DNA of 64,000 nt from positions 237,803 through 301,802 of the forward strand of contig CALRAM010000001.1 in the NCBI GenBank assembly GCA_943353165.1, in the 5' to 3' direction. The notes under the pieces are model-generated. The model was not told where the DNA came from. It searched no databases and worked only from the letters and a program-made list of their open reading frames with translations. This stretch comes from an uncultured Candidatus Saccharimonas sp. (GTDB lineage: Bacteria > Patescibacteriota > Saccharimonadia > Saccharimonadales > OMJO01). The position numbers and the translations under genes are program-made. This document shows positions 1-64,000 of this stretch, piece by piece (the stretch's first letter is position 1; the number at the start of each line of letters is the position of its first letter).

Positions 1-64
1 ACCTTTCCATAAATCTATAAACCCTCTTACAGGATTTATTATAGCATCCGAATGCGGACTAAAA

Positions 65-751
65 CTATGGAGAATAGCTCAAATTTGGCAAAATAATGTT
101 GTTAAAATCGGCGAGGAATGATTCTGACAATGTAGAAACCTCTAGTGTTTTGTCTCTTACTGCAACCAAAATTATGCTTCCCTTTAATCCAGTACTTATC
201 TCTCCGTCAGCCCTAATGCCTAGAACGCTAGGAACTTTTGCATACCTAAAAGCTGAAGTTTTGATCTTGCCAGTTTTTTCCAGAGATTCAAGTTGTTTTA
301 CGACAGTTGAATACGGCTGATTGAGTACTCGAATTCGTAGAGCAAATGCTACTTTAGAGTTTATCCCGGGAACAAAGTTTGGATGGAAGTACCCGTTCAA
401 AGTCGTAGAACTATCGGTGCTTTCCTCTACATATGCACTCCACGTTTTAGGATATTGTATCGATACTCCGCCAGAAACATCCTGACCTTTATATTGCTTT
501 AGTGGTGATTTTTCCTTTTCTACAAACTCGGCGTCCTTGGCTGTCGTAATTTTCTTTTCTAGTACTGCCGACCCATTGGCAACCTTTTGGTCAATATTTG
601 TCTTGTAGTCACTCATTCCCATATATGCCCAACCAGAGAATACAGCCATCGAAATACTCAAAATTAGCAACAGAACGAGAGCTATTTTTAGGCCGATAGA
701 ATTTTTGCTAGAATTTGGTTGCATATTGCTTATGTTACCACATTGCAACAA
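65..751 (-). CDS. hypothetical membrane-anchored protein (one N-terminal TM helix, extracytoplasmic domain)
   Basis: 228-aa ORF. Hydrophobic stretch LKIALVLLLILSISMAVFSGWAY lies near the N-terminus. No motif I recognise. The true start may be the internal Met (MQPNSSK, nt 724). Confidence 0.5.
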   Translation of the reverse strand: MLQCGNISNMQPNSSKNSIGLKIALVLLLILSISMAVFSGWAYMGMSDYKTNIDQKVANGSAVLEKKITTAKDAEFVEKEKSPLKQYKGQDVSGGVSIQYPKTWSAYVEESTDSSTTLNGYFHPNFVPGINSKVAFALRIRVLNQPYSTVVKQLESLEKTGKIKTSAFRYAKVPSVLGIRADGEISTGLKGSIILVAVRDKTLEVSTLSESFLADFNNIILPNLSYSP

Positions 752-770
752 TTTAGTCAGTTATAGATCG

Positions 771-1277
771 TTAATTGTATTCGTAAAGGTATATACCTTT
801 GTCTTGTTTTTTTGGTTTTTTGCTATTTATGGTGAAAACAAAACTTACTAATCGAACTGGTTTAGCACATTCCTTGGTGATTTTTTGGTCTAGTTTTTCC
901 ATATATGGCTGCAGCAAAAAAACAAAGATTGCATCGGCGGGCGGTAACTTTTTTGTCCAAAAATTTCCCCAAACAACCACCACATTTTTGCCGTATTTTC
1001 TAGTTTTAAACCTAGAATACAGCACCAGAAAAGGATTAATCTCGTAGCCTACTGCTTTGATTCCTTGCTCTGCTGCGGCAGCCAAGACCCTACCGTCTCC
1101 GCTCCCCAGTTCCAAAAGCGTCTGTCCTGGGCCCAAGTTTAGCATTTTCATGGCTCTTGGTACTTGTTCTTTTAGGGTTGGCAGAAACGGAGCTCCAAAC
1201 ATTATGACAAAAGTAAAAGCTATAAATACAACTGCAGCCACACTCCACACAATCGGCCAAAAATAACTCTCTATCAT
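771..1277 (-). CDS. class I SAM-dependent methyltransferase with N-terminal TM helix
   Basis: SAM-binding motif I LELGSGDGRV. N-terminal hydrophobic segment WPIVWSVAAVVFIAFTFVIMF. 4-nt overlap with the upstream xseB. Confidence 0.6.
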   Translation of the reverse strand: MIESYFWPIVWSVAAVVFIAFTFVIMFGAPFLPTLKEQVPRAMKMLNLGPGQTLLELGSGDGRVLAAAAEQGIKAVGYEINPFLVLYSRFKTRKYGKNVVVVWGNFWTKKLPPADAIFVFLLQPYMEKLDQKITKECAKPVRLVSFVFTINSKKPKKQDKGIYLYEYN

Positions 1278-1498
1278 TGCTTGTCAAAACTAGCTTTTAG
1301 TCGATTGACCTTGTTCTGTGTAGTTTTCAGATGAGTTTCTAATAGGTCTATTATTTGTAGCCCTCGCTCATAAGCTTCTGCTGCCGAATCTATATCTATA
1401 TCAGAGCTCTGCATAGAATTTGTCAATTCTTCTAGCTCGGCAGATAATTTGCGATAATCTATTGGTTTTGCTGACTTCATGGACCTATTGTACTTCAA
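1274..1498 (-). CDS. xseB: exodeoxyribonuclease VII small subunit
   Basis: 74-aa helical protein (LEELTNSMQSSDIDIDSAAEAYERGLQIIDLLETHL) directly downstream of and overlapping xseA, which is the canonical arrangement. Confidence 0.7.
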   Translation of the reverse strand: MKYNRSMKSAKPIDYRKLSAELEELTNSMQSSDIDIDSAAEAYERGLQIIDLLETHLKTTQNKVNRLKASFDKQ

Positions 1499-2606
1499 CT
1501 TTATTTATTTTGCCTTCTACTATGCCGTCATTTAACTGAATAGTGACTGTACCCCCAGCCTGTAATTGTCGCGCTGAACGAATCAACTGAGTGTTATGAC
1601 GAACAATAGCATAGCCTCTTTTCATTGTAGTAATTGGGCTCAAGGCCTCTAAGAGTTGTCGTTTTTGAGCAAGACTCTCTTTAGTTAATTCAACGAAAAT
1701 ATTCCAAAAACCATCTAGATTATTTCTCCTAAATTTTATGTCAGTAGAAAAAGACGCTAAACTATTTTTAGCCAGCGAATGCATTTGCTTTCGTGTAACC
1801 GTCAAGGCCTTTATGACATCATTTCTGTCTGGAACTAGCTGTTCGGCGGCGTTACTTGGAGTACTACAGCGTCTGTCGGCTGCCAACTCTGCCAAGCTAA
1901 TATCAATTTCGTGTCCAACAGCCACGACAGTTGGAACACGGCTACCTGCTACCGCCCTAGTTACTTGTTCCGTGCTAAATACCGCCAGATCGTCAGCGCT
2001 ACCGCCACCGCGAGTAATAACCAATACATCTACCTGCTCCCCGTTGCCATTGAAATATTCAATAGCGCTAGTTATTTGGGCTACAGCTTTATCTCCTTGA
2101 ACCTGAACATTTGCCAAAAATATTTCCAGACCACCCCATCTTTGTCCAATTATCTTTAAAAAATCGTGATAAGCTGCCGAATCGGCAGAAGCTATCAGAC
2201 CTATTCTCTTTGGAGGATATGGAATTGCTCGCTTTCTAGAATCTTCAAAAAGCCCTTCAACTCGTAGTTTTGCTTCTAGCAACGCGGCCGCCTTTTTTAT
2301 GGAACCCTCGCCTACTGGAATCATAGCCTGAACATTTACGCTAAAACCAAACTGCGGATGAACTCGTGGTTGACCACGAACTTGAAGCAACATCCCGTCT
2401 TCTAGCGGACCGGTCATCTGAAACACAGTTCCAAAAAATTTTTGGCTACAGTGCTCGTCCTTTAGGTCAAAATACACCCACTTGCCTTTGCTAATTCTCA
2501 AATTTGCTAGTTCGCCAACAATTACTACTTCTGGATATGCAAATTCTAGTGTTTGGTTCAGTAACGATACAAAATCTGTTACCGACATAACCAAATCTGT
2601 GATCAT
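1485..2606 (-). CDS. xseA: exodeoxyribonuclease VII large subunit
   Basis: 373 aa. N-terminal OB-fold-like region (VVIVGELANLRISKGKWVYFDLKDE) and a central catalytic region (ITRGGGSADDL, VAVGHEIDISLAELAAD). Confidence 0.85.
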   Translation of the reverse strand: MITDLVMSVTDFVSLLNQTLEFAYPEVVIVGELANLRISKGKWVYFDLKDEHCSQKFFGTVFQMTGPLEDGMLLQVRGQPRVHPQFGFSVNVQAMIPVGEGSIKKAAALLEAKLRVEGLFEDSRKRAIPYPPKRIGLIASADSAAYHDFLKIIGQRWGGLEIFLANVQVQGDKAVAQITSAIEYFNGNGEQVDVLVITRGGGSADDLAVFSTEQVTRAVAGSRVPTVVAVGHEIDISLAELAADRRCSTPSNAAEQLVPDRNDVIKALTVTRKQMHSLAKNSLASFSTDIKFRRNNLDGFWNIFVELTKESLAQKRQLLEALSPITTMKRGYAIVRHNTQLIRSARQLQAGGTVTIQLNDGIVEGKINKVEVQ

Positions 2607-3637
2607 GCTGGTTTCTTTTTTTGCATATTCTTGTTATAGAAATAATACCCGGGAGGCAACTGAATTAGCATATTTAAAATCCGATACATTATGGTAACAG
2701 GAATACTCAACCCCGGGCTAACACCTGCAGCTACCAGCACACCTGTCATCAACGCTTCAAAAATTCCAACACCGCCAGGTAACACAGATATAAATCCTGC
2801 AAAGCTGGCCACAGCGTATGCCAATATAACTGCTCCGGGATTAACGAATTGACCAAACGCAACATAGACCGTGTAAATGGTCAAAATTTCTGTTGTGTTG
2901 GCAGCTAACGCCCACAATAAAGGCGCTTTCAAAGCTCTCCAGTCGGATTTGAGCATCAAGTAGTTTTCGTGCAGGGTTGTAACATTTTCTCTGGCCTTGG
3001 CTATGCTGATTGTCTCTGATTTTTGTCGTCTAAAAAAATAAATTGACTTGTTGACTAGTCTAGTCAAAAAAGTAAAAAAAGAATTTATTCTGGTCTTGCT
3101 GCCTATTATGAAGGCTAACCCAAAAGTGGCAACTACTAATAATGTAGCTAGAGAACCTGCTACCAAAATAGTCAAACGGTTTGCGCTGCCTCCAATCGCC
3201 AACATCAACAGACCGGCTACTAGTAGAATCTGAAAAGATAAAAATATGGATATAAACTTTACCAACTGAACCAGCGTAGACTTGGTACCCGAAACTCCTG
3301 CGTCCTTCATTCGCAAACTAAAATAAGAGAAACTAGAAACCCCACCACTAGGAAAAACAGTATTTATAAAATTTACTTCCATAGTTACCCTCAGCATTGA
3401 CTTGTAGCGAATATGCTCGCCCAGAATTTTGAAATATTGCATATACAATCTGGTATATGAATGGTAATTTATGGCCTGCCAAACCAACATTGCTGGCAAT
3501 ACCCAAAAATCAACTCTACGAAGGTTATCTATGGTTAAAAATATTTGTCTCCTTACGGCAATAATCAAAACAGCCAACGCCAAAAAGGTAGCAATATTTA
3601 AAACTAGTTTCCAGCGACCGTTTGCCAATTTATGCAT
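2603..3637 (-). CDS. polytopic membrane protein, lysylphosphatidylglycerol-synthase-TM / flippase-like (UPF0104-like)
   Basis: 344 aa with about 8 hydrophobic helices. The N-terminal pattern (RWKLVLNIATFLALAVLI...IDNLRRVDFWVLPAMLVWQAINY) resembles the UPF0104 family. ATGA overlap with xseA. Confidence 0.55.
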   Translation of the reverse strand: MHKLANGRWKLVLNIATFLALAVLIIAVRRQIFLTIDNLRRVDFWVLPAMLVWQAINYHSYTRLYMQYFKILGEHIRYKSMLRVTMEVNFINTVFPSGGVSSFSYFSLRMKDAGVSGTKSTLVQLVKFISIFLSFQILLVAGLLMLAIGGSANRLTILVAGSLATLLVVATFGLAFIIGSKTRINSFFTFLTRLVNKSIYFFRRQKSETISIAKARENVTTLHENYLMLKSDWRALKAPLLWALAANTTEILTIYTVYVAFGQFVNPGAVILAYAVASFAGFISVLPGGVGIFEALMTGVLVAAGVSPGLSIPVTIMYRILNMLIQLPPGYYFYNKNMQKKKPA

Positions 3638-3681
3638 ATATCCAACATTATACTCGAAAAACGGCTATACTAATCAACATA

Positions 3682-4914
3682 ATGCAAACAAAAAGTATAT
3701 GTATCTTGGGGCGACAGCCAGAACTAGGACTAGCCGAGCTAGAAAGCCTATTTGGGCCAGAAAAAGTGCATTTGATTAGCAATGAAGCTGCACTCTTAGA
3801 CATAGATCCCTGTGTAGTTCCCTTTGCGAGGTTGGGTGGCAGCATAAAGCTGGCCAAACTTTTGACCGTTCTAGACACCACACAGTGGTCGGATTTAGAA
3901 AAATTTGGTCTAGAAACTATACCGGAACATGTCCAAAATGTGCCAGAAGGAAAATTCAAGCTAGGTATCAGTGCTTATACCCTAAATGTCAGCCCCAAAC
4001 GAATTAACGCAACCGCTCTGAGCTTTAAGAAGGCTATCAAAGCAACTGGCCGAAATGTCAGAATAATTCCAAACAATTCCAAACAACTATCTAGTGCCCA
4101 AGTGCTACACAATCAGCTAACGTCTAACACAGGATGGGAGCTTTTATTTATAGGAGCCGGAACCCAAACCTATCTAGCCCAGACTATAGTAGTCCAAAAT
4201 ATAGACGCCTACGCAGCTCGCGACCAAGTACGACCAAAAAGAGACGCCCGAGTAGGCATGCTTCCCCCAAAATTAGCCCAAATAATCATAAATCTGGCCA
4301 CTGGAAAATTGCCCCCACCAAAAATCCAGCCAGAAACAGACGGAATCTGTGCTCCTCCAGATTCAGGGGCGAACGGACAAACAGTCTTGGACCCATTTTG
4401 CGGTACAGGCGTAATCCTGCAGGAATCTTTGTTAATGGGCTATAACGCCTATGGAACAGACCTAGAACCACGAATGGTAGAATACAGCCAAACCAATTTG
4501 GACTGGCTAACTGCCAACTTCAAAGCACCCAACTATGCTGTCAAAACTGGCGATGCTACAAATACAAATTGGCCAGATGGACTAGAGATAGTAGCTACAG
4601 AAACATACCTAGGACGACCCTTTACTGCAGTTCCAAAACCTAATATCCTGAACGAAGTAATTTCTGACGTAAACACTATTCATAGAAAATTTTTACAAAA
4701 TTTGGCCAGTCAAACAAAAAAAGGGGTTCGGATGTGCATAGCCATGCCCGCCTGGAAAACTCCAAATGGCTTTAAACACCTTCAGGTACTTGATTCTCTA
4801 GAGGAAATCGGTTATACTCGTATCAGTTTCGTTCACAACCCAACAAATAATCTGCTGTATTTTCGGCCAGATCAAATCGTTGCTCGCGAACTAGTAGTTT
4901 TAATAAGAAAATAA
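3682..4914 (+). CDS. putative RNA (or DNA) methyltransferase, UPF0020/Trm11-like
   Basis: SAM motif I VLDPFCGTGVILQESLLMG followed by YGTDLEP. The ORF track starts at 3622, but the Met at 3682 (MQTKSICILGRQPELG) avoids overlap with the divergent gene. TATACT lies 8 nt upstream of it. The catalytic DPPY motif is not obvious (reads TETYLGRPF). Confidence 0.55.
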   Translation: MQTKSICILGRQPELGLAELESLFGPEKVHLISNEAALLDIDPCVVPFARLGGSIKLAKLLTVLDTTQWSDLEKFGLETIPEHVQNVPEGKFKLGISAYTLNVSPKRINATALSFKKAIKATGRNVRIIPNNSKQLSSAQVLHNQLTSNTGWELLFIGAGTQTYLAQTIVVQNIDAYAARDQVRPKRDARVGMLPPKLAQIIINLATGKLPPPKIQPETDGICAPPDSGANGQTVLDPFCGTGVILQESLLMGYNAYGTDLEPRMVEYSQTNLDWLTANFKAPNYAVKTGDATNTNWPDGLEIVATETYLGRPFTAVPKPNILNEVISDVNTIHRKFLQNLASQTKKGVRMCIAMPAWKTPNGFKHLQVLDSLEEIGYTRISFVHNPTNNLLYFRPDQIVARELVVLIRK

Positions 4915-4919
4915 TTGTT

Positions 4920-5036
4920 TGTAGTTGCGAGAGATTCTCTTTCGCGAGTGCAATGCAAGGCAGAACTGAGCAACGGAGTGAACCGTACTAGAGGTACGGT
5001 GAACGAGTAGCAGAAGTTCTAACGCGGCAGTGTGCC
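4920..5036 (+). promoter_or_regulatory. structured 5' leader upstream of rpmA (candidate ribosomal-protein autoregulatory element)
   Basis: Nested inverted repeats: ACCGTAC-tagag-GTACGGT enclosed by AGAACT...AGTTCT. A further hairpin GGCA-gtg-TGCC sits just before the AAGGAG Shine-Dalgarno. Confidence 0.25.
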
Positions 5037-5051
5037 GTGAAGGAGAATCGA

Positions 5052-5324
5052 ATGTCACATGTAAAAGCAGGCGGAACAAGCAAGAATAACCACGATAGTC
5101 CTGGTCAACGCCTAGGAGTAAAGCTATTTGGTGGCGAAAAAGTCAAAACTGGACAAGTTATTGTCCGCCAAGTTGGTCAGACAAAGAGAGCTGGCGCTGG
5201 CGCTTTCGTTAGCCGAAACTACACTATCCACGCCGCAAAAGATGGTGTCGTCAAGTTTTCTACTCGTAGGGTTCGACTATTTAGTGGCAAATCTGTATCT
5301 CGGTCCGAAGTCAGCGTAGTATAG
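5052..5324 (+). CDS. rpmA: 50S ribosomal protein L27
   Basis: MSHVKAGGTSKNNHDSPGQRLGVKLFGGEKV matches the L27 N-terminus. AAGGAG lies 7 nt upstream of the ATG at 5052, so the GTG at 5037 in the ORF track is probably not the start. Confidence 0.9.
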   Translation: MSHVKAGGTSKNNHDSPGQRLGVKLFGGEKVKTGQVIVRQVGQTKRAGAGAFVSRNYTIHAAKDGVVKFSTRRVRLFSGKSVSRSEVSVV

Positions 5325-5340
5325 CCTAACTGCACCCAAA

Positions 5341-6054
5341 TTAGTTTGGTTTTTTAGTTCTGTCGAAAACCATCACGGTATTAAAACCTAGCGGTTCTCC
5401 TCGAAGTTTGGCAGCCGAAGCTCGGTGATTGCTGTTAGTAGTAAACACTATTGGCTTACTGCCATCTGCCGGTAAAATAATACCCAAAGCCCCATATTCA
5501 AGTTTCGGCAATTGCGAGGCCCTAGCGGCGTAATCTTCTATGACATCTATGCTTTTACCGACCCCACTGACGCCTAAACTATCTGTATATTGCTTGCCAT
5601 GCCCCTCGCCTCTACCAGACCATCCAGTAGCTTCGTCAAATGTTCCAGTACCTACTATGACAGACGGGTCTATCCATAACAGGCCTTCTGTTTTCAAAAT
5701 AGTAGCCCGTTCATCTCCAAAATCTTCAGGCTTAACTAATCTATAAGGCATGTTTTCTAGAAATTCTATTGATTTTTTGTCAGCAATTAATGTTCTGGCT
5801 GTTTCTATGCCAGCTGTTATGTCATCTGCTGAGGGCGCACTTTCCGTAACTGGTACTCCCTGCGATCCCAATTCGGCTACTAGTACTGGGACCCATCCTG
5901 AGTCTATGTTAATAACCCCGTTTTCGTCTGGCATGGGTGATCTTTCTATGAATAATGCAAAATCTGGGTTTACTGGTGGTGTTTCTACCGTCGTATTACC
6001 AGGCATAGAATCTTCGACAGGCAGAAAGCTTGGAGGTGATGATGTGTCTTCCAT
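5341..6054 (-). CDS. hypothetical cytoplasmic protein; C-terminal segment weakly ParB/sulfiredoxin-like
   Basis: 237 aa with no TM or signal peptide. The C-terminal PIVFTTNSNHRASAAKLRGEPLGFNTVMVF resembles the ParB-N/Srx pattern (x-G/N-x-H-R-x-x-A-A-x-x-L-G). Starts 9 nt after the receiver gene. Confidence 0.4.
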   Translation of the reverse strand: MEDTSSPPSFLPVEDSMPGNTTVETPPVNPDFALFIERSPMPDENGVINIDSGWVPVLVAELGSQGVPVTESAPSADDITAGIETARTLIADKKSIEFLENMPYRLVKPEDFGDERATILKTEGLLWIDPSVIVGTGTFDEATGWSGRGEGHGKQYTDSLGVSGVGKSIDVIEDYAARASQLPKLEYGALGIILPADGSKPIVFTTNSNHRASAAKLRGEPLGFNTVMVFDRTKKPN

Positions 6055-6063
6055 ATTTAATTG

Positions 6064-6528
6064 CTACATTCTAAGATGGCGTTTTATTCTTTCTACTACA
6101 TCTGCTATTACAACCTGAGATTTTACCAAATAATCGTCTACGCCCAAGCTCATGGCTTTTTCTTTATCTGCAGGCTGGCTCAATGCCGTCAACATGACAA
6201 CTTTTAGATTGGTTGTCGCGGGTGTGTTACGAAATATATCTAGTACGTCAAAACCACTAATTTTTGGCATCATTACATCCAACAGCACCAAATCTGGCTT
6301 GAACGATATTGCCGCGGCCAATGCATCCTCTCCATTTGGCACATGAACAACTTCAAATCCCTCTGCCTGTAATCTAGTCAAATAAACCGACGCCATACCT
6401 TCATCGTCCTCTACTATCAATATCTTTTTTTTCTTTGCCGGTGGGTCCACAGGTTCAGTTTTAGGTTGGGTTTGAAATTGTGGTGTTTGGCTAGCTGAAC
6501 TTATCTGTGTGTTTGTGTTGTCTTCCAT
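6064..6528 (-). CDS. single-domain response regulator (CheY-like receiver) with low-complexity N-terminal extension
   Basis: KKILIVEDDEGM...DLVLLDVMMPKISGFDVL...VVMLTALSQP...DDYLVKS gives the canonical receiver Asp, Thr and Lys positions. There is no output domain, and no histidine kinase lies in the window. Confidence 0.8.
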   Translation of the reverse strand: MEDNTNTQISSASQTPQFQTQPKTEPVDPPAKKKKILIVEDDEGMASVYLTRLQAEGFEVVHVPNGEDALAAAISFKPDLVLLDVMMPKISGFDVLDIFRNTPATTNLKVVMLTALSQPADKEKAMSLGVDDYLVKSQVVIADVVERIKRHLRM

Positions 6529-6567
6529 TACGCTAATGCTACCACATTAGAGCAATTTTGGAAAGGT

Positions 6568-8169
6568 CTAGATCATCGCCTTCAAGAATCCGTCGAACAA
6601 AGGGTGAGCCCTGCTTGGTCTAGATTTAAATTCAGGATGAAACTGGGTTGCAATCATAAAAGGATGGTCTATTGCCTCTATCATTTCTACTAAACTTTTG
6701 TCGGGGCTGGTACCGACGATTCTAATACCCCAAGCTTCGTATTGGTCTCTAAAATCATTATTGCATTCATATCTATGGCGATGTCTTTCGTTTATTTTTA
6801 GGGTCTTGTAGAGTTTGGCGCTCTGGCTATCTTTTGCTATTACACAGGGATAATCACCTAGTCGCATTGTGCCTCCGGTGTTTTCTTTTCCTTTTTGGTC
6901 GTTCATCGTATCTATGACCAAGTTAGTTCCTTGTGGGTCTATCTCTGAAGACGTGGCACTAGCAACCCCTGCGTTTCTGGCGGCAGCTACTACTGCCATT
7001 TGCAATCCCAAACACAAACCCAGATAAGGTACTTTTTCTTTTAGGCAATACTGGGCTGCCTTTATTTTGCCCTCTAATCCGCGAGTTCCAAAACCGCCAG
7101 GAACAACTACGCCATCACATTTTTTTAGCTGCCGTTTAGCCGCCCCATCTCCTGCAGATAAACTTCCAGAATCTATCCAAACAATATCAATACCAACATT
7201 GTTCCACCAAGCCGCTGAACGCAATGCCTCAAAAACACACATATAAGTATCTTGGTTGTCCATATACTTGGCGACAACACCAATTTTGCATATTTTTTTC
7301 GGAACGGCAGTTATGCGGGTTACCATTTTTTCCCACTCTTTTAAGTTTGGTTTTTTGTTAGGTAATCCTAGATGATTGGAAATATATTTACCTATACCCT
7401 GTTGTTCTAATGTCAAAGGAACTTCATAAACCGTTTTGGCATTTGGCAATATAGCAATGCCTGCTTCTGGAACGCCGCAAAAAGCGCTCAACTTTGATTT
7501 TGGGTTATTATTTGAGGGGTCTTCGCTACGAGCTACTAATACTGTTGGCACTATACCCAGGCTGCGCAAGTCACGTACTGCATTTTGAGCGGGCTTTGTT
7601 TTTATCTCTTTGCTAGTGGACAAATATGGCAGATATACCACATGAACATAGGCACAGTTTTCGTTGCCTACTTTGGATCCCAACTCGCGAATAGCCTCAA
7701 AAAATGCCGGACTTTCGTAGTCACCAACCGTACCACCAATCTCTACTATCTGAACGTCATAACCTACACTAGCATCTAATACTGCCTGCTGTATGGCGTT
7801 GGTTAAATGAGGTACAACTTGAACGGTCTTGCCCAGAAACTTTCCGGCACGTTCGTCGTCTATGAGTTTTCGAAGTATCTTTCCGCTCATAACGGAACTT
7901 TTGCTAGTCAACTCTATATCCAAAAATCTCTCATAGTGGCCAAGATCCAAATCGGTTTCTGCACCGTCCTTGGTCACAAAACACTCTCCATGTTCAGCAG
8001 GATTTAGTGTGCCTGCGTCAACGTTTAGGTACGGGTCAAGTTTTTGGCTGTTAACATTTAGGCCTCTGGCTTTTAGTATTGTCCCGATTGAAGCGGCTGT
8101 TATACCCTTTCCTAATCCGGAAAGCACGCCACCTGTTACAAATACATACTTGGTTGGTCGCTTTGCCAC
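6568..8169 (-). CDS. pyrG: CTP synthase
   Basis: KYVFVTGGVLSGLGKGITAAS N-terminus and a C-terminal glutamine amidotransferase domain (GLCLGLQ, HRHRYE). GTG start preceded by AAGAGGTG. Confidence 0.95.
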   Translation of the reverse strand: MAKRPTKYVFVTGGVLSGLGKGITAASIGTILKARGLNVNSQKLDPYLNVDAGTLNPAEHGECFVTKDGAETDLDLGHYERFLDIELTSKSSVMSGKILRKLIDDERAGKFLGKTVQVVPHLTNAIQQAVLDASVGYDVQIVEIGGTVGDYESPAFFEAIRELGSKVGNENCAYVHVVYLPYLSTSKEIKTKPAQNAVRDLRSLGIVPTVLVARSEDPSNNNPKSKLSAFCGVPEAGIAILPNAKTVYEVPLTLEQQGIGKYISNHLGLPNKKPNLKEWEKMVTRITAVPKKICKIGVVAKYMDNQDTYMCVFEALRSAAWWNNVGIDIVWIDSGSLSAGDGAAKRQLKKCDGVVVPGGFGTRGLEGKIKAAQYCLKEKVPYLGLCLGLQMAVVAAARNAGVASATSSEIDPQGTNLVIDTMNDQKGKENTGGTMRLGDYPCVIAKDSQSAKLYKTLKINERHRHRYECNNDFRDQYEAWGIRIVGTSPDKSLVEMIEAIDHPFMIATQFHPEFKSRPSRAHPLFDGFLKAMI

Positions 8170-8260
8170 CTATGCACCTCTTGATTACTTTTACCAATAC
8201 TACCCTAACCAACCCTTAAGTTCAATGTAAAATTTACCTGTAGCTCTAAAACTAATGGTT

Positions 8261-9484
8261 TTATTTTTTCAAAAATTTCAATGCAGCTTCCAGTTGTGGG
8301 TCGATATTTTTTTTGAAATCTTCATCAGATCGTTTTACTTCTGTGTCCGGATTAATTCCTTCTTTGTCTATATTCTTACCAGATGGTGTGTACCATCGTG
8401 CAATTGTAACTTTTAGCAAGCTACCGTCTGATAATTTTTCTAATTGCTGTACACTTCCTTTTCCAAAACTCTTTACGCCAAATAAACTAGCCGCGCCATT
8501 GTCTTTTAAGGCTCCAGCCACGATTTCGCTAGCACTGGCACTACCTTCATCTATTAGCACTACTGTCTTGATGCCAGCCAGAGTACCTGGTCCATCAGAG
8601 TTATAAGTTTGGACTATTGTTTTGCCACGTCTTTCCGTCAGTATATTTTTGCCTGTTGGCAACCATAATCCTGCAACTCCCACTGCAGAATCTACCAAAC
8701 CCCCTGGATCGCTACGCATATCTAGAACTATACCTACTACTCCAGAGGCTTTGAAATCAGAGGCTGCTTTATTAGACAAACGAACTGTGTCGTCAGAGAA
8801 TCTACTAATTCGTATGTAGCCTATGTTGCCTTCCAGTATCTTGCTAGTAACACTAGGTATAGTTATTTCTTGGCGAACTATACTTATTTCTAGCACCTGA
8901 GACACTCCCCTTACAATTTTGAGAACTACTGTTGTGTCTTTTTTGCCACGTATTTTTTGGACTGCTTCGGTAATGGAAATATCATAGGCGCTCTTTCCGT
9001 CTATCTCAGCTATGATATCTTTTGGCTTCAAACCCGCCTTTTCGGCCGGAAATCCTGCTATTGGAGATACTACTATGATGTTGTTCTTTTCATCCTTGCC
9101 CAGTTCTGCACCTATGCCAGTAAATGTTCCGCTCAACTCTTTATTAAACTGTTCTGCGCTGGCTGGATTGAAGTATTCTGTGTAGGGATCGCCAGCGGCC
9201 TTTACTAGCCCGCTTCGCAATCCGTCCATCAACTTTGACTGGTCCAATTGACCATCAAACTGTACCCTCAGCTTGTCGTAGAGAGCCTCTACGCTAGAGT
9301 AATCTAAACTAGCTGTTGTATCTTTCTGGACGCTTTTTAAAGCTTTATTGCCCAGATTTAGGCTAATCTTTCCGTTACCTGTGACTAATCCAAGCCCAAA
9401 AGCACCTGAAATTACTAATAGAATTGTAGCGAACTTTAAAAATCCAATTTTCTGTATTTTGTTTTTTATGACTTTATCTTCCAT
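8261..9484 (-). CDS. ctpA: S41 family C-terminal processing peptidase
   Basis: N-terminal TM anchor, PDZ segment (GFPAEKAGLKPKDIIAEIDG), catalytic region IDEGSASASEIVAGALKD and a downstream Lys. Confidence 0.85.
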   Translation of the reverse strand: MEDKVIKNKIQKIGFLKFATILLVISGAFGLGLVTGNGKISLNLGNKALKSVQKDTTASLDYSSVEALYDKLRVQFDGQLDQSKLMDGLRSGLVKAAGDPYTEYFNPASAEQFNKELSGTFTGIGAELGKDEKNNIIVVSPIAGFPAEKAGLKPKDIIAEIDGKSAYDISITEAVQKIRGKKDTTVVLKIVRGVSQVLEISIVRQEITIPSVTSKILEGNIGYIRISRFSDDTVRLSNKAASDFKASGVVGIVLDMRSDPGGLVDSAVGVAGLWLPTGKNILTERRGKTIVQTYNSDGPGTLAGIKTVVLIDEGSASASEIVAGALKDNGAASLFGVKSFGKGSVQQLEKLSDGSLLKVTIARWYTPSGKNIDKEGINPDTEVKRSDEDFKKNIDPQLEAALKFLKK

Positions 9485-9548
9485 ATATTATTCTAAAACA
9501 TAAGCGCGTACAAACTATATTGTACCGTTTAATCTTGTTTACTGCTAG

Positions 9549-10778
9549 TTAGGGATTTATATATACTAATGTTCCGGTGCTGTACAATGCATAGCCAAAA
9601 TGACCCTGCCAGTCATAATTCATGTTACTGACCAAAATTTTACCTTCAGGCACATTTACACCCCCCCATGAAGTAGGACCAATTGCCTGTACTATAACAA
9701 CATGCCCGTAAGTGCCCCTTGTATTTATGCCTATTGCTCCTACTTCAGGATTTGAGCTTATAGGAATACTCGACGTATACGCCCAATCTCTAGCGTCACC
9801 ACTGACATACAAAGGTCGCCCTAATACTCTTTTAAAATACCAGTAAGCGTATGATGTGCACCAGCGATTGTCGATAATTCCGGACCAATCTGGTATAGAA
9901 AATGCCGGACTATTACATGCGTCTCCAGCGGGACCGCTGGCCTGAGAATAGCCACCGTTTCCGGAACCATTGTCGCAATTGCCGCCTCGTTCCGAGCCAT
10001 CCACATAAACACGAGAGCTAGAAGATGAATTTATCGCAGCTTGCTGAGCCCGCAAAGAGGCTATATTGCTATTATTTGCTTTGATTTTATTATTGTATTG
10101 ACCCTGCTCGGCTTTGTTCAGAGACAACAATCGGCTCTGTTCAAAACGGTCGCCATCCAGCTTTGCTTGTTGTTCTTGCTGAGTTTTTAGCAGCAATTCT
10201 ACTTCATCCTTCTGGGCGTTTAATTCATATTTTAGTTTTGTTATTTGGGCAACCGTAGCTGTAATCTTGTCCTTAACAGAGTTACGGTACTGCTGTTTAT
10301 CTACAAACTCGCTAAGATCCTTACTGGAAGCCAACATTTCCAAAGTACTTATCTGGCCTTCCAAATACATTGCCTTTATATTTTCTCCCAATACTAGCTT
10401 TTGCTTAGCCAGCTCCGCCTCAGCAATAGTTATTTTGTTTTGCAGATCCGCTTGTTTAGCTATATTGGCATTTATAGCTCCCTGCACAGCATCTATTTGC
10501 AACTGTAGCTTGCTGATTGCGTCTTCGTAACTGACTGCTTGTACCCTCAAACTATTTACAGAGCCCTGCGACAAACTGTTGGCATAGCTAAGTTCGTTAA
10601 TCTGTTGTTGCAACTGTTGTGAAGTCAATGCTCCTACTAAAGTAGGGGCCAAAAAGCTGCCCAAATAAACTAAACTTATTGCAACCGTGCTTATATGAGG
10701 TATTTTGTGGAAGACTCTTCTAATATTTTTCATTTTTTTCATTTTGTATTTACTGTTTAAATATACCATATGCCACAA
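9549..10778 (-). CDS. secreted coiled-coil + CHAP-domain peptidoglycan hydrolase (PcsB-like)
   Basis: Signal/TM segment ISTVAISLVYLGSFLAPTLVGA, about 200 aa of Q/L/K-rich coiled coil, and a C-terminal CHAP-like Cys...His (CTSYAYWYFKRV ... YGHVVIVQAIG). Directly downstream of ftsEX. Confidence 0.75.
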   Translation of the reverse strand: MWHMVYLNSKYKMKKMKNIRRVFHKIPHISTVAISLVYLGSFLAPTLVGALTSQQLQQQINELSYANSLSQGSVNSLRVQAVSYEDAISKLQLQIDAVQGAINANIAKQADLQNKITIAEAELAKQKLVLGENIKAMYLEGQISTLEMLASSKDLSEFVDKQQYRNSVKDKITATVAQITKLKYELNAQKDEVELLLKTQQEQQAKLDGDRFEQSRLLSLNKAEQGQYNNKIKANNSNIASLRAQQAAINSSSSSRVYVDGSERGGNCDNGSGNGGYSQASGPAGDACNSPAFSIPDWSGIIDNRWCTSYAYWYFKRVLGRPLYVSGDARDWAYTSSIPISSNPEVGAIGINTRGTYGHVVIVQAIGPTSWGGVNVPEGKILVSNMNYDWQGHFGYALYSTGTLVYINP

Positions 10779-10812
10779 GCGTAATCAATCTAGGTTCTGT
10801 ATATAAAAAGTT

Positions 10813-11757
10813 CTAGCTCAATGACTTAAATTTTAGATAACGGCGGGTCGCTATCAATGAAGAAGCAGCCCCTATTAGCACACCTATAGATATTTGTGCC
10901 CCTAAAATTACCCAAAAATTATGTAAAAAGTAGTCACTAGAGAATTTGATATCCAGTAGCCCCAGACTGCTGGCATCAAAATTTGAGGTAGAAACTACAA
11001 ATAATATGTAGCATAACGTCAGGCTAACTACCGCCGAAACAACACCATAGATAACAGTTTCTACTACAAAAGGCCCCTTGATATACCAGCTACTCGCACC
11101 TAACAATCTCATAATTGTCAGCTCGTCTCTACGATTGAATATAGACATACGAATGGTGTTAAAAATTATTAGCATTGATACAAAAGTAAAGACAATCACA
11201 CCCACAAACCCTATTTCGCGAAAAAACTTGGTAGCTTGACTGATCTTATCTATAGCTTCTTTACGGTCGCCAGAGTATGAAGTGTCGTCAGACTGCAGCG
11301 CCTTTGCTTCCTTGCTGTCTAGAAATGCCTTAAGTTCATTTAATTTATTTGGGTCAATTGGTTTTATAGATAAACTGGCTGGCAAAGGGTTGTCTGTTTG
11401 TGATATAGCGGCTAACAAGTCAGGGTTGGATACATTTTGTTTTTTGTATAATTCCAGAGCTTCGTCTTTGGAAATATATTTTATAGATTTTACGTTCTTG
11501 TTTGCCTTTATGTCTGCGGTTAATTTTTCTCTTTGATTAACTGTAACGCTGTCCTTCAGGTAAACGGATACGTCTATCCTATCAGTTATCTGCTGTACAG
11601 TGTTGGCAAAAGTTGCATTAGCAATAACAGAAAATAGCACAATAGACAGAGTTATAATCATCACCGCCATAGCCGCAACGGCTAGAGTTGCGTTTCGAAA
11701 AAAGTTTTGAACGCCGGATTTTATTATACGCCAAAAGGTTATAAGTTTGTGGCTCAT
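10813..11757 (-). CDS. ftsX: cell division permease FtsX
   Basis: 314 aa: TM1, a large extracytoplasmic loop, then 3 C-terminal TMs. 4-nt overlap with ftsE. Confidence 0.85.
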   Translation of the reverse strand: MSHKLITFWRIIKSGVQNFFRNATLAVAAMAVMIITLSIVLFSVIANATFANTVQQITDRIDVSVYLKDSVTVNQREKLTADIKANKNVKSIKYISKDEALELYKKQNVSNPDLLAAISQTDNPLPASLSIKPIDPNKLNELKAFLDSKEAKALQSDDTSYSGDRKEAIDKISQATKFFREIGFVGVIVFTFVSMLIIFNTIRMSIFNRRDELTIMRLLGASSWYIKGPFVVETVIYGVVSAVVSLTLCYILFVVSTSNFDASSLGLLDIKFSSDYFLHNFWVILGAQISIGVLIGAASSLIATRRYLKFKSLS

Positions 11758-12455
11758 TGCTTCGTGCCCTCTGCATGATACTTGGCATTAGCTCGGTCGC
11801 TAGAAATCCTTCCCTCATCTATAGTTATTACTCGCCTTTTTAATTTATTTACTATGTCCTGATTGTGTGTCGTAAGTATAACTGTAGTACCGTAACGATT
11901 AATTTTTTCCAAAACTTTTATGACATCCCAAGCGTGTTTTGGGTCAAGGTTTCCGGTCGGTTCATCTGCAATTAGAATTTTGGGTTGCCTAACTATTGCC
12001 CTGGCAATAGCCACTCTTTGTCTTTCGCCACCCGAAAGCTCTAGGGGCATACTTTTTTCTTTTCCTTTCAGTCCAACAATATCAAGAACTCTAGGCACAG
12101 TATTTTTAATCTCATGCGTACCATAGCCTACAATTTCTAAAGCAAAAGCTACATTTTCAAAGACATTTTTATTTGGCAAAAGTTTAAAATCTTGAAAAAC
12201 AACGCCTATTTTGCGCCTTAGTAGCGGAATATCACGATCTCTCAGCTTGTCGTAATCCAGTCCGCCGACAACAATTTTGCCGCTGTTTGGCCTTTCTTCG
12301 CATGTTAATAATTTTAGCAGAGTGGATTTACCCGCCCCACTCTTGCCGACAATGATGACAAATTCTTTTGGTTCTACATGAAGACTTACCCTATCCAGAG
12401 CAGTGTGGTTTTTGTTGTATGTTTTTGTTACTCGATCTAGCAGAATCATTAGCAC
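11754..12455 (-). CDS. ftsE: cell division ATP-binding protein FtsE
   Basis: Walker A GKSGAGKST, ABC signature LSGGERQR, Walker B ILIADEPT. Adjacent to ftsX. Confidence 0.9.
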   Translation of the reverse strand: MLMILLDRVTKTYNKNHTALDRVSLHVEPKEFVIIVGKSGAGKSTLLKLLTCEERPNSGKIVVGGLDYDKLRDRDIPLLRRKIGVVFQDFKLLPNKNVFENVAFALEIVGYGTHEIKNTVPRVLDIVGLKGKEKSMPLELSGGERQRVAIARAIVRQPKILIADEPTGNLDPKHAWDVIKVLEKINRYGTTVILTTHNQDIVNKLKRRVITIDEGRISSDRANAKYHAEGTKQ

Positions 12456-12494
12456 TATTATATAGGACTTTTAAAAAAATTCACACTATACATA

Positions 12495-13595
12495 CTATGA
12501 TTGTTGGACGTCAGCTCCAAGCGTATGCTCCAGAAAAGCGTCTATAAATGGATCCAGCTGCCCGTTCAGTACTGCTTCGGGGTCACTAGACTCGAACCTA
12601 GACCGCAAATCTTTAACTTGTTTGTACGGGTGTAAAACATAGCTACGAATTTGATTTCCCCAGGCCGCTTGTTCGTTTGGACCTTTTAAATCTTGCAAGT
12701 TTTCTTTGTGTTGTTCTATTTGTAATTGCGCCAATTTAGACCGTAAAATTGTCATACAGGTTTCTCTGTTTTGTAGTTGGCTTCGCTCGTTTTGAATTGC
12801 TATGACAATCCCAGATGGTATGTGCGTTACTCTGACTGCCGAATCCGTAGTATTGACACTCTGGCCACCTTTTCCGCCGCTTCTGTACACATCAATTTTC
12901 AGATCTTTTTCATCAATTTCAACTTCCTCTGGCGCATCTATTTTTGGCATTACTTCTACTTTCGCAAAACTAGTTTGACGCAAATTGTCGCTATTATATG
13001 GACTCAGCCTGACAAGTCTATGAACCCCGTTCTCGCCTTTTAGTTTTCCATAGGCATAATCATATTCGATTGTAAATGTTACACTTTTTATGCCGGCTTC
13101 TTCGCCTTTAGAGGATTCAACCAAAACGATTTTGGCTTTGTGCGATTCAGCCCAACGAACATACATCCTGTACAGCATCTGAGCCCAGTCCTGGGCGTCT
13201 GTGCCTCCAGCACCAGCGTGAATACTCATTACGACATTATGATCATCATAAGGGCCGCCCATTTTTAATAGTTTCTTCAATTTTTCTATAGTTATATCTA
13301 AAATGTCTAACTGACTATTTAACTCCTGCGCCAAGCTACTATCTCCAGTAGATAGTAGTTCTTGAATTTCGCTGATTTCATTCTTTACTTCAGACCATGG
13401 TTTAATCCTAGATTCCAGATAAGCTATCCGTTTCATTGTAGCTTGCGCAGACTGTGCATTATCCCAGAAACCAGCTAGTAGGCTTTTTCGCTCTAATTCG
13501 TCAAGCTCTGCCTCCAAATTATCTAGTTTTAGTTTTGATATAGCACCGCTAACTTCAATTGCAATCTTTTGAAGTCGCTCAGTTATTTCTTTCAT
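12495..13595 (-). CDS. prfB: peptide chain release factor 2 (single uninterrupted ORF)
   Basis: GGQ motif ([16 protein letters not shown]). The RF2-type recognition region reads GVHRLVRLSPYNSDNLRQTSF. No in-frame UGA or +1 frameshift site near codon 25. Confidence 0.9.
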   Translation of the reverse strand: MKEITERLQKIAIEVSGAISKLKLDNLEAELDELERKSLLAGFWDNAQSAQATMKRIAYLESRIKPWSEVKNEISEIQELLSTGDSSLAQELNSQLDILDITIEKLKKLLKMGGPYDDHNVVMSIHAGAGGTDAQDWAQMLYRMYVRWAESHKAKIVLVESSKGEEAGIKSVTFTIEYDYAYGKLKGENGVHRLVRLSPYNSDNLRQTSFAKVEVMPKIDAPEEVEIDEKDLKIDVYRSGGKGGQSVNTTDSAVRVTHIPSGIVIAIQNERSQLQNRETCMTILRSKLAQLQIEQHKENLQDLKGPNEQAAWGNQIRSYVLHPYKQVKDLRSRFESSDPEAVLNGQLDPFIDAFLEHTLGADVQQS

Positions 13596-13604
13596 AATTA
13601 TCGG

Positions 13605-14891
13605 CTACTTCCAAAGTGGACTAATTTGTTTTTCTAGCAGACCAATAAAATCTTCTTTGCAGTCACCCAGTGCACCCATACCCCAAACCTTATCTGCAAA
13701 CATAGATCGTGCAACCTTGACCACTGCTTCTTTGGTTATTGCTTCTATACGCTCTGGCTCTTTAAAGTAGTCGTCAATTGTTCCATCAAAAAAATACCAG
13801 CCGCTATAGCCAGAAGCAGTCCCACCTACCGTTTGACCACTACGCTGAAATCTACCTAGGGCATATTGTTTAGCCGCGGAAATATCTGCCTCCAAAATTT
13901 CACCTGCAAAAACAGCAGACAATTCGTGTTCTATTATTTCAAATAAAGCCGGAGCATTTTTGGACATTACTTGAGCACCAAACCACCAGTTTGTTATATT
14001 TTTGGTCTGGCTTATCCCTGAACTCATGCTGTATACCAAACCGCGCTCTCGGGCTGTCCCCAAAATTCTAGAATACAAAGTTTCTGTCAGCATAGTATTT
14101 AGCAAATTCAGGGCATCTGTTTCTGGCTCGCTAAGTCTTCTGCACAAAAAGGTATCAAAATAAAAATACATATTTTTTACACTAGTGTTGTTGATTATTA
14201 AAGGTTTTTTTAATTTACGAGGTTTTTCTATTGGCAACTCTAGTCTATGAGTTCCCTCTGGCAGCTCTATGCCACCCAAAAATGTTTCTATCTGTGTTCG
14301 TCTTTTTTGAGGCAAATGTCCAGCAATTACAAACCTCATATTTTTGGTGGTATGCGTTGATTCATAGTGCCTCTTTATATCGGCCAAAACTACGTTGTCC
14401 ATCAACTTCAATCTCTCCTGGTCGGTCAATACTTTGAAGCCATAAGATTCCCGCAGAGCTAGGCTGAGGTTACGAAAATGGTTGTTAGACCGAGCATTCA
14501 ATTCTTCGCGGACATTACCAAATTCTGCAACAAATTCTTCTTCTAAAAACAACGGTTTTGTTATAGCAGTCAGTAGCAAATCAACTATTCGGTCCCATTC
14601 AAAGTCAGCACATTCTGCTTCATAAATGATGTCGTAACTGCCTGTGCTGGCATTACAATACGCACCATTTTTCTCGAACTCTGCCTGAAAAGCTCTGGCC
14701 TTTGGAATCAGTTGATTTGCGCCAAGCAAAACATGCTCCATTATGTGCGGAGCTTCCCATTTTTCTTTTTCTACCAGATATTCGCCAGCCCGAAAATTAA
14801 TCTCGAACGTCATGACACTTGCGTCGGGCACATTTACAAACAAGCCTTCTATTCCGTTTTGTAACTTAACTTCTGATACTGTGTGCTTCAT
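13605..14891 (-). CDS. M16 (pitrilysin/insulinase) family zinc peptidase
   Basis: Inverted zinc motif HxxEH present as HIMEH. The 428-aa length is typical of two-domain M16B proteins. Confidence 0.8.
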   Translation of the reverse strand: MKHTVSEVKLQNGIEGLFVNVPDASVMTFEINFRAGEYLVEKEKWEAPHIMEHVLLGANQLIPKARAFQAEFEKNGAYCNASTGSYDIIYEAECADFEWDRIVDLLLTAITKPLFLEEEFVAEFGNVREELNARSNNHFRNLSLALRESYGFKVLTDQERLKLMDNVVLADIKRHYESTHTTKNMRFVIAGHLPQKRRTQIETFLGGIELPEGTHRLELPIEKPRKLKKPLIINNTSVKNMYFYFDTFLCRRLSEPETDALNLLNTMLTETLYSRILGTARERGLVYSMSSGISQTKNITNWWFGAQVMSKNAPALFEIIEHELSAVFAGEILEADISAAKQYALGRFQRSGQTVGGTASGYSGWYFFDGTIDDYFKEPERIEAITKEAVVKVARSMFADKVWGMGALGDCKEDFIGLLEKQISPLWK

Positions 14892-14906
14892 CTATATTTA
14901 ATTCGT

Positions 14907-17510
14907 CTATTTACGACGTTTCCCCGCTTTTTTACGCTGGCGCTCTTTTTTGTGAGCTTTCTTTTTCTTTGTCGCTATCTGTTTTTTGGCTTGTTGATTG
15001 TCTTTTTTTGCGACAAAATTTGTTTCGCTGAACTCTTCAACTTCTACTATACGGTCGGCATTGTCCACTGATTGCCTAGCTGCTCTGGTCAAATCAGTCT
15101 CTACGGCATCGTCAATGTTGTCGTCTTTTACTGGCTGTGCATAGAACAAAGCCCTGACCACATCGTGTCGAAGTTTTACCTGCATCTCTTCGAACATATG
15201 TTGTCCTTGTCTACGATATTCTACCAACGGGTCACGTTGTCCTACGCTTAGCCAATGTATTCCTTCGCGCAAATGATCCATATTTTCCAGGTGTTCCATC
15301 CATAGGTTATCCAATATCTGCAAGTAAACATCGCGCTCAACTTTGCGCATTATTTTTGTGCCAAATGCTTTTTCTCTGGATTCATACAGTTTTTTTGCTT
15401 CTCGTCCCAGTACTTTTCCAAAACTGCTTGCTTCAGAATCAAACATACTGTCTAATGCGCCATCTTCAAAAGGCATAACTTCTGTAACGGCTGTTTCAAA
15501 ATCATCTGTCAGCATTAACGGAGACGCAGACAGAGCTCGAACTTCGTCGTCGATGAATATTTTTATGCGTTTGCTGATATCGGCGTGTAACAATATTTCT
15601 CTACGCATTGCGTAAGTTGCTTTTCGATGTCGGTTCATCACGTCGTCGTATTGCACTACATTTTTTCTGGCATCAAAGTTGTAGCCTTCTACTTTTTTCT
15701 GTGCACCTTCTAGGCTTTTGCTGATAACTCTGTTTTCTATGGGTGTTTCGTCATCAACTCCCAGCCGCTGCATTATAGTTCCTATTCTGTCTCCTCCAAA
15801 AATACGCATCAGGTCGTCCTCTGTGCTGACAAAAAACTGAGTTGCTCCTGGGTCTCCTTGTCGACCTGCTCGGCCACGCAACTGATTGTCTATACGCCTG
15901 GATTCATGTCTTTCGCTACCTAGTACAAACAATCCGCCCAGCTCCTTTACTCCTTCTCCCAATACAATGTCTGTTCCACGACCGGCAATGTTAGTAGCCA
16001 AAGTTACTGCCCCTTTTTGTCCAGCTTTGGCTACAGTTGATGCTTCTCTCTCATTATTTTTTGCATTTAAAAGTTGATGAGGAACGCCAGCTTTTTTCAG
16101 TAATCCACCCAGCACTTCATTCTTTTCGATTGAAGCAGAACCTATCAAAACAGGCTGCCCTTTTAATTGCATAGATTGTACCTCTTTGATAATTGCTTTG
16201 AATTTACCCATTTCGGTTTTGTAGATACGGTCTGGGCGGTCAATTCGAACAATCTTTTTGTTGGAAGGTATCTCTACAACATTTAGTTTGTAAATCTGGT
16301 GAAATTCTTCGCTCTCCGTATTAGCCGTACCAGTCATACCAGATAGTTTTTCGTATAACCGAAAATAATTCTGAAAGGATATAGTCGCTAGAGTCATTGA
16401 TTCCTCTTGAACTTCTACGTTTTCCTTTGCTTCTATTGCTTGGTGCAACCCTTCGTTGTATCGTCTTCCTTTTAGTAGCCGGCCAGTAAACTCGTCTACT
16501 ATTACTACTTCGCCATCGTTTGTTACGACATAATCTTTGTCTCTCTTGAAAAGGGCTTCGGCTTTCAGGGATTGATCTAAGTGGTAAATAGTCCTGATAT
16601 TGACAGTGGCGTACAGATTGGTGATGCCTAGTAGTTTTTCTATAAATTCGATTCCTTCGTCTGTCAATACAACCGATTTATGCTTTTCGTCTTTTTCGTA
16701 GTGCTGTGTTTCTTTTAGTTGTCTAGCTATTTTAGAAAATTGCGAATAGCTACTACCGCTGGCAACCGATGACGCAGATATTATCAGTGGAGTACGAGCT
16801 TCGTCGATTAGGATAGAGTCTACTTCGTCTACTATGGCATAGTGAAGTTCGCGCTGTCGCAACTGATCTACTTCACGAACCATATTGTCTCTTAGATAAT
16901 CAAAACCAAATTCATTGTTCGTGCCATAAGTAACATCCGCACGATAAGCTTCTTGTCTGGTTGCTGGCTTCAAATGATGCATCCGAGGATCTTCGTGACT
17001 ACTGTTGTCAAAATTTTTATCATACAAAAACGATTCGTCGGTAATGATAACTCCGACAGACAAATTCAAAAAGTCATACACCTGAGCCATCCAGCCTGCA
17101 TCGCGCTGTGCCAGATATTCATTGACCGTTACAACGTGAACGCCTTTTTCAGTCAAAGCGTTCAAATATACCGCCAATGTGGCTACCAATGTTTTGCCCT
17201 CGCCTGTTTTCATTTCCGAGACATTACCCTCGTGCAAAACCATTCCACCTATCAACTGAACATCAAAATGTCGCTGTCCCAAAGTTCTGGTCGCAGCCTC
17301 ACGGACTACCGCAAATGCATCTGGCATAATTTTGTCTATGGACTCCTTTGCCAATCTACCCTTTAGAACTTCAGTTTGGCCGCGTAGCTGTTTGTCTGTC
17401 ATAGCCGTGTATTTACCAGCTAGTGCATTTATTTCACGCACACGCTTGCGTAATCGCTTGACTGTCTTTGCCTGCGGGTCTCCCAGGATTTTCTTAAATA
17501 CTTTGTTCAT
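14907..17510 (-). CDS. secA: preprotein translocase ATPase SecA
   Basis: MKTGEGKTLVATL (Walker A), VDEVDSILIDEARTPLIIS, TNIAGRGTDI. Lys-rich C-terminal tail without the Cys zinc finger. AGAGGAG RBS. Confidence 0.95.
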   Translation of the reverse strand: MNKVFKKILGDPQAKTVKRLRKRVREINALAGKYTAMTDKQLRGQTEVLKGRLAKESIDKIMPDAFAVVREAATRTLGQRHFDVQLIGGMVLHEGNVSEMKTGEGKTLVATLAVYLNALTEKGVHVVTVNEYLAQRDAGWMAQVYDFLNLSVGVIITDESFLYDKNFDNSSHEDPRMHHLKPATRQEAYRADVTYGTNNEFGFDYLRDNMVREVDQLRQRELHYAIVDEVDSILIDEARTPLIISASSVASGSSYSQFSKIARQLKETQHYEKDEKHKSVVLTDEGIEFIEKLLGITNLYATVNIRTIYHLDQSLKAEALFKRDKDYVVTNDGEVVIVDEFTGRLLKGRRYNEGLHQAIEAKENVEVQEESMTLATISFQNYFRLYEKLSGMTGTANTESEEFHQIYKLNVVEIPSNKKIVRIDRPDRIYKTEMGKFKAIIKEVQSMQLKGQPVLIGSASIEKNEVLGGLLKKAGVPHQLLNAKNNEREASTVAKAGQKGAVTLATNIAGRGTDIVLGEGVKELGGLFVLGSERHESRRIDNQLRGRAGRQGDPGATQFFVSTEDDLMRIFGGDRIGTIMQRLGVDDETPIENRVISKSLEGAQKKVEGYNFDARKNVVQYDDVMNRHRKATYAMRREILLHADISKRIKIFIDDEVRALSASPLMLTDDFETAVTEVMPFEDGALDSMFDSEASSFGKVLGREAKKLYESREKAFGTKIMRKVERDVYLQILDNLWMEHLENMDHLREGIHWLSVGQRDPLVEYRRQGQHMFEEMQVKLRHDVVRALFYAQPVKDDNIDDAVETDLTRAARQSVDNADRIVEVEEFSETNFVAKKDNQQAKKQIATKKKKAHKKERQRKKAGKRRK

Positions 17511-17588
17511 TCAACTCCTCTAAAATACGGAAATATATACTACCTACTATTGTACCCTAACAGAGAAAAAATACCGTCGTATTTTTGC

Positions 17589-17951
17589 CTACATTTTACC
17601 GCGCTGCAGGCGTGCTATTACCCGCCTATGGATCTTTAGGCTACTATGTGTTTCTTTGTACTTTTTTAGCTGATTTTTTAGTTTTGCTTCTACTATGTCT
17701 ATGGCGGCAAACATATTCATGGTTGCTTCTTTGGCCATTAGAGTCCCGTGCGGCAAATACATCACAACTTCGCATATACATTGTTTTTTTTCTTTGGATT
17801 TCGATTCCTTTAGGCTAATTTCTGCATGCGCACTTTCTCTAGCATGCTTAGGCATATATCTGTCTAGTTTCCCAAGTTTTTTTGTTATATATTTGCGCAA
17901 TTCTGGTGTAACTACTGTATGAACTCCAGATATTTCTAATTTTTCAATCAC
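17589..17951 (-). CDS. hpf: ribosome hibernation promoting factor / RaiA family (short form)
   Basis: 120 aa. The ...TPELRKYITKKLGKLDRY...AEISLK...LPHGTLMAKEATMNMFAAIDIVEAKLKNQLKKYKE pattern matches the S30AE family. Confidence 0.8.
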   Translation of the reverse strand: MIEKLEISGVHTVVTPELRKYITKKLGKLDRYMPKHARESAHAEISLKESKSKEKKQCICEVVMYLPHGTLMAKEATMNMFAAIDIVEAKLKNQLKKYKETHSSLKIHRRVIARLQRGKM

Positions 17952-17966
17952 CTGAGCTCCTTAAAG

Positions 17967-19211
17967 TTAAATTTTTTCTTTTCCTTGCATAAATGTTCGC
18001 AAAACTTCTGGGACTATAACATCACCGTCTTTTGTTTGAAAGTTTTCTATTATAGCTACCATTGCCCTAGACAGAGAGACTACAGTACCGTTTAGTGTAT
18101 GAGGGATTACTGTGTCTCCTTTTTTATTTCGCACTCTAATGTTTACATTTCTGGCCTGATAATCAGTGCAGTTACTACAGCTACTCAGCTCTCTATAAAC
18201 ATTATCTACTGGAGACCAATACTCTATATCGTATTTTTTAGATGCCTGGGCGCCCAAATCTCCTGAAGCTATATTTATTACACGATACGGAACACCCACA
18301 GCCTGCCACAATTCCTCTTCTATGGACAATATTTTCTGATGCATTTGGACACTTTCTTCGGGCAAAGTAAATGCGTACATCTCTAGCTTATTGAACTGAT
18401 GCACCCTGAACAGACCCCTGTTGTGTTTTCCGTATGTTCCAGCTTCCTTTCGATAACAGGGGCTCAGCGCCGCATAATTTAGTGGCAAATCTTTTTCATC
18501 CAAAATTTCATCTGCATGAAACCCTGTCAAAGGTATCTCCGCAGATGCGATCAGAGTCAAATCTTCCCCTTCAATAAAATACTCGTCACTCTGATCGCTA
18601 GTACGGGGCGAAAACCCGGTTCCCGCAGCAATCCTGCTATTTACCATATGAGGCACTGTCATATAGTTAAAACCTTTTTTGATTATAAAATCTAAAGCAT
18701 ACTGCGTAATGGCATTCTCCAGCATAGCCAAATCGCCTTTTACAAAATAAAATTTATTGCCCGATACTTTGGATCCACGCTCAAAATCTAACCAGCCTTT
18801 TTTGACAGCCAAATCCAAGTGGTCAACTGCGCTTTTTTTCTGTTCCCCAACTTTTTTGATTTCTAAATTATTTTCTTCACCACCAACAGGAACATCGCTG
18901 GCTGCAATATTCGGGATAAGCGCCAGCAAAGTCTGAAATTCCTTGTCTATCGAGGCATACTGGTGCTCTAGTACGGACAAGTTTTCTTTTACGGCACGAC
19001 CTTTGGCTATTTGTTCCGTGCCCGGTTTTTTGCCTTTTACGGCGTCGGCTAAGACATTTCTCTCCCGGCGCAGCTCCTCCACTTTTAGTCGTAGTTCTCT
19101 ACGCTTGGTATCAAAGCCCAGCAATTGCTCTACATCAACCTCGTAGCCTTTTTGCTTTGATTTTTCTTGAACTTCGGAGGCGTTTTCTCTAATAAATTTT
19201 ATATCTAACAT
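17967..19211 (-). CDS. serS: seryl-tRNA synthetase
   Basis: MLDIKFIRENASEV N-terminus with a coiled-coil arm. Class II motifs FRVHQFNKLE and GTVVSLSRAMVAIIENFQ. Confidence 0.95.
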   Translation of the reverse strand: MLDIKFIRENASEVQEKSKQKGYEVDVEQLLGFDTKRRELRLKVEELRRERNVLADAVKGKKPGTEQIAKGRAVKENLSVLEHQYASIDKEFQTLLALIPNIAASDVPVGGEENNLEIKKVGEQKKSAVDHLDLAVKKGWLDFERGSKVSGNKFYFVKGDLAMLENAITQYALDFIIKKGFNYMTVPHMVNSRIAAGTGFSPRTSDQSDEYFIEGEDLTLIASAEIPLTGFHADEILDEKDLPLNYAALSPCYRKEAGTYGKHNRGLFRVHQFNKLEMYAFTLPEESVQMHQKILSIEEELWQAVGVPYRVINIASGDLGAQASKKYDIEYWSPVDNVYRELSSCSNCTDYQARNVNIRVRNKKGDTVIPHTLNGTVVSLSRAMVAIIENFQTKDGDVIVPEVLRTFMQGKEKI

Positions 19212-19218
19212 AGTTATA

Positions 19219-20034
19219 TTATACCGTAGCTTTGCCTTTTGTTTTTAATGCTTTTGATTTTTGTAGATGCTCAATTGTTAATTCAGTCCTTTTTCTGGCA
19301 TAAACACAATAGTCGCATTCTCCGCCCATTGCCGCCATACCTACTGCCGGCATATCACCCTCTAGGCATTCTTTCATTTTCAACAGTGTTTTTGCCACCC
19401 ATTTGTCAGTTCCAATATGCGGAAATACGTTTGTACGGAAATTTACTACGTCGTTAAACCCGTCGGCATTTACGTCACCGTTTGCGTACACAAAATACCC
19501 TGTATCGCTCACTGTATGACCATTTGCTCTCAGTAACCATTGATACACTTCCATTTGCCGTCTATAGCTATCTTGCCATCCACCAACTGGACCTAAATCC
19601 GTAATTTCATCACTTTTTGCGGTGGCTTTGTAGTCAACGACTATAAGTTCACCTGCTGGATTCACCCAAACATCATCTACTGCGCCAAAGACGTGTAGAT
19701 TAGTGAGATCATGTACCGTGGCAACACCAGTAAAGTTGGCACGCCATTTGTCCAGATCTTTGTGTGGATATGGAATAGCATCTATCTTAAACTTCACCTG
19801 CAGTGGATGGGGAGTTCCAGCTTTTCTATGTACGTCAAATTCTTTTTTGAACAGCTCATCAATCGCTGAATTTATTCTAAAGGGAGGCCCGTTTGGTCGT
19901 TTTATCTTGAGTCGAGCATCTAGCCAAAAACACCTTGAACACTGCGTAAAAAGCTCAATCTTACTCCGAGAAACTTTAAAAACTTCTGTTTGACCAGGCT
20001 GAAATGGTTTACTTCGTTCTGTCCAATAATTCAT
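19219..20034 (-). CDS. PD-(D/E)XK superfamily nuclease, Cas4/AddB-like with Cys cluster
   Basis: Core GAVDD...ELIVVDYKATAK (D...D/E-x-K). One N-terminal Cys pair (CSRCFW) plus a C-terminal GGECDYCVY, suggesting an Fe-S ligand pattern. The probable start ATG at 20034 forms an ATGA overlap with the rsmE stop. Confidence 0.6.
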   Translation of the reverse strand: MNYWTERSKPFQPGQTEVFKVSRSKIELFTQCSRCFWLDARLKIKRPNGPPFRINSAIDELFKKEFDVHRKAGTPHPLQVKFKIDAIPYPHKDLDKWRANFTGVATVHDLTNLHVFGAVDDVWVNPAGELIVVDYKATAKSDEITDLGPVGGWQDSYRRQMEVYQWLLRANGHTVSDTGYFVYANGDVNADGFNDVVNFRTNVFPHIGTDKWVAKTLLKMKECLEGDMPAVGMAAMGGECDYCVYARKRTELTIEHLQKSKALKTKGKATV

Positions 20035-20717
20035 ATTCCTACTATTGTAACAGCTGCAACGCATGCGGTCTCGGCTCGGAGCGTAAAGTCGTGAATATTC
20101 AGACGCTTAACACCCTTAGATTCAAACAAACTTTTTTCCGAATCCGACCAACCGCCTTCTGGTCCAACGAAAATTCCTACGTTTTTTGAATCAATTTTTG
20201 TGTCTTCGCTTTCTTGGTCACACATATATAGCTCTACTTTATCATTTAGCTCGTCTATGGCGCTTAGCAGACCGATAGGCTCTCTAATGGTAGGTATATC
20301 GCTACGCCCGCATTGTTCGGCAGCTTCTATAGTTATTTTTTTGGCACGTTCTATGTCAAAGCCAGTTTTTTCAGTTCGCTCGGTTATCAGTGGAACAAAA
20401 TGACTGACTCCCATTTCAGTACACTTCTGGAGCACCCAATCATTTTTGTCTTTTTTCAGCAAAGCCCATAGCATATAAACGTTTTTCTTTGGAATTTTTC
20501 TGACATAGTCCGTAATGTGCTTTAGGTGAGCTTCGTCTTTGGATATTTCTGATATCTTAAAAAGTCGATCATGCTTTAGTCCGTCAAACAATACCACTTC
20601 TTGTCCAGCCCTAAAACGAAGCACCCTATTCCATTGGTTCAATATAGCTTGGTCTCTCAACCAAAAGTCGTGTTCCAAGGCTGTGTCCGACCCAACAAAA
20701 AAACGATGCAACCTCAT
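20031..20717 (-). CDS. rsmE: 16S rRNA (uracil1498-N3)-methyltransferase RsmE
   Basis: MRLHRFFV N-terminus and the C-terminal SPOUT knot region FVGPEGGWSDSE ... LRAETA. Confidence 0.8.
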   Translation of the reverse strand: MRLHRFFVGSDTALEHDFWLRDQAILNQWNRVLRFRAGQEVVLFDGLKHDRLFKISEISKDEAHLKHITDYVRKIPKKNVYMLWALLKKDKNDWVLQKCTEMGVSHFVPLITERTEKTGFDIERAKKITIEAAEQCGRSDIPTIREPIGLLSAIDELNDKVELYMCDQESEDTKIDSKNVGIFVGPEGGWSDSEKSLFESKGVKRLNIHDFTLRAETACVAAVTIVGI

Positions 20718-20724
20718 ATGATTT

Positions 20725-21570
20725 CTATTTTTTGAGACCGATTATCAGGATGACCGCAAAAGCAGTTTTAGAGAACAAAGATATCAATGCATAGTTACGC
20801 TCTATAAATGAATAATCTTTCCATTGCTTGTAACCCGTGTTTTGTAGAAGTTGGTTTAGAGCTAATAGAGTAAAACTGCCCAGAGAACTAACGTACAGAG
20901 CATATATGTACCACGGAGCTCTGACTGCAGCCAAAAACGGAGTAGCAACTGCATAGCCAAATATTAACATCCATGGCAAGGAGCCAGTTACCAAACTAGC
21001 TATAAAAGTTGGCATAACCAATTTTTTGGCTTCTTTTGCTTGTCGTTCTGCCATCCAACCCAGAAAGCATGTCGTAGCCATCAAGCCAGCTATGAGTTTT
21101 AGAGTAAATATGTCTGTCACTCCAGACAATACAGCGATTATCATAACCATTATAGCTGTAGTAATACCCAAATCTATCCAGCGCAAGGTAAGAACGCGAT
21201 TCTTCATAGCCTGCTGGTGTTGTTTCTGTAAACGCATAATATACAAATAAGGAACGATTATAGACAGCACCAATACTATCAATATAGCCGACCGAATCTG
21301 TAAATCAAATGCGGGTTGACTACCGGGCACCAAAACAGCGCTTGTTTTGCTGGCTAGTTCGTCTTTGGCTAGAAAGCCCCAAGTTAGCTGATATGTAACT
21401 TTGCTAACCATTGTTACTACAGCCAAAGCCAATATGGCGTACACAACAATGCTAACTTTATAAATGTCCTGAATTTGCTTGTTTAGATCTATTTTTTTGC
21501 TCATATTTCTATAATACCACAACCCTCGATGCGTATATATTATTTTATCGGTTCGTATGGTTTGTGACAA
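20725..21570 (-). CDS. heliorhodopsin-like seven-TM retinal protein
   Basis: Seven hydrophobic helices. TM3-TM7 align by eye with heliorhodopsin 48C12 as I recall it (RWID vs RWVE; FLGWMAERQ vs LFGWLQEKY; PWMLIFGY vs PWIGLLIY; ERNYALISLFSKTAFAV vs ERAYIVLSLVAKSALAW), including the TM7 Lys. An alternative start at the Met at nt 21504 would remove the 31-nt overlap with msrA. Confidence 0.7.
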   Translation of the reverse strand: MSQTIRTDKIIYTHRGLWYYRNMSKKIDLNKQIQDIYKVSIVVYAILALAVVTMVSKVTYQLTWGFLAKDELASKTSAVLVPGSQPAFDLQIRSAILIVLVLSIIVPYLYIMRLQKQHQQAMKNRVLTLRWIDLGITTAIMVMIIAVLSGVTDIFTLKLIAGLMATTCFLGWMAERQAKEAKKLVMPTFIASLVTGSLPWMLIFGYAVATPFLAAVRAPWYIYALYVSSLGSFTLLALNQLLQNTGYKQWKDYSFIERNYALISLFSKTAFAVILIIGLKK

Positions 21571-22037
21571 AACCCTACACCTGTTCTCTCTGTATATTTT
21601 TGATGATAATCCTCTGCTTCATAGAATTCGCTAGCAGGAGTTATTTCTGTAACTATAGGGTCTTTGTAGTCAGACTGGCAAGCACGTAATACATTCTGGG
21701 CTGATATTTTTTGTGAATTATCAAAATAAAAAATTGCAGATCTATAGCTGTCGCCGATATTTGGGCCATCTCTATTTAAAGTAGTGGGATCGTGAAGCCT
21801 AAAAAAGTGCTTTAGCAAATTGTCGTAGCTAACTTTTAGTGGATCAAATTCTATCAATACCGCTTCTGCGTGTCCGGTGGTATGTGTGCAGACTTCTTCG
21901 TACGTTGGATTTTTGGTATGCCCTCCTGTATATCCTACAGTAGTTTTTTGTACGCCAGGTACTTCGTCAAAATAATATTGAACTCCCCAGAAACAACCCC
22001 CCGACAACAAAGCCTTTTGGTTGGTGTTATTTTTCAT
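21540..22037 (-). CDS. msrA: peptide-methionine (S)-S-oxide reductase MsrA
   Basis: Active-site GGCFWGVQ motif. The 165-aa length is typical. Confidence 0.9.
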   Translation of the reverse strand: MKNNTNQKALLSGGCFWGVQYYFDEVPGVQKTTVGYTGGHTKNPTYEEVCTHTTGHAEAVLIEFDPLKVSYDNLLKHFFRLHDPTTLNRDGPNIGDSYRSAIFYFDNSQKISAQNVLRACQSDYKDPIVTEITPASEFYEAEDYHQKYTERTGVGFCHKPYEPIK

Positions 22038-22038
22038 A

Positions 22039-23412
22039 CTATTCAGTTCTCAGGGCTTCTATCGGGTCTAGTTTAGCGGCTTTTCTGGCTGGTAATAGAC
22101 CGGCTAGAATTGCAACTATCATCAAAATAATTATCAATATAATTATTTGTAAAGCTCTAAATATAAGCAGTTTATTTCCCACTCCTAAATCTAGTTTTTC
22201 GGTAATCCAAGGATTCAAAGCCGTTCCAACTGCCAGTGCCGACAAAGACCCTATGATTCCTCCCAGAAAACCAATCCAGGCCGCCTCAAATCGAAAGAGC
22301 TTTCCGATATCTCGTTTTCTCATACCTAACGCTTTCATCAATCCTATCTCGCTTGTTCTCTGTAAAACGCTGATATACATTGTATTTACTATTCCAAAAA
22401 CGGAAGCAATAATGGCTATCATTCCAAAAGCCACAACTATACCTCGCAAAACAGATATTATTTGAGTCAAGAATTTTTGGGTATCTTCGACACTATTTAC
22501 AAAATATTCGGCTGACTGCAGAGTTTTTTTGGCCGCCAAGAGTTTGTTGTTGTCGTTTCCGTCTTTTACCCTGGCATAGACGAAGGCGTATTTGTGGTAG
22601 TCTGCTGTGCCCAAAGTAGCATAGTCATTAAGTACCTGCGCATCCTCTACCCCGATGAACATATACAGTTCGGTGCCTGGCTGAGAAGACATTGGTTTTT
22701 TCATTATGCCCACAATAATGAACTGCTGTTCCAGTGTGGCCGTGTCAAAAGCAGACTCTATTTTTTTAGAACTGTCCAGCGTTCCGTTTTGAGCCAATGA
22801 ACGTACTGTAGATTCACTAAACGGACGGCTAACTACCAATGTTACAGATTTGCCAATTGCATCATTCGGGCTGCTAAAACCCAGCGCAGATACATAGGCT
22901 TCTGGCAACAGAATGTTTTTGTTATTTAAGGGTTTGGGTATTTTGCCTGCTAGGATTTGTGGGTTTTGGGCGGGGCTAAAACCCTGAGCTGTACCAACAT
23001 ATTTTTTTTGGCCTGATCTAGTTATATAGCGCAAATTTACGCTCGTTCCTAGCCGGATTTGTTCTATGTCAGGCTGGCTTTTTATTTTGGCCAGATCTTC
23101 GTCGTTCAATCTTTTGGTCTGAGTAGTAGCACCCGCATTTGATACAGAACTAACAAAACTACTATCGTATTCTTTTGGTTTTGTTCTGTCCCCACTTTGA
23201 AAAACTGTCTGGTCTTTGGCGACTATCAACTCTGCTGGGTCAAAATTGTCGCTAATAATTTTGTTTACATAACTCTGTGCGCCATTACTAGCAGCTAGGG
23301 TCATAGTCAGTGCAAACGTACCTACCGCAATAGCCAGAGCCGTCAACAGAGTTCTAGCCTTGGCGCTTTTTAGACTACGGCTAGAGCGCCTTAGTATGTC
23401 GGTGTAATACAT
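22039..23412 (-). CDS. ABC transporter permease, MacB/FtsX-like
   Basis: TM1, a ~270-aa extracytoplasmic domain, then a C-terminal 3-TM FtsX-type module (ISVLQRTSEIGLMKALGMRKRDI). Shares a start/stop nucleotide with the ATPase gene. Confidence 0.8.
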   Translation of the reverse strand: MYYTDILRRSSRSLKSAKARTLLTALAIAVGTFALTMTLAASNGAQSYVNKIISDNFDPAELIVAKDQTVFQSGDRTKPKEYDSSFVSSVSNAGATTQTKRLNDEDLAKIKSQPDIEQIRLGTSVNLRYITRSGQKKYVGTAQGFSPAQNPQILAGKIPKPLNNKNILLPEAYVSALGFSSPNDAIGKSVTLVVSRPFSESTVRSLAQNGTLDSSKKIESAFDTATLEQQFIIVGIMKKPMSSQPGTELYMFIGVEDAQVLNDYATLGTADYHKYAFVYARVKDGNDNNKLLAAKKTLQSAEYFVNSVEDTQKFLTQIISVLRGIVVAFGMIAIIASVFGIVNTMYISVLQRTSEIGLMKALGMRKRDIGKLFRFEAAWIGFLGGIIGSLSALAVGTALNPWITEKLDLGVGNKLLIFRALQIIILIIILMIVAILAGLLPARKAAKLDPIEALRTE

Positions 23413-24107
23413 TATTTTTTTCTACTTTCTTTTGTTTTACTCATACGCTCTATACTGCCGTCTTTTAGCCTGATCTGGGTCAAGCACTTGCTGGCCAATT
23501 CTTCGTCGTGAGTAACTATTACTAGAGTACACCCCAGCTTCTTGTTCAAACCAAACAACAAACTCATGATTAAATCGCCCGTAGTGCTGTCCAAATTTCC
23601 GGTGGGTTCGTCTGCAAAAATTAGTTTTGGCTTGTTGACTATCGCGCGAGCTATGGCCAGTCTTTGCTTTTGCCCTCCGGACAAATTGCTAGCCAAGTTA
23701 TAGACTTTGTCTTCTAACTCTACGGCTTTTAGAGCTTTTAGCACCATATCCTTGCGGTGGCGTCGTGGTACTTTAGCTATCTCTAGTGGCAGCATTACAT
23801 TTTGATAACATGTTTGGTTGGCCTCCACAAAAAATGACTGAAATATAAAGCTCATCTGCTTGGCCCTAAAATTATCCATAGCTCTAGACTTCATAGCGTG
23901 TAGTTCCTGGTCGTCAATTACTACGCTACCACCACTAGGGTGATCTAGGCCACTCATAATATGCATTAGTGTAGATTTTCCAGAACCACTCTTGCCGATT
24001 ATTGCCAGCGTGCTTCCATCTGGAATTTCAAAAGAAACGTCTTTTAGAGCCAAAAATAAATTGTCTTTTTTCCCATACGCTTTGTTTAGGTTCTTTACGA
24101 CTATCAT
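23412..24107 (-). CDS. ABC transporter ATP-binding protein, MacB/LolD-like
   Basis: Walker A GKSGSGKST, signature LSGGQKQR, Walker B LIFADEPT. Confidence 0.9.
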   Translation of the reverse strand: MIVVKNLNKAYGKKDNLFLALKDVSFEIPDGSTLAIIGKSGSGKSTLMHIMSGLDHPSGGSVVIDDQELHAMKSRAMDNFRAKQMSFIFQSFFVEANQTCYQNVMLPLEIAKVPRRHRKDMVLKALKAVELEDKVYNLASNLSGGQKQRLAIARAIVNKPKLIFADEPTGNLDSTTGDLIMSLLFGLNKKLGCTLVIVTHDEELASKCLTQIRLKDGSIERMSKTKESRKK

Positions 24108-24125
24108 ATGTCAATTATAACAGAC

Positions 24126-25658
24126 TTATGCTTCTAGTTTCAGCCTAGCGATTAGCCAAGCCCGTGGCAATATACTTAGGAACCAACCCGCCCTGGGCCC
24201 AGACGTCTTTTGTATCAAAACACGATAAATAATACCAAACAGCTCTTTTGGCTCTAGCCCACTTTCCTGTTTTAGCTGGTACATAGCTTCATGAAACCAT
24301 TCTCCGTCAGCATCTTTTGGAGCTAAAGAAATTTTGTCTGCTAAATCCCGGAGGAACTTTGTCTCGACACTGTTAAAATCGCTAGCAGAAACTTTTTTTG
24401 CCAGTTCAAACTTAACATTTTCTGAAGCCCACTCTTTTAACCATTTGTCTATGTAAACTAGCTCTTTTTCTATGACAGCCTTTTGGGATTCTGCTATATT
24501 GCCATGTTCGGTGCGTTTTATTATTTCTATAGTTTTGGCCGAATCTTTCAAAGCAGACTGATAGCTAGCTACTAGATGAGAAAACGGCACATTACTGATA
24601 GAGCTCGTCGCTATAGTGCTAGACACAATGGTTATCATTTGCTCTTCATCAGGAGATTTTTCTGGTTTTGCCAAAAGCTCTGCGTAGTCGTCTATCAGTC
24701 TAACCACACCATCGGTTTGGTCAAAAAATAACAATTTTTTGGTCGCATAACGCAACACAAAGAACCTGACTATTTCTGGAGGCAAAACTTGTAGAATCTC
24801 TGTTATGGTTACAGTATTTCCTTCGCTCTTGCTCATTTTTTTGGTGTCTCCTGACCTATTTATAAAATCATACGGCACAGGGAGTGGGGCTTTACCACCA
24901 AAAATTTTCTGGACAATTTCTTTGCCAGTATCGTAGCTACCACCTTTTGTGGCATGTTCTCTGCCAAACGGCTCAATGTCCACACCATAAATCCACCAGC
25001 GAGCTGGCCAGTCTGTTCGCCAATCGAGCTTTACGTTTCCATTTTCATAACTTGTCGTCTGATCTATGTTTTCAGAATCTTTGTAGGTAATGGTTTTGGT
25101 CTTTTTGTCTAAACTGACAAATACCCTCTTTTTTAAATAGCTGTCTTCCACTATCTGAATTGGCGACCAATTTTCGTCTAGTTCCCTGCCCGACACTTTT
25201 TCCAATATACGCCTCAGCTGGTCTATATTTTCTAGTGCTTTTTCTATAGCTTCAGAGAAAACACCTTTGTCGTACATATCACTAGTTCTTATCAGCTCAA
25301 CATCAATGCCCAATATTTTTATATTTGACTCAAAATCGTTCAAATAATAATCAGCATAAGATTTGTATTTTGGGTCTGGAGATGGCACATTTCGCAGTGG
25401 CATTCCTAGATATTTTTCGAATTCTTTGGGGATACCAACAGGTATTTTGCGGAAACGGTCGTGGTCATCCACAAAATGAAGATGTTTGGCTTTTCGCCCT
25501 CGGCGTCTAATCTCTAGCAACACAGCGTCAGCCGTCAATACTTCTCGCAGTGTGCCTACATGGTACTGCCCAGATGGCGATACACCTGAAGATACAATTA
25601 TTTCGCCCGTCGGTTTACGGGAAATTATTTCGTCTACTATTTGATTCAGCCATTGCAT
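24126..25658 (-). CDS. lysK: lysyl-tRNA synthetase, class I type
   Basis: Class I signatures: PSGQYHVGTLREV (HIGH-type) and KKMSKSEGN (KMSKS). The 510-aa length and N-terminal MQWLNQIVDEII...VSSGVSPSG pattern fit archaeal-type LysRS. Confidence 0.85.
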   Translation of the reverse strand: MQWLNQIVDEIISRKPTGEIIVSSGVSPSGQYHVGTLREVLTADAVLLEIRRRGRKAKHLHFVDDHDRFRKIPVGIPKEFEKYLGMPLRNVPSPDPKYKSYADYYLNDFESNIKILGIDVELIRTSDMYDKGVFSEAIEKALENIDQLRRILEKVSGRELDENWSPIQIVEDSYLKKRVFVSLDKKTKTITYKDSENIDQTTSYENGNVKLDWRTDWPARWWIYGVDIEPFGREHATKGGSYDTGKEIVQKIFGGKAPLPVPYDFINRSGDTKKMSKSEGNTVTITEILQVLPPEIVRFFVLRYATKKLLFFDQTDGVVRLIDDYAELLAKPEKSPDEEQMITIVSSTIATSSISNVPFSHLVASYQSALKDSAKTIEIIKRTEHGNIAESQKAVIEKELVYIDKWLKEWASENVKFELAKKVSASDFNSVETKFLRDLADKISLAPKDADGEWFHEAMYQLKQESGLEPKELFGIIYRVLIQKTSGPRAGWFLSILPRAWLIARLKLEA

Positions 25659-25705
25659 ACTTATAGATTACAGGTTTTAGCTCAATGGTTCTAGTAAAAT
25701 AATTT

Positions 25706-26164
25706 CTAACTAATCTTGGATATTTTGTATATGGCGGTTTCGGAGGGTGTTACTATTTCTACTTCTTCGCCAAGTTTTTTGCCCAACAAGGCGCTCCCTA
25801 TAGGACTTTCGTTGCTAATCTTTCCATTTAACGGGTCAGCTTCTACTGTGCCCACAACCTGAAAGGCTTTTGTTCCGGATTCGCCCTTTAGGACTACACT
25901 AGATCCCAACGCAACTTTGTCGGTAACTTTGGGCTTATGTATGACTTTGACGTTCTGCAAAATATTTTCTATTTCAGATATGCGATTTTCGCATCGTTCC
26001 TGTTCTAGTCTAGCGGAGCTGTATTCGGCATTTTCGCTCAAATCTCCAAATTCACGGGCAGTCTTTATCCGTTCTGCTATTGGTCCACGTTGCAATACCA
26101 GCTCGTCGCGTTCTGACTTTAACTCGTCAACGCCTTCTTTGGTCAAATAAAATTGTTTCATCAT
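25706..26164 (-). CDS. greA: transcription elongation factor GreA
   Basis: N-terminal coiled coil with the acidic tip (REFGDLSENAEYSSAR) and a C-terminal globular domain. 152 aa. Confidence 0.9.
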   Translation of the reverse strand: MMKQFYLTKEGVDELKSERDELVLQRGPIAERIKTAREFGDLSENAEYSSARLEQERCENRISEIENILQNVKVIHKPKVTDKVALGSSVVLKGESGTKAFQVVGTVEADPLNGKISNESPIGSALLGKKLGEEVEIVTPSETAIYKISKIS

Positions 26165-26224
26165 AACTGTTTCCTCATTAACTTGTATGGGCTTTTTTGT
26201 ATTGGCGTATGCCTGTACAAATGG

Positions 26225-26253
26225 ATTATAGCAACTAGTGTTTAGGCTACCAA
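26225..26253 (-). promoter_or_regulatory. candidate sigma70-type promoter for greA
   Basis: The minus strand reads TTGGTA, a 17-nt spacer ending in TGC, then TATAAT (extended -10). It is followed by a GAGGAAA RBS before the greA ATG. Confidence 0.35.
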
Positions 26254-27492
26254 CTTTTTTATCAAATCTTTTTCTGATAGAAGCTGACTATCTTTTCCGG
26301 TGCGAGATTTTATCTCGAAATTACCGCTATCAACTGTCTTTTGACTGACTACAACTCTAAAGGGTATCCCCATCAGATCAGCATCAGCAAACTTGGCTCC
26401 TGCTCTCTCGTCACGGTCATCATATATTACGCTTACTCCTAGTTCTGTCAAGTGTTCGTACAGTTCATTCGCAGATTTTACTACTTGTTTTTCTTCGCCT
26501 AGTCGCGCCAGATACACCAGTGCGGGTGCTATATTAGCTGGCCAAACCAAACCCTTTTCGTCACCCAATAACTCGGCGATAACTCCGACAAGCCTAGAAG
26601 GTCCTATGCCGTAACAGCCCATCAACACATTTTGGTTTTCGCCGTTTTCGGCAACATATGTCAGTCCAAAAGGACTAGAAAATTTATCTTTCAGAGTAAA
26701 GATATTACCGACTTCGGCCGCTCTAACCATTTCCAAATTTTCGCGTTTTAGGCCCAAATCTGCCAATACTTGGTCATTATTTACTTCTTCATTTACTGCA
26801 ATACCTTTTTTTCTATCCAGATAAATAGTGTCTTCTCCAGCTTCGCAAACTGTCTGAAATTCGTGACTGAACTGGCTAAACATTCCGCCGCTCGCAAATG
26901 TCAGAAAAGTTTGATCGCCTATACCCAGTCGTTTAAATACTTTGTTATAGATGTCTATAAATTTTTTATAAATTTCGTCGTGTTCTTTTTCTGACTTAGC
27001 GAAGCTATACAAATCTTTCATCAAAAATTCACGCGTTCTCATAACTCCGCTCTTTGCCCTAGTTTCGTTGCGAAACTTTGTCTGAATCTGATAAGCCAAA
27101 AACGGCAAATCTTTGTACGAGCTAATGAATGGCTTTAATGCACGAACTAATGGTTCCTCGTGCGTGGGACCTAGTCCCAGTTCAGAGCCGTTCTTTAGCT
27201 TTGTTTTGAACCACACGTCGACCTTTTTGTCATCCCAGCGGTCTGTTTTCTGCCAGATTTCAGGATCTTGCAAAGTAGTCAATTTTAACTCTTGTCCCCC
27301 CGCAGAATTCATCTCTTCGCGTATTACCTGACAGATATTTTCTAGGACCCTAAGCCCCAGAGGCAGAAAGGTATAAACGCCAGCCATTTCCTTGTGTATA
27401 AAACCCGCTCGTATTAGTAACTGAGCATTTTTGCTGACTTCGTCGGCTGGTGCTTCTTTGCGAGTTTTTGTAAATAGTTCAGATATTCTCAT
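26242..27492 (-). CDS. proS: prolyl-tRNA synthetase (short form without INS editing domain)
   Basis: MRISELFTKTRKEAPADEVSKNAQLLIRAGF N-terminus and the class II motif FRNETRAKSGVMRTREFLMKD. GGGAGA RBS before the ATG at 27492; the ORF-track start at 27567 is probably too long. About 416 aa is too short to hold the bacterial INS domain. Confidence 0.9.
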   Translation of the reverse strand: MRISELFTKTRKEAPADEVSKNAQLLIRAGFIHKEMAGVYTFLPLGLRVLENICQVIREEMNSAGGQELKLTTLQDPEIWQKTDRWDDKKVDVWFKTKLKNGSELGLGPTHEEPLVRALKPFISSYKDLPFLAYQIQTKFRNETRAKSGVMRTREFLMKDLYSFAKSEKEHDEIYKKFIDIYNKVFKRLGIGDQTFLTFASGGMFSQFSHEFQTVCEAGEDTIYLDRKKGIAVNEEVNNDQVLADLGLKRENLEMVRAAEVGNIFTLKDKFSSPFGLTYVAENGENQNVLMGCYGIGPSRLVGVIAELLGDEKGLVWPANIAPALVYLARLGEEKQVVKSANELYEHLTELGVSVIYDDRDERAGAKFADADLMGIPFRVVVSQKTVDSGNFEIKSRTGKDSQLLSEKDLIKKLVA

Positions 27493-27621
27493 ATTTTTAT
27501 TCTCCCTAATAAATCGATAAAAGTTCCCTAAAAAACAAATTTTTTGTGTAGAGGCTATTGTAGACAAACAGACCCGCTTGCCTGTGCTTCTTTACAGAGT
27601 TATTTTAGCACGAGTAGCTAC

Positions 27622-28410
27622 CTAGACAGCATGAAAAATAAAGATACTGGAAAAGGCTAATAAGTTTTTTATCATGTGTAGACCAATCGATGCCCACAAA
27701 CTATCTGTTTTGTCTCTTAGGTACACTAGCACCATAGACAAAACAAATGTATCCAAAGCCGCTATCCACAACAATGCATTACCACTGCCAAACTGCAAAT
27801 GCATGACTGCAAAAATAATGCTAGTTACAATGGCAGCTGCTATTTTAGGGATTTTGCTCCTTAGCCCAGAATACAAAAAACCGCGAAACAAAGTCTCCTC
27901 TACTAGTGGTGGCAAAACAACCAAACTAACAAAAATACCTGCCAAGGCCAGACCAGAAGTATACGTATCATAACCGAGCTCTTGCTTTTGGTTTGTATCC
28001 AGGCTTGGTATTATCGCGGTTACAATATTAAACAGCACTAGATAGGCCAACATATAGACAAAAAATCCGCTCAGTGCGTACGCCACGTCCACCCAGTGTG
28101 GCCTTTTTATCCCTATCATACTTGCCCGAGCTTTTCTGTGTCTCAGGAAAAGCCATATTATCAACAACACCATCACATCTGCGATAAAGATATAGAAAAA
28201 CTGAGCCCAAGTAGAATTTTTAATCCAACTGTCTGCCCTAGTTTTGTCCCAGCCTAAAAGGTAAGGATAAATATTCACCAATAAACTGCCCACAATTTGG
28301 GACCCCAAAAAAGCCAACAAAGTAATCAGTGTAGCCGATACAGGACCCCAAGGAGTAGACACTCTAAATGGTTCCTGCGCTTTTGTATTTTCTGCTTTCA
28401 TAGCTTTCAT
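27622..28410 (-). CDS. CPBP family intramembrane glutamic endopeptidase (CAAX protease-like)
   Basis: Polytopic, with EETLFRGFLY (EExxxR) and FAVMH motifs. Confidence 0.75.
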   Translation of the reverse strand: MKAMKAENTKAQEPFRVSTPWGPVSATLITLLAFLGSQIVGSLLVNIYPYLLGWDKTRADSWIKNSTWAQFFYIFIADVMVLLIIWLFLRHRKARASMIGIKRPHWVDVAYALSGFFVYMLAYLVLFNIVTAIIPSLDTNQKQELGYDTYTSGLALAGIFVSLVVLPPLVEETLFRGFLYSGLRSKIPKIAAAIVTSIIFAVMHLQFGSGNALLWIAALDTFVLSMVLVYLRDKTDSLWASIGLHMIKNLLAFSSIFIFHAV

Positions 28411-28415
28411 CTTTA

Positions 28416-29543
28416 CTAAAAAATCCGTCTAATATCAACCACTGTTATCATAGCAAACAATAGCATAAGCCCAACAAACCCAAGACCGTGTATCCTGTCC
28501 TCTGTTTTTGGGTTTAGGGGCTTTCTGATAGCCCTGTAGATCAATGTAACAAAAAGCCTGCCTCCGTCCAATGCTGGAATTGGTAGGATATTCATAATAG
28601 CTAGCGTCAAGGATATAACCGCCATAATCATCAGCACAAATTGATAACCCAGCAAACTACCGTCCTTTATCAGCACAAAGATTCCTATAGGCCCAGACAC
28701 TTGCTCGGAAGCAACCGCGGTATTCCCCTGAAACAAATTAGAAATCGCCGATCCAAGCCCCTTCAATGTCAAAACACTGAACTGCTCTATCAGACCAGCA
28801 GCCACTATCGGTGCTGACCAAGTGGATCGTTGCAGGCTGTACTCTGTCGGTGCGATACCAACGTAGCCCTTTGGATTTTGGCTGTTTTTGCTCGATTCTA
28901 CTTCTGCTACGCTTCTGAGTTGTAAATCCACCGACTTTGTTACTGATTTTCTACTATAAACCAGAGTGACCTTCTGCCCCGCCAGTTCTTTGGTTTGTTT
29001 TGGAAAATTTTCCAAGCTTGTTACTTTGCTCTGAGTTCCAATAGTCGGCCCTACGCTCTCCACTACATCACGCAGTTGCAAACCAGCCTTTTGGGCGGGC
29101 GAGTCGGGTTCTACAAAACCTACTAGCACTTGTTGGCGAACTATTTTCGTGTCATTTTTTATCGTGTATTGGTCGTCTATGAGTTTTGGAATACCAACCA
29201 ATGCCAAAAAAGTTAATATCAAAAAAGCTGTCGCTAGATTCATACCAACGCCAGCTACCATTATGAACACTTTGTTTTTTAGTGTTGCAGCTCCATAACT
29301 CCCCTTGGTTTTATCTGCATCGTTTTCGCCCTTTAACTTTACGAAACCACCCAGAGGCAACCAGTTTATAGTAAAAACCGTTCCCTTTTTTATAGTTAAA
29401 ACCTTGGCTCTTGGCGGAAACCCAACACCAAATTCTTCCACCTCAACTCCGCTACGTCTAGCCGCCAAAAAGTGCCCCAATTCGTGCACCACTACTAGAC
29501 CCACGAACATAAACAATCCTAAAATTAACAGTATTATTGCCAT
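28416..29543 (-). CDS. rseP: RIP metalloprotease RseP (site-2 protease, M50)
   Basis: HELGHFLAAR zinc motif in TM1, a central PDZ (PDSPAQKAGLQLRDVV), and NILPIPALDGG near the C-terminus. Confidence 0.85.
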   Translation of the reverse strand: MAIILLILGLFMFVGLVVVHELGHFLAARRSGVEVEEFGVGFPPRAKVLTIKKGTVFTINWLPLGGFVKLKGENDADKTKGSYGAATLKNKVFIMVAGVGMNLATAFLILTFLALVGIPKLIDDQYTIKNDTKIVRQQVLVGFVEPDSPAQKAGLQLRDVVESVGPTIGTQSKVTSLENFPKQTKELAGQKVTLVYSRKSVTKSVDLQLRSVAEVESSKNSQNPKGYVGIAPTEYSLQRSTWSAPIVAAGLIEQFSVLTLKGLGSAISNLFQGNTAVASEQVSGPIGIFVLIKDGSLLGYQFVLMIMAVISLTLAIMNILPIPALDGGRLFVTLIYRAIRKPLNPKTEDRIHGLGFVGLMLLFAMITVVDIRRIF

Positions 29544-30232
29544 TAGAGTCCATACCTCCGCTTTCGCCGTCCAAATTCACTCAAGGCTTCGTCCAAATCT
29601 TTGACTGTAAAGTCTGGCCAATATTTTTTTACAAAAATTAGCTCGGCATATGCGGCTCGGTACAGCATAAAACCACTGGTTCGATTTTCGCCAGATGTCC
29701 TCAGTACCATATCGAGTTTTGGAACTATCGGCCTATAGAGTGCGCTCTCAAAAACCTCGGCCGTAACTTTGTCGGCACTAATTCCTCTGTCTATTAGTTG
29801 CTTTGTGGCGTCCAGTATTTCTTGGCTTCCTCCATAATTAAAACAAATAGCCAAGGTACCTTTGGTATTGTCTTTTGTTGTTTCTTCGGCATTTTTGATG
29901 GCTTTTTGTATTTTGGCAGAAACTTTATCTGAACTACCCAGCCACAAGACACGAATATTTTCTTTGTGTAGCTCGGCTACATCACGAGTCAATAATTTAT
30001 GAGCCAGCTCCATCAAGTATTTTACTTCTTTGGGGGTGCGATTCCAGTTGTCAGTGGAAAATACAAATGCCGAAACAAAACTTACCCCCTTGTTTATAGT
30101 AGCCTTGGTTATTACCTTTAGATTTTCAAATCCTTGCCTGTGCCCGTCTATATTTTGTAGGCCGTTTTCTTTTGCCCATCGGCGGTTTCCGTCCAATATA
30201 AAGCCTATGTGTTTTGGTATAGTTTGAGCCAT
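29543..30232 (-). CDS. uppS: isoprenyl transferase (undecaprenyl-diphosphate synthase)
   Basis: HIGFILDGNRRWA and RTSGENRTSGFMLY motifs. Confidence 0.9.
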   Translation of the reverse strand: MAQTIPKHIGFILDGNRRWAKENGLQNIDGHRQGFENLKVITKATINKGVSFVSAFVFSTDNWNRTPKEVKYLMELAHKLLTRDVAELHKENIRVLWLGSSDKVSAKIQKAIKNAEETTKDNTKGTLAICFNYGGSQEILDATKQLIDRGISADKVTAEVFESALYRPIVPKLDMVLRTSGENRTSGFMLYRAAYAELIFVKKYWPDFTVKDLDEALSEFGRRKRRYGL

Positions 30233-30255
30233 TATAGTTCTACATTATACCGTAA

Positions 30256-30807
30256 TTAGACAGTCATTATTTCTTGTTCTTTGGATTTTGCACTGGCTTC
30301 GGCAGATTGTCTGGCTTTCCCCATTTCTTCCTCTATCTGAACGATCAATCTTTTTCCATCGTCCTCGCCTATTTCTTTGTCTTTTTTGGATTTGTTGATA
30401 GCGTCCAAAGCTTCGTGACGAATGCTTCGCAGAGCAATCATACATTCTTCTAGCTTCGAACTGGATTGTTTGGCTAAGTCTTTACGCCGTTCCTCTGTCA
30501 AGGCAGGCACAGGAACTCTAACAACCCTGCCATCATCCATCGGGTTCAGACCCAGCGATTGATTGTCGCGGATAGAGCTAGTTATAGCCCCTATATTTCC
30601 GATATCAAATGGGCTGATCTGTATCAGCTGTGCTTCAGGGGTAGTTATTGTCGATACCTGATTTAGAGGCATCTGCGTACCATACACTTCGACCATGATA
30701 CCGTCCAGCATACTGGGGTGAGCCCTGCCGGTTCGCAGTTTTTTTAGTTCTTCTCTGAAATGTTCTACGCAGTTTTGAAACTTGGTCGTGTATGTCGCTG
30801 TGTTCAC
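30256..30807 (-). CDS. frr: ribosome recycling factor
   Basis: 183 aa. ...LKKLRTGRAHPSMLDGIMVEVYG... matches the RRF pattern, and the gene sits in the tsf-frr-uppS cluster. Confidence 0.9.
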   Translation of the reverse strand: MNTATYTTKFQNCVEHFREELKKLRTGRAHPSMLDGIMVEVYGTQMPLNQVSTITTPEAQLIQISPFDIGNIGAITSSIRDNQSLGLNPMDDGRVVRVPVPALTEERRKDLAKQSSSKLEECMIALRSIRHEALDAINKSKKDKEIGEDDGKRLIVQIEEEMGKARQSAEASAKSKEQEIMTV

Positions 30808-30884
30808 TGTTTATCCTACTTTCTATTTTTATTATACAGATTTATGCGTTAGAAGTTCAATCCAACAATAACCAGTCGATCTGA

Positions 30885-31250
30885 CTAGCTAATTTCTGAT
30901 GTCCTTTTTTCGACATCCGGTTCTGTCTGACAGTTTACACATCTCTCTACTAATCCAATTTGACGGTCGGTGACTAGTGGATTTAGTTGTAGTACATTCT
31001 CGATTGCTTCATCCAGTGTCAAGCTTTTGCCCAAATCTTCTTGCACCCACCCAACCATAACTGTCAGTTGATCCTGTTTGGCTGGTTCCTTTAGCAATAA
31101 ACAGCCCAAAACACGTGGACAGTTCGGGTTGATTTCTTCCAGCCAGACTGATTCTTCGTCAAAAGGTAGTTCTTCCTGGACATCAATTTGCCTATTAATT
31201 TCTGAAAAACACTCATAAATATTATCGGTTTCCCGGATTATCTCTGTCAA
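30885..31250 (-). CDS. hypothetical acidic protein with five Cys (occupies the usual pyrH slot)
   Basis: 121-aa ORF rich in D/E, with Cys at CFSE, NCPRVLGC and CVNC. No family recognised. Confidence 0.45.
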   Translation of the reverse strand: MTEIIRETDNIYECFSEINRQIDVQEELPFDEESVWLEEINPNCPRVLGCLLLKEPAKQDQLTVMVGWVQEDLGKSLTLDEAIENVLQLNPLVTDRQIGLVERCVNCQTEPDVEKRTSEIS

Positions 31251-31283
31251 ATCTACGCTCCCTGTATATCTTTTGTATATATT

Positions 31284-31892
31284 TTAGACCAATTCGCCCA
31301 GTACCATACGCTCAAAGCGTCTGACCACTATATTTTCGCCTAGTTTGGCGATATGCTCTTTTACATATTCACCCACTGTTTGTTCAGGGTTTTTTACAAA
31401 AGGCTGTTCCAAAAGGCAGCGTTCAGCATAATATTTTTTTAGCATACCCTCTACTACAGTGCCCATAATTTTCTGCGTCCGCTGGCCAGCGGATACGTCG
31501 GCTTTTGCTTTGGCGGTAAACTCCGCAGTTATCGTCTTTTTATTAGCCGCCGGCACGTCGTCTAGGCTGATAAACTCTGGATTGCTGGCCGCTATATGCA
31601 TGGCCAAATCTTTTACTAGTCCTGTAAACAATTCATTTCGTGCTACAAAATCTGTTTCGCAATTGACTTCTACCAACACGCCTATGCGACCATCGTGGTT
31701 GTAGTTGCCTACCACGCCACTTCGGGCTTCACGCTCGCCTCTTTTTTCTGCCTTGGTAAGCCCTTTTTTGCGCATTGCTTCTAGTGCCTTGTCAAAATCG
31801 CCCTTGGCTTCATCTAGTGCCGCTTTTGCGTCTGTCAGGCCAACGCCTGTCAATTCTTTTAGTCGTTTTACGCTGGCAATATCTACCGCCAT
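31284..31892 (-). CDS. tsf: translation elongation factor Ts (short form)
   Basis: UBA-like N-terminus VKRLKELTGVGLTDAKAALDEA and the core ...VEVNCETDFVARN... Confidence 0.9.
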   Translation of the reverse strand: MAVDIASVKRLKELTGVGLTDAKAALDEAKGDFDKALEAMRKKGLTKAEKRGEREARSGVVGNYNHDGRIGVLVEVNCETDFVARNELFTGLVKDLAMHIAASNPEFISLDDVPAANKKTITAEFTAKAKADVSAGQRTQKIMGTVVEGMLKKYYAERCLLEQPFVKNPEQTVGEYVKEHIAKLGENIVVRRFERMVLGELV

Positions 31893-31893
31893 A

Positions 31894-32679
31894 TTATTTG
31901 TCCTCTACTTTTTCAGCAACTGGTGGTGCTGGTGCTATGGTCTTTATGACTGTTTCCTTTTTTTCTATGGCTGGTTCCTTTTTTGAATACTGGGCTTTTC
32001 CAGATTCGATAGCCTGCTGGACTAGGTCAGCAATTAGTTGAATCGTTTTTATGGCGTCATCGTTGCAAGGTACTGGGTACTTTATAGGAGTCGGGTCGGT
32101 GTTCGTGTCTGTTAGGGCCACCACTGGTATGCCTAGTTTTATAGCTTCTTTTACGGCATTTGTGTCGTGCAATATGTCTACTACAAATACAGCACCAACT
32201 TTGGCATCCATTTCTTTTATGCCGCCGTACAAGTGGTTCATTTCTTCTATTTCTTCTTGGTAGCGTTGCACTTCTAGCTTGTTATATTTGGCAACCAACT
32301 GGCCATTTGCCATTCTCTCTTCGATATCTTTGAGGTGTTTTACTCGTCCGCCGATTGTGTTTCGGTTGGTCATCATTCCACCTAGCCAACGCTCTGTCAC
32401 ATATGGCATATTAGTTTCTACGGCAACTTTTTTGATTATTTCTTGGGCTTGTTTCTTTGTGCCTACTAGCAAAACTTGCTTGCCAGCAGCTACAGTTTTT
32501 TCCAAAAATTCTAGGGCTATTTCAAGCCGTTCAACTGTTTTTGTCAGATCTATGATGTGACTTCCTTCGCGCTTGCTATGAATGTAGGGCGCCATTTTAG
32601 GATGCCAACGGCTAGTCTTGTGACCAAAGTGCGCACCGGCTTCCAATAGTTGTTTGATATCTACGTTTGTCGTAGCCAT
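31894..32679 (-). CDS. rpsB: 30S ribosomal protein S2
   Basis: [38 protein letters not shown] before the ATG at 32679; the ORF-track start at 32739 adds 20 unlikely residues. Confidence 0.9.
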
Positions 32680-32780
32680 GATTTTGTCTCCTTTATCTTC
32701 ATCTGGGTGCTCGGACTTCCCTGCACGGGTTTTAGTCAAAGAGGATTTATTCCCCAGATTGCTTAATGAATTACTAATGT

Positions 32781-32809
32781 ATTCTAACAGACAGCGGACT
32801 TCTTGGCAA
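32781..32809 (-). promoter_or_regulatory. candidate sigma70-type promoter for rpsB
   Basis: The minus strand reads TTGCCA-17 nt-TAGAAT, leaving a ~100-nt leader before the rpsB RBS. Confidence 0.4.
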
Positions 32810-32815
32810 CCCGTC

Positions 32816-32844
32816 TTGACTCCTTACCAACAGATGTGTATAAT
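32816..32844 (+). promoter_or_regulatory. candidate sigma70-type promoter for rpmE (near-leaderless transcript)
   Basis: TTGACT-17 nt-TATAAT. The ATG at 32855 is only 10 nt after the -10 hexamer, and no Shine-Dalgarno lies between. Confidence 0.45.
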
Positions 32845-32854
32845 TACCCTAGTT

Positions 32855-33208
32855 ATGAAAACAGGAATTCACCCAGACGGCTACCGTCCAGTAGTGTTCA
32901 AAGACCTAAACAACGATTGGTCTTTTTTGACGCGCTCTACTGCACCATCAACAGAAACCATAAAATGGGAAGACGGCAACGAATACCCCCTTATCAAGCT
33001 ACACATTTCCAGCGCTAGCCATCCGTTTTTTACTGGTCAGGAAAAACTCCTAGACATAGAAGGTCGCGTAGACAAGTTCAAGGCCCGCCAAGAGGCAGCC
33101 AAATCCCGTGCCGATGCCCTCAAAAAAGCAGCCACCAAAGTCCGCATCAAATCCCCCAAAATTGACGAAACCCAGAAAATCGGCTCTCTAAAACCCGGCA
33201 AACGCTAA
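32855..33208 (+). CDS. rpmE: 50S ribosomal protein L31, type B (no CxxC zinc motif) with Lys-rich C-terminal extension
   Basis: [17 protein letters not shown]...[24 protein letters not shown] matches L31. No Cys pairs. The ORF-track start at 32654 is upstream of the promoter and overlaps rpsB. Confidence 0.85.
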
Positions 33209-33286
33209 ATCCAACACCTGTAGTAGCCGTTTATCTATACTGATTGACGGTTTTTTTTATATACTGTTATATAGGACTATTAAATT

Positions 33287-34345
33287 ATGAACTCCAAAGA
33301 ATCACAATACCGCACAGAATACACGGACCTGCAGACCAAACTTCAGGACACTTCTATATTTGGATCAAAAGAATACCCAGTTTTGGCCCGCCGACTCAAC
33401 AAACTGGAAGCCATAATTGGTCTATTTGATGAGAGGCAAAACCTGACCACCGCCCACCGCCAAGCCACAGAACTGGCAGACAGCACAGACGCCGAACTGG
33501 TGGCAATGGCACAGCTAGAAATTGCCGAACTTGACCAAAAACTCAGCCAAAACGCCGCCCTACTAAACGAAAAGCTAATTACCACAGACCCAAACGATGA
33601 AAGAGATGTCATCATAGAAATCCGGGCGGCTGCAGGTGGCGACGAATCTAGCCTTTTCGGGGGAGAACTATACCGTATGTACGCCCGCTGGGCAGAAAAC
33701 AACAACTACAAGCTAGAACTCATCAGCGAGAGCCCCAGCGAAGTTGGCGGATTCAAGGAAATTATATTTGCGGTTCGGGGCGAAAACGCCTACCAAAAAC
33801 TCAAGTTTGAAGCCGGTGTACACCGCGTCCAACGAGTACCAGCCACAGAGAGCCAAGGTCGTATCCACACCAGCACAGTCACGGTCGCAGTACTGCCGGA
33901 AGCCGAAGAAACTGACATAGAAATCAACCCCAGCGATTTGCGAATCGATGTCTACCACGCCAGCGGACACGGCGGACAAAGCGTCAACACCACAGACTCT
34001 GCCGTTCGCATAACTCACCTGCCGTCTGGACTAGTAGTAACTTGTCAGGACGAAAAGTCACAGACCAAAAACAAACTCAAAGCCATGGGAGTTCTCCGTT
34101 CCAGATTGCTCCAGGCACAGATAGAAAACGAACAACAAAAACTTTCTGACGCCCGAAAAAAACTAATTGGTTCTGGGGACAGATCAGAAAAAATCCGTAC
34201 CTACAACTTTCCCCAAGACCGCATCACCGACCACCGTATTGGGTACAGTCGCAGCAACATACCTGCCGCCCTAAATGGCGACATAGACGACCTAATCGAA
34301 CAGCTCCATACATTTGAGCTACAAATACTCAGTCATGAAAGCTGA
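33287..34345 (+). CDS. prfA: peptide chain release factor 1
   Basis: PAT anticodon-mimic motif ([14 protein letters not shown]) and GGQ ([15 protein letters not shown]). Confidence 0.95.
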
Positions 34346-35159
34346 CGAATGGCTGATTCTAGCGACCAAAAATCTAGCCTCGGCAGGAATTAGCACCGCT
34401 CGACTAGATGCAATGATACTGCTAGAAGACGCCACAAAGCTGGACAGAGCAAACTTGCTAGCCCACCCAGAACACCAACTGTCCACCGCGCAGTCAAAAA
34501 ATCTAGCAAAACACCTAGCCCGGCGCATCCAACACGAACCGCTGGCCTATATCCGTGGACACTGCGAATTTTTTGGCAGAGATTTCGTAGTTAATTCGGA
34601 GACACTTCAGCCGCGTCCAGAGAGCGAAACTTTTATAAATATCCTAAAAACCCTGCTGGTTACGAACCAATCAACAACAATCCTAGACATTGGAACTGGC
34701 AGCGGTGCGCTAGCTATAACCGCTAGTCTAGAATTTAGCGGTTGCACGGTACTGGCTACGGACATATCGACCAAAGCCTTGAAAGTCGCCCGTAGTAACG
34801 CAAAAAAACTAGGAGCCAAAGTCACTTTTTTGAACGGCAATCTGTTGACTCCATTGTCTCCCATTCATTTCCCGATAGATATAATTATGGCAAACCTGCC
34901 CTATGTTCCCGACCAGCATATAGTTAACCGAGCCGCAATGTACGAGCCAAAACTGGCCATATACGGCGGAACAGACGGTCTAGATATATACAGATTATTT
35001 TTTCATCAGATAGACATTCTTTCCAAAAAGCCAACGGTTATTCTGACCGAATCCATGCAATCGCAACATTTAGCCCTAACAAATCTGGCCAAGGCTCATG
35101 GCTACGATATGAAAAAATCTGAAGGACTAGTTCTGTATTTTCGTATCGACCAGACCTAA
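34335..35159 (+). CDS. prmC: release factor glutamine N5-methyltransferase PrmC/HemK
   Basis: Follows prfA with an 11-nt overlap. SAM motif DIGTGSGA. The catalytic tetrapeptide reads NLPY instead of NPPY. Confidence 0.85.
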
Positions 35160-35162
35160 ACT

Positions 35163-35918
35163 TTACTGACTAAAAGGGTTGTCGCCCCAGCCAGACAGCA
35201 CCAATATGACTAGAACTACGGCAACCATCCCAAACACCAGTTGTCTTTTTAGGAGCAAAGATAATTTGTCTGTTTCTTCTAGATAATATATCGCCGCACC
35301 TACTAGGCCAATGACACTCAACAGCAAAGTTGCTTGTGCTATTGATCCATAAAAAACCAGCCAATGACCCAATACCCAGATTAAGGCTCCAGAAAAATAG
35401 CCCCAAGTATACGCATACAATGCTGTGTGGGGCTCATCAAAACTAGAATAGAAATGCCTAGCCGACAAGTAGCAAATGCTCCATCCTGCAGCCACCAGCC
35501 ACAGCAAGGGGGTGGAACCTCCAGCCAAGAATAGAGCTGTCAATCCCATCATCTGCCCTATCAATGCCTGCAGAGAAACCTGCCATACCTTCGAACCCGG
35601 TTTCAAAAAAACCAGCCATAGCCCATACAGACCAGCCCAAACCAATTGCCAGCTCGCCGCATCTGTATGTGTCATAAATACCACTATGGATATACCCACA
35701 AATGCATCAACCGCGTTGTTTCTGATCAGTGCAGGCCAATACCTAGGTTTAACAGCAAAAACCCGCCACTTGCTCAACAGCACCAGCCCAAAAGCCAGCT
35801 GAACAAAATCTAGCCTAACCAGCACATACACAAAAATAGGCAACAAAACTATAAGCCCCAAATGCACAAAGTGCGAATATCCGACGACCGGCTTGATCCT
35901 AGTCAAATTTATTTTCAT
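35163..35918 (-). CDS. hypothetical polytopic membrane protein
   Basis: 251 aa with about 7-8 hydrophobic helices. No motif recognised. Confidence 0.5.
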   Translation of the reverse strand: MKINLTRIKPVVGYSHFVHLGLIVLLPIFVYVLVRLDFVQLAFGLVLLSKWRVFAVKPRYWPALIRNNAVDAFVGISIVVFMTHTDAASWQLVWAGLYGLWLVFLKPGSKVWQVSLQALIGQMMGLTALFLAGGSTPLLWLVAAGWSICYLSARHFYSSFDEPHTALYAYTWGYFSGALIWVLGHWLVFYGSIAQATLLLSVIGLVGAAIYYLEETDKLSLLLKRQLVFGMVAVVLVILVLSGWGDNPFSQ

Positions 35919-36051
35919 CTGTCCATATATTATACCAAACTCTAGCTACATTACACTTTTACTTATATCTTGTGTTTTAACTTGCCGTATTCCAAAGTAG
36001 CACTAATAACCTGTTAATTTATGTCATTCTGAGGTATAGTCTAAACTGGTT

Positions 36052-36795
36052 ATGGAACAAACAAACAACTCAAACGGTCAGTCAGAAACTCCAACTATTC
36101 CAGTTGTCGAGGGGCCTATTTCTACTGGTTCAACTCCTGTGATTGTGGCTATCGATCCGCCCGAAGCTAACGCAGAGGATCAGTCGGCGGTAGTAGTTGG
36201 TGGCGCCAAAGACCCTCGCAAAGAAGGCTTCAAGAGCATCATAACGACCATAGTTATTTTGGTGGCCGCTCCGCTGGTGGCACTGTTTCTGATAACTTTT
36301 GTTTTTCAATCGTACCAAGTGGATGGCCCCAGCATGGAAACCACCTTCCAAAACGAAGACCGCCTAATCGTCAACAAAATACCTCGTACCATAGCCCGCA
36401 TAACTAGCAACCCCTATATTCCACACCGCGGTGATGTCATCATTTTCATAGCTCGCAGCTTGCTAGAATCCAATGGAACAGACCCAAAACAACTCATCAA
36501 ACGAGTAATCGGTTTGCCCGGCGACAGAGTAGTAGTGGCAGATGGTTTCTTAACTATCTACAACACCGAACATCCTCGTGGCTACAGACCAGATGAAAAC
36601 GCCAGATGGTCAGATGCCATAAAGACGACTTCTGGCAACATAGATGAAGTCGTAGAAGAAGGCAAAGTTTTTGTAAACGGAGACAACAGAGAGAACTCTC
36701 TGGATTCACGCTATTTTGGACAAGTCCCTGCCGGCGATATTGTAGGAAAGCTAGTTTTTCGTATCTTTCCTATAAACAAGGCCGAATCCTACTAG
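36052..36795 (+). CDS. lepB: signal peptidase I
   Basis: TM anchor, then GPSMETT (catalytic Ser), KRVIGLPGD (catalytic Lys box) and GDNRENSLDSR. Confidence 0.85.
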   Translation: MEQTNNSNGQSETPTIPVVEGPISTGSTPVIVAIDPPEANAEDQSAVVVGGAKDPRKEGFKSIITTIVILVAAPLVALFLITFVFQSYQVDGPSMETTFQNEDRLIVNKIPRTIARITSNPYIPHRGDVIIFIARSLLESNGTDPKQLIKRVIGLPGDRVVVADGFLTIYNTEHPRGYRPDENARWSDAIKTTSGNIDEVVEEGKVFVNGDNRENSLDSRYFGQVPAGDIVGKLVFRIFPINKAESY

Positions 36796-36809
36796 AATTC
36801 TACTAAATT

Positions 36810-37679
36810 CTACTTTTGAATTTTGTTTATTATCTTTGTCAGCTCGTCATCACTGCCAAAATGTATTTCCAGCCTGCCGCCCTTTGCGGTTCTGTAAACA
36901 GTTACAGGTGCGCTCAGCATGCTAGATAATTTTTTGGTTTCTGGTGTTTCTGTTGCCATCTGTTTTTTTACACCTGTAGATGTTTTTATACCTTTTTTAT
37001 GAGTCTGCACAAACTGTTCGGCTTGCCTGACTGACCAACCGTTTTTCTGGATTAGTTTTACCAGCTCGGATTGTTTAGCGGGGTCGTCTTTCAGGGCCAA
37101 AACTGCCCGGGCGTGACCTTCCGTTATTTTTCCTGTTTGTAGTGCATCACGCGCAAAAGTTGGCAATTGCAACAGTCGCACAATATTGATTACGGTCGTC
37201 ATTGCCTTGCCTAATCGCTTTGAAACATCGTCGTAACTCATATTGAACTGTTGGTGTAGTTTTTCTATAGAAACAGCCTGCTCTAGTGGCGACAAATCTA
37301 CTCTCTGTACATTTTCTATCAGGGCTATTTCTAACTGTTCCAGGTCTTTTTCTGCTCTAACTATGACTGGGACTTTTTCCAGACCAGCTATAGTGGATGC
37401 CCGCCAACGACGTTCGCCAGCTATAATTTTGTATTCATCTGGTCCGTCGGGCGTAACTATCAGTGGTTGGAGTATGCCATATCGCTTTATTGAAGACGCT
37501 AACTCTTCTAAAGATTGGGGGTCAAAATGTCTGCGTGGTTGGTCTGGATTTGGTTTTATAGCAGAGATGAACACATTTTGTACTCTTTCGGAACTTTCCA
37601 TTAGCAACGAAGGGTCAAAGCCCGTCGGTATCAGGCTCTCCAATCCCCTGCCCAGCCCTGTATTTTTTATTGTAGACAC
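36810..37679 (-). CDS. parB: chromosome partitioning protein ParB
   Basis: GLGRGLESLIP N-terminus, the GERRWRAS arginine patch, and an HTH region. Confidence 0.9.
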   Translation of the reverse strand: MSTIKNTGLGRGLESLIPTGFDPSLLMESSERVQNVFISAIKPNPDQPRRHFDPQSLEELASSIKRYGILQPLIVTPDGPDEYKIIAGERRWRASTIAGLEKVPVIVRAEKDLEQLEIALIENVQRVDLSPLEQAVSIEKLHQQFNMSYDDVSKRLGKAMTTVINIVRLLQLPTFARDALQTGKITEGHARAVLALKDDPAKQSELVKLIQKNGWSVRQAEQFVQTHKKGIKTSTGVKKQMATETPETKKLSSMLSAPVTVYRTAKGGRLEIHFGSDDELTKIINKIQK

Positions 37680-38425
37680 TTGATTATCTCCTTTGTTAAC
37701 TGCTTATAAGCTCTGGCACCCTTTGACCATTTGTCGTGATCAGCTATTGGCTTGCCATGACTGGGAGCTTCTGCTAGACGAACATTTCGTGGTATGACTG
37801 CATTAAATACTTTATCTCCAAAATGTTTCTTTAGCTCATCGTGCACCTGTGTAGACAAACTTGTTCGGCTGTCAAACATTGTAACGACAACGCCCAGAAT
37901 TTCCAATTTTGTGTTCAGGTTTTGCTTTACCGTTTGGAAAACTTCTAGCAGTTGACCCAGTCCTTCTAGTGCATAATATTCAGCCTGTACAGGTATTAGC
38001 AATAAATCCGCAGCTGCCAATGCGTTTATAGTCAGTAGGCCCAACGCAGGCGGGCAATCTATTATGATTATTTCGTGGCCAAATGGTTGTAGGGCATTTT
38101 TTAGCAATAGTTCTCTGCCGGATTTTTCTACCAGTTCTATTTCTGCGGCGGCTAGTCTGGCGTTTGTGGGTAGCAAATCCAGCCTTGGTGTTTCGGTTTC
38201 TATTAGCACTCGTTCTGGTGCAGTTTTACCCAACAGCATTTCATAAACGCCACTTTCTATTTTGGTTTTGTCTACGCCCAATCCGCTGGTGGCATTTCCC
38301 TGGGGATCAAAATCTACCAACAGCACATGTTTGCCTGCCTTTGCCAGATAAGCGGCCACATTTATAGCGGTGGTTGTTTTGCCCACTCCGCCTTTTTGAT
38401 TCAATACCGCAATAATTCGCTTCAT
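37667..38425 (-). CDS. parA: chromosome partitioning ATPase ParA/Soj
   Basis: Deviant Walker A NQKGGVGKTTT. 13-nt overlap with parB. Confidence 0.9.
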   Translation of the reverse strand: MKRIIAVLNQKGGVGKTTTAINVAAYLAKAGKHVLLVDFDPQGNATSGLGVDKTKIESGVYEMLLGKTAPERVLIETETPRLDLLPTNARLAAAEIELVEKSGRELLLKNALQPFGHEIIIIDCPPALGLLTINALAAADLLLIPVQAEYYALEGLGQLLEVFQTVKQNLNTKLEILGVVVTMFDSRTSLSTQVHDELKKHFGDKVFNAVIPRNVRLAEAPSHGKPIADHDKWSKGARAYKQLTKEIIKCLQ

Positions 38426-38667
38426 CTGTCAGTTTACCCTCTCTGTTTTCTATGTATAGATTAACATTTTTTTGACCAAAGGTAAACGACCCACCTCGTT
38501 AGTATTTTAGTCGCCAAAATCTGCTGACCCTTCTACCTAGAACACACTCCAACTGCCAAATATCAATGTCGCAAAATATACCATCTACCCTGTTGCAAAG
38601 CCATGTGCCTGTACACAGACAACTAGCCATATAGTACTAATTACTACCTACAAGGCAGACCATCAGC

Positions 38668-41600
38668 CTATCTGATTACATGGTAGTAAAACGTCAGGGT
38701 TTTACTTATAGTCGTTGTGGTCTGTGTACCCAGCACAAATGTTGTTGCGGTCGGGGTGGCATAGTAGTTTAGGTTCTCGCCTGCTGTGACAGAATCTCCT
38801 GGAGTCAATACCACCATTGGTGCGGTAGTATAGGTCGTCCCAAATGTCACCGTTACTATAGTTCCTGCTGCGCAACCCGACGCACCAGTCGTAACTACTA
38901 TCTTGCCAGCAGTATCATTGCCAGCGGAACTTGTAGCAACTCCGCCAGTACAGGCAGCTGCACCCACAGCAAATGCTGTGGCCGTCGAACCAACACTGTT
39001 GCCAGATATAATATGCCCTGCAAATGTTATGCCGCCAGTTCCAGACGCCAACAACAGGGAGCTCGCACCAGTTGACGAACCTAGCGTTACCGTCTGGGCA
39101 GCTGCCCCTGTAGCTATATTTACCGTCCGGGTAGAGGCAGACGTACCTATTCCTATAGTACCCGTTCCTGCTTGTAGCGTCAGCGAGCTACCCCCAGTAG
39201 ACGAGCCTACCGTTACTGCTTTGGCATTTGCACTGTTACCTATATTTACAGCGCCCGTTGTACCAGAGTCTAGAGTCAGGGTACTGCTAGTTGTTGTATT
39301 GATTGTCAGCCCACCAGTGCTGGTTATGGCAGTAGGGGATAGTTTCAGTGTTGTCGCTCCGGCTGCGGTGCCTACAGCCAATGTTCCTGCAGCAGTCCTA
39401 TAAAATACGGTATCGTTGTCGTAGCCGAAGGATACTCCTGAATTGTACGTAGTGGGCGTTGCCAGATCAGCCCCTAGTTGCAGTGCGGAAGTACTAGAGG
39501 TTGAAATAGAGACGCCGAAGTTATATGTACCGACAGTTTGCGGCCCGACAGACAGCCCTACAGCACTAACTATTGAACCGCTACTAGAATTTGTGGCTGA
39601 GCGTACAATCAGCCCATAAGCAGCCTCTAGCACCGTACTACCCGTGTTGTTCACGCCGAAAGATCCGCCAGCTACAGCGTCCGTTAGGCCGGTCAACCCA
39701 TTGCTTTGGGCCGTAGCGTATACTCCCGAGCATACATTGCCAAAAAAGAATACGTGCGGACAACCAGCTGGGTTGGTGGTGGCGGTAAAATCATGATGTA
39801 TCCCTAATGCGTAAAAAGCGTTTGGAGTGCCGCCAGAACCTATGGACACAATCCCATCTATATCCGCATTGGCACTTACCGCTAGCCCGGTATTTCCCAA
39901 GGTCGCGCTATTTGCCAGTCCAGCTGTTAACAACTGAGAAACCGTTAATGCACCGGCGTTAGTTGTAGTAATACCTGCTCTACCTAGGCTTATGGCTGTT
40001 TGGGTTGAACCACCTATAGTCAACGTCCCTGCAGCTGCCCTATCTAGTGAATTGGCCAATACACCGGCAAACTGAGGTGTTGCGCCAGTGTTGATGTTTT
40101 GGATGGTGTTTACAGCCCCAGAGCTGACACTAAAGTTGGTGCTGTTAAAGCTGGCTATGCCTTTGGCTGAAGTACTGGCATCGTCTATGGTTAGCACCCC
40201 GCCCGAACCAGTGGCATTGTTTACAGTAACCACTCCTGTTTGTCCATTAATGCTAGTAACCCCACCGCCAGCTCCACCCGTACAAGCATTGAAGCTCAAT
40301 ACGCCAAACCCATTACTCTGCAAACAATCGCCGTTACTGCCCGCAGTTGTAGGCAATGTCAGCACTAGGTTTGCCGCCGTAGCTCCACTTTGCAGGGTAA
40401 TAGTGTTGGCGTTGGTAGAGTTGTAAAAGAGTAAACTACCGGTTGTAGTGCTGGCTTTACCAGATGCAAAACCACCGGCTTCGTTCAGGATAGTTATACC
40501 GCCTGTTTCTTGCAGGATGGAGTTTTCCAGGTTGTAGGCTGCGGTAAACTTAGGCAGGTAGTTTGCCGTGCCTCCAGACGAACCAACGCTACCTCCAGAT
40601 CCTACACAGTTGCCACTGCTTAGACATACCACTCCAGCTAAATCTGGGAATGTAATTGCCCTGTTAGCGGTTAAGGCAGAAGAATCCAGGGTAGCATAGA
40701 AAGCATTTGTTTCATTGCCCACTATGACTAGTCCATTTGTAGTGTCAGCTCCCAGTATAGTGTTGCCCGCGGCATTCTGTATCTGGAAGGCTGTTGTTGT
40801 ATCAGTCTGATTTTTAAATAGTGCATTGCCCCGCACATCGAGTGAAGTAGTTGGCGCATTGATACCTATGCCAACCTTGGAGCCAAATCCTGTTACACTA
40901 GACGCCGCCGTACCTCCGCAGGTCCATGTACCGTCATCAGTTGCAGGAGAGCTGGTAATCGTAGTTGGCACAGTTACAGTACACTTCAGCTCAGCACCCG
41001 AACTGGTGCTTCGATAAAAGTTATAGCTACCCGCACCTGTAACCGCTGTAAAGTTGATAGATAATGAGTTCAGATTAGTTCTGGCGGTGTTGGAGCCCGG
41101 TATTGCTCCACTTGGTGTAGTAATATTATCTGTTGCTGTAGTGGATGTATTATTAGCAATTGTCTGGTCAAGCAAGAAAGCTCCGCCATTAGTGCTGCGA
41201 TATATTTTACGAGAAGTTGTCCCTGAACCTCCTAGCGGGATAGCCGTCAAGGTAATCTGTTTACTTGAGACATTTACCAATGTATTGCTGATAGTTCCCC
41301 CATCAGTCTCGCCATTTGCAGTTACAAAAGTGACTTTATAGTTACAGCCAGTGGCGTTACATGTAACATTTCCTGCCGTAACAGAAGCAGTCGCAGTTAA
41401 GGCTGTTGGCGCCGTAAGCGGCGTCAATGGAACTGAAAGCTCAGCAGAAGGAGCAGACTCGCCACCGACCCCAACTGATGTTACTTTGTAATAATAGGTG
41501 CTCGCCGCACCAGAGAGTGAGCCGCTACTATTCGAAATCGTTCCTGTTGTGGGTGTGCTTGGTGTCGTAAAATTGTTTATGACGAAATTGCCCTGAGTAA

Positions 41601-44600
41601 CGTTTACATTCCCACCGCTTGTATCCGCAGAGAATAGACTAGCACCGCTAGCATTTTGTATATTAAATGCTGACGTGGAGTTGGTGGTGTTTCTGAACAA
41701 AGACGCTGCTGCGCTATTGAACCCATAGCCCGCCACCGTAGTACTGGTACCAATATTCACACTGGAGCTTGCGGCATCGACGCTGAATATGTTGGCGCTA
41801 CTATCGGAGTTCTGAACTATTAGGGCCGTAGTTGAAGTAGACAGAACTTTTACAACACCATTTACATCAGACGACAGGCTGTTGGCGTACACCATTTTGT
41901 CGCTGGTTACTCTAAGTGGTGCGGATATTGGATCTCTACCTTCATTTATGGTATCTATATAGACGCCAGAGTACGGCAGGGTTTTACTACCCAGGCTGAC
42001 GCCACCGCCACGAACTGTGGCCTGTGAAAGGGCACAGGTTAAGTCTACACAGTGTACAACGCTGTTGTTTAGGCCAACATTAGTGCCGCCAGCAGCTCCA
42101 CCATTTGCTACAATTATCGGAAAACCATCATTACCTATTAACGCTGTGGAGTTTTGGCCATAATTATAAAAAGTATTTCCAAATGGAATGATCGTTGGCA
42201 ATGTAGGAGCTAAACTACTACATGTCAAGTTAGCGCAATGTGCTATGTAGAGGGCGCTGGCGGTATGTGCGTATGTGATTATCGGTAGGCCATCCACACC
42301 AATCGTCATACTAATATTATTTTGAGAACCTCTAACACTACCATTAATAGCTACATCAGATACCACAGCTGGTCCTGAATATGACGAACAGGTAGATGTA
42401 AGGCATCTATACGCTATAATAGGACTTCCTACAGCAGATATGTTTTGTGTAATAATTACAGGCTTACCGTCTGCGATGGCCATGGCTGTATTTTGACCAA
42501 TATTATTGCCGGGATAACTTATTGTATTGGTGGTGGATGCAGTGGCAAATAGACTACAATTCGTATCGTTACAGCGTGTAACATTTATTGTGTCAGTGCC
42601 GTCTTCGTTTCGGTAGGCGACTATCGGGACACCGTCTTGTCCTTTACTTGCTGAAATATAATCGCCGGTGTTGCCAGCCGATATTTTCTGCTCCGTGTTC
42701 ATTGCAGTACAATTTTTGTCTGTGCATCGCGTCAAAACTATGTCATTAGAGGTGGCGTTCTTATGAAAGAAGAGTGGTATGCCATCAGCACTTAAAACGC
42801 CATTTACGTACCATCCAGTGGTATCATTAGTAGTCGTTTGCAGGATCCTATTGCCACTGGAACAGTCATTTTGCGTACAGACTATTACGAATATCTTTTT
42901 TGCCGCGGTGTCGCGTACAGCGATAATTGGTAGGCCGTTCTCCTGCATGATAATACTGCTATAGGTGCCGATATCATTTCCGGAGCCATATGGACTACTG
43001 AACGAGGTTGTAATGACAGCTTCAGCCGGAAGAACGCTACTACATGTAGAATTTTTACACTTTTGAACAACAAACTTATTGTTTGTGGAATCCTTAACTC
43101 CAATTATCGGCTTGCCGTCACCACCCATTGCCATCGTTGTTCCACTATTAGTGTAGTCAATGACACCCTGTTGAGAAAGTTGCGATAACGTTCGTAGTTG
43201 CGAGGTGCTAGAACTTGTAAAGCCTGGATTAATCAGTGCGTTGGCACTGTCTACCGCTAATATGCTGCTTCCGCTGGCATTTTGTACAGCAAATGCAGTG
43301 GTGGAATCTGTAGTATTTCTAAACACTGCCTGTCCGCTTCCGGAAATATCGCCATTTATGCTGACTCCTTGCATGAAAGTTGCTGCGTCAGTTACTTGGA
43401 ATCTACCAGCTATTAATGTATTTCCTGCTGTCAGGGTGCCTCCGCCGCTACTACTCTGTAGGCCATTGCCACCTAAACCAACCAAATCTAGCGAGCCACC
43501 TACATACGTGCGTGGACCGCTGGCATACTGAACCTCACCCAGATTTGAACCACTGACAATATAAAAGTACCCGTTGGCGGTTGCCATACCCAAAGCTCCT
43601 GATCCCGTAGTCAAGGTGCCCGATATTTGGGTAAATGTACCCAAAGATCCAGAAGCGCCAATTTGGGCATATTCGTAACTGTTTAATCCACTTCCGCCGA
43701 CCGCATACATGTATCCATTCATAACCCCTACACCCAGATATCCCCTAGCAGTGGTCAAGACACCGGTCAGTTTTGTCCATGCCCCCAACGCACCCGTACC
43801 ATCACTGTTTATCAGCGTTCTGTATATATCTTCTTGGCCAACGTTTGAACTATTTTCACCACCAACATAGTACAGATATCCGTTTGATACGATTGCCTGT
43901 CCGCCCATCCTAGCATCCGTCAAAGCAGGCGGGGCCGTAAGTGGTGATGTACAGGTGCTGCCGCTGACACAAAAGGAACCAACCGATCCATCGGCATTTA
44001 GTTTGGCATACTGCACAGAATTAGTTGGCGTACTAGGATAGCCATAATAAGCAGTTGTAGCGCCTCCAATTATGTAGATGTATCCGTTGTGAACCACTAC
44101 GCCCGGACTAAGAACTGCTGTCACCATCTTGTTGTCTGCCAATTTCCAGCTAGAAATAGTTCCATCACTTTTTATTGCACCGTAGTAAATAGTCGTTGTT
44201 ACTGCAGTGGTAGAATCTGCACCACCTACAACATACATGTATCCATTGTCAATAACTGCCCCCGGAAATTCTCGCTCGGGGTTTGTGCCACCCAGAGGTA
44301 AAGTGGCGGCCCATGCACCAACTGTACCATTTGGGTTTATTGGGGCGTATGATACACCTGCCTGCAAGCTTAACCCATTATAGCCGGCAACTCTGTATAG
44401 GTATGACCCGTTTGAAACAGTAGCATGCTGATTCCAAAGAGACCCAAGGCTAGTTGTATTCGCCCATGCTTGCAGTGTTCCAGAGTTGTTGCCATTGATA
44501 TTTATAACACTATTTGTAGTATCAATATTAAACAGTTGTGCTCCAGCTGCATTTTGAACCTGAAAGGCAGTTGTGGAATTGGTGCTATTTTTTGCTAGGA

Positions 44601-47298
44601 CAGCAGTATTTATGATTCCCGCCGGACTGACACCGAATACCGAAGTGCCGGCAGTGTTCTGAACTTCAAAAACATTTGTAGATTGGTTGGTATTTGCCCT
44701 GGCTACAAGTGTAGCGGCCGTGTTGGTGCCTGCAGTGTTAGTTGTCTGAAATAACCCAGATGCGTTAGTTTCACTCTGGCCGAGCACACCGTAACCACCA
44801 CCACCAACACCTTTTACTCCACCACCAACACCAAAGCTCTGGGTGCCGACAACTCCATAAGACAGATTGTTGTTTGTGGTACCTATAAATGCGTTTCCGG
44901 CTGTATTTGTGGCGTTTATGGTGCCCTGCAATGTGTCCGCCCAAAATATCGTTGTTCCGCCGCTCTGCTTTATGTTAAATGCCGCACTGTTGTCCGCAGA
45001 GTTTTGGAAGGTTGTGCTTCCAGTAGCCCCGACACTGAACAGATTGGCAGTACCAGAGTTTTGGATCTGTAACAAATCGGCTGTCTGACCAGCTGCACCG
45101 CGAATTAATCCACCAACATAGCCGATGTTGGCGCTTTGAATAGCAAAGTTGCCGTTGGTTTGCACGCCATTACCGTTCTGGATATAGTTACCCGAACCAC
45201 TAGAGGCTGCACAGCCAGCCAGGTTACAAACAACAGTGCCAGTAATACGCAACGAAGCTACCGCAGAAGTCAGGTTTACATCGCCATTTACATCTAGTGC
45301 ATAACCACTTGGATAGGTGTTTATGCCCACACGCTTGTTCAGGGTGTCAACAACCAGAACATTGCTGGTCCCTGCTGCATCTAGAACCCTGAAAGCCCCT
45401 GTCGTGTCCGACGTATTTTGAAATGTAGCAGCTCCAGTGGCTGTAACATTAAATAAATTAGTACCGGCGCTGTTTTGCAACTGGAATAGATCTGCGCTTT
45501 GACTAACAGCACCTTTTATAACGCCGCCAACATATGTGGCATTAGCTGATTGAATGGCAAAGTTAGCACCCCCCGGTTGTATGCCGTTGCCGTTTTGTAT
45601 ATAGGAACCGCTGCCTGAAGTTGCATCACAACCACTAGCGGTACATTTTATGTCGCCGCCTATGCGGAGAGCAGAAGTTCCAACTATGTTTATGTCTCCG
45701 TTGACATCTAGTTTGTAGGCAGGCGCTATACCGATGCCAACGTAATTTAGGTTGGTGTCAGCTATAAACAGATTTGAAGTACCAGCGGCGTTTTGTATAG
45801 AAAACGCTGTAGCAGAATCCGATGATGGCCTAGCAACTACATTACCCGTACTGCCAACACTAAATACAGGTGTTGCGTTTGATATCTGTAGCTCCAGCAG
45901 GCTAGCAGACTGGCCAGCAGCGCCCCTAACTTTAGCTCCTATGTATGTGGCATTAGCTGATTGAATGCCAAAGTTAGCATTCGATTGTATGCCGTTTCCG
46001 TTCTGAATATAGGAACCGCTGCCTGAAGTTGCATCACAACCACTAGCGGTACATTTTATGTCGCCGCCTATGCGGAGAGCAGAAGTTCCAACTATGTTTA
46101 TGTCTCCGTTGACATCTAGTTTGTAGGCAGGCGCTATACCGATGCCAACAAGACCTGTAGATGTATTTGTATCCACATTCAAAACTCCCGAACCTGCAGA
46201 GTTTTGTACCTGAAAAGCTGTGACAGAATTTGTGGCAGTACGAATACTGGTATTTCCAGTAGCCCCGACACTAAACACAGAACTACCAGTGTGCTCCTGC
46301 AACTCTAGCAGGCTACCAGACTGAAATATTACTCCCTGAACAACCAAGCCCTTGTTTGCCAAGGCTCCCGTAGCTATCACAGTCTGGGCCAACCCGTCTG
46401 GGCTAGTAGGACTGTTTATGCTCAACTTGTTACCTGGTGTTGCGTTGCCGATGCCAACATTACCACCTGCCGCTACCGTCAGCCTAGTAATGTTATTTGT
46501 TATAAAGTTCAAATCGTTGTTATCCGTGGTACCCAGTACGCCAGTAGCAGCAAAGGCGTTGCCTCCCTGCAAAAAAGCGTTTCCGCTACCGCTGGCACAA
46601 GCAGAAAAGCTCAGAGTTCCTGCGCCATCGGTAGTCAGACATTGGCTGATAGCTCCCCCGTTTGCTGGTAGCGTCAGGGTTACATTGGCCGTACCGGCGG
46701 CGGCTTGCAACAACACGGCGTTGCCATTAGTTCCGCTCAATTTCAATCCACCAAAGAGTGGCGAAGCTGTAGTAGCCAAATCTTGGGGCAATTTTGTGCC
46801 AAATGTAGTCAGCAATGCCAAAACTTCAACTTCTGTCAGCCCCACAGCATCGCTGTTTGCTATGGTCAAATAGGTTGTACCGTTGTAGTACCGCAAATCT
46901 CCGGTTGTGCTATCCAAATAAACTTGACCCAAAACAGAAGTAGTTGGTTCGACAGTTGGATTGATGACCAATCCCTGCGTAGTCTGTAACTGACCGTTTA
47001 TAACCACCCTGTCAGTTTTATCCAAGGTCAGTGGGGTTGTGTTTTTTGCCAGCTTGCCCAAATCCACATCCTGAGTTTTGACCTGACCATTGTTTGACGG
47101 TTTTTGGTTTTTGGCCAGATTACCCTTTAAAAACAACAACCCAGCGACCAGGGCAACAACCAATATTATAACGCCAAAAACCCACTTCCAGGGGATCTGT
47201 TTCCCGACTGGCAGTTTTGGCGCAGGAACAGTCGTCGTTTGAACTGTTGGTGGTGCGTCAAGTGCTACCGATTCACTTCGCCATTGTTGTTCTTCCAT
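38668..47298 (-). CDS. giant (2,876 aa) membrane-anchored surface protein with tandem beta-rich modules, Kelch-like propeller, Cys-pair repeats and FN3-like segments
   Basis: Single uninterrupted ORF. A ~36-aa N-terminal stub is followed by one TM (WKWVFGVIILVVALVAGLLFL). The rest is T/G/S/A/N-rich with very few charged residues. See findings for the domain map. Confidence 0.85.
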   Translation of the reverse strand: MEEQQWRSESVALDAPPTVQTTTVPAPKLPVGKQIPWKWVFGVIILVVALVAGLLFLKGNLAKNQKPSNNGQVKTQDVDLGKLAKNTTPLTLDKTDRVVINGQLQTTQGLVINPTVEPTTSVLGQVYLDSTTGDLRYYNGTTYLTIANSDAVGLTEVEVLALLTTFGTKLPQDLATTASPLFGGLKLSGTNGNAVLLQAAAGTANVTLTLPANGGAISQCLTTDGAGTLSFSACASGSGNAFLQGGNAFAATGVLGTTDNNDLNFITNNITRLTVAAGGNVGIGNATPGNKLSINSPTSPDGLAQTVIATGALANKGLVVQGVIFQSGSLLELQEHTGSSVFSVGATGNTSIRTATNSVTAFQVQNSAGSGVLNVDTNTSTGLVGIGIAPAYKLDVNGDINIVGTSALRIGGDIKCTASGCDATSGSGSYIQNGNGIQSNANFGIQSANATYIGAKVRGAAGQSASLLELQISNATPVFSVGSTGNVVARPSSDSATAFSIQNAAGTSNLFIADTNLNYVGIGIAPAYKLDVNGDINIVGTSALRIGGDIKCTASGCDATSGSGSYIQNGNGIQPGGANFAIQSANATYVGGVIKGAVSQSADLFQLQNSAGTNLFNVTATGAATFQNTSDTTGAFRVLDAAGTSNVLVVDTLNKRVGINTYPSGYALDVNGDVNLTSAVASLRITGTVVCNLAGCAASSGSGNYIQNGNGVQTNGNFAIQSANIGYVGGLIRGAAGQTADLLQIQNSGTANLFSVGATGSTTFQNSADNSAAFNIKQSGGTTIFWADTLQGTINATNTAGNAFIGTTNNNLSYGVVGTQSFGVGGGVKGVGGGGYGVLGQSETNASGLFQTTNTAGTNTAATLVARANTNQSTNVFEVQNTAGTSVFGVSPAGIINTAVLAKNSTNSTTAFQVQNAAGAQLFNIDTTNSVININGNNSGTLQAWANTTSLGSLWNQHATVSNGSYLYRVAGYNGLSLQAGVSYAPINPNGTVGAWAATLPLGGTNPEREFPGAVIDNGYMYVVGGADSTTAVTTTIYYGAIKSDGTISSWKLADNKMVTAVLSPGVVVHNGYIYIIGGATTAYYGYPSTPTNSVQYAKLNADGSVGSFCVSGSTCTSPLTAPPALTDARMGGQAIVSNGYLYYVGGENSSNVGQEDIYRTLINSDGTGALGAWTKLTGVLTTARGYLGVGVMNGYMYAVGGSGLNSYEYAQIGASGSLGTFTQISGTLTTGSGALGMATANGYFYIVSGSNLGEVQYASGPRTYVGGSLDLVGLGGNGLQSSSGGGTLTAGNTLIAGRFQVTDAATFMQGVSINGDISGSGQAVFRNTTDSTTAFAVQNASGSSILAVDSANALINPGFTSSSTSQLRTLSQLSQQGVIDYTNSGTTMAMGGDGKPIIGVKDSTNNKFVVQKCKNSTCSSVLPAEAVITTSFSSPYGSGNDIGTYSSIIMQENGLPIIAVRDTAAKKIFVIVCTQNDCSSGNRILQTTTNDTTGWYVNGVLSADGIPLFFHKNATSNDIVLTRCTDKNCTAMNTEQKISAGNTGDYISASKGQDGVPIVAYRNEDGTDTINVTRCNDTNCSLFATASTTNTISYPGNNIGQNTAMAIADGKPVIITQNISAVGSPIIAYRCLTSTCSSYSGPAVVSDVAINGSVRGSQNNISMTIGVDGLPIITYAHTASALYIAHCANLTCSSLAPTLPTIIPFGNTFYNYGQNSTALIGNDGFPIIVANGGAAGGTNVGLNNSVVHCVDLTCALSQATVRGGGVSLGSKTLPYSGVYIDTINEGRDPISAPLRVTSDKMVYANSLSSDVNGVVKVLSTSTTALIVQNSDSSANIFSVDAASSSVNIGTSTTVAGYGFNSAAASLFRNTTNSTSAFNIQNASGASLFSADTSGGNVNVTQGNFVINNFTTPSTPTTGTISNSSGSLSGAASTYYYKVTSVGVGGESAPSAELSVPLTPLTAPTALTATASVTAGNVTCNATGCNYKVTFVTANGETDGGTISNTLVNVSSKQITLTAIPLGGSGTTSRKIYRSTNGGAFLLDQTIANNTSTTATDNITTPSGAIPGSNTARTNLNSLSINFTAVTGAGSYNFYRSTSSGAELKCTVTVPTTITSSPATDDGTWTCGGTAASSVTGFGSKVGIGINAPTTSLDVRGNALFKNQTDTTTAFQIQNAAGNTILGADTTNGLVIVGNETNAFYATLDSSALTANRAITFPDLAGVVCLSSGNCVGSGGSVGSSGGTANYLPKFTAAYNLENSILQETGGITILNEAGGFASGKASTTTGSLLFYNSTNANTITLQSGATAANLVLTLPTTAGSNGDCLQSNGFGVLSFNACTGGAGGGVTSINGQTGVVTVNNATGSGGVLTIDDASTSAKGIASFNSTNFSVSSGAVNTIQNINTGATPQFAGVLANSLDRAAAGTLTIGGSTQTAISLGRAGITTTNAGALTVSQLLTAGLANSATLGNTGLAVSANADIDGIVSIGSGGTPNAFYALGIHHDFTATTNPAGCPHVFFFGNVCSGVYATAQSNGLTGLTDAVAGGSFGVNNTGSTVLEAAYGLIVRSATNSSSGSIVSAVGLSVGPQTVGTYNFGVSISTSSTSALQLGADLATPTTYNSGVSFGYDNDTVFYRTAAGTLAVGTAAGATTLKLSPTAITSTGGLTINTTTSSTLTLDSGTTGAVNIGNSANAKAVTVGSSTGGSSLTLQAGTGTIGIGTSASTRTVNIATGAAAQTVTLGSSTGASSLLLASGTGGITFAGHIISGNSVGSTATAFAVGAAACTGGVATSSAGNDTAGKIVVTTGASGCAAGTIVTVTFGTTYTTAPMVVLTPGDSVTAGENLNYYATPTATTFVLGTQTTTTISKTLTFYYHVIR
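45599..45741 (-). repeat. 143-bp core of tandem coding repeat, copy B (identical to 46007-46149)
   Basis: Base-for-base identity read directly. Encodes GIGIAPAYKLDVNGDINIVGTSALRIGGDIKCTASGCDATSGSGSYI. Confidence 0.9.
46007..46149 (-). repeat. 143-bp core of tandem coding repeat, copy A (identical to 45599-45741; period 408 nt)
   Basis: Base-for-base identity read directly. The flanks are similar but diverged, with a 3-nt indel on one side. Confidence 0.9.
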
Positions 47299-47359
47299 TT
47301 TTTTTCTGTTTTTTCTCTTTTAAGTGCGTATTTATTTTTTGTTGCGAGCACTTAACAAA

Positions 47360-47389
47360 ATTATACCTCTTATGCCTCTTTGAACACAA
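47360..47389 (-). promoter_or_regulatory. candidate promoter of the giant gene
   Basis: The minus strand reads TTGTGT-18 nt-TATAAT. The predicted ~60-nt leader contains a perfect 8-bp inverted repeat TTAAGTGC/GCACTTAA (47320-47327 and 47348-47355). Confidence 0.35.
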
Positions 47390-47393
47390 ATAG

Positions 47394-47402
47394 TTATCCA
47401 CA
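47394..47402 (+). promoter_or_regulatory. perfect DnaA box TTATCCACA (proximal, 4 nt from the predicted -35)
   Basis: Exact 9-mer consensus inside the 17-bp repeat TAGTTATCCACAGTTTT. Confidence 0.6.
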
Positions 47403-47467
47403 GTTTTTGCTTTTTTCTGACCCCTGTTAACTCAATATTGGGTACAAGTTTTATTCATATTGTCTAG

Positions 47468-47476
47468 TTATCCACA
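47468..47476 (+). promoter_or_regulatory. perfect DnaA box TTATCCACA (distal)
   Basis: Second exact copy of the same 17-bp repeat, 74 bp from the first in the same orientation, ending 3 nt from the stop codon of the 283-aa gene. Confidence 0.6.
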
Positions 47477-47479
47477 GTT

Positions 47480-48331
47480 TTACACTAGCAAAATCAGGTA
47501 CGCAGCCGACAATCCCATAGCAATAATCACTAGCGCCAGAATAGATGCCCTTAGCATGCCGTTTACGATACTATCTCTGGACAGTGGATTTCGTCCCAAA
47601 GATATAAAACTACCCTTTACGGAACCGTTCAGTATCAGGCCAGCCAGCACAAAAGTTCCCAGCGCTACAACCATAGCTGCAACGACTTTGAGGGAATTTG
47701 TTGGCTTGCCTGTCAGTTTCTCGCTAAAAGAGGAAAATACATTCTGGGACTGCTTGTTGTCGGCACTAGTTCGGTCATTTAATATCAATTTAACAGGTAT
47801 AATCCCAACGGCTACAGTTTTTTTGGCGCCTTTGGCGTCTTTTATGCCTATTTTGACCACATCTGCGTTCTTGTTAGTAAACGCTTTACCAGCAGTGGCG
47901 ATAATCTTTTTTGACACCACATCTGTCGTAAACAGCATTGCTACCCCAGACAATGCCGAAACTGTCAGCTTGTCTCCGGGCTTTATATCGCCGTTCAGGT
48001 CTGTAACCAGCAAATTTGCGTCACCGCTGACAGTCACCAATATCTGACTGCCTGCAGATTGCAGACCTATCAAACTATCGCTGGAATTTGATGCTACCCC
48101 CACCAGTGTTGATTCATTCTCTAATGTTGTTTTTTCTACAGTATTACTGGTACCTTTGGTCAGGCTAACTATCGAACCAGTGGCCACGGGAACAGTGGCC
48201 AAAAAACCTTGAGTCAAAGCCCCAGCACCCACCGCAATAGTAGATATAAAGGCGGTCAAAATGCCCCCACCTAACACTTTAAATATAGTATGCTTTGTCA
48301 ATTTTGTACCGTGCCTGTTTCTTATCCTCAT
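47480..48331 (-). CDS. hypothetical membrane protein (N-terminal anchor, ~190-aa exposed domain, two C-terminal TM helices)
   Basis: 283 aa. N-terminal TM FKVLGGGILTAFISTIAVGAGAL. C-terminal helices VVAAMVVALGTFVLAGLIL and ASILALVIIAMGLSAAYLILLV flank GRNPLSRD. AAGAAGG RBS. Confidence 0.55.
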   Translation of the reverse strand: MRIRNRHGTKLTKHTIFKVLGGGILTAFISTIAVGAGALTQGFLATVPVATGSIVSLTKGTSNTVEKTTLENESTLVGVASNSSDSLIGLQSAGSQILVTVSGDANLLVTDLNGDIKPGDKLTVSALSGVAMLFTTDVVSKKIIATAGKAFTNKNADVVKIGIKDAKGAKKTVAVGIIPVKLILNDRTSADNKQSQNVFSSFSEKLTGKPTNSLKVVAAMVVALGTFVLAGLILNGSVKGSFISLGRNPLSRDSIVNGMLRASILALVIIAMGLSAAYLILLV

Positions 48332-48371
48332 CCTTCTTATGCTATTTTAACACCAAACGTGCTTTATGGCA

Positions 48372-48400
48372 CAAAAAAGGTCCCTTCAGGGACTTTTTTT
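48372..48400 (-). terminator. rho-independent terminator after rplU
   Basis: The minus strand reads AAAAAAAGTCCC-tgaa-GGGACCTTTTTT: a GC core stem with A/U extensions and a U-tract, 20 nt after the rplU stop. Confidence 0.7.
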
Positions 48401-48419
48401 GTTTAAATACAATGTTTTC

Positions 48420-48728
48420 TTAGGTGATTTTGTCGATTTTCAGGGTAGTGTGGTGCTGCCGGTGACCATGTAGTTTGTGAACCCGTTTTTTGGCTTTGTA
48501 GCGAATAGCAGTTACTTTTTCTCCCTGATAATCCGCAACTGTAACAGTAGCAGTCACTTTTGATCCGACTACTGTAGGAGTACCAACTTTTGTGTCCGCT
48601 CCGTTTATGACCAACAGCGGCTCAAAACTAACAGTTTGATCTGTTGTGTTCAGTAATTCTATGTCTATAACTTCGCCTTCGGTAACAACGTATTGTTTGC
48701 CGCCGGTAGCGATAACTGCTTTTTTCAT
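48420..48728 (-). CDS. rplU: 50S ribosomal protein L21
   Basis: MKKAVIATGGKQYVVTEGEVI matches the L21 N-terminus. The ORF track begins 5 codons earlier at 48743. It is not adjacent to rpmA, which lies 43 kb away. Confidence 0.85.
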   Translation of the reverse strand: MKKAVIATGGKQYVVTEGEVIDIELLNTTDQTVSFEPLLVINGADTKVGTPTVVGSKVTATVTVADYQGEKVTAIRYKAKKRVHKLHGHRQHHTTLKIDKIT

Positions 48729-48813
48729 TTTCTCTAAAACCATACCTTTTTAAATACTTACCGACAAATTCTAACAGAGATGAGTGATTATGTAAACCCT
48801 ATGGTGCTAGATG

Positions 48814-51699
48814 TCAGTCTTTTTCCAAGCTAATATTTAGATTTTCTTCGTTTATGGACATTTCTGCCTGATATTTGTATTTTTTGTCTGTGACCAGTGT
48901 TGTTGCAAGAGTTTCTTGCATTATTTCTGTTCTAAATTCAACAACGACTTTGGTCAAAGTACTACTGTTAGTGCTAATGCATAACTTTATGTGGTCATCA
49001 ACATTTAATTCGGCAACTTTTCTGGAGTTTTGAACCAGTCTAATTAGCTCTCTCATGATGCCTTCCCTCTTTAAGGCTGGCGTCAAAGTTGTGTCCAGAA
49101 CTGCACTGGATTTTTCGTCTCCTAAATCAATGAGCTCTTTTATGTTCAGTTCCTCTAATATTATAGGAGTTAGAACTTCTGAATCTTCTCCCATTACAGA
49201 TAATACCCCCCCTACACTTATCTTTTGTAGGGGCTGTCGTACTTTTATGCCTGCGGCTGATCGTTGGGCTAGGCCATCATTTATCAGGTCCCTGACATAC
49301 TGCATTCTGGCCAACAACAGGCTATCTACATGGCCAGCAGTTGGCCAGTCCTGCAAGTGCACAGATTCACCGCCTGTAAGCTTCATATACAGCTCCTCCG
49401 CCATGAATGGAGCCAAAGGTGCCAATACATAAGCAAGCTTTACTAAAACGTAATGCAGGGTCTTGTACGCGGTCCGTTTGTCCTGGTCGTCTTCGCTTTT
49501 CCAAAAGCGTCTTCGTGACCTGCGAACATACCAATTGCTTGCGTCATCTATAAACGGCAGTAGCGGCCTGACTGCGGCGGCCAGTTCGTAGCTGTCCATA
49601 GCCTTGCCGACTTGACCTATTAACTGATGCAGCCGACTGACTATCCACAAATCCAACGGGTTTGTCAGTAGCTTTGTGGGGTCGTCCAGATTGCCGTCAA
49701 ATTCCCAGCCGTCTACCTCTGCATACATGGTAAAAAAGTCATACATATTCCAGACCATACTAAGTTTTCTAGAGGTATCCACGACATCTTTGTCTGACAA
49801 GTTGGCGTCTTCGCCACTCGTAAGTGGTGAGCCCATCAAAAATAGTCTAAATGCATCCACGCTAGTTTTGTCCATTAGTTCGGTGGGATCAGTGTAGTTT
49901 TTTAATTTTTTGCTAATTTTTTGACCGTCTGCCGCATTTATATAACCTGTACAGATAAGGTTTTTGAATGGAGATTTGCCAAAGAGCGCCACGTTTACTG
50001 CTGTCAAAGAATAAAACCAACCTCTTGTCTGATCAACTCCTTCAACGACAAAATCTGCTGGAAAACTCTTTTCAAACTTTTCTTTGTTTTCGAATGGATA
50101 ATGAAATTGTGCAAAAGGCATGCTGCCGCTCTCGAACCAACAGTCCATAACCTTGCCTATATGACGCATAGTTGCGCCGCCAAACTCAAACTCTACGTCC
50201 ATCACCATCGGCAAATGATAATCTGCTAGTTCCAAACCTGTATATTTTTTGAATTCTTTGTATGAGCCAAAAGATTTTATTACTTCTTCTCCAGCGGGAG
50301 TCCGACCCTTCCAGACAGGGATAGGAGTAGCCCAGAACCTGTCGCGGCTGAGATTCCAATCAGGTGCGCTTTCTATGACGTTTTTGAAACGCTTGTCCTG
50401 CAAGGCTTTTGGTACCCATACAGAACTAGAGTTGGAATCTAGCATTTCCTTTTTTTGACCCTGAATATCCATAAACCAACTGGCGTGGGCTCTGTACATT
50501 AATTTTGTCCCACACCTATGGCAGTGCGGATAATCATGTTGAATGTACTCGATTTTTAGAGCTTTGCCTTCTGATAGCAAGGTTTTGGCAATCTCTTTGT
50601 TTGACTGCCAGATTTCTTGCCCTAGCCATGGTCCAGCCGAATAAATACCGTTCTCGTCTACCACATGCACCACAGGCAAATTGGCGGTTTGGGACAAATT
50701 AAAATCTTCTTCTCCGTAAGCCGGGGCAATATGTACGACACCTGTGCCGTCCTGTGCGGTCACATAGTCCGCCGCCAAAACAGTGTGGGCTAGAGGACCG
50801 TGGTTTTCAAATAAAGGTTCGTATTTCTTTCCTACTAGAGATTTGCCTGAAACATCTTTTATAATTTTAAAGGGTAAAGCCAGGTGTTTTTCGTCTGTGA
50901 ATACTTTTTTTAGCAAGTCTTTGGCTACTATCAGTTTTTTGTGGTCGTATTCCACTACGCTATATGTCAGTTCAGGATTAACTGCCACCGCAACATTGGC
51001 GGGCAAGGTCCATGGGGTTGTCGTCCAGGCCAACAAACTGGCGTCTTCGTCCACTAGTTTTAGATATACAAACAAACTGGCGTCAGTAACTGGTTTGTAG
51101 CTGTTTTCCATAGCCACCTCTGATTTAGAGATCGGAGTAGCGTCTCTAGTGCAATACAAGAGAACTTTTTCGCCTTCATATATTTTGCCATTTTCATAGA
51201 GTTCGTTAAATGCCCACCAGATGCTCTCCATATAATCTTTGTCCATAGTCCTATAAGCACCCTTGAACTCGACCCACCTACCCAATCTATCAATCGTAGG
51301 CTCCCATTCGTTTCCACCCTGCTCCATAGCTGAGCGACAGGCGGTTATGTAGTCTTTGACACTGATTTTTGTGCCAATTTCGCTTCTATTTTCTATGCCT
51401 AGCTTTTTCTCTACAAACACTTCGGCGGGGAGACCATGACAATCCCAGCCCCATCGCCTATCGACTCGCTTGCCTTTCATAGTCTGATATCTGGCAACGG
51501 TGTCTTTTATGGCGGAAATCATCAGGGTACCATGATGAGGCAGCCCAGTTATAAATGGTGGACCGTCATAAAACACAAAAGCCTTGTCGGCTGGGCGGTT
51601 TTTGACAGATTTTTCAAAGGTTTGGTTTTTTTTCCAATACAAAACCAGGTCTTTTTCATATTCTATTGCTTTGCGGCGTGTGCCGTGTTTGAACTTCAT
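48814..51699 (-). CDS. ileS: isoleucyl-tRNA synthetase
   Basis: Class I HIGH-type region PPFITGLPHHGTL and a KMSKS-like GQKISKKLKNY. CP1 editing-domain length and a WTTTPWTLPAN motif. AAGGAG RBS before the ATG at 51699. Confidence 0.95.
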   Translation of the reverse strand: MKFKHGTRRKAIEYEKDLVLYWKKNQTFEKSVKNRPADKAFVFYDGPPFITGLPHHGTLMISAIKDTVARYQTMKGKRVDRRWGWDCHGLPAEVFVEKKLGIENRSEIGTKISVKDYITACRSAMEQGGNEWEPTIDRLGRWVEFKGAYRTMDKDYMESIWWAFNELYENGKIYEGEKVLLYCTRDATPISKSEVAMENSYKPVTDASLFVYLKLVDEDASLLAWTTTPWTLPANVAVAVNPELTYSVVEYDHKKLIVAKDLLKKVFTDEKHLALPFKIIKDVSGKSLVGKKYEPLFENHGPLAHTVLAADYVTAQDGTGVVHIAPAYGEEDFNLSQTANLPVVHVVDENGIYSAGPWLGQEIWQSNKEIAKTLLSEGKALKIEYIQHDYPHCHRCGTKLMYRAHASWFMDIQGQKKEMLDSNSSSVWVPKALQDKRFKNVIESAPDWNLSRDRFWATPIPVWKGRTPAGEEVIKSFGSYKEFKKYTGLELADYHLPMVMDVEFEFGGATMRHIGKVMDCWFESGSMPFAQFHYPFENKEKFEKSFPADFVVEGVDQTRGWFYSLTAVNVALFGKSPFKNLICTGYINAADGQKISKKLKNYTDPTELMDKTSVDAFRLFLMGSPLTSGEDANLSDKDVVDTSRKLSMVWNMYDFFTMYAEVDGWEFDGNLDDPTKLLTNPLDLWIVSRLHQLIGQVGKAMDSYELAAAVRPLLPFIDDASNWYVRRSRRRFWKSEDDQDKRTAYKTLHYVLVKLAYVLAPLAPFMAEELYMKLTGGESVHLQDWPTAGHVDSLLLARMQYVRDLINDGLAQRSAAGIKVRQPLQKISVGGVLSVMGEDSEVLTPIILEELNIKELIDLGDEKSSAVLDTTLTPALKREGIMRELIRLVQNSRKVAELNVDDHIKLCISTNSSTLTKVVVEFRTEIMQETLATTLVTDKKYKYQAEMSINEENLNISLEKD

Positions 51700-51958
51700 A
51701 TAATTGCTCCTTTTGGCACACAAAAAACCCCTATCGCAGGAGCTCCGCCTTTGGCGGAACGGTACCATCCTACTTTACCTAAAAAGACTGTCTTTTAGGG
51801 GGGCTTAATTTCTGCTATGACGGGCGTCTCCCGGCAGGTTCTAGTTTTCCTTTGCTACTACGTAGTGGCAATGGTTTTTCTTCCTGCTCCTTAAGTGGCT
51901 GATGACCACTTCTCTGTCGAATGACAGAACGGATTTATGTATTTTTTGTACTTCGCAC
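51700..51958 (-). promoter_or_regulatory. T-box leader (Ile specifier AUC) of ileS
   Basis: The minus strand carries the T-box core AGUAGGAUGGUACCGUUCC (plus 51760-51770 = cggtaccatcc). It also carries the hairpin GUGG-UCAUCAG-CCAC with the AUC codon followed by A (plus 51895-51909). A candidate promoter TTGCGT-17-TACAAT lies upstream. GCUCCU can pair with the SD AGGAGC, and a UAGGGGUUUUUU tract is also present. Confidence 0.7.
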
Positions 51959-51996
51959 GCTTGTAATTGTAAACCGAATATCGCCACCACGCAACT

Positions 51997-52257
51997 TTAG
52001 TAACTATAAGCCATCAATTCATCCATAACCGGAAACGGCAATCCCTGCCATAGCTTTAGTAGCTGATTGTCTTCGCGCAAGGACAAAATAGCGGGATAAC
52101 TGACGACATCGTACAGAGTAGCCATTTCTGCCCCTTCTTTGGTTTCTAGGCTTAGTAGTTTGATATTTTTTTGGGTTCTACGGGCAAAATCCTTGACATA
52201 CGTTTCTGCTATCGTGGCGTGATCGGACAGTGGATGATAGACAATGACTAGCTTCAT
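51997..52257 (-). CDS. hypothetical small protein, thioredoxin-fold-like but without Cys
   Basis: 86 aa. The beta-alpha-beta pattern KLVIVYH...IKLLSLET...VVSYPAILSL...LLKLWQG resembles the Trx/Grx/NrdH fold with the cis-Pro (SYPA). The CxxC position reads PLSDH. Located 72 nt downstream of nrdJ. Confidence 0.4.
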   Translation of the reverse strand: MKLVIVYHPLSDHATIAETYVKDFARRTQKNIKLLSLETKEGAEMATLYDVVSYPAILSLREDNQLLKLWQGLPFPVMDELMAYSY

Positions 52258-52329
52258 ACATCCAGTTTAGCACAACCGTTTCCAGGCAGCACCTGATAGC
52301 ATTTCGTGGCTACTATTTTATGGTCTTTT

Positions 52330-55095
52330 CTACGAGCAACCAGTGGTTGAACCACAGCTGGTACAAACATAACAACTGCCCGCCTTTTGGGTTTGGTTGC
52401 CACAGTTATAGCACAGCGGAGAGGTGTCGTCAGAGCCCGATGATTTTTGGGCATATTCGTTGACTTCTTTTGTCATAGTTACTGGCAGTGCTTCTATTTT
52501 TTCTATCAGAGCTACTGGTTTTGGTTCCATGGTATCTGTCAACAGACTAGTCTGTTGGTCAGGCATATCGTCTATGGAAGCCAATCCCAGCTCTAGTCGG
52601 TCATCAAAGCTTAGATAGCTCAGCGCCAAACGACGAAATATATAGTCCACTAGTGATGACGCAGTTCGCACATCAGGGTCATCTGTTATGCCAGACGGAG
52701 CGAAAGACATACTAGTAAAAGATTTGACGTAATCTTTTAGAGGTACTCCAAACTGAAGACCGTGACTAACGCTGATGGCAAAGGCGTCCATGACACCCCG
52801 AAGCGTAGATCCTTGTTTGGATATATTTACAAAAACCTCTCCTGGAGTTCCGTCATCGTATTGTCCTACTGTTATGTACCCATGACTGTCTGCTACTTTG
52901 AAAGAAAATGTAGTGGCAGTACGTACTTTTGGCAATTCCCTGCGAATAGTACCTCTGACTATTACCCTGTCGTTCAAACTATCTGCAGAAACGTCTGGGG
53001 TTTCTGTGGCGCCTTCTTTTTTGGCCATAGACAATGGTTGTGCAACTTTGCAGTTATCTCTATATACTGCTACCGCTTTTAGCCCCAGTTTCCATGATTC
53101 TATATGTAGCTGTTCTATGTCTTCAACTGTGGCATCTTCTGGCATATTTACTGTCTTGCTGATGGCACCAGAAATAAATGGTTGTACTGCTGACATCATT
53201 TTTACGTGACCCATGTAATGAATGGAGTTATCTCCCATGGAACACGCAAATACCGGTTCATGCTCCTTTTTTAGGTATGGAGCGCCTAGAATAGACTTTT
53301 CTTCGTCAATATATTTTACTATTTCTGTTACTTCTTTTTTGGAGTAACCCAAGGCATTTAGTGCTCGTGAAACTGTCTGGTTTACGATGCTCATCGTACC
53401 ACCGCCAACCAATTTCTTTAGTTTTACTAGTCCCAAATCTGGTTCTATTCCAGTAGTATCGCAGTCCATCATCAGCCCAATCGTACCAGTTGGAGCCAAG
53501 ACACTTGCCTGTGCGTTCCTGACACCATGAAGTTCGCCCAGCTCTACAGCATCGTCCCACGCTGTTGTAGCAGCACTTAATAGTTCTTCTGCCACCAGAC
53601 TAGCGTCTATCTTAGACACTTCTTCGCGGTGCATTTTTAGGACATTTAACATTCCCTGACGATCCTTGTGAAAACCAGCAAATGGACCTACTTGGCGTGC
53701 CAACTTGGCGCTTGTAGTGTAGGCGTGCCCTGTCAATAGTGCAGTTATAGCTGCAGCCTGAGCCCTACCTTCATCGCTGTCATAGGGTAATCCCTGGGCC
53801 ATCAGCAAGGCACCGAGGTTAGCGTAGCCGATACCAAGTTCTCTGTAAGCCTTTGCATTTTTTGTGATGTTTTCTGTTGGGTATTCACTGTAACCCACTA
53901 GAATTTCCTGTGCTGTAAATATCAGCTCAACAGTGTGCTTGAAAGCTTCTATGTCGAAAGTATTGTCTGCTTTTAGGTATTTCAAGAGGTTAATCGAAGC
54001 CAGATTACAAGCTGAATCATCCAAGTGCATATATTCGCTACAAGGGTTGCTGGCGTTGATGCGACCTGCTTTTGGTGATGTGTGCCATCGGTTTATAGTA
54101 GTATCAAACTGCATGCCAGGATCTGCACACTCCCAGGCTGCTTCTGCAAATTGTCGAAACAAATCTCTGGCTTTGATAGTTTTTACTGTTTCGCCTGTTT
54201 TGACTGCTTTTAGGTCCCAGTCGGCGTTGGCTTCTACGGCCTGCATAAATTCGTCAGTAACTCTGACAGAATTGTTGGCGTTTTGGTACTGAACAGAGAA
54301 CAAGTCTTTTCCGTCCAATGTCATGTCAAAGCCAGCTTTTTCTAGGGCGCGGGCTTTTCGCTCTTCTATAGCCTTGCACCATATAAATTCCATTATATCT
54401 GGGTGATCAGCATTCAAAATAACCATTTTTGCGGCCCGGCGTGTTTTTCCACCGCTCTTTATCGCTCCTGCCGAAGAGTCTGCGCCCCTCATAAAGCTTA
54501 GCGGTCCAGAAGCTGTACCAGCGCTCTTTCCCAAAGTTTCTACAGACGACCGAATACCGCTGAGGTTTATACCTGAGCCTGAACCGCCCTTGAAAATCAT
54601 TCCTTCTTCTTTGTACCAGTTCAAAATAGCTGGCATGGTGTCCTCTACCGCCAAAATAAAGCAAGCGCTGGCCTGTTGTGCGCGACTAGGAACACCTATA
54701 TTAAACCAAACTGGCGAATTAAAAGCCGCTCTCTGAGTAGCCAAAATATATTTTAGTTCCTCTCGGAAATCCGTTGCCTCGGCTTCGGTATCAAAATAAC
54801 TCTCCTGCAAACCTTGCCTAGCAATAGTATCCACAACGCGATCTATCAGGTTGCGTAGCGAGCTTTCTCTATCATCGCTGCCCGGAGTGCCCGTAAAATA
54901 CTTCTGGGCCACTATATTTATGGCATTTTGACTCCAGCCTTCAGGAAAATCAACATCTTTTTGTTCAAAAACAGGTTTTCCTGTCATTGGATTCATAATT
55001 ACAGAGTCGCTCTTGACCCACTTTAGCTGGTCGTAGCCTTTGCTCTTTACTGGTGTTAATAGTCTTCTGTGACCCAAGATTGTTGTTTGTCCCAT
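52330..55095 (-). CDS. nrdJ: class II (adenosylcobalamin-dependent) ribonucleotide reductase
   Basis: 921 aa. Active-site region ...ASNPCSEY..., TGIEPD, and the C-terminal Cys-rich tail CYNCGNQTQKAGSCYVCTSCGSTTGCS typical of NrdJ. GAGGG RBS. Confidence 0.9.
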   Translation of the reverse strand: MGQTTILGHRRLLTPVKSKGYDQLKWVKSDSVIMNPMTGKPVFEQKDVDFPEGWSQNAINIVAQKYFTGTPGSDDRESSLRNLIDRVVDTIARQGLQESYFDTEAEATDFREELKYILATQRAAFNSPVWFNIGVPSRAQQASACFILAVEDTMPAILNWYKEEGMIFKGGSGSGINLSGIRSSVETLGKSAGTASGPLSFMRGADSSAGAIKSGGKTRRAAKMVILNADHPDIMEFIWCKAIEERKARALEKAGFDMTLDGKDLFSVQYQNANNSVRVTDEFMQAVEANADWDLKAVKTGETVKTIKARDLFRQFAEAAWECADPGMQFDTTINRWHTSPKAGRINASNPCSEYMHLDDSACNLASINLLKYLKADNTFDIEAFKHTVELIFTAQEILVGYSEYPTENITKNAKAYRELGIGYANLGALLMAQGLPYDSDEGRAQAAAITALLTGHAYTTSAKLARQVGPFAGFHKDRQGMLNVLKMHREEVSKIDASLVAEELLSAATTAWDDAVELGELHGVRNAQASVLAPTGTIGLMMDCDTTGIEPDLGLVKLKKLVGGGTMSIVNQTVSRALNALGYSKKEVTEIVKYIDEEKSILGAPYLKKEHEPVFACSMGDNSIHYMGHVKMMSAVQPFISGAISKTVNMPEDATVEDIEQLHIESWKLGLKAVAVYRDNCKVAQPLSMAKKEGATETPDVSADSLNDRVIVRGTIRRELPKVRTATTFSFKVADSHGYITVGQYDDGTPGEVFVNISKQGSTLRGVMDAFAISVSHGLQFGVPLKDYVKSFTSMSFAPSGITDDPDVRTASSLVDYIFRRLALSYLSFDDRLELGLASIDDMPDQQTSLLTDTMEPKPVALIEKIEALPVTMTKEVNEYAQKSSGSDDTSPLCYNCGNQTQKAGSCYVCTSCGSTTGCS

Positions 55096-55252
55096 TTTAC
55101 CCTCACTTTTTAAAATTTATAGTTATTGTTGTTTTTGTTTAGAGTTGCGTAACGCTCTCTTACTTTACGCTTTGCTCCCCCCGAGTTTTAAACCCTGCGT
55201 AAACTTAATAGTAACGCATATATATAAAACCGCGGGGGCAACCGTCAAAACT

Positions 55253-55726
55253 CTATTTTTTGACGCCAGTTGCTTTGCGATTACGAATTTGTAATAGCTC
55301 CTTTTCAAAGCCCGCTATATCTTTGAAACGTCTGTAGACGCTTGCAAACCTGACATATGCGACCTCATCCAGTGATGCCAAACCATCCATTACCATTTCA
55401 CCTATTCTGTTTGTGGCGATTTCGTCATCTCCACAAGACCTCAATTGTTGCTCTACATCTGCAACTAGGGCCTGTAACTGCAAATTGGTTACAGCAGTTT
55501 TCTCGCATGCACGATATAGACCTGCCAAAAGTTTTTCTCTGTCAAAAAGCTCTCTAGTACCGTTATTTTTTACCAATATAACCTGTGGTCTCTCTACACG
55601 TTCATAAGTAGTAAAACGATGCTGACAACTGATGCATTCGCGGCGGCGACGTATAGCCTCGCCCTCCGTAACATCTCTTGACTCTATAACTTTGGTGTCG
55701 TTTTTGTGACATCGGCTGCATTTCAT
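55253..55726 (-). CDS. nrdR: transcriptional repressor NrdR
   Basis: N-terminal zinc ribbon MKCSRCHKNDTKVIESR...CISCQHRFTTYE followed by an ATP-cone. Confidence 0.9.
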   Translation of the reverse strand: MKCSRCHKNDTKVIESRDVTEGEAIRRRRECISCQHRFTTYERVERPQVILVKNNGTRELFDREKLLAGLYRACEKTAVTNLQLQALVADVEQQLRSCGDDEIATNRIGEMVMDGLASLDEVAYVRFASVYRRFKDIAGFEKELLQIRNRKATGVKK

Positions 55727-55925
55727 ATTGCACCCCTTTCTTTAGAACTATACCCATATCAACCTTAAAAACTACATTTTTGTGCAGTTTTTTTTAGAAT
55801 GTTATGAAAATTTGTTCAGTTTAAATGTGCTGACCCCCTATTTTTTATCGTACATATGGTGTCTATGTAAGTTATCATAGCCCTAGCTATAGCGTTTTAC
55901 AATACATAAAATGTTGTGCTATTTA

Positions 55926-57230
55926 CTATTCTTTGTTTTGGTCTTTTTCGGTCTTGGACTTACTTCTTTGCTTCTTTAGTCTGCGCAAAAATGATGGTTT
56001 TTCAAGTTCTTCTTCGCCCATTTCGTCTTCTTCTGGCTGAATCTGAACGTCCTGGTTGTCATCGCCAGAATTATCCAAGTTCGAGTTTTCATCTGTTCCG
56101 TTATCTAGAGTCCAAATATTTGGCATTGGTTTGTCAGTATGAAAATTGCCCCCAAGGTTTTCTTCGTCATGAAGCTCCATATCTATAGAATTGACTACTT
56201 CATCGTCGTGTTTTACGGTGCTAGCTTCAAAAGAACTAGATGAAGGCGTTGATTCTTTGGTTCTATCGGCATAATAAGTGTCGTCAAACCCAGTTGCTAC
56301 TACAGTAATGATTATTTCGCCCTCTAATTCTGGGTTTATAGTAGCCCCAAATATAATGTTTGCTTCTGGATCTGCAGCTGCCGTTATGGTTTCGGCTGCC
56401 GTGTTTATTTCGTGCATAGACATATCGTATCCACCTATGACGTTAAACAAAATACCCCTAGCGCCATCGATAGACACTTCTAGCATAGGTGATTCTACGG
56501 CTTGTTGGGCAGCCTGTATGGCTCTATTTTCGCCACTAGCTCGTCCGATACCCATCAAAGCAGAACCAGCATTCTTCATGACTGTCTTTACGTCTGCAAA
56601 GTCTAGGTTTATCAGTCCGTGAACTGTTATGAGGTCTGATATGCCTTGAACGCCTTGTCTTAGAACATCGTCAGCAACCTTGAAGGCCTCTAGTAAAGGC
56701 GTGCCACGGTCTATAGTCTGCAACAATCGGTCGTTAGGAATGATTATTAGGGTGTCCACCGACTTCCTCAGGTTCTCTATGGCGTTGACGGCATTTCTAC
56801 GACGCTTTTCGCCCTCAAAAGCAAAGGGTTTTGTTGCAAAACCTACAACTAAAGCACCTGATTCTTTGGCTAAATGGGCTACGATATGGCCAGCTCCACT
56901 GCCTGTGCCACCACCTGCGCCAATGGTTACGAAAACCATATCTGCGCCTTCGACAGATTTTTTGATCTCTTCGATGGATTCTTCGGCTGCCATTTGCCCT
57001 ACAGATGGCTCTGCGCCTGCGCCCAAACCTCTGGTTGTTTTGCTGCCTATATGTATTTTTGTTTGAGCCTTAGAATGATGAAGCGACTGCGCGTCTGTAT
57101 TTACTGCGATAAACTCAACACCTTCGATTCCTGCATCAACCATACGGTTGACTGCTGCCCCACCGGCGCCCCCAACACCTATAACTTTTATTCTGGCGAA
57201 CGTTTCTATAACAGGTGCGACTTGTGGCAT
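55926..57230 (-). CDS. ftsZ: cell division protein FtsZ
   Basis: [13 protein letters not shown], the tubulin signature GGGTGSGAG, a long acidic linker and the C-terminal peptide PSFLRRL. Confidence 0.95.
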
Positions 57231-57315
57231 AACAAAAACCCCTTCTTTACCAAATGATATGCCTGGATTATAACCTATTCGACAATATCGAGCAATAAAC
57301 TGTTACGCAGAAAAC

Positions 57316-58560
57316 CTACCTGGCTTTCTTTGTGATTCTGTTGAGCAAATTTTCTATCAAACCGAAAGCGTTAGAATTTGGTTTGCCAGTAGGATGCCCG
57401 TGGTTTGAAGAAATAAGTAGCATATCCAGCAAAACAAGGCCTACTGCAGTCGAATAACTAGGGTCGTTAACTGTGTCAATTACCCCTCCTAGTGGCTGTA
57501 ACCTTCCTACTCTGGCTGACAGCTGAAGTTTTTCTTTGGCAAAATCAGCAATTCCAGGCAATAAAGCGCTTCCACCGACTAAAACAATACCCCCTGGCAA
57601 TTTGCGTGACTTTTGGATTTTACGAAGTTCTTTGTCCACGAGTTCTAGCAGTTCATCTACCCTTGCCTCTGTTATCATACGGACTTCTTCGGCATCAAAC
57701 TGGTGCATCTTTCCTTCGTACTGGACTGCGACTCGGCTTTTGTGGCTTGGAGTAGGAGACAGGCTTGCGTGCTGTACCTTTACCAGTTCTGCTATATCCA
57801 AATCTGTTCTGAGCCCTATAGCCAAGTCGTTTGTTATGTTCATACCTCCTACCGGCAACACGGCAACATGCTGAATTTCACCGTCTTCCACTACAACCAT
57901 ATTTGTCGTACCGGCTCCAATATTTAACAGTAATGTGCCCGCTTCTTTTTGCTGACGATTCAATACTGCTTCAGCCGATGCTAAGCTAGATAGTGTATAG
58001 TTTTTTATCGAGACGCCTGCTTTATCCATGGCAATATCCAAGTTCCTGAGGTTTGGGGTGGCGGCAGTAACTATGTGGGTATCTACTTCTAGCCTTACTC
58101 CCTGCATTCCTACTGGGTCCTTTATATTGTCTTGGCCATCCAAACGATAGCTTCTGGCAAAAATCTGAACGATTTCACGGTTCGGCGGCATCTGTATGAT
58201 TGCGGCAGCTTCATCTACCCTTAGACGATCCTCGTTATCTATGGCTCTGTTTGCGGCACTAATAGCCACCACACCCCTAGAATTTAAACCCAACACATGA
58301 TTCCCGTTTATATTTACTGTTGCCTGTCGAACAGTTATTCCAGAAACCCGTTCGGCTTCGTCTATGGCGCTTCTGATTGCGTCGGCAACATCTTCGACAT
58401 GAACAATTGAACCTTTTCTCATTCCCATGTTTGGGGCTGAACCATGACCAACAATAGAAAGTTCTGCGCCTTCTGCGTGATCTATTGATCCAATAACACA
58501 ACGAACCACACTGGTACCAATGTCTAAACCAAAATAATAATTTTGCGATTGTTCGCGCAT
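57316..58560 (-). CDS. ftsA: cell division protein FtsA
   Basis: Actin-fold motifs GLDIGTSVVRCVIG and VLVGGSALLPGI. A start at the Met at 58560 avoids overlap with map; the ORF track extends to 58695. Confidence 0.85.
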   Translation of the reverse strand: MREQSQNYYFGLDIGTSVVRCVIGSIDHAEGAELSIVGHGSAPNMGMRKGSIVHVEDVADAIRSAIDEAERVSGITVRQATVNINGNHVLGLNSRGVVAISAANRAIDNEDRLRVDEAAAIIQMPPNREIVQIFARSYRLDGQDNIKDPVGMQGVRLEVDTHIVTAATPNLRNLDIAMDKAGVSIKNYTLSSLASAEAVLNRQQKEAGTLLLNIGAGTTNMVVVEDGEIQHVAVLPVGGMNITNDLAIGLRTDLDIAELVKVQHASLSPTPSHKSRVAVQYEGKMHQFDAEEVRMITEARVDELLELVDKELRKIQKSRKLPGGIVLVGGSALLPGIADFAKEKLQLSARVGRLQPLGGVIDTVNDPSYSTAVGLVLLDMLLISSNHGHPTGKPNSNAFGLIENLLNRITKKAR

Positions 58561-58598
58561 AGAATGAATTATAACGCTTATCGTAAGGAGCTTACAAG

Positions 58599-59351
58599 TT
58601 ATATCTTGGTTAAAATCTCGTAGCCGCTCTTGGTAACAACTACTGTGTGCTCGAATTGGGCCGAATGACTGCCGTCTTTTGTCCACAAAGTCCAACCGTC
58701 TTTATCGTGCACGATAGCATCTCCACCCAGGTTTGCTATAGGCTCAATTGCTATCGTCATACCTGATCGTAGCGTAGGTCCATGACCACGCCTGCCATAA
58801 TTTGGTATCTCTGGTTCTTCGTGCAAGGCGTATCCAACGCCATGTCCAACTAATTCCCTAACTATACCTAGATTGTATTTTTTTAATACCGACTCTATGG
58901 CTGCCGATATATCTCCAACGCGACATCCATCTCGTACTTGCGCCAAGCCTCGTGCTAGAGCTTCCTCTGTTCCGTTAATCAATCTTTGCTGGTCCTTGTC
59001 TGGTTGCCCACCGACGCAAACTGTTATTCCGCCATCAGTTATCATTCCCTGATACAAAACACCAAAGTCAAAGTTTACTATATCGCCGTCAACTAGTGGT
59101 ATGTTGCTGGGTATACTGTGTTGAACCTGGTCGTTTACAGAAATACATATTATGTCTGGAAAGCCCTGATAGCCCAGAAATGCTGGCTTGCCACCCAGTC
59201 TTTTTAGCTCGGCTTTGGCAATTTTGGACATATCCTTTGGCGTCATACCTGATTTGACTTCTGATTTCAGAGTCATTAGTACCTTTGCTAGTATTTGTCC
59301 ACCAGTTCTCATAGCGTCTATTTGGGCCGGAGATTTAAGTGTTAAAGACAT
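58599..59351 (-). CDS. map: type I methionine aminopeptidase
   Basis: Metal-ligand regions DIVNFDFGVLYQGMITDG, VGHGVG, IAIEP and QFEHTV. Confidence 0.9.
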   Translation of the reverse strand: MSLTLKSPAQIDAMRTGGQILAKVLMTLKSEVKSGMTPKDMSKIAKAELKRLGGKPAFLGYQGFPDIICISVNDQVQHSIPSNIPLVDGDIVNFDFGVLYQGMITDGGITVCVGGQPDKDQQRLINGTEEALARGLAQVRDGCRVGDISAAIESVLKKYNLGIVRELVGHGVGYALHEEPEIPNYGRRGHGPTLRSGMTIAIEPIANLGGDAIVHDKDGWTLWTKDGSHSAQFEHTVVVTKSGYEILTKI

Positions 59352-59361
59352 ATGTTAATAC

Positions 59362-59901
59362 CTAGATGATACCTTTCAGGGCTAAAGTTATCTGAGTGTG
59401 TACAGCTTCTGGTGATTTTTCTCCATCGATGTCAAAAACTTCAATACCAGAACTTTTAAACTGTTCCAGTATAGGTAGGGTTGTTTCTTCGTATTCATGA
59501 AATCTCTCTGACAACGCTTCATGATTGTCGTCTTGACGTCCCCTACTAATCAGTCTTTTTCGGACGGACTGCTGGCTAGCCTTTAGGTGTATGACTGCAT
59601 TTATTTTTAACTGTCCGTGTTTTGCGTGGTTTATTAGCCAATCTGCCTGCGCTGATGTTCTAGGAAACCCGTCAATTATAAACTCGTTGTCTGTGTCGAC
59701 TATGGCAAACATTTTTTGGACCAGAGATATGATGTGTTGATCGTCTAAAAGCTTTCCTGCCAGCATATCTTTGCGCTGCTGCCCAGATACTAACATGCGC
59801 AAAAACTCTCCGGTCGACAGCCAAGGCAAACCATAGGTATCCGCCAATAATTTGCCCTGTTTGCTTTTGCCAGAACCTGCAACTCCCATAAATATAATCA
59901 T
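59362..59901 (-). CDS. adk: adenylate kinase (short-lid form)
   Basis: P-loop GVAGSGKSKQG and the IIDGFPRT motif. 179 aa with no Cys4 lid. Confidence 0.8.
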   Translation of the reverse strand: MIIFMGVAGSGKSKQGKLLADTYGLPWLSTGEFLRMLVSGQQRKDMLAGKLLDDQHIISLVQKMFAIVDTDNEFIIDGFPRTSAQADWLINHAKHGQLKINAVIHLKASQQSVRKRLISRGRQDDNHEALSERFHEYEETTLPILEQFKSSGIEVFDIDGEKSPEAVHTQITLALKGII

Positions 59902-59902
59902 A

Positions 59903-60358
59903 CTATCCGTTCAATCTCTGCTTTACCAGCGCTGCTATCCTGGCACCATCTGCTTTACCAGAGGTTTCTGTTTTTATCTGGCTAATAACTGATCCCATAG
60001 TCTGAGAAGTTAAAGGTCCTTTTTCTGCTACAACAGCATCTACTATCCTAATCAGTTCATTTTCATCCATCTGTTTAGGCAGATACTGTTCTATGGCTTC
60101 TTTCTCTGATAATTCAGCATTTTTCCTAATATCACTACCTGCTTTTTCAAAAGCGTCGGCACTTTCTTGTCGTTGTTTTGCTTCTTTTGCTAGCACAGCT
60201 ATAACTTCTGGCTCTGGCAAGCCAGTGTCTCGAAGTCCCTTTGCTACTTCGGCGTACAAAATGGCACTCTTTAGACCTCTATAGAGAGTGGCCTTGTCTT
60301 TGTCCCCTGCCAGCATTGCCTTTTTCAAATCTTGGTCTATGCGTTGTTTTGTAGACAT
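59903..60358 (-). CDS. yqeY: GatB/YqeY domain protein
   Basis: IDQDLKKAMLAGDKDKATLYRGLKSAI... is the typical YqeY N-terminus. 151 aa. Confidence 0.8.
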   Translation of the reverse strand: MSTKQRIDQDLKKAMLAGDKDKATLYRGLKSAILYAEVAKGLRDTGLPEPEVIAVLAKEAKQRQESADAFEKAGSDIRKNAELSEKEAIEQYLPKQMDENELIRIVDAVVAEKGPLTSQTMGSVISQIKTETSGKADGARIAALVKQRLNG

Positions 60359-60360
60359 TT

Positions 60361-60576
60361 TTACTGTTGGCCAAGTTTAAGCTTTTTGAGCTTTATATTC
60401 TTTCGTTCACGACGAACGATAGCTTTTTTGCGTCGATCAGGTTTGCTGATTGGCTTTTCAAAATGCTGCAACTGTTTGGCATTTGCTATAACACCCGACT
60501 GTTGAACTTTTCGTCCAAATCGACGAAGCAAATTTTCTAATGACTCTTTGGAGTCTTTGCGTGTTACTTGTATCAT
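60361..60576 (-). CDS. rpsU: 30S ribosomal protein S21
   Basis: 71 aa, basic. ...ESLENLLRRFGRKVQQSGV...HFEKPSxKxRRKK pattern. Confidence 0.85.
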   Translation of the reverse strand: MIQVTRKDSKESLENLLRRFGRKVQQSGVIANAKQLQHFEKPISKPDRRKKAIVRRERKNIKLKKLKLGQQ

Positions 60577-60622
60577 GCTGATTATTGTACGCTAACAGAG
60601 TGAGTTCTGCAAGTGTTGATAT

Positions 60623-61000
60623 TTATAGTATGCCGGGCTGCTGATTTTTTTGTTTGATTCGTTGTGACTTTAACACTATGCTCTGTAACTCTTTGAATAT
60701 GGCGAAGTTTTTGTTCGTATGGTAAATCTTTGTATTTCCCTGGCGCTCTGATATGAGAAATCCAATTTTTTCCAATCGTTTTAGTTCGCGCTGTATGTTG
60801 CCCGCATCTTCTTTGATAAGTTTTGCCAGACCCCTGACGTGCGTCTTGAAATCGGGGTACTTCGCATACACCACAATTATCTTTCGTCTGACTCTGGAAG
60901 TTATAAATACATCTAACATAAGCTCTTCTATTGTTATATGAACAACATTGAGTATACGGTAGACTCCAATAGTTTTCAATACATTTTTGCTTTTGACCAT
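60623..61000 (-). CDS. small winged-helix transcriptional regulator (ArsR/MarR-like)
   Basis: THVRGLAKLIKEDAGNIQRELKRLEKIGFLISERQGNTKIYHTN reads as HTH plus wing. The start is uncertain (Met at 61000 or 60919). Divergent from priA. Confidence 0.55.
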   Translation of the reverse strand: MVKSKNVLKTIGVYRILNVVHITIEELMLDVFITSRVRRKIIVVYAKYPDFKTHVRGLAKLIKEDAGNIQRELKRLEKIGFLISERQGNTKIYHTNKNFAIFKELQSIVLKSQRIKQKNQQPGIL

Positions 61001-61012
61001 TATAATAGAGGT

Positions 61013-62947
61013 ATGTACTACAACGTTTTGGTTGGTTCACAACGCTACCACAAGCAAACACCCCTGACCTATAGTTCAGTTTTGCCCCTAAACGTAGGTG
61101 ACGTAGTAGAAATTTCACTACAAAACCAAAAAACGTTGGGAATAATAACCAAAAAGGTCAACAAGCCAACTTTTCATACAAAATCAGTTAACAAAATTAT
61201 TGCTACACGGGCCATTGGCCTTCCATCGCTAGAACTAATACGATGGATAAAACAATACTACCCAGCTCCAAACGGTATGATAAATGCCCTCCTGGTTCCT
61301 AGTTTTTTACTGGGCAAAATACCTGTTTTGGCAGAAAAAAAACATTCTCTATCAACAGCTACAGATTTACCCCCTCTGACAACCGATCAGGCGAATGCAG
61401 TTCAGGTTATAAATAAGACGCCTGGTCATAGCGCTCTGTTGCACGGCGATACTGGCACTGGCAAAACTCGCGTTTATATAGAACTGGCAAAAAAATCTAT
61501 CAAATCCGGCCGCTCGGTTATTGTGCTGACTCCAGAGATTGGACTAACACCCCAGCTGGTTGGCAGTTTTATTGACGTATTCCCTGATGATGTAGTGCTC
61601 TTGCACTCTAGATTGACCCCGAAGCAAAGGCTGGAGGCCTGGTGGACTATACATAATTCGGCTCGCCCTATAGTAGTAATAGGCCCTCGGTCTGCGCTAT
61701 TTGCACCCTTGGAATCCGTTGGATTGATCGTAGTGGATGAAATGCACGACACTTCATACAAACAAGAACAGGCGCCTTATTACGAAACTACCCGCGTGGC
61801 TGCAAAATTAGCCGAACTCCACCAAGCAAAAGCTATTTTTGGAAGCGCCACCCCAAATATAGCGGACTACTACGTCTTTGAAAAAAACAAATTACCCATA
61901 ATACGTATGCAGCAAATGGCCGCCGGCAAATCTTCCCCTGTAAAAACGACAATTGTTGACTTGAAAAATAGATCTGACTTCAAAAACTCATCGACGCTTA
62001 GTAGCCAGATGATTGATGCCGTAACCCATAGCCTGGAGGCAAACGAGCAATCATTGATATTCTTAAATCGTCGAGGAACAGCCCGCATAATCTTGTGCCA
62101 GGCATGTGGCTGGCAAGCCACCTGTGTTAGGTGTGACCTGCCTTTGACTTACCACGGCGACACACATAAAGCTTCCTGTCACACCTGCGGTTATAGCACC
62201 AAAACTCCCACAGTCTGCCCCAGTTGTAATTCCGAAAATTTACTGTTCAGAAGCGCAGGAACTAAATCTATCGTCAGTGAACTAGAACGCATTTTCCCAA
62301 ATGCCAAAATAAAACGCTTTGATAGCGACTTGGGCAAAAAAGAAAAACTGGAATCTAATTATGAGTCAGTCCAGTCTGGAGAAATAGATATATTGGTAGG
62401 CACGCAAATGCTAGGTAAAGGGCTTGATCTACCCCAGTTGTCATTGGTAGGAATAGTGCTGGCAGACACTGCTCTAAATTTTCCAGACTACACAGCCCAG
62501 GAACGCACCTACCAAATGCTAAACCAGGTTATAGGTCGAGTTGGCCGGGGACACAAACCTGGCAGAGTGATTATCCAAACATACAATCCAAATTCGCCCG
62601 TAATAAAACAAGCTATATCAAAGGACTATCTACAGTTTTATACCGAACAGCTGACAGAAAGACAGCAATTTAATTTTCCACCAAATTGCTACATACTAAA
62701 ATTGGCTTGCTCCAGAAAATCTAGTGCCAGTGCCCAAAAGGCTGCAATATCACTGGCAGAACAGCTCAGAATGGATCACAAAGCCATAGAAATAATTGGT
62801 CCTACGTCCTCTTTTACCGAAAAAACACGGGACTCCTATAGCTGGCAGATCATCATCAAATCACTAAAAAGATCCAACCTAACGGCGGTCATAGGCGTCC
62901 TGCCAGCCAACTGGACGCACGACATTGACCCATCACATCTGTTATAG
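61013..62947 (+). CDS. priA: primosomal protein N' (replication restart helicase PriA)
   Basis: Walker A GDTGTGKTRVY, VVDEMHD box, and the double zinc-binding insert CQACGWQATCVRCD...CHTCGYS...CPSCNS. AGAGG RBS before the ATG at 61013. Confidence 0.9.
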   Translation: MYYNVLVGSQRYHKQTPLTYSSVLPLNVGDVVEISLQNQKTLGIITKKVNKPTFHTKSVNKIIATRAIGLPSLELIRWIKQYYPAPNGMINALLVPSFLLGKIPVLAEKKHSLSTATDLPPLTTDQANAVQVINKTPGHSALLHGDTGTGKTRVYIELAKKSIKSGRSVIVLTPEIGLTPQLVGSFIDVFPDDVVLLHSRLTPKQRLEAWWTIHNSARPIVVIGPRSALFAPLESVGLIVVDEMHDTSYKQEQAPYYETTRVAAKLAELHQAKAIFGSATPNIADYYVFEKNKLPIIRMQQMAAGKSSPVKTTIVDLKNRSDFKNSSTLSSQMIDAVTHSLEANEQSLIFLNRRGTARIILCQACGWQATCVRCDLPLTYHGDTHKASCHTCGYSTKTPTVCPSCNSENLLFRSAGTKSIVSELERIFPNAKIKRFDSDLGKKEKLESNYESVQSGEIDILVGTQMLGKGLDLPQLSLVGIVLADTALNFPDYTAQERTYQMLNQVIGRVGRGHKPGRVIIQTYNPNSPVIKQAISKDYLQFYTEQLTERQQFNFPPNCYILKLACSRKSSASAQKAAISLAEQLRMDHKAIEIIGPTSSFTEKTRDSYSWQIIIKSLKRSNLTAVIGVLPANWTHDIDPSHLL

Positions 62948-62993
62948 GGGCTTCTAGCATACGCCGGTTAAGTGTTATAATCTGATTATTGCT

Positions 62994-63557
62994 ATGAAAA
63001 AAGAAGATATTATCACACTGCCCCATGCAAGCCTGAGACAAAGGTCTAAAAAAATTGGGCTAATCACAAAAGAAACCCTGGTGCTGATAGACGATATGAA
63101 GACAGCTATGTTGGACTGGGAAAATTCCAGAGATCACGAAATAACTGTTGGGCTGGCAGCCTCCCAGGTTAACCACCTGCTTCGGCTATTTATCGTCAGG
63201 GACCAAAAAGACCCAGAAAAGTTTATTGTTTTTATAAACCCAGAGATTACAAAATATGAGGGCGAACAAAAAACTGATTATGAGGGCTGCCTGAGCATCA
63301 AAGAAGTCTATGGGCTGGTCCCTAGATATGAAACTGTTCGCGTCAAAGCTACAGATATAAACGGCAAACTATTTAGCCTGAAAGCTAAAGGGGATATGGC
63401 CAGAATACTGCAGCACGAAACGGACCATAACAATGGCGTAGTATTTGTTGACCACATAAAAGAATCCAAAGACGCGTTTTTTAAACTAGAGAAAAATGGA
63501 AAATTAACAAAGCTGGACTATGAAAAAGACATCCTCAACAATAGTATTCTTTGGTAG
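62994..63557 (+). CDS. def: peptide deformylase
   Basis: The three PDF motifs GLAASQV, EGCLS and HETDH. Confidence 0.9.
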   Translation: MKKEDIITLPHASLRQRSKKIGLITKETLVLIDDMKTAMLDWENSRDHEITVGLAASQVNHLLRLFIVRDQKDPEKFIVFINPEITKYEGEQKTDYEGCLSIKEVYGLVPRYETVRVKATDINGKLFSLKAKGDMARILQHETDHNNGVVFVDHIKESKDAFFKLEKNGKLTKLDYEKDILNNSILW

Positions 63558-64000
63558 TGGCCCTGTCGCCTCTGCTTCGCTAGAGTTTTTAGCAAAAAAC
63601 TTTACTATAGAAGCCGTAATCACAAAAGCTAAACCGCCCCATCACAAAAGCCCTGCTCCAGTAGAAATATTGGTAAAAAAACTAGAACTGCCGACTTTTT
63701 TTGCAAACACAAAGCTAGAACTAGACGAAGTCCTAGGGCAAAAAAAATTCTCTAGTCCTTTAGGCATAATAGTTGACTACGGTGTTATCGTGTCCACAAA
63801 GTCTATAAATAGTTTTGCCAAGGGCATCGTTAATAGCCACTTTAGCCTTTTACCAGAATGGCGAGGAGCAGACCCGATTAGTTTTTCTATATTAAGTGGC
63901 CAAAAAGAAACGGGCGTTAGCTTGATGGCAATCGTACCAGAGCTAGACGAAGGACAACTATTATCTCAGCAAACAATACCCATAAAAAAGTCCGCTACAA
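63530..64000 (+). CDS. fmt: methionyl-tRNA formyltransferase (5' part, truncated by the window edge)
   Basis: My own translation from the ATG at 63530 gives MKKTSSTIVFFGSGPVASASL... and later HFSLLPEWRGADPI (Fmt signature). It overlaps the def 3' end by 28 nt. It is absent from the ORF track because there is no stop before the window end. Confidence 0.8.

Follow-up and report, generated by a model that had tools for sequence, protein, structure and literature searches.

The 64-kb stretch of DNA analyzed here (the window) carries an intact gene for a heliorhodopsin (HeR) apoprotein, a real member of its family, in which the counterion position of the third transmembrane helix (TM3) is occupied by an aspartate and the Schiff-base lysine of TM7 is in place. 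What heliorhodopsins do in the cell has yet to be settled, and I put the probability at roughly 60% that this protein serves as a retinal-scavenging light sensor and not as an ion pump. In this reading, the HeR would insert into the membrane with its N-terminus in the cytoplasm, would bind all-trans-retinal that is not made by the cell and would have to be taken from a host or the surroundings, and would hold it as a protonated Schiff base on Lys246 balanced by Asp111; illumination would then turn it into a slow-cycling sensor or regulator that alters the activity of a partner protein, with ion pumping not expected. Precedents for such a role are found in other HeRs that regulate glutamine synthetase, a photolyase or an ABC transporter (Cho et al., 2024, PMC11109279).

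The maximal open reading frame on the reverse strand (20725..21570) would give 281 amino acids from a TTG codon and contains all four peptide strings quoted in an earlier note on this DNA, in which a HeR-like gene was recognized from the letters alone. That recognition is borne out by matches far beyond chance to the HeR profiles of both Pfam (PF18761, 128.7 bits against a cut-off of 26.7, E=3e-37, profile positions 10-239 of 242) and NCBIfam (the HeR equivalog NF038020, 121.8 bits against a cut-off of 100), and the type-1 Bac_rhodopsin profile gave zero matches to the protein even at E up to 1. Similarly, the alignment to the prototype 48C12 that had been drawn by eye was reproduced by HMMER (chains 6su3/6uh3, E about 3e-20, residues 31-275), with RWID placed against RWVE, which holds the counterion E107, and SLFSK against SLVAK, which holds K241. 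Since the TTG start runs into msrA, the neighboring gene, and most homologs begin with MSKK or an equivalent and are 258-259 amino acids long, the true start is likely the ATG at 21504, giving a coding sequence of 259 amino acids (MSKKIDL...GLKK) at 20725..21504 on the reverse strand with its TAG stop at 20727..20725. The 22 in-frame codons upstream (21505..21570, same strand) overlap the 3' end of msrA, are retained in close relatives only, where they overlap conserved msrA DNA, and are probably an untranslated artefact of maximal-ORF calling; public gene calls of 259 and 281 amino acids are both in use. Judged by sequence, the protein sits in a divergent, Saccharimonadia-specific subfamily that I have labeled 'D-type', and the identical protein is encoded on 20 contigs from several samples. 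The codes of the source samples may denote studies of freshwater reservoirs.

The AlphaFold2 model (pLDDT 87, pTM 0.84) predicts a HeR fold, with the seven transmembrane helices that the earlier note had counted and the long AB-loop beta-hairpin typical of HeRs (residues 37-47 and 58-69). Foldseek placed this model close to the solved HeRs TaHeR and 48C12 (TM 0.83-0.90; 0.87/0.90 for 6IS6 and 0.82-0.85 for 6SU3/6SU4), versus TM 0.66 or less for type-1 rhodopsin structures. As to the inverted orientation of HeRs, with the N-terminus in the cytoplasm and the C-terminus outside, there are 13 Lys and Arg residues in the predicted cytoplasmic segments versus 6 outside, a positive-inside count that favors a cytoplasmic N-terminus; furthermore, 99/180 relatives carry an N-terminal tail of 40-90 amino acids with 24% Lys, and a tail this strongly basic would be expected to stay in the cytoplasm.

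Residues are numbered here on the 259-amino-acid version, with 48C12 equivalents taken from the alignment. At the TM3 counterion position, where a Glu has been described as conserved across HeRs (Glu107 of 48C12), the alignments place Asp111 (codon GAT at 21172..21174, reverse strand, motif RWID), in agreement with the Glu-to-Asp change first read by eye, and because a carboxylate is thereby retained on TM3, the counterion role is plausibly preserved. The TM7 lysine claimed at the same time is Lys246 (codon AAA at 20767..20769, reverse strand), which lies in S242-L-F-S-K246, an SxxxK arrangement that aligns with S237-x3-K241 of 48C12; the residue four positions before it is a Ser and not an Asp, so the type-1 D-x3-K motif is absent, and with K246 present the protein is not of the Lys-less Rh-noK type. 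Thr115 (codon at 21160..21162, reverse strand) takes the position of Ser111 in 48C12 and Ser112 in TaHeR and forms with Asp111 a type-1-like D-x3-T pair on TM3, leaving S81, T115 and S242 as the hydroxyl residues around the counterion. The engineered mutants E107D of 48C12 and E108D of TaHeR keep the wild-type spectrum as neighboring Ser hydroxyls compensate, S112 being the compensating serine in TaHeR (Tanaka et al., 2020). Given this unaltered pigment and the retention of S81, T115 and S242, an Asp counterion should by analogy be workable in the window HeR as well.

The surroundings of the Schiff base differ further from the prototype. The residues His23, His80, Asn101 and Tyr108, which line a polar cavity in 48C12, are replaced in the alignment by Tyr22, Pro85, Leu105 and Leu112, so that the two histidines noted earlier as not evident are indeed substituted, by Tyr and Pro. 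Although these cavity residues were described as highly conserved in all HeRs (Kovalev et al., 2020), the His/His/Asn/Tyr set marks subfamily 1, to which 48C12 belongs, more than the HeR family as a whole. The window HeR shares with 48C12 (PDB 6SU3/6UH3) the Pfam and NCBIfam family, the seven-helix fold with its AB-loop hairpin (TM 0.83-0.85), the R104-W105 motif, E149, Q213, S76, S237-x3-K241, P172 and W173; however, the two proteins are only about 22% identical and, besides the four cavity positions, E107 is exchanged for Asp, S111 for Thr, Y92 for His and M141 for Thr. Closer in its counterion is TaHeR E108D (PDB 7CLJ; Tanaka et al., 2020), which ranks second among the structural matches (TM 0.85/0.88) and combines an Asp with flanking hydroxyl residues in a HeR. 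That protein was made by a single engineered exchange in an otherwise canonical HeR that retains S112 and the two cavity histidines, whereas the window HeR is a natural Asp form with a Thr at the S112 position and no His pair, and for this reason the lack of a spectral shift is not simply transferable from one to the other. With the His pair absent and Ser111 replaced by Thr, the proton-transfer steps and the color tuning would be expected to differ from those of both 48C12 and TaHeR.

[quoted passage not shown] Now considering where such a cell would find its chromophore, a Pfam scan of the 55 substantial ORFs of the window returned no blh or crt gene, in keeping with the earlier statement that no retinal or carotenoid synthesis gene is present, and the seven ORFs left without a Pfam assignment showed not even a weak blh or crt match at E values up to 1; the sole isoprenoid enzyme among the window ORFs is UppS. 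The idea of an external chromophore agrees with this content and also with the literature, where blh was not found in the genomes of rhodopsin-bearing Saccharibacteria, whose rhodopsins bind external retinal (Jaffe et al., 2022, PMC9296517). Those proteins, the SacR type-1 rhodopsins, come from the same host group, lack an accompanying blh and bound added all-trans-retinal fast (PMC9296517), a dependence on outside retinal that I propose for the window HeR too. Unlike the window HeR, which has no Bac_rhodopsin match and reaches TM 0.66 or less against type-1 structures, they are outward proton pumps with a DTS motif and the opposite membrane orientation.

Another reading would make the protein an ion transporter driven or gated by light, a function reported for V2HeR3, a HeR from a giant virus; the TM3 Asp-x3-Thr pair would then recreate a type-1-like proton acceptor. 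The spacing of D111 and T115 equals that of D85 and T89 in bacteriorhodopsin, the position of S112 is a Thr in most type-1 rhodopsins (Tanaka et al., 2020), proton transport has been reported for a viral HeR, and CPR cells have few other routes to a proton gradient (Jaffe et al., 2022, PMC9296517). However, Ile122 fills the third motif position, which therefore offers neither a carboxylate nor another donor, Tyr, Pro, Leu and Leu in place of His, His, Asn and Tyr raise the hydrophobicity of the cytoplasmic cavity, and the frequent loss of the lysine among relatives would be surprising in a pump that supplies energy. Bacterial and archaeal HeRs examined to date are not known to pump, and I regard ion transport as highly improbable.

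The relatives tell more about the aspartate and the lysine. The Asp is not a singular variant; instead, it occupies the counterion position in 94/179 relatives and predominates in a large Saccharimonadia radiation, accompanied by a Thr in 54/76 of the relatives with Asp and Lys (Asp107 and Thr111 in 48C12 numbering). Asp with Lys is the commonest combination (70/168), and Asp or Glu with Lys together make up the majority state (92/168). The Schiff-base lysine is missing in 47 of the 179 relatives, among them five with Arg at its position that are 49-55% identical to the window HeR (P0005 and P0009-P0011, four proteins retrieved as homologs, and the HeR of locus L003), and Arg is also found there in P0013-15, among others. 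On a crude neighbor-joining tree, the lysine state changes by about 21 gains or losses, and in a sample of the same genomic slot drawn independently of HeR, 10/27 complete HeR-like genes are without Lys. A literature search on Lys-less HeRs returned nothing relevant, and the loss of the lysine in this HeR radiation seems to be undescribed so far. Membership in the HeR family stands, and the word photoreceptor in the earlier note describes a putative role, close relatives having lost the lysine.

These losses give weight to an explanation in which the protein descends from HeRs and works in the membrane without retinal, its chromophore-free core function being, for instance, that of a partner with a structural or regulatory role or of a binder of lipids or carotenoids, and with the lysine of the window HeR left as a dispensable remnant. 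Both the frequency of Lys loss among the relatives and the independent slot sample speak for it, as does the observation that the carboxylate is kept in 24/28 replacements by Arg versus 3/19 by neutral residues (p=2.4e-6), a pattern suggestive of an internal Arg-carboxylate salt bridge that stands in for the Schiff base and its counterion and keeps the fold intact. Furthermore, R104, W105, E149, E230 and Y226 stay conserved with or without the lysine, and Lys-less type-1 rhodopsins (Rh-noK) are known. The mean entropy of the retinal pocket is 2.06 in Lys-less and Lys-bearing relatives alike, which is consistent with a scaffold constrained mainly by something other than the chromophore; as a search for a relaxed pocket in the Lys-less relatives, for which a higher entropy was expected, the same comparison (2.06 vs 2.06) is non-discriminating. 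Set against all this, the window HeR has K246, D111, S242, T115 and S81 all together, the carboxylate plus Lys remains the majority state of the relatives, and the gene is maintained by purifying selection (dN/dS = 0.14 versus a 96% identical relative, with 0.07-0.21 for housekeeping neighbors), although selection cannot tell which function is kept. I consider a retinal-independent protein unlikely for the window gene, though well worth keeping in mind, and the retinal-scavenging sensor remains the preferred reading.

Which partner such a sensor would act on leads to the genes around it. Immediately upstream, 35 nt from the HeR ATG and on the same strand, lies msrA for a peptide methionine sulfoxide reductase (21540..22037, Pfam PMSR 208 bits), inviting the idea of a photo-oxidative-stress module in which the HeR senses light and binds or activates MsrA, as AbHeR does with glutamine synthetase. 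A role of HeRs in the mitigation of oxidative stress has been proposed (Bulzu, 2021; Chiriac, 2022, PMC9166423), and among 18 GTDB loci picked by a HeR peptide pattern, 17 of them informative, msrA directly adjoins the D-type HeR in 14 and lies two genes off in a 15th (L005). The adjacency holds even at loci that have an msrA of another type (about 42% identical) in divergent orientation, and it recurs in two more distant relatives. Against this stands a second sample of 30 loci, anchored on a nearby PD-(D/E)XK gene with HeR ignored in the choice, in which 8 loci have both genes, 11 have HeR without msrA, 8 have msrA without HeR and 3 lack both (odds ratio 0.27, one-sided p 0.98 for a positive association), and msrA accompanies only 1/6 D-type-like HeRs. 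Given this lack of co-occurrence, I reject a functional coupling of msrA and HeR and hold the module to be improbable; the two genes simply share one variable slot, and the backbone around it (LysRS/ABC ... RsmE/PD-(D/E)XK/SerRS) is deeply conserved. A literature search combining heliorhodopsin with methionine sulfoxide reductase found nothing.

The proposed mode of action, light-dependent binding and modulation of a partner, is borrowed from known cases, namely AbHeR-glutamine synthetase, HeR-photolyase and OcHeR-OmrDE (PMC11109279), and the window has an ABC transporter two genes from the HeR. The HeRs of these cases are canonical Glu/His proteins of Actinobacteria, unlike the window HeR, and none of their partner genes (glutamine synthetase, photolyase, type-I ABC exporter) adjoins it. 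The local permease (22039..23412, reverse strand, Pfam FtsX and MacB_PCD), two genes upstream, and its ABC ATPase partner (23412..24107, reverse strand, Pfam ABC_tran) form a MacB/FtsX-type system, different from OmrDE, that recurs as part of the backbone conserved among the compared loci of related Saccharibacteria, and the pair is a candidate HeR partner solely by its likeness to the OcHeR-OmrDE case. No transducer, kinase or other obvious partner adjoins the HeR, its neighbors being housekeeping genes of the backbone, and the small Saccharibacteria proteome narrows the hunt for a signaling partner.

The novelty is smaller than the earlier note held, because Saccharimonadia HeRs were published in 2022, a cluster member already bears the HeR name, and the E107D and E108D mutants have been characterized; the presence of HeRs in CPR genomes and the reliance on foreign retinal are likewise in the literature. 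The branch to which the window HeR belongs, with its Asp and its often Lys-less close relatives, is nevertheless little described. According to Chiriac et al. (2022, PMC9166423), 98 HeRs occur in 86 CPR genomes, 80 of them in Saccharimonadia, form new clades and may have a role in oxidative stress. They share the host lineage and protein family with the window HeR; however, the motifs given there (SLVAK, SLIAK and SFVAK) are of the canonical type, of which the H/H/E/SLVAK gene at L005:8970-9773 is an example in the relatives' loci, and the available text makes no mention of the Asp/Thr/no-His type (SLFSK), of Lys-less members or of a shared slot. HeR chemistry has been worked out almost wholly on Glu/His-His proteins (48C12 and TaHeR), and the window HeR represents a large natural clade with an Asp counterion, a Thr for the compensating Ser and none of the water-cavity histidines that are the proposed Schiff-base proton acceptors. 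Comparing the D/K, D/R and canonical E/K forms from one slot would bear on both the need for the His cavity and the existence of a retinal-free scaffold.

Taken further, the Saccharimonadia HeR radiation might represent successive natural steps that lead from rhodopsins to non-rhodopsins, with dozens of independent Lys losses, often with an Arg pairing with the retained Asp or Glu, and with the counterion moved to TM7 in some members; this is a tentative thought, which I would not yet expect to hold. If true, the HeR scaffold would have a chromophore-independent core function carried by the invariant R104/W105/E149/E230/Y226 cluster and merely modulated by light in Lys-bearing members like the window HeR, and a minimal CPR genome with its few possible partners would be the best place to learn what HeRs do.

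Some minor observations on the locus remain. Rfam and tRNA scans of the window for taxonomic markers found nothing, and no terminator was found after the HeR gene. A promoter-like site, TTGTCA-17-TAAAAT, lies at 21570..21542, and a promoter of its own for the HeR was set aside, as promoter-like matches number 20 against a shuffled expectation of 16.6, which is not above chance and uninformative either way. Downstream, the rsmE-like gene for a 16S rRNA methyltransferase (20031..20717, reverse strand, Pfam Methyltrans_RNA and PUA_4) starts 7 nt past the HeR stop and is, by synteny, part of the conserved backbone.

The maximal open reading frame of the heliorhodopsin (HeR) gene occupies 20725..21570 on the minus strand and encodes 281 aa from a TTG. 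Since msrA (21540..22037), encoding peptide methionine sulfoxide reductase, overlaps the first 22 codons of this frame with its 3' end, and homologs mostly start at the equivalent of an internal ATG, with lengths of 258-259 aa, the coding sequence is likely 20725..21504 (minus strand), giving a 259-aa protein that starts MSKKIDL and supplies the residue numbers used here. The earlier note had recognized the family by eye, from peptide strings that are all present in the longer frame, and profile searches agree, with 128.7 bits (E=3e-37) for Pfam PF18761 (Heliorhodopsin; cut-off 26.7) and 121.8 bits for the NCBIfam equivalog NF038020 'heliorhodopsin HeR' (cut-off 100). The significant phmmer matches among PDB sequences are HeRs only (48C12 at ~3e-20, TaHeR at ~1e-17 to 1e-18), and the alignment with 48C12 reproduces the one made by eye, placing RWID opposite RWVE and SLFSK opposite SLVAK. 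An AlphaFold2 model built from a 19-sequence alignment (pLDDT 87, pTM 0.84) predicts the seven transmembrane helices that had been claimed and a long AB-loop beta-hairpin; in Foldseek it matches TaHeR with TM 0.87/0.90 (the TaHeR E108D mutant was also matched) and 48C12 with 0.82-0.85, compared with at most 0.66 for type-1 rhodopsins.

When the protein is aligned with 48C12, whose numbering was checked on H23, H80, E107, S237 and K241, the Schiff-base lysine K241 falls on K246 of SLFSK and the counterion E107 on D111 of RWID, both as originally read, while the TM1/TM2 histidines, described as not evident, are Y22 (H23) and P85 (H80). S237, S76 and S111 correspond to S242, S81 and T115, the positions of N101, Y108 and Y92 hold L105, L112 and H96, and R104, W105, E149, P172, W173, Q213 and E230 of 48C12 are retained. 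By alignment, then, the protein has the lysine, a carboxylate and hydroxyls around the Schiff base, but is without the polar His-lined cavity that Kovalev et al. (2020) described as highly conserved in all HeRs and presumed to be the proton acceptor. In the engineered E107D and E108D mutants, re-bonding of Ser112 and Ser78 to the Asp keeps the spectrum as in the wild type, and Thr at the Ser112 position is the type-1 state (Tanaka et al., 2020); unlike these mutants, the natural protein has Thr at that position and no His pair, so its colour and proton-transfer steps may differ from theirs.

An exhaustive phmmer search of 1.84 billion representatives returned 803 matches at E<=1e-3 and 79 at E<=1e-30, and a 169-row MAFFT alignment was made of the 150 best representatives, the proteins of a second homolog search, the query and 48C12. 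In the counterion column of this alignment D (85 rows) is followed by E (32), Y (14) and G (11), so the E-to-D replacement noticed earlier is real but not singular; at the H23 position F or Y fills 110 rows and His 5, and at the H80 position P or S fills 117 and His 10. Of the 76 sequences with both Asp and Lys, 54 have Thr where 48C12 has S111; F/Y and P at the two His positions also go with Asp. Canonical H/H/E/K proteins, which also occur in Saccharibacteria, are basal in a crude neighbor-joining (NJ) tree rooted on 48C12, and the Asp forms (here D-type) make up a large radiation. One Saccharibacteria MAG contig (CAZPWF010000003.1, locus L005) carries two HeR genes in tandem that are 27% identical, L005:8970-9773 and L005:9833-10753, one canonical (H23, H80, RWIEY, SLVAK) and the other D-type with a Lys/Thr-rich N-terminal tail, which suggests a duplication at this slot as the origin of the D-type lineage. 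The canonical copy shares SLVAK with the CPR HeRs of Chiriac et al. (2022; PMC9166423), where this motif is among the commonest reported. Given the tree and the tandem, the D-type is a sister or paralogous lineage that has diverged; a residue-level description of it (Asp/Thr/no-His) was found neither in the available text of that paper nor elsewhere in the searched literature.

The Schiff-base position is Lys in 131 of 179 relatives, another residue in 47 and a gap in 1. Arg accounts for 28 of the replacements (the remainder are Q, T, L, V, A, I, H or Y) and is found within the query's own subclade (49-66% identity) in P0005, P0009, P0010 and P0011, proteins from the homolog search, and in the gene of GTDB locus L003. 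Fitch parsimony gives ~21 changes of Lys state, a rough count, since the NJ tree is distance-based and carries no support values. A TM3 carboxylate is kept beside 24 of 28 Arg replacements vs 3 of 19 neutral ones (Fisher p 2.4e-6, uncorrected for phylogeny), which in my reading reflects an Arg-Asp salt bridge that replaces the pair of protonated Schiff base and counterion. Of the 32 relatives that bear Lys but have no acidic residue at position 107, 19 show Asp where 48C12 has S237, which suggests a counterion relocated to TM7. Retinal-pocket variability is the same in Lys-less and Lys-bearing sequences (2.06 bits each), and R104, W105, E149, E230 and Y226 are conserved in all groups. Neither Lys-less HeRs nor frequent Lys loss with Arg-Asp pairing was found in the searched literature.

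Compared with a 96% identical relative (locus L109), the gene shows 34 nucleotide and 10 amino-acid differences and a dN/dS of 0.14, a ratio that establishes purifying selection and does not identify the selected property; the neighbouring values are 0.11 for msrA, 0.21 for the 16S rRNA methyltransferase gene rsmE and 0.07 for an ABC permease. With the N-terminus placed inside, 13 Lys/Arg residues fall in predicted cytoplasmic segments (N-terminus, BC, DE and FG loops) vs 6 on the other side. An N-terminal tail of 40-90 aa (24% Lys, 19% Thr, 16% Ala, 11% Ser), with a conserved MATTTK or MATTKK start, is present in 99 of 180 relatives, including P0012-P0017 and the HeR genes of L005-L018 (e.g. 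L010:9785-10726), and missing from the query (20725..21504) and its subclade. So basic a tail would presumably remain cytoplasmic, which, with the Lys/Arg count, supports the HeR orientation as a prediction; the tail also resembles a polycationic nucleic-acid- or lipid-binding tail on that side.

As to retinal, the earlier statement that the window holds no gene for its synthesis stands, since none of the 55 ORFs scanned with Pfam in these 64 kb matches a carotenoid or retinal enzyme and the seven without a family gave nothing relevant even at E<=1. This agrees with the work of Jaffe et al. (2022; PMC9296517), where no blh was found in rhodopsin-bearing Saccharibacteria and added retinal was bound rapidly. 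The protein is an intact HeR under selection, with Lys, Asp and flanking hydroxyls, and no retinal pathway in the window. My preferred reading, to which I give a probability of roughly 0.6, is that it would sit N-in, take up external all-trans-retinal, hold it on K246 as a protonated Schiff base with D111 as the balancing charge, and act as a slow light sensor modulating a partner, by analogy with other HeRs shown to modulate glutamine synthetase, a photolyase and an ABC exporter (PMC11109279). The repeated Lys losses among relatives speak for the main competitor, a role of the scaffold independent of any chromophore, which I nevertheless consider rather unlikely; ion transport seems the least probable of all.

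A specific partnership with MsrA is only slightly more credible than transport. The msrA gene lies 35 nt upstream of HeR and rsmE begins 7 nt downstream, all on one strand; among the 18 GTDB loci, msrA directly adjoins a D-type HeR in 14 of 17 informative ones and is two genes off in a 15th, L005, five of them having a different msrA (~42% identical, divergently oriented), and two relatives further off show the adjacency again. At first the pattern suggested a new functional pairing, one that would suit the oxidative-stress role proposed for HeRs (Bulzu, 2021; Chiriac, 2022, PMC9166423), and no link between HeR and methionine sulfoxide reductase was found in the searched literature. With the conserved PD-(D/E)XK gene, which lies two genes downstream of HeR, as the anchor, 80 metagenomic loci were sampled independently of HeR, and in the 30 with at least 5 kb upstream, msrA was present in 8 and absent from 11 loci with a HeR-like gene, and present in 8 and absent from 3 without one, hence no positive association (odds ratio 0.27, one-sided p 0.98). 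The deeply conserved backbone has one variable slot that HeR and msrA may each occupy or not, and where both do, they are bound to be neighbours; adjacency is therefore rejected as evidence for coupling. The slot, between LysRS/ABC and RsmE/PD-(D/E)XK in the Saccharimonadia backbone (L029-L108), holds HeR-like genes in 19/30 loci and msrA in 16/30; the 27 complete HeR-like genes of the sample include 7 canonical (H/H/E/S/K), 4 with Asp and Lys and 10 Lys-less. Such a shared slot was not found in the searched literature. Two of the HeR loci that lack msrA have a divergently oriented gene upstream that resembles, by eye, Hsp20 (L013:9117-9614) or an SPFH/stomatin protein (L017:8171-8917). A sigma-70-like site (TTGTCA-17-TAAAAT, 21542..21570, minus strand, 10/12 matches) within the msrA 3' end, a short way before the HeR ATG, might serve as a separate promoter for HeR, but such sites are no more numerous in the region than expected from shuffled sequence.

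Much of the setting was already known, namely HeRs in CPR and Saccharimonadia (Chiriac, 2022, PMC9166423; Patescibacteria are mentioned by Bulzu, 2021), external retinal for Saccharibacteria rhodopsins (Jaffe, 2022, PMC9296517), the spectroscopic and structural characterization of E-to-D mutants (Tanaka, 2020) and the NCBI annotation of the query's cluster as HeR. The protein remains the good experimental test case it was judged to be, but no surprise of kind.

The reading of a CPR-like genome was right, since all 18 relative-bearing loci in GTDB species representatives come from Saccharibacteria, Saccharimonadales or 'Patescibacteria group' MAGs with a common gene order, the exact 281-aa product recurs on 20 public contigs (including NCBI MAG GCA_964805395.1), and 'heliorhodopsin HeR [Candidatus Saccharibacteria bacterium]' is already the name given to one protein in its 90% cluster. 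Housekeeping genes, mostly on one strand, are densely packed in the window; among them the Pfam scan identified SecA, HPF, SerRS, RsmE, class-I LysRS, GreA, RseP, UppS, RRF, EF-Ts, S2, RF1, RF2, FtsEX, FtsZ/A, class II RNR and PriA. Its two class-I release-factor genes (PCRF + RF-1 domains), at 12495..13595 (minus) and 33287..34345 (plus, followed by PrmC), are likely to be RF2 and RF1, judging from their size and position, in keeping with a standard code without UGA recoding. A stand-alone response-regulator receiver protein (154 aa, 6064..6528, minus) adjoins a 237-aa ORF without a Pfam family (5341..6054, minus), and no histidine kinase was seen in the window. The 2,876-aa ORF at 38668..47298 (minus), also without a Pfam family, has a single N-terminal transmembrane segment (residues 34-63), beyond which ~2,800 residues are rich in Thr, Gly, Ala, Ser and Asn, and is probably one of the giant cell-surface proteins common in CPR genomes. 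Lastly, a syntenic Saccharibacteria-like contig (JGI Ga0502304_0722028, locus L027) carries a Pup_ligase (PF03136) gene at L027:8748-10184, between the PD-(D/E)XK and SerRS genes; pupylation is known chiefly from Actinobacteria, a group that hosts Saccharibacteria.

Follow-up and report, generated by a model that had tools for sequence, protein, structure and literature searches.

A perfect DnaA box adjoins the predicted promoter of a gene encoding a giant surface protein in the stretch of DNA analyzed in this work (64 kb, hereafter the window), and 11 divergent lineages of Saccharimonadales retain this box at the same position, in the same orientation and with a conserved sequence, usually together with a weaker box located 2 bp away. 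From the comparison of these regions we consider it slightly favoured, with a probability of roughly 0.55, that the promoter-proximal box is a conserved DnaA operator, i.e. a DnaA-bound regulatory site at the promoter of the giant gene. DnaA-linked control of this gene was one of the two readings offered in the original prediction, and the conservation described here lends it support. A broader proposal is that DnaA directly controls a giant anchored surface protein in a family-level clade of Saccharibacteria, which are ultra-small bacteria poor in regulators, and so couples production of the largest envelope or host-contact protein of the cell to the status of replication initiation. The operator would still be evolving, with a second box gained 74 bp upstream in this species and an inverted one gained within the core promoter in another subclade. 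For the Candidate Phyla Radiation (CPR) this would represent both the first defined link between a transcription factor and its target and the first circuit tied to the cell cycle, and we put it forward as a tentative idea that is more probably wrong than right.

Gene regulation in Saccharibacteria and other CPR bacteria is almost unknown. The locus analyzed here is a precise, conserved and experimentally tractable cis-element that includes an operator, a promoter and a leader hairpin, and its candidate regulator, DnaA, is encoded by every bacterium; the giant surface proteins of this kind are thought to be important for the epibiotic lifestyle. It is well established that DnaA acts as an activator and as a repressor of transcription through promoter-adjacent boxes (PMC8203912). 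The locus would be a DnaA-box operator outside oriC, a known kind of element, of which none seems to have been described before in this phylum; a literature search retrieved no paper combining Saccharibacteria with 'DnaA box' in the searched library. If DnaA binds, replication status would be tied to the output of a surface protein in a minimal cell, and the 'double DnaA box' rule would be extended beyond E. coli. In addition, the locus provides a small case study of operator evolution that involves box duplication, partner decay and the gain of inverted boxes, and it leaves the knowledge of origins unchanged, since it is almost certainly not one.

Results

Organization of the intergenic region

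The boxes are located in a gap of 181 bp, with 30% GC, between two co-directional genes of the minus strand (Table 1). Read along the coding strand, the gap presents the stop codon of the upstream gene, the distal box, a 57-nt spacer, the proximal box, CTAT, the hexamer TTGTGT (47389-47384), 18 nt and the hexamer TATAAT (47365-47360); these are followed by UUAAGUGC, a 20-nt A-rich loop, GCACUUAA, an A-rich leader and the ATG. The giant gene is presumed to be the target of regulation, and its orthologs stand downstream of the same promoter in all the related loci; Kelch hits in the giant protein are sub-threshold only. No Pfam family was found for the 283-aa membrane protein encoded upstream, and its homologues are annotated in Candidatus Saccharibacteria / Saccharimonadales only. 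Other genes of the window are ileS, rplU, an nrdJ-type RNR gene, nrdR, ftsZ, ftsA, map, adk, priA, def and parAB; no tRNA gene was found in it. The order ileS, rplU, 283-aa gene, giant gene is kept in related contigs.

Table 1. Features of the putative giant-gene regulatory region and its flanking genes (positions in the window)
Feature	Position	Strand	Remarks
Giant gene, 2876 aa	38668..47298	-	N-terminal transmembrane anchor; repetitive Thr/Gly/Ser-rich body
A-rich leader without Shine-Dalgarno	47299..47319	-	Directly upstream of the ATG (47298-47296)
Leader stem-loop: UUAAGUGC, 20-nt A-rich loop, GCACUUAA	47320..47355	-	Begins approximately at the predicted transcription start
Predicted -10 element GGTATAAT	47360..47367	-	Hexamer 47365-47360; 18-nt spacer
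Predicted -35 hexamer TTGTGT	47384..47389	-	TTGTGY in orthologs
Promoter-proximal perfect DnaA box TTATCCACA (TGTGGATAA on the coding strand)	47394..47402	+	Inside repeat copy 47391-47407; conserved element
Ancestral position of the weak partner box	47405..47413	+	2 bp from the proximal box; here decayed to AAAGCAAAA (coding strand), 3 mismatches
Spacer between the repeat copies, 57 nt	47408..47464	.	Homologous to the L015 spacer
Distal perfect DnaA box	47468..47476	+	Inside repeat copy 47465-47481; species-specific
Near-box TTTTACACT (AGTGTAAAA on the coding strand)	47478..47486	+	8/9 match; 1 bp from the distal box
Upstream membrane-protein gene, 283 aa	47480..48331	-	Conserved C-terminal GSFISLGRNPLS hairpin

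The perfect box TTATCCACA is found twice in the window, both times on the plus strand; its chance expectation is about 0.66 per window, and at least two copies were present anywhere in 10 of 100 shuffles. Each box is contained in one copy of a perfect 17-nt direct repeat, TAGTTATCCACAGTTTT, with a spacing of 74 nt, which corresponds to approximately 7.0 helical turns and so places both boxes on the same face of the DNA. The coordinates confirm that, as had been claimed, two exact boxes lie within a 17-bp direct repeat in the same orientation and 74 bp apart; the other sequence statements of the original prediction hold as well. Of 2000 first-order Markov resamples generated from the gap, only 1 reached a repeat of 17 nt; the entire window has three distinct exact direct repeats of at least 14 nt within 200 bp, and none other than the 17-nt pair was found within the gap. 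Boxes with one mismatch are at chance level in the window (19 observed, 17.5 expected), with none close by; hence, the signal consists of two perfect sites and not of a cluster. The canonical DnaA box (TTATCCACAG-type) may not be the one used in this clade.

With respect to the predicted transcription start, the proximal box extends from about -49 to -41 and the distal box from about -123 to -115. The distal copy of the repeat runs into the stop codon (47480-47482) of the 283-aa gene, and the near-box beside the distal box is built from the last codons and the stop codon of that gene. Neither a promoter nor a terminator was detected in the 57-nt spacer.

Predicted promoter of the giant gene

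The proximal box was verified to lie 4 nt upstream of a TTGTGT-18-TATAAT promoter candidate on the minus strand, in agreement with the original prediction; the promoter would be of the sigma-70 type. It was not called by a simple consensus scan, because TTGTGT shares just 3 of 6 positions with TTGACA. Promoters that depend on an activator typically have a weak -35. The sequence GTATAAT shows no overall enrichment in the window (10 observed, 9.9 expected), and six of its ten copies are located just upstream of gene starts on the correct strand, which supports the assignment of the -10 element. We infer that transcription starts at the A at about 47353. Downstream of the distal box no promoter with a spacing of 16-18 nt was recognized, either by the scan or by inspection. 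The TGTG contained in the -35 hexamer was also considered as a second DnaA box; its constant 5-bp spacing is disfavoured by the data from E. coli, and it was taken as the -35.

Conservation of the proximal box

Orthologous gaps were gathered from sequences in which the flanking protein is from 96% to 38% identical, and a narrow-alignment search for related loci provided 4 genome loci and 6 metagenome loci (designated here by L numbers). The strains with an identical 283-aa protein (L001-L004) have a gap that is 99% identical and are therefore uninformative. Between the window and L009, in which the flanking protein is 96% identical, there are three substitutions in the gap and none of them falls in the boxes, a result that is not significant (estimated p ~0.6).

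Among more distant relatives, with a flanking protein 47-63% identical, the box is kept in all 11 divergent Saccharimonadales lineages. It has the form TGTG[G/T/C]A[T/A]AA, it is placed 4-5 nt upstream of TTGTGY-17/18-TATAAT, and it shows 0 mismatches to the relaxed consensus. In this same place the sequence TGTGGATAA, a 9/9 match, is present in six lineages (the window, L006, L007, L021, L032 and L033), TGTGGAAAA in L020/L005/L025 and L024, TGTGTATAA in L015 and L022, and TGTGCATAA in L017, so that variation is confined to position 3 (A/T) and position 5 (C/A/G) of TTATCCACA, that is, the W and the N of TTWTNCACA. For nine lineage representatives, the mean column conservation is 0.94 for the box, 0.96 for the -10 hexamer and 0.85 for the -35 hexamer, to be compared with 0.54 for the promoter spacer and 0.50 for the gap between the box and the -35. 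The G that trails the box is also conserved across orthologs, and on the upstream side conservation reaches past the 9-mer to include AAAAC.

In 214 kb of related loci 28 relaxed boxes were found, 15 of them at the giant-gene promoter site; elsewhere in these sequences they occur at about 0.06 per kb, roughly the chance rate. The box remains with the promoter in L015 and L006, where insertions part the end of the upstream gene from the promoter. In relatives whose flanking protein is only 40-42% identical, the box has degenerated (to TGTGTACAA in L008 and to TGTATACAA in L010), and in L023, with a flanking protein 38% identical, it is absent.

Partner boxes and evolution of the candidate operator

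In 8 of 14 orthologous sequences (L017, L006, L020, L005, L025, L022, L032 and L024) the strong box is accompanied by a one-mismatch partner, (A/C)GTG(T/C)AAAA, which has the same orientation, is located exactly 2 bp upstream and matches the box at 8/9 positions, with the last base missing. The double box begins 0-5 nt past the upstream stop codon in most orthologs, and in many of them the near-box coincides with the final codons and the stop of the upstream gene, so that its conservation may be partly due to coding constraint. This constraint alone is no explanation, given that the near-box is non-coding in L017, L020/L005, L006 and L032. Other arrangements were also observed: the spacer separating -35 and -10 holds an additional, inverted TTATACACAg in L022 and L032, and a near-box in L021. 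Stringer, Fitzgerald and Wade (PMC11317965) described the 'double DnaA box' of E. coli, in which two boxes are separated by 2-3 bp; DnaA is found in vivo mainly at such pairs, whose strong member is usually TTATCCACAg, and of 32 single boxes with the consensus just 13 are occupied in vivo.

The species of the window shows a different arrangement, in which the proximal box is left without a good partner at 2 bp (3 mismatches) and the partner of the distal box is found at 1 bp. The window and L015 (63% identity), the nearest relative sampled for this species, have in common a spacer of ~75 bp between the gene end on one side and the box with its promoter on the other, and across the gap 91 of 129 aligned columns are identical. 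Since this spacer is shared with L015, whose gene-end position has no box, the 17-nt repeat is, judging from these alignments, the product of a recent duplication or conversion in this lineage, added to a single operator of older date. The emphasis originally placed on two boxes in a 17-bp repeat was therefore misleading: both boxes are present, and the distal one is a species-specific addition. Likewise, as to whether the repeat is conserved in related genomes, this holds for the proximal box and does not hold for the distal copy, which is restricted to the window, L001-L004 and L009.

In the ancestral layout a strong box, with an 8/9 near-box 2 bp further upstream, would have stood directly after the stop codon of the preceding gene; next would have come the promoter, then the stem-loop with which the mRNA begins, and last an A-rich leader without Shine-Dalgarno. 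In the species of the window and in L015, an insertion of ~74 bp would have moved the promoter and its box off the gene end, and the weak partner would have decayed; in the species of the window alone, a second perfect copy of the box would then occupy the old gene-end position, 74 bp upstream.

Leader stem-loop

The original prediction mentioned a perfect 8-bp inverted repeat in the leader and a very T-rich stretch next to the ATG. Both arms of the repeat were located, TTAAGTGC at 47320-47327 and GCACTTAA at 47348-47355, and form an 8-bp stem (-7.4 kcal/mol, z = -2.1); the T-rich stretch is present, and corresponds to an A-rich sequence on the mRNA strand. The stem is not followed by a U-run and consequently is not a terminator. 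All the 13 orthologous leaders (13/13) contain a single stem of 5-8 bp with an A-rich loop of 14-23 nt, located 4-8 nt past the -10, with z-scores from -1.4 to -3.9 in per-sequence folds, and the loop carries a conserved AAAAAUAAA-like core. At pair 5 of the stem, 3 sequences have A-U, 9 have G-C and 1 has G.U, and different stems occupy the same place in L023 (GGCAGU/AUUGCC) and L010 (UGGGGUGA/UCACCCCA). This evidence comes from per-sequence folds and a manual pair table; RNAalifold, applied to MAFFT alignments in which the 5' arms were misaligned, gave no pairs, and no Rfam match was obtained for the leader region or the window. With its variable loop length and its covariation, the hairpin fits an RNA element better than a DNA operator. 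Placed where the mRNA is predicted to begin, the stem-loop probably stabilises the 8.6-kb message; the A-rich loop could alternatively be a protein- or ribosome-binding element.

Discussion

Perfect DnaA boxes in an AT-rich gap, with parA-parB at a distance of 9 kb, also led to the proposal that the two boxes are part or a remnant of a chromosomal replication origin near parAB. We consider this hardly credible, given that the GC skew of the plus strand, computed in 2-kb bins, is below zero in each of them from 1 to 64 kb, keeps its sign at 47.4 and 61 kb, and continues to be negative 10 kb beyond the right end, to ~73 kb; over this whole distance there is no extremum at the gap. The right extension was taken from a 510-kb scaffold (ENA ERZ28612983, MEHR18-2_SAMN08331095 scaffold_5) that is identical to the window over 11,007 bases and in which the locus is interior; the extra 10 kb holds fmt, infB, a gene with an S1 domain and a ROK gene. 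The statement that no dnaA is present in the window was borne out by a scan of the six-frame translations of the window and a first set of related loci, which revealed no DnaA signature, and no member of the DnaA family appeared among the called genes of the 10-kb extension (Pfam table). Furthermore, there are two perfect boxes only, and one strong box in the orthologs, with one-mismatch boxes at chance; no canonical parS was found in the window, and no repeated AT-rich unwinding element was seen on inspection of the gap. The 17-mer was also considered as a parS-like site and discarded, because it is not palindromic and does not fit TGTTNCACGTGNAACA. The region at ~61 kb, previously pointed out as the clearest strand-polarity switch, shows no change in the sign of the GC skew; it is coding, and is filled by rpsU (60361-60576) and a 98-aa ORF, with weak winged-helix-like hits, that ends 18 nt from priA. 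Given that the AT skew tracks the gene strand and the GC skew does not, the entire region belongs to one replichore in which the minus strand is leading. A bacterial oriC uses the same 9-mer as recognition element; the locus was rejected as an oriC because it has no box cluster, no unwinding element, no inversion of the skew and no adjacent dnaA/dnaN.

Three other explanations concern the role of the conserved sequence itself. It seems very improbable that the ~74-bp insertion or duplication left the 17-nt repeat behind as a neutral by-product, with boxes devoid of function; the distal copy is indeed species-specific and the substitutions that separate the window from L009 are not informative in this respect, but the proximal box is conserved at the level of the -10 hexamer over 11 lineages versus ~50% for its neighbours. 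It is a more serious objection, though still an unlikely one, that the motif could only resemble a DnaA box and be bound in fact by another protein, or serve RNA polymerase as an upstream promoter element. The identity of the binding protein is not fixed by the sequence, the conserved AAAAC extends beyond the 9-mer, the TGTG of the -35 at a fixed 5-bp distance makes a larger composite site conceivable, and regulation in Saccharibacteria is essentially unstudied. On the other hand, a 9/9 match to the DnaA consensus in six lineages, with variation only at the two degenerate positions, argues for DnaA, and the flanking G and the near-box at 2 bp mirror the sites that DnaA occupies in vivo in E. 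coli; the conserved CTGTGG core is unlike an A/T-only UP element, and the identities of a CRP/FNR-like site or an UP element were discarded for their misfit with this core. It is also rather improbable, even granting that DnaA binds, that its main role is to act as a roadblock or insulator against read-through from the 283-aa gene, or that the locus is a small DnaA-titration site with a share in the timing of replication. DnaA-box complexes can block elongating RNA polymerase, as older work in E. coli indicated. The position of the double box immediately after the upstream stop codon in most orthologs would fit such a role, as would the fact that no intrinsic terminator was found between the 283-aa gene and the giant gene and that this species keeps a perfect box both at the promoter and at the gene end. 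Titration of DnaA by chromosomal boxes outside oriC in E. coli and B. subtilis is described in PMC12371093 and PMC3245932. Against these roles, the box follows the promoter once this is separated from the gene end (L015, L006), and what is conserved is the fixed distance of 4-5 nt to the -35; a titration or reactivation locus is disfavoured for this reason and by the presence of only one or two strong boxes, far below the number in datA or in the DnaA-box clusters of B. subtilis.

If the proximal box is a DnaA operator, as we favour, DnaA, whose amount and ATP/ADP state track replication initiation, would bind at approximately -45 and tune the recruitment of RNA polymerase. A box centred at -45 is compatible with either sign of regulation. 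Activation would be slightly preferred considering the weak -35, the strong box upstream of it and a double box whose second member lies on the side distant from the promoter; repression would be expected where extra boxes are present in the core promoter (L022, L032), at higher occupancy, and by analogy with the nrdAB switch. For nrdAB, it has been proposed that DnaA bound to the high-affinity boxes stabilises RNA polymerase, and that high DnaA-ATP represses (PMC8203912).

In the layout kept by most orthologs, the locus resembles the double box of E. coli nrdAB (TTATCCACAaagTTATGCACT), in which a strong box is followed by a weaker box of the same orientation, ending in CACT, next to the promoter (PMC11317965). 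The members of the nrdAB pair are 2-3 bp apart, and the ancestral spacing at the giant-gene locus is 2 bp. The nrdAB switch (PMC8203912) would also match a box that abuts a predicted promoter with a weak -35, and the lineages with extra boxes in the core promoter. In contrast to nrdAB, the target is the gene of a giant surface protein and not nucleotide synthesis, the RNR gene of the window being without a box; moreover, in this species the partner has decayed and the second perfect box is 74 bp off.

Boxes outside oriC, placed at promoters, are also a feature of the regulons that DnaA controls directly in B. subtilis (dnaA-dnaN, sda, ywlC, yydA, vpr, among others) and Caulobacter (gcrA, ftsZ, podJ), where they link the expression of genes with no relation to replication to the state of the initiator (PMC8203912). 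Those regulons are supported by ChIP and expression data and often include several boxes, whereas here there are one or two boxes and the evidence is comparative. Consensus boxes outside oriC are likewise present in E. coli datA and DARS1/2 and in the B. subtilis clusters, with double boxes at datA and DARS; these loci contain more boxes and act on the nucleotide state or the availability of DnaA, whereas at the giant gene the fixed distance to the -35 is conserved. Loci of the datA/DARS type have accessory IHF/Fis sites.

Stem-loops that stabilise the mRNA from its 5' end are present in the leaders of E. coli ompA and B. subtilis aprE. The giant-gene leader differs from them in its unusual A-rich loop of 14-23 nt, it belongs to no Rfam family and its 5' end is a predicted one. 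In common with ompA and aprE, it has a short, stable hairpin at, or a few nt from, the predicted start of a long and probably abundant message, and, as in stabilising stem-loops, its structure is conserved more than its sequence.

Architecture of the promoter and box region

In two orthologous loci from related Saccharimonadales, L022 and L032, the promoter predicted for the giant gene carries a second DnaA box, TTATACACAg, in inverted orientation, and because this box is placed between the −35 and −10 elements, its location suggests repression. In L022 the inverted box and the upstream box together form an 11-nt palindrome (TGTGTATAAAC...GTTTATACACA); the near-box TGTGCATTA of a third ortholog, L021, likewise lies in the −35/−10 spacer. 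In the ortholog L006, the upstream ORF terminates ~40 nt sooner than usual, and a relic that looks like the usual gene end (TTAGTGTAA) survives and constitutes the weak partner box of the strong box. Given that this relic is non-coding yet still makes the partner, the sequence suggests that the weak box is kept independently of coding.

In the window the two boxes are separated by a 57-nt spacer, which includes a segment (GTACCC...ACAGGGGTCA) conserved with the homologous spacer of L015, the nearest sampled other lineage. A short ACCC/GGGU stem is possible in this segment, and no U-run follows it.

Coordinates of the features (window unless a locus is named)
Feature	Position	Strand	Remark
Promoter with inverted box	L022:2440-2467		
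Promoter with inverted box	L032:1047-1077		
Early ORF end and relic	L006:3186-3232		
Giant gene	38668-47298	-	
Conserved spacer segment	47423-47439		
283-aa protein gene	47480-48331	-	
nrdR and ribonucleotide reductase gene	52330-55726	-	nrdR immediately upstream
rpsU (S21)	60361-60576	-	Pfam E = 4e-10
98-aa ORF	60623-60919	-	weak, sub-threshold winged-helix-like matches (DUF4423, HVO_A0114)
GTATAAT (examples)	3647-3653, 19218-19224, 30244-30250, 30831-30837, 35929-35935	-	about 6-24 nt before start codon

Leaders and neighboring genes

A Shine-Dalgarno-like motif was found at only about 17 of the 52 gene starts in the window, and the short distance from GTATAAT to the start codon at several genes suggests mRNAs that are leaderless or have a very short leader; the giant gene, with a structured leader of 55 nt, is the exception. 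Two stretches of its product, at residues ~385-440 and ~520-575, are near-identical copies from an internal duplication (…GIGIAPAYKLDVNGDINIVGTSALRIGGDIKCTASGCDATSGSGSYIQNGNGIQ… occurs in both), and the protein also has numerous degenerate repeats. The gene has a GC content of 0.45-0.50, versus about 0.42 in its surroundings, a GC skew near zero at 40-43 kb, and in close strains every assembly breaks within it.

The 283-aa protein, which belongs to no Pfam family, is encoded only in Saccharibacteria, where its gene is always flanked by rplU and the giant gene. Its N-terminus is a signal anchor, and its C-terminal helix-loop-helix (NGSVKGSFISLGRNPLS...), which is highly conserved, by impression resembles the hairpin loop of the ATP-synthase c-subunit.

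In contrast to the E. coli nrd genes, which have a DnaA box, neither nrdR nor the class II (B12-type) ribonucleotide reductase gene, whose product has a Cys-rich C-terminal tail, carries one. At the strand switch, the apparent 580-bp gap is not empty, since it holds rpsU and the 98-aa ORF, the latter transcribed divergently from priA.

Follow-up and report, generated by a model that had tools for sequence, protein, structure and literature searches.

An ileS leader of Candidatus Saccharibacteria is a probable tRNA-Ile-sensing T-box riboswitch with an ultrashort Stem I and a terminator helix that flanks the T-box

T-box riboswitches have been described mainly from Firmicutes and Actinobacteria. 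The DNA upstream of ileS in a Candidatus Saccharibacteria (TM7) genome raises the question of whether a T-box with a very small Stem I controls this gene and, if it does, whether it acts on transcription or on translation. The leader occupies positions 51936-51722 on the minus strand of the window, which is the whole stretch of 64,000 nt that was analysed. Our answer, which we hold with a probability of roughly 0.7, is that the leader is a tRNA-Ile-sensing T-box riboswitch controlling ileS, that its Stem I is ultrashort, and that its output is intrinsic termination through a helix flanking the T-box. The elements of the leader and the folds compared below are collected in Table 1.

Table 1. 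Elements of the ileS leader and of its gene, in window coordinates, and energies of alternative folds
Feature	Position	Strand	Elements	Basis or energy
5' hairpin	51912..51930	-	GUUCUGUC-AUUC-GACAGAG, 5' of the specifier hairpin	window MFE
Ultrashort Stem I, specifier hairpin	51893..51911	-	AAGUGG-UCAUCAG-CCACUU; GUGG/CCAC core 51909-51895; loop 51905-51899; AUC specifier 51903-51901; 3' purine A 51900	covariation
Stem II	51834..51887	-	lower helix GCAGG (51887-51883) with CCUGC (51838-51834); distal hairpin 51871-51852; S-turn strands AAGAAAAA (51882-51875) and ACUAGAA (51845-51839)	covariation and invariant motifs
Stem IIA and tail	51812..51833	-	CGGG-AGACG-CCCG (51833-51821); tail UCAUAGCAG (51820-51812)	IIA/B pseudoknot element
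Linker purines and terminator 5' arm	51800..51810	-	AAUUAAG; AAGCCCC (51806-51800); alternative 5' register CCCCUA (51801-51796)	MFE and class-B covariation
Stem III	51778..51799	-	CCUAAAAGAC-A-GUCUUUUUAGG	window MFE
Acceptor-end binding element A1/bulge/A2	51736..51773	-	A1 GUAGGA (51773-51768) with UCCUGC (51741-51736); 7-nt T-box bulge UGGUACC (51767-51761); A2 hairpin GUUCCGCC-AAA-GGCGGAGC (51760-51742)	covariation, R1 43 bits
Terminator 3' arm and U tract	51722..51733	-	UAGGGG / GGGGUUU; U6 (51727-51722); whole segment UAGGGGUUUUUU (51733-51722)	MFE, U-run in homologs
Shine-Dalgarno (SD) sequence and ileS start	51697..51711	-	AGGAGC (51711-51706); AUG (51699-51697)	sequence
ileS, regulated gene	48814..51699	-	961 aa	TIGR00392 equivalog, 803 bits (cut-off 621)
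Three-way fold	51810-51722	-	AAGCCCC/GGGGUUU with Stem III and A1/A2	MFE -34.5 kcal/mol, z=-3.78
Fold in the alternative register			CCCCUA/UAGGGG	-26.8 kcal/mol
Stem III, A1 and A2 only				-26.2 kcal/mol
Canonical terminator fold			AGCUCCU/AGGGGUU	-23.2 kcal/mol

Detection and conservation of the leader

The gene product also carries Pfam matches to tRNA-synt_1 and Anticodon_1, and its ATG is at 51699-51697, not at 51698. A consensus scan for promoters and terminators returned no promoter. A promoter-like pair, TTTACA-17-TACAAA at 51973-51945, was spotted by eye only.

At the gathering score, Rfam has no match in the window, nor in 16 homolog loci. Specifically, the match of the window to the T-box model RF00230 scores 18.4 bits against a cut-off of 93 bits (E=0.087 in a 701-nt search). 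The local alignment is full-length but puts the specifier hairpin on distal Stem I, which is a wrong assignment. Because RF00230 models T-boxes with a long Stem I, we do not take the sub-threshold score as a refutation. Conventional T-boxes from metagenomes likewise fall under the RF00230 cut-off, at 54-83 bits.

Taken alone, the single motifs of the leader are within chance expectation, and its significance comes from conservation. The pattern RGATGGNACC is expected 0.51 times per window by chance, and the window contains 39 hairpin loops of the specifier type. For comparison, the 80 closest IleS loci were taken from species-representative genomes (59-71% identity), nearly all of which are labelled Candidatus Saccharibacteria, Saccharimonadales or Patescibacteria. 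The pattern [AG]GATGG[ACT]ACC is found 60-150 nt upstream of ileS in 57 of these 80 loci. A covariance model, R1, built on 40 homologous 3' domains with the window left out, finds a T-box element in 72 of the 80, and it matches the window at 51822-51721 on the minus strand with 43 bits (E=1.5e-7). The check by covariance model that the sequence-only reading had proposed thus came out negative for Rfam and positive for the family model. Small unrelated genes separate the leader from ileS, at a larger distance, in 15-16 loci. A second R1 match in the window, at 23957-24074 on the minus strand (17.5 bits, E=0.93), falls within the coding region of an ABC-ATPase and was rejected as chance; reverse-strand R1 matches were attributed to hairpin symmetry.

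The leader could in principle be a chance resemblance or the decayed, non-functional remnant of a T-box. The sub-threshold Rfam score and the near-chance frequency of the single motifs point that way, as do the departures of the window from the family consensus, namely A-U pairs where the consensus has the tandem G.A beside the specifier stem, a G-C instead of a G.U pair at the base of A2, and a IIB of 2 bp. However, 72 of the 80 loci keep all modules, each helix shows compensatory changes, the placement just 5' of ileS is constant, and no element departs from AUC (73 of 73). We consider this explanation hardly credible.

Decoding module and acceptor-end binding element

On the evidence of sequence comparison, the minus-strand leader is confirmed as a genuine T-box with Stem I modules, Stem II, IIA/B and A1-UGGUACC-A2. 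The sequence-only reading had recognized a T-box core, which is present as AGUAGGAUGGUACCGUUCC at 51774-51756 on the minus strand with the UGGUACC bulge, and a GUGG-UCAUCAG-CCAC hairpin with AUC and a purine in its 7-nt loop, which is likewise present, 136 nt upstream of the bulge (measured from the specifier). It had also classed the leader as an ileS T-box whose very short Stem I lacks a distal platform, as in the ileS T-boxes of Actinobacteria, and this classification stands.

A 4-bp stem with a 7-nt apical loop of the form N-N-A-U-C-R-N is found in all 73 elements. AUC occupies loop positions 3-5 in every one of them, followed by A in 68 and by a purine in 70. The stem beneath this constant loop varies, with 12 distinct pair combinations among the 73 elements; in a plain MAFFT alignment of 46 leaders, all four pairs covary and 100% of cells are paired. 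The stem is just 4-6 bp long, and the features of a long Stem I (K-turn, specifier internal loop, AG bulge and distal-loop platform) are absent.

The 5' hairpin that precedes the specifier hairpin is optional, being found in many homologs but not in all. A base helix may form in the window between UCC (51933-51931) and GGA (51890-51888), and a base helix is seen in 35 of 73 MFE folds. An alignment-free comparison of cognate with non-cognate pairings of this helix (-3.95 versus -3.83 kcal/mol; 438 of 2000 permutations) was not significant. By eye, the base helix is suggestive across homologs, with UGC/GCA, AGC/GCU, UACAUU/AAUGUA and AUCC/GGAU as examples. A G.A tandem beside the specifier stem, within the base helix, was also noticed by eye only and is without statistical support.

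In the lower helix of Stem II, all five pairs show double changes and 94% of cells are paired (MAFFT, 46 leaders), and the S-turn motifs (A)AGAA and UAGA are invariant in the same 46 aligned leaders. Stem IIA is 83% paired in the MAFFT alignment. Duplexes between the IIA loop and the tail reach -4.4 kcal/mol for cognate and -3.25 kcal/mol for non-cognate combinations, a difference equalled in 0 of 2000 permutations, and IIB in the window amounts to only about 2 bp (GC/GC). The apical-loop specifier, the S-turn and IIA/B, by which the Actinobacterial 'class II' type is recognized, are thus all present.

In the acceptor-end binding element, the 6 pairs of A1 are 99.7% paired, 4 of them with double changes; the 6 pairs of A2 are 92% paired, and 5 of them show double changes. 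The UGGNACC bulge is invariant, with UGGA, UGGC and UGGG variants in 6 loci. Bacterial tRNA-Ile(GAU) has A73, which matches the UGGU of the window. A tRNA-Ile gene was found neither in the window nor in the first 60 loci, which were those scanned for tRNA genes.

The segment 5' of A1 takes two forms. In class A (59 leaders) it reads AAGnG-Stem III-AA, and 7 of the 8 pairs of Stem III show double changes across the 59 leaders. Class B comprises 11 leaders including the window, plus one locus from a metagenome (L185). The purine string of the window is AAGCC-CC-Stem III-UAAA, and the class-B leaders other than the window are without Stem III. A purine string RRRxG-Stem III-AA is needed for binding the tRNA 3' end (PMC7583486); such a string surrounds Stem III both in class A, as AAGnG-Stem III-AA, and in the window.

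Helices that lead into the U tract

In 67 of 73 MFE folds, a helix of 6-17 bp (median 13) encloses an intact A1/bulge/A2 and abuts a run of U4-7, which sits 12-38 nt 5' of the start codon. The consensus terminator scan is blind to terminators that enclose large structures; its sole 'terminator' (plus strand, 51852-51871) was rejected, because it is the distal hairpin of Stem II read on the opposite strand. Most likely, the family regulates its gene by terminating transcription.

The 59 class-A loci take the 5' arm of the enclosing helix from Stem III, whose 3' strand and loop provide it. All 13 pairs of the lower helix of this terminator show double changes, and the share of paired cells is 86-95%, compared with 37-49% for slid controls, with 0 of 500 shuffles doing as well. 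The underlying alignment was fitted to Stem III, not to the terminator helix, and an unfitted MAFFT alignment gives the same result. Because both helices covary, the 3' strand of Stem III has two covarying partners, the 5' strand of Stem III and the 3' arm of the terminator. Duplexes of this 3' arm average -16.8 kcal/mol when the partner is the Stem III strand and -3.3 kcal/mol when it is the A2/A1 3' strand. When the leaders are shortened to end before the 3' arm, Stem III is formed in 58 of 59, and the terminator state is more stable by a mean of 14.7 kcal/mol.

In canonical T-boxes, the 5' arm of the terminator is the 3' half of the antiterminator, whereas the Saccharibacteria arm lies upstream of A1. 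Specifically, the class-A terminator does not exclude the antiterminator through the A1/A2 3' strands, and the canonical arm is the better partner in 0 of the 59 leaders; in the subclass of the window the matter is ambiguous. The acceptor-binding helix of class A is thus predicted from sequence to be common to both states.

In the window, the flanking arms form the lower helix of the three-way MFE fold, which takes up 3 of the 6 U residues. The sequence-only reading had proposed termination by pairing of the CCCCUA region with UAGGGG-U6. The termination part of this proposal is borne out by the flanking helix and U-run in 67 of 73 elements, but the exact register is less stable than the MFE (-26.8 versus -34.5 kcal/mol). 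For the 12 class-B leaders, MAFFT left the 3' arms out of register, and duplex energies and arm sequences were used instead. Most members have AAGUCCC/GGGGCUU as flanking arms. Covarying versions are AAGUCCU/AGGACUU (L068), AAGCCCU/AGGGCUU (L185), AAGCUCC/GGAGCUU (L071) and the AAGCCCC/GGGGUUU of the window.

The same 3' arm could alternatively belong to a canonical attenuator. In it, a local hairpin, AGCUCCU-GCGAU-AGGGGUU, would precede U4 and would draw its 5' arm from the A2/A1 3' strand, which would make terminator and antiterminator mutually exclusive as in classical T-boxes; the AAGCCCC match would be incidental or auxiliary. In the window, the canonical arm AGCUCCU reaches -10.3 kcal/mol with the 3' arm versus -10.5 kcal/mol for the flanking arm, so the two are about equally good as its 5' arm. 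Among 11 class-B leaders the flanking duplex is the better one in 4 and the canonical duplex in 4, with 3 tied, including the window. The canonical arm does better than the flanking arm in L052, L070, L071 and L072, GCUCCU is kept in all class-B leaders, and the canonical hairpin folds in L024, L054 and L071. As a whole structure, however, the canonical fold of the window has -23.2 kcal/mol versus -34.5 kcal/mol for the enclosing fold and -26.2 kcal/mol for the antiterminator; because of the last of these values, the canonical terminator is less stable than the structure that it must displace. In addition, the canonical pairing is eroded in L068, L185, L009, L064 and L066, all of which retain the flanking helix, and the class-A relatives offer no case in which the canonical arm is better. 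We therefore regard a canonical attenuator as a conceivable but doubtful reading of the window. Every version of the terminator in the window ends at the same U tract.

One feature of the window counts against the preferred reading, termination by the flanking helix. The lower helix of its MFE fold is compatible with both Stem III and A1/A2, so that helices are not seen to compete for bases in the window, and the antitermination step would depend on tertiary docking.

Translational control was the other read-out suggested by the sequence-only reading. In such a switch, GCUCCU (51743-51738) would, in the absence of uncharged tRNA, leave A1 and pair with the SD AGGAGC, either alone or atop termination. 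The complementarity is a perfect 6-mer with a duplex energy of -11.3 kcal/mol, it is of similar strength in L009, L021, L057, L068 and L051, and the decoding module is of a type known from translational T-boxes (PMC7583486). However, the SD sits 10 nt past the U tract, outside the terminator helix, and is free of the leader in the MFE; enforcing the sequestrator yields -31.0 kcal/mol versus -39.2 kcal/mol for the MFE, a cost of 8.2 kcal/mol. Of the 52 leaders that could be scored, only about 6, one of them the window, have comparable anti-SD complementarity, and in most homologs it is weak, above -8 kcal/mol. The CUCCU/AGGAG match is itself an automatic consequence of AGGA, which is conserved in the T-box sequence. 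Moreover, a translational switch alone needs no covarying helix and U-run between the T-box and the SD, as they occur in 67 of 73 elements. A translational read-out is unlikely, and SD sequestration would be at most a secondary layer.

Relation to known T-boxes and a possible mechanism

Ultrashort-Stem-I ileS T-boxes of Actinobacteria were reportedly described by Sherwood et al. in 2015. They are known from Mycobacterium tuberculosis, M. smegmatis and Nocardia farcinica, with structures 6UFG and 6UFM (PMC7583486). The Saccharibacteria leaders resemble them in the regulated gene, in a short Stem I that has no platform and whose apical loop carries AUC followed by A, in the S-turn about 21 nt 3' of the codon, and in IIA/B, the purine linker, Stem III and A1-UGGN ACC-A2. 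They differ in their Saccharibacteria/CPR host, in a probable U-tract terminator instead of SD sequestration, and in a predicted OFF helix that flanks A1/bulge/A2 without unfolding it. Stem III, moreover, is missing in most of the window's subclass, and many members have an extra 5' hairpin beside a K-turn-like G.A tandem.

With Bacillus subtilis tyrS and glyQS (RF00230), the leaders share a UGGN bulge that would pair with NCCA, the string RRRxG-Stem III-AA, an intrinsic terminator 5' of the coding sequence and, presumably, uncharged tRNA as the effector. Unlike tyrS and glyQS, they lack a long Stem I, and with it the internal loop that holds the specifier, the AG bulge and the platform of the distal loop.

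TBDB searched its short-Stem-I model in Actinobacteria only (PMC7778990). In the full-text literature collection that we searched, no paper combined T-boxes with Saccharibacteria, Patescibacteria, the candidate phyla radiation or TM7, an absence limited to that collection. Because the Rfam model does not detect the Saccharibacteria leaders, they may represent a phylum-level set of tRNA-sensing leaders missed by standard annotation.

According to the review literature, a T-box that acts on transcription generally requires a long Stem I, whose elbow platform allows fast capture of tRNA (PMC7583486). Because Stem I is ultrashort here, this rule counts against the termination reading. The combination of an ultrashort Stem I with an apparently transcriptional read-out is one that reviews treat as an exception (PMC7583486).

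The anatomy of the leader, its conservation and covariation and its energetics are results of the analysis; how tRNA binds, which way the switch works and how Stem III and the linker compete we infer as follows. The default OFF helix would join the segment 5' of the T-box element to the segment 3' of it, followed by U6, and would leave A1/bulge/A2 intact; in the window, the 5' segment would be the purine linker AAGCCCC, and the polymerase would stop 10 nt before the SD. The AUC loop at the tip of Stem I and the S-turn of Stem II would together catch tRNA-Ile. Once A1/A2 had been transcribed, the 3' end of an uncharged tRNA would pair with UGGU, and the linker purines and Stem III would then dock onto the NCCA/bulge duplex. 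Docking would withhold the 5' arm of the terminator until RNA polymerase had cleared the U tract, which would give read-through. With charged tRNA, or with none, the 5' arm would be free and termination would follow. In class A, Stem III would be invaded through its loop, and the long helix would terminate.

In smFRET experiments on the M. tuberculosis ileS T-box, charged tRNA is still paired with the bulge, but the linker does not stay docked and Stem III swings off (PMC12647780). By analogy, the proposed mechanism would match these data. The Saccharibacteria T-boxes may form a lineage in which the aminoacylation state is passed on by drawing Stem III or the linker into the terminator, with the acceptor helix unbroken, co-transcriptionally and without the elbow platform that has been considered necessary for kinetic control, a proposal to which we give slightly less than an even chance. 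If it is true, these leaders would show by a natural example that the decisive sensing step is the docking of Stem III and the linker, and not formation of A1/A2, and their three-strand arrangement would be a natural test of such docking as the sensor of aminoacylation (PMC12647780). The leaders would also represent a compact, modular tRNA-responsive terminator of use in engineering, and a regulatory handle on an essential gene of reduced-genome epibionts.

A metagenome scan for Stem III-less T-boxes with the pattern TAAG-N8-9-AGGATGGTACC returned about 89 conventional leaders. As a source of further class-B members it yielded mostly unrelated conventional T-boxes, and L185 alone is of the Saccharibacteria type. 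In the roughly 89 leaders, the 3' arm pairs with the T-box sequence in 65; 12 are canonical, and 8 have an enclosing helix UAAGACC...GGUCUU-U5. The loci L092, L126, L127 and L149 resemble the Saccharibacteria leaders in that a purine-linker terminator helix encloses an intact A1/bulge/A2. The conventional enclosing T-boxes differ from them in having a long Stem I, in coming from other AT-rich bacteria and in lying upstream of other genes; three leaders with an enclosing helix (L125, L127 and L149) match RF00230 over its full length, with 72-83 bits. Because these long-Stem-I metagenome leaders also carry the enclosing helix, the enclosing design is not confined to Saccharibacteria.

Antiterminator and specifier stem

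A G·U pair at the base of A2, one of the two helices flanking the T-box bulge, acts as the steric sensor of the aminoacyl group according to the literature. The basal pair of A2 is G·U in 36 of the 59 class-A leaders, which carry Stem III (alignment A3, columns 120/164), whereas the window and the other members of its subclass have G-C there. The fourth base of the bulge is other than U in six leaders, namely A in four (UGGA; L026, L045, L053, and L054), C in one (UGGC; L051), and G in one (UGGG; L069). If the tRNA-Ile of these six loci has A73, the substituted base would be mismatched to the discriminator.

In many homologous leaders, a G·A/A·G tandem (UGA...GAA) lies immediately under the specifier stem, and the site of a would-be K-turn bulge is occupied by a hairpin closed by a putative 3–6-bp base helix. 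The window has two A-U pairs instead of the G·A tandem. Three leaders contain insertions, two of them within the Stem III loop.

Coordinates of features in the window and of insertions in individual leaders
Feature	Location	Positions	Strand
A2 basal pair, G-C	window	51760/51742	-
5' hairpin and putative base helix strands, under specifier stem	window	51912-51933 and 51888-51892	-
FtsZ, NrdR, class II (B12-dependent) ribonucleotide reductase, 86-aa ORF; upstream of ileS leader	window	51997-57230	-
Very large ORF, 2876 aa	window	38668-47298	-
Leader segment with additional hairpin within Stem III loop	L031	2819-2964	
Leader segment with additional hairpin within Stem III loop	L076	2838-2976	
Insertion of ~120 nt, decoding module/discriminator junction	L001	upstream of 261	

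Terminators and Shine-Dalgarno complementarity

Conventional T-boxes without Stem III in the metagenome loci (L081–L200; for example L082, L092, L112, L127, and L149) display three terminator topologies. Specifically, A1-5'/UGGUAC itself is the partner of the 3' arm in 65 leaders, the terminator is canonical (5' arm from the A2/A1 3' strand) in 12, and it encloses an intact antiterminator in eight. Most of these T-boxes score 54–83 bits, below the Rfam 15 T-box gathering score of 93 bits.

In a class-A subgroup (L021, L027, L034, L040, and L057), the A2/A1 3' strand GGGUUCCGG is complementary to the extended Shine-Dalgarno sequence AGGAGCC(U), with a pairing energy reaching −14.6 kcal/mol in the strongest case. 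This complementarity hints at a further translational layer in some lineages.

Leader position and gene neighbourhood

The AUC T-box lies 230–1800 nt upstream of ileS in 15–16 Saccharibacteria loci (L002, L004, L006, L014, L019, L026, L028, L032, L037, L038, L042, L043, L047, L069, L073, and L077). The intervening stretch contains one or two unrelated small genes, among them SGNH/GDSL-hydrolase-like, GNAT-like, and cupin-like ones. With this arrangement, tRNA-Ile would co-regulate these genes with ileS.

In the window, ileS is followed by rplU (L21), and the very large ORF lies two genes downstream of ileS. Among the upstream neighbours, the 86-aa ORF has no family match.
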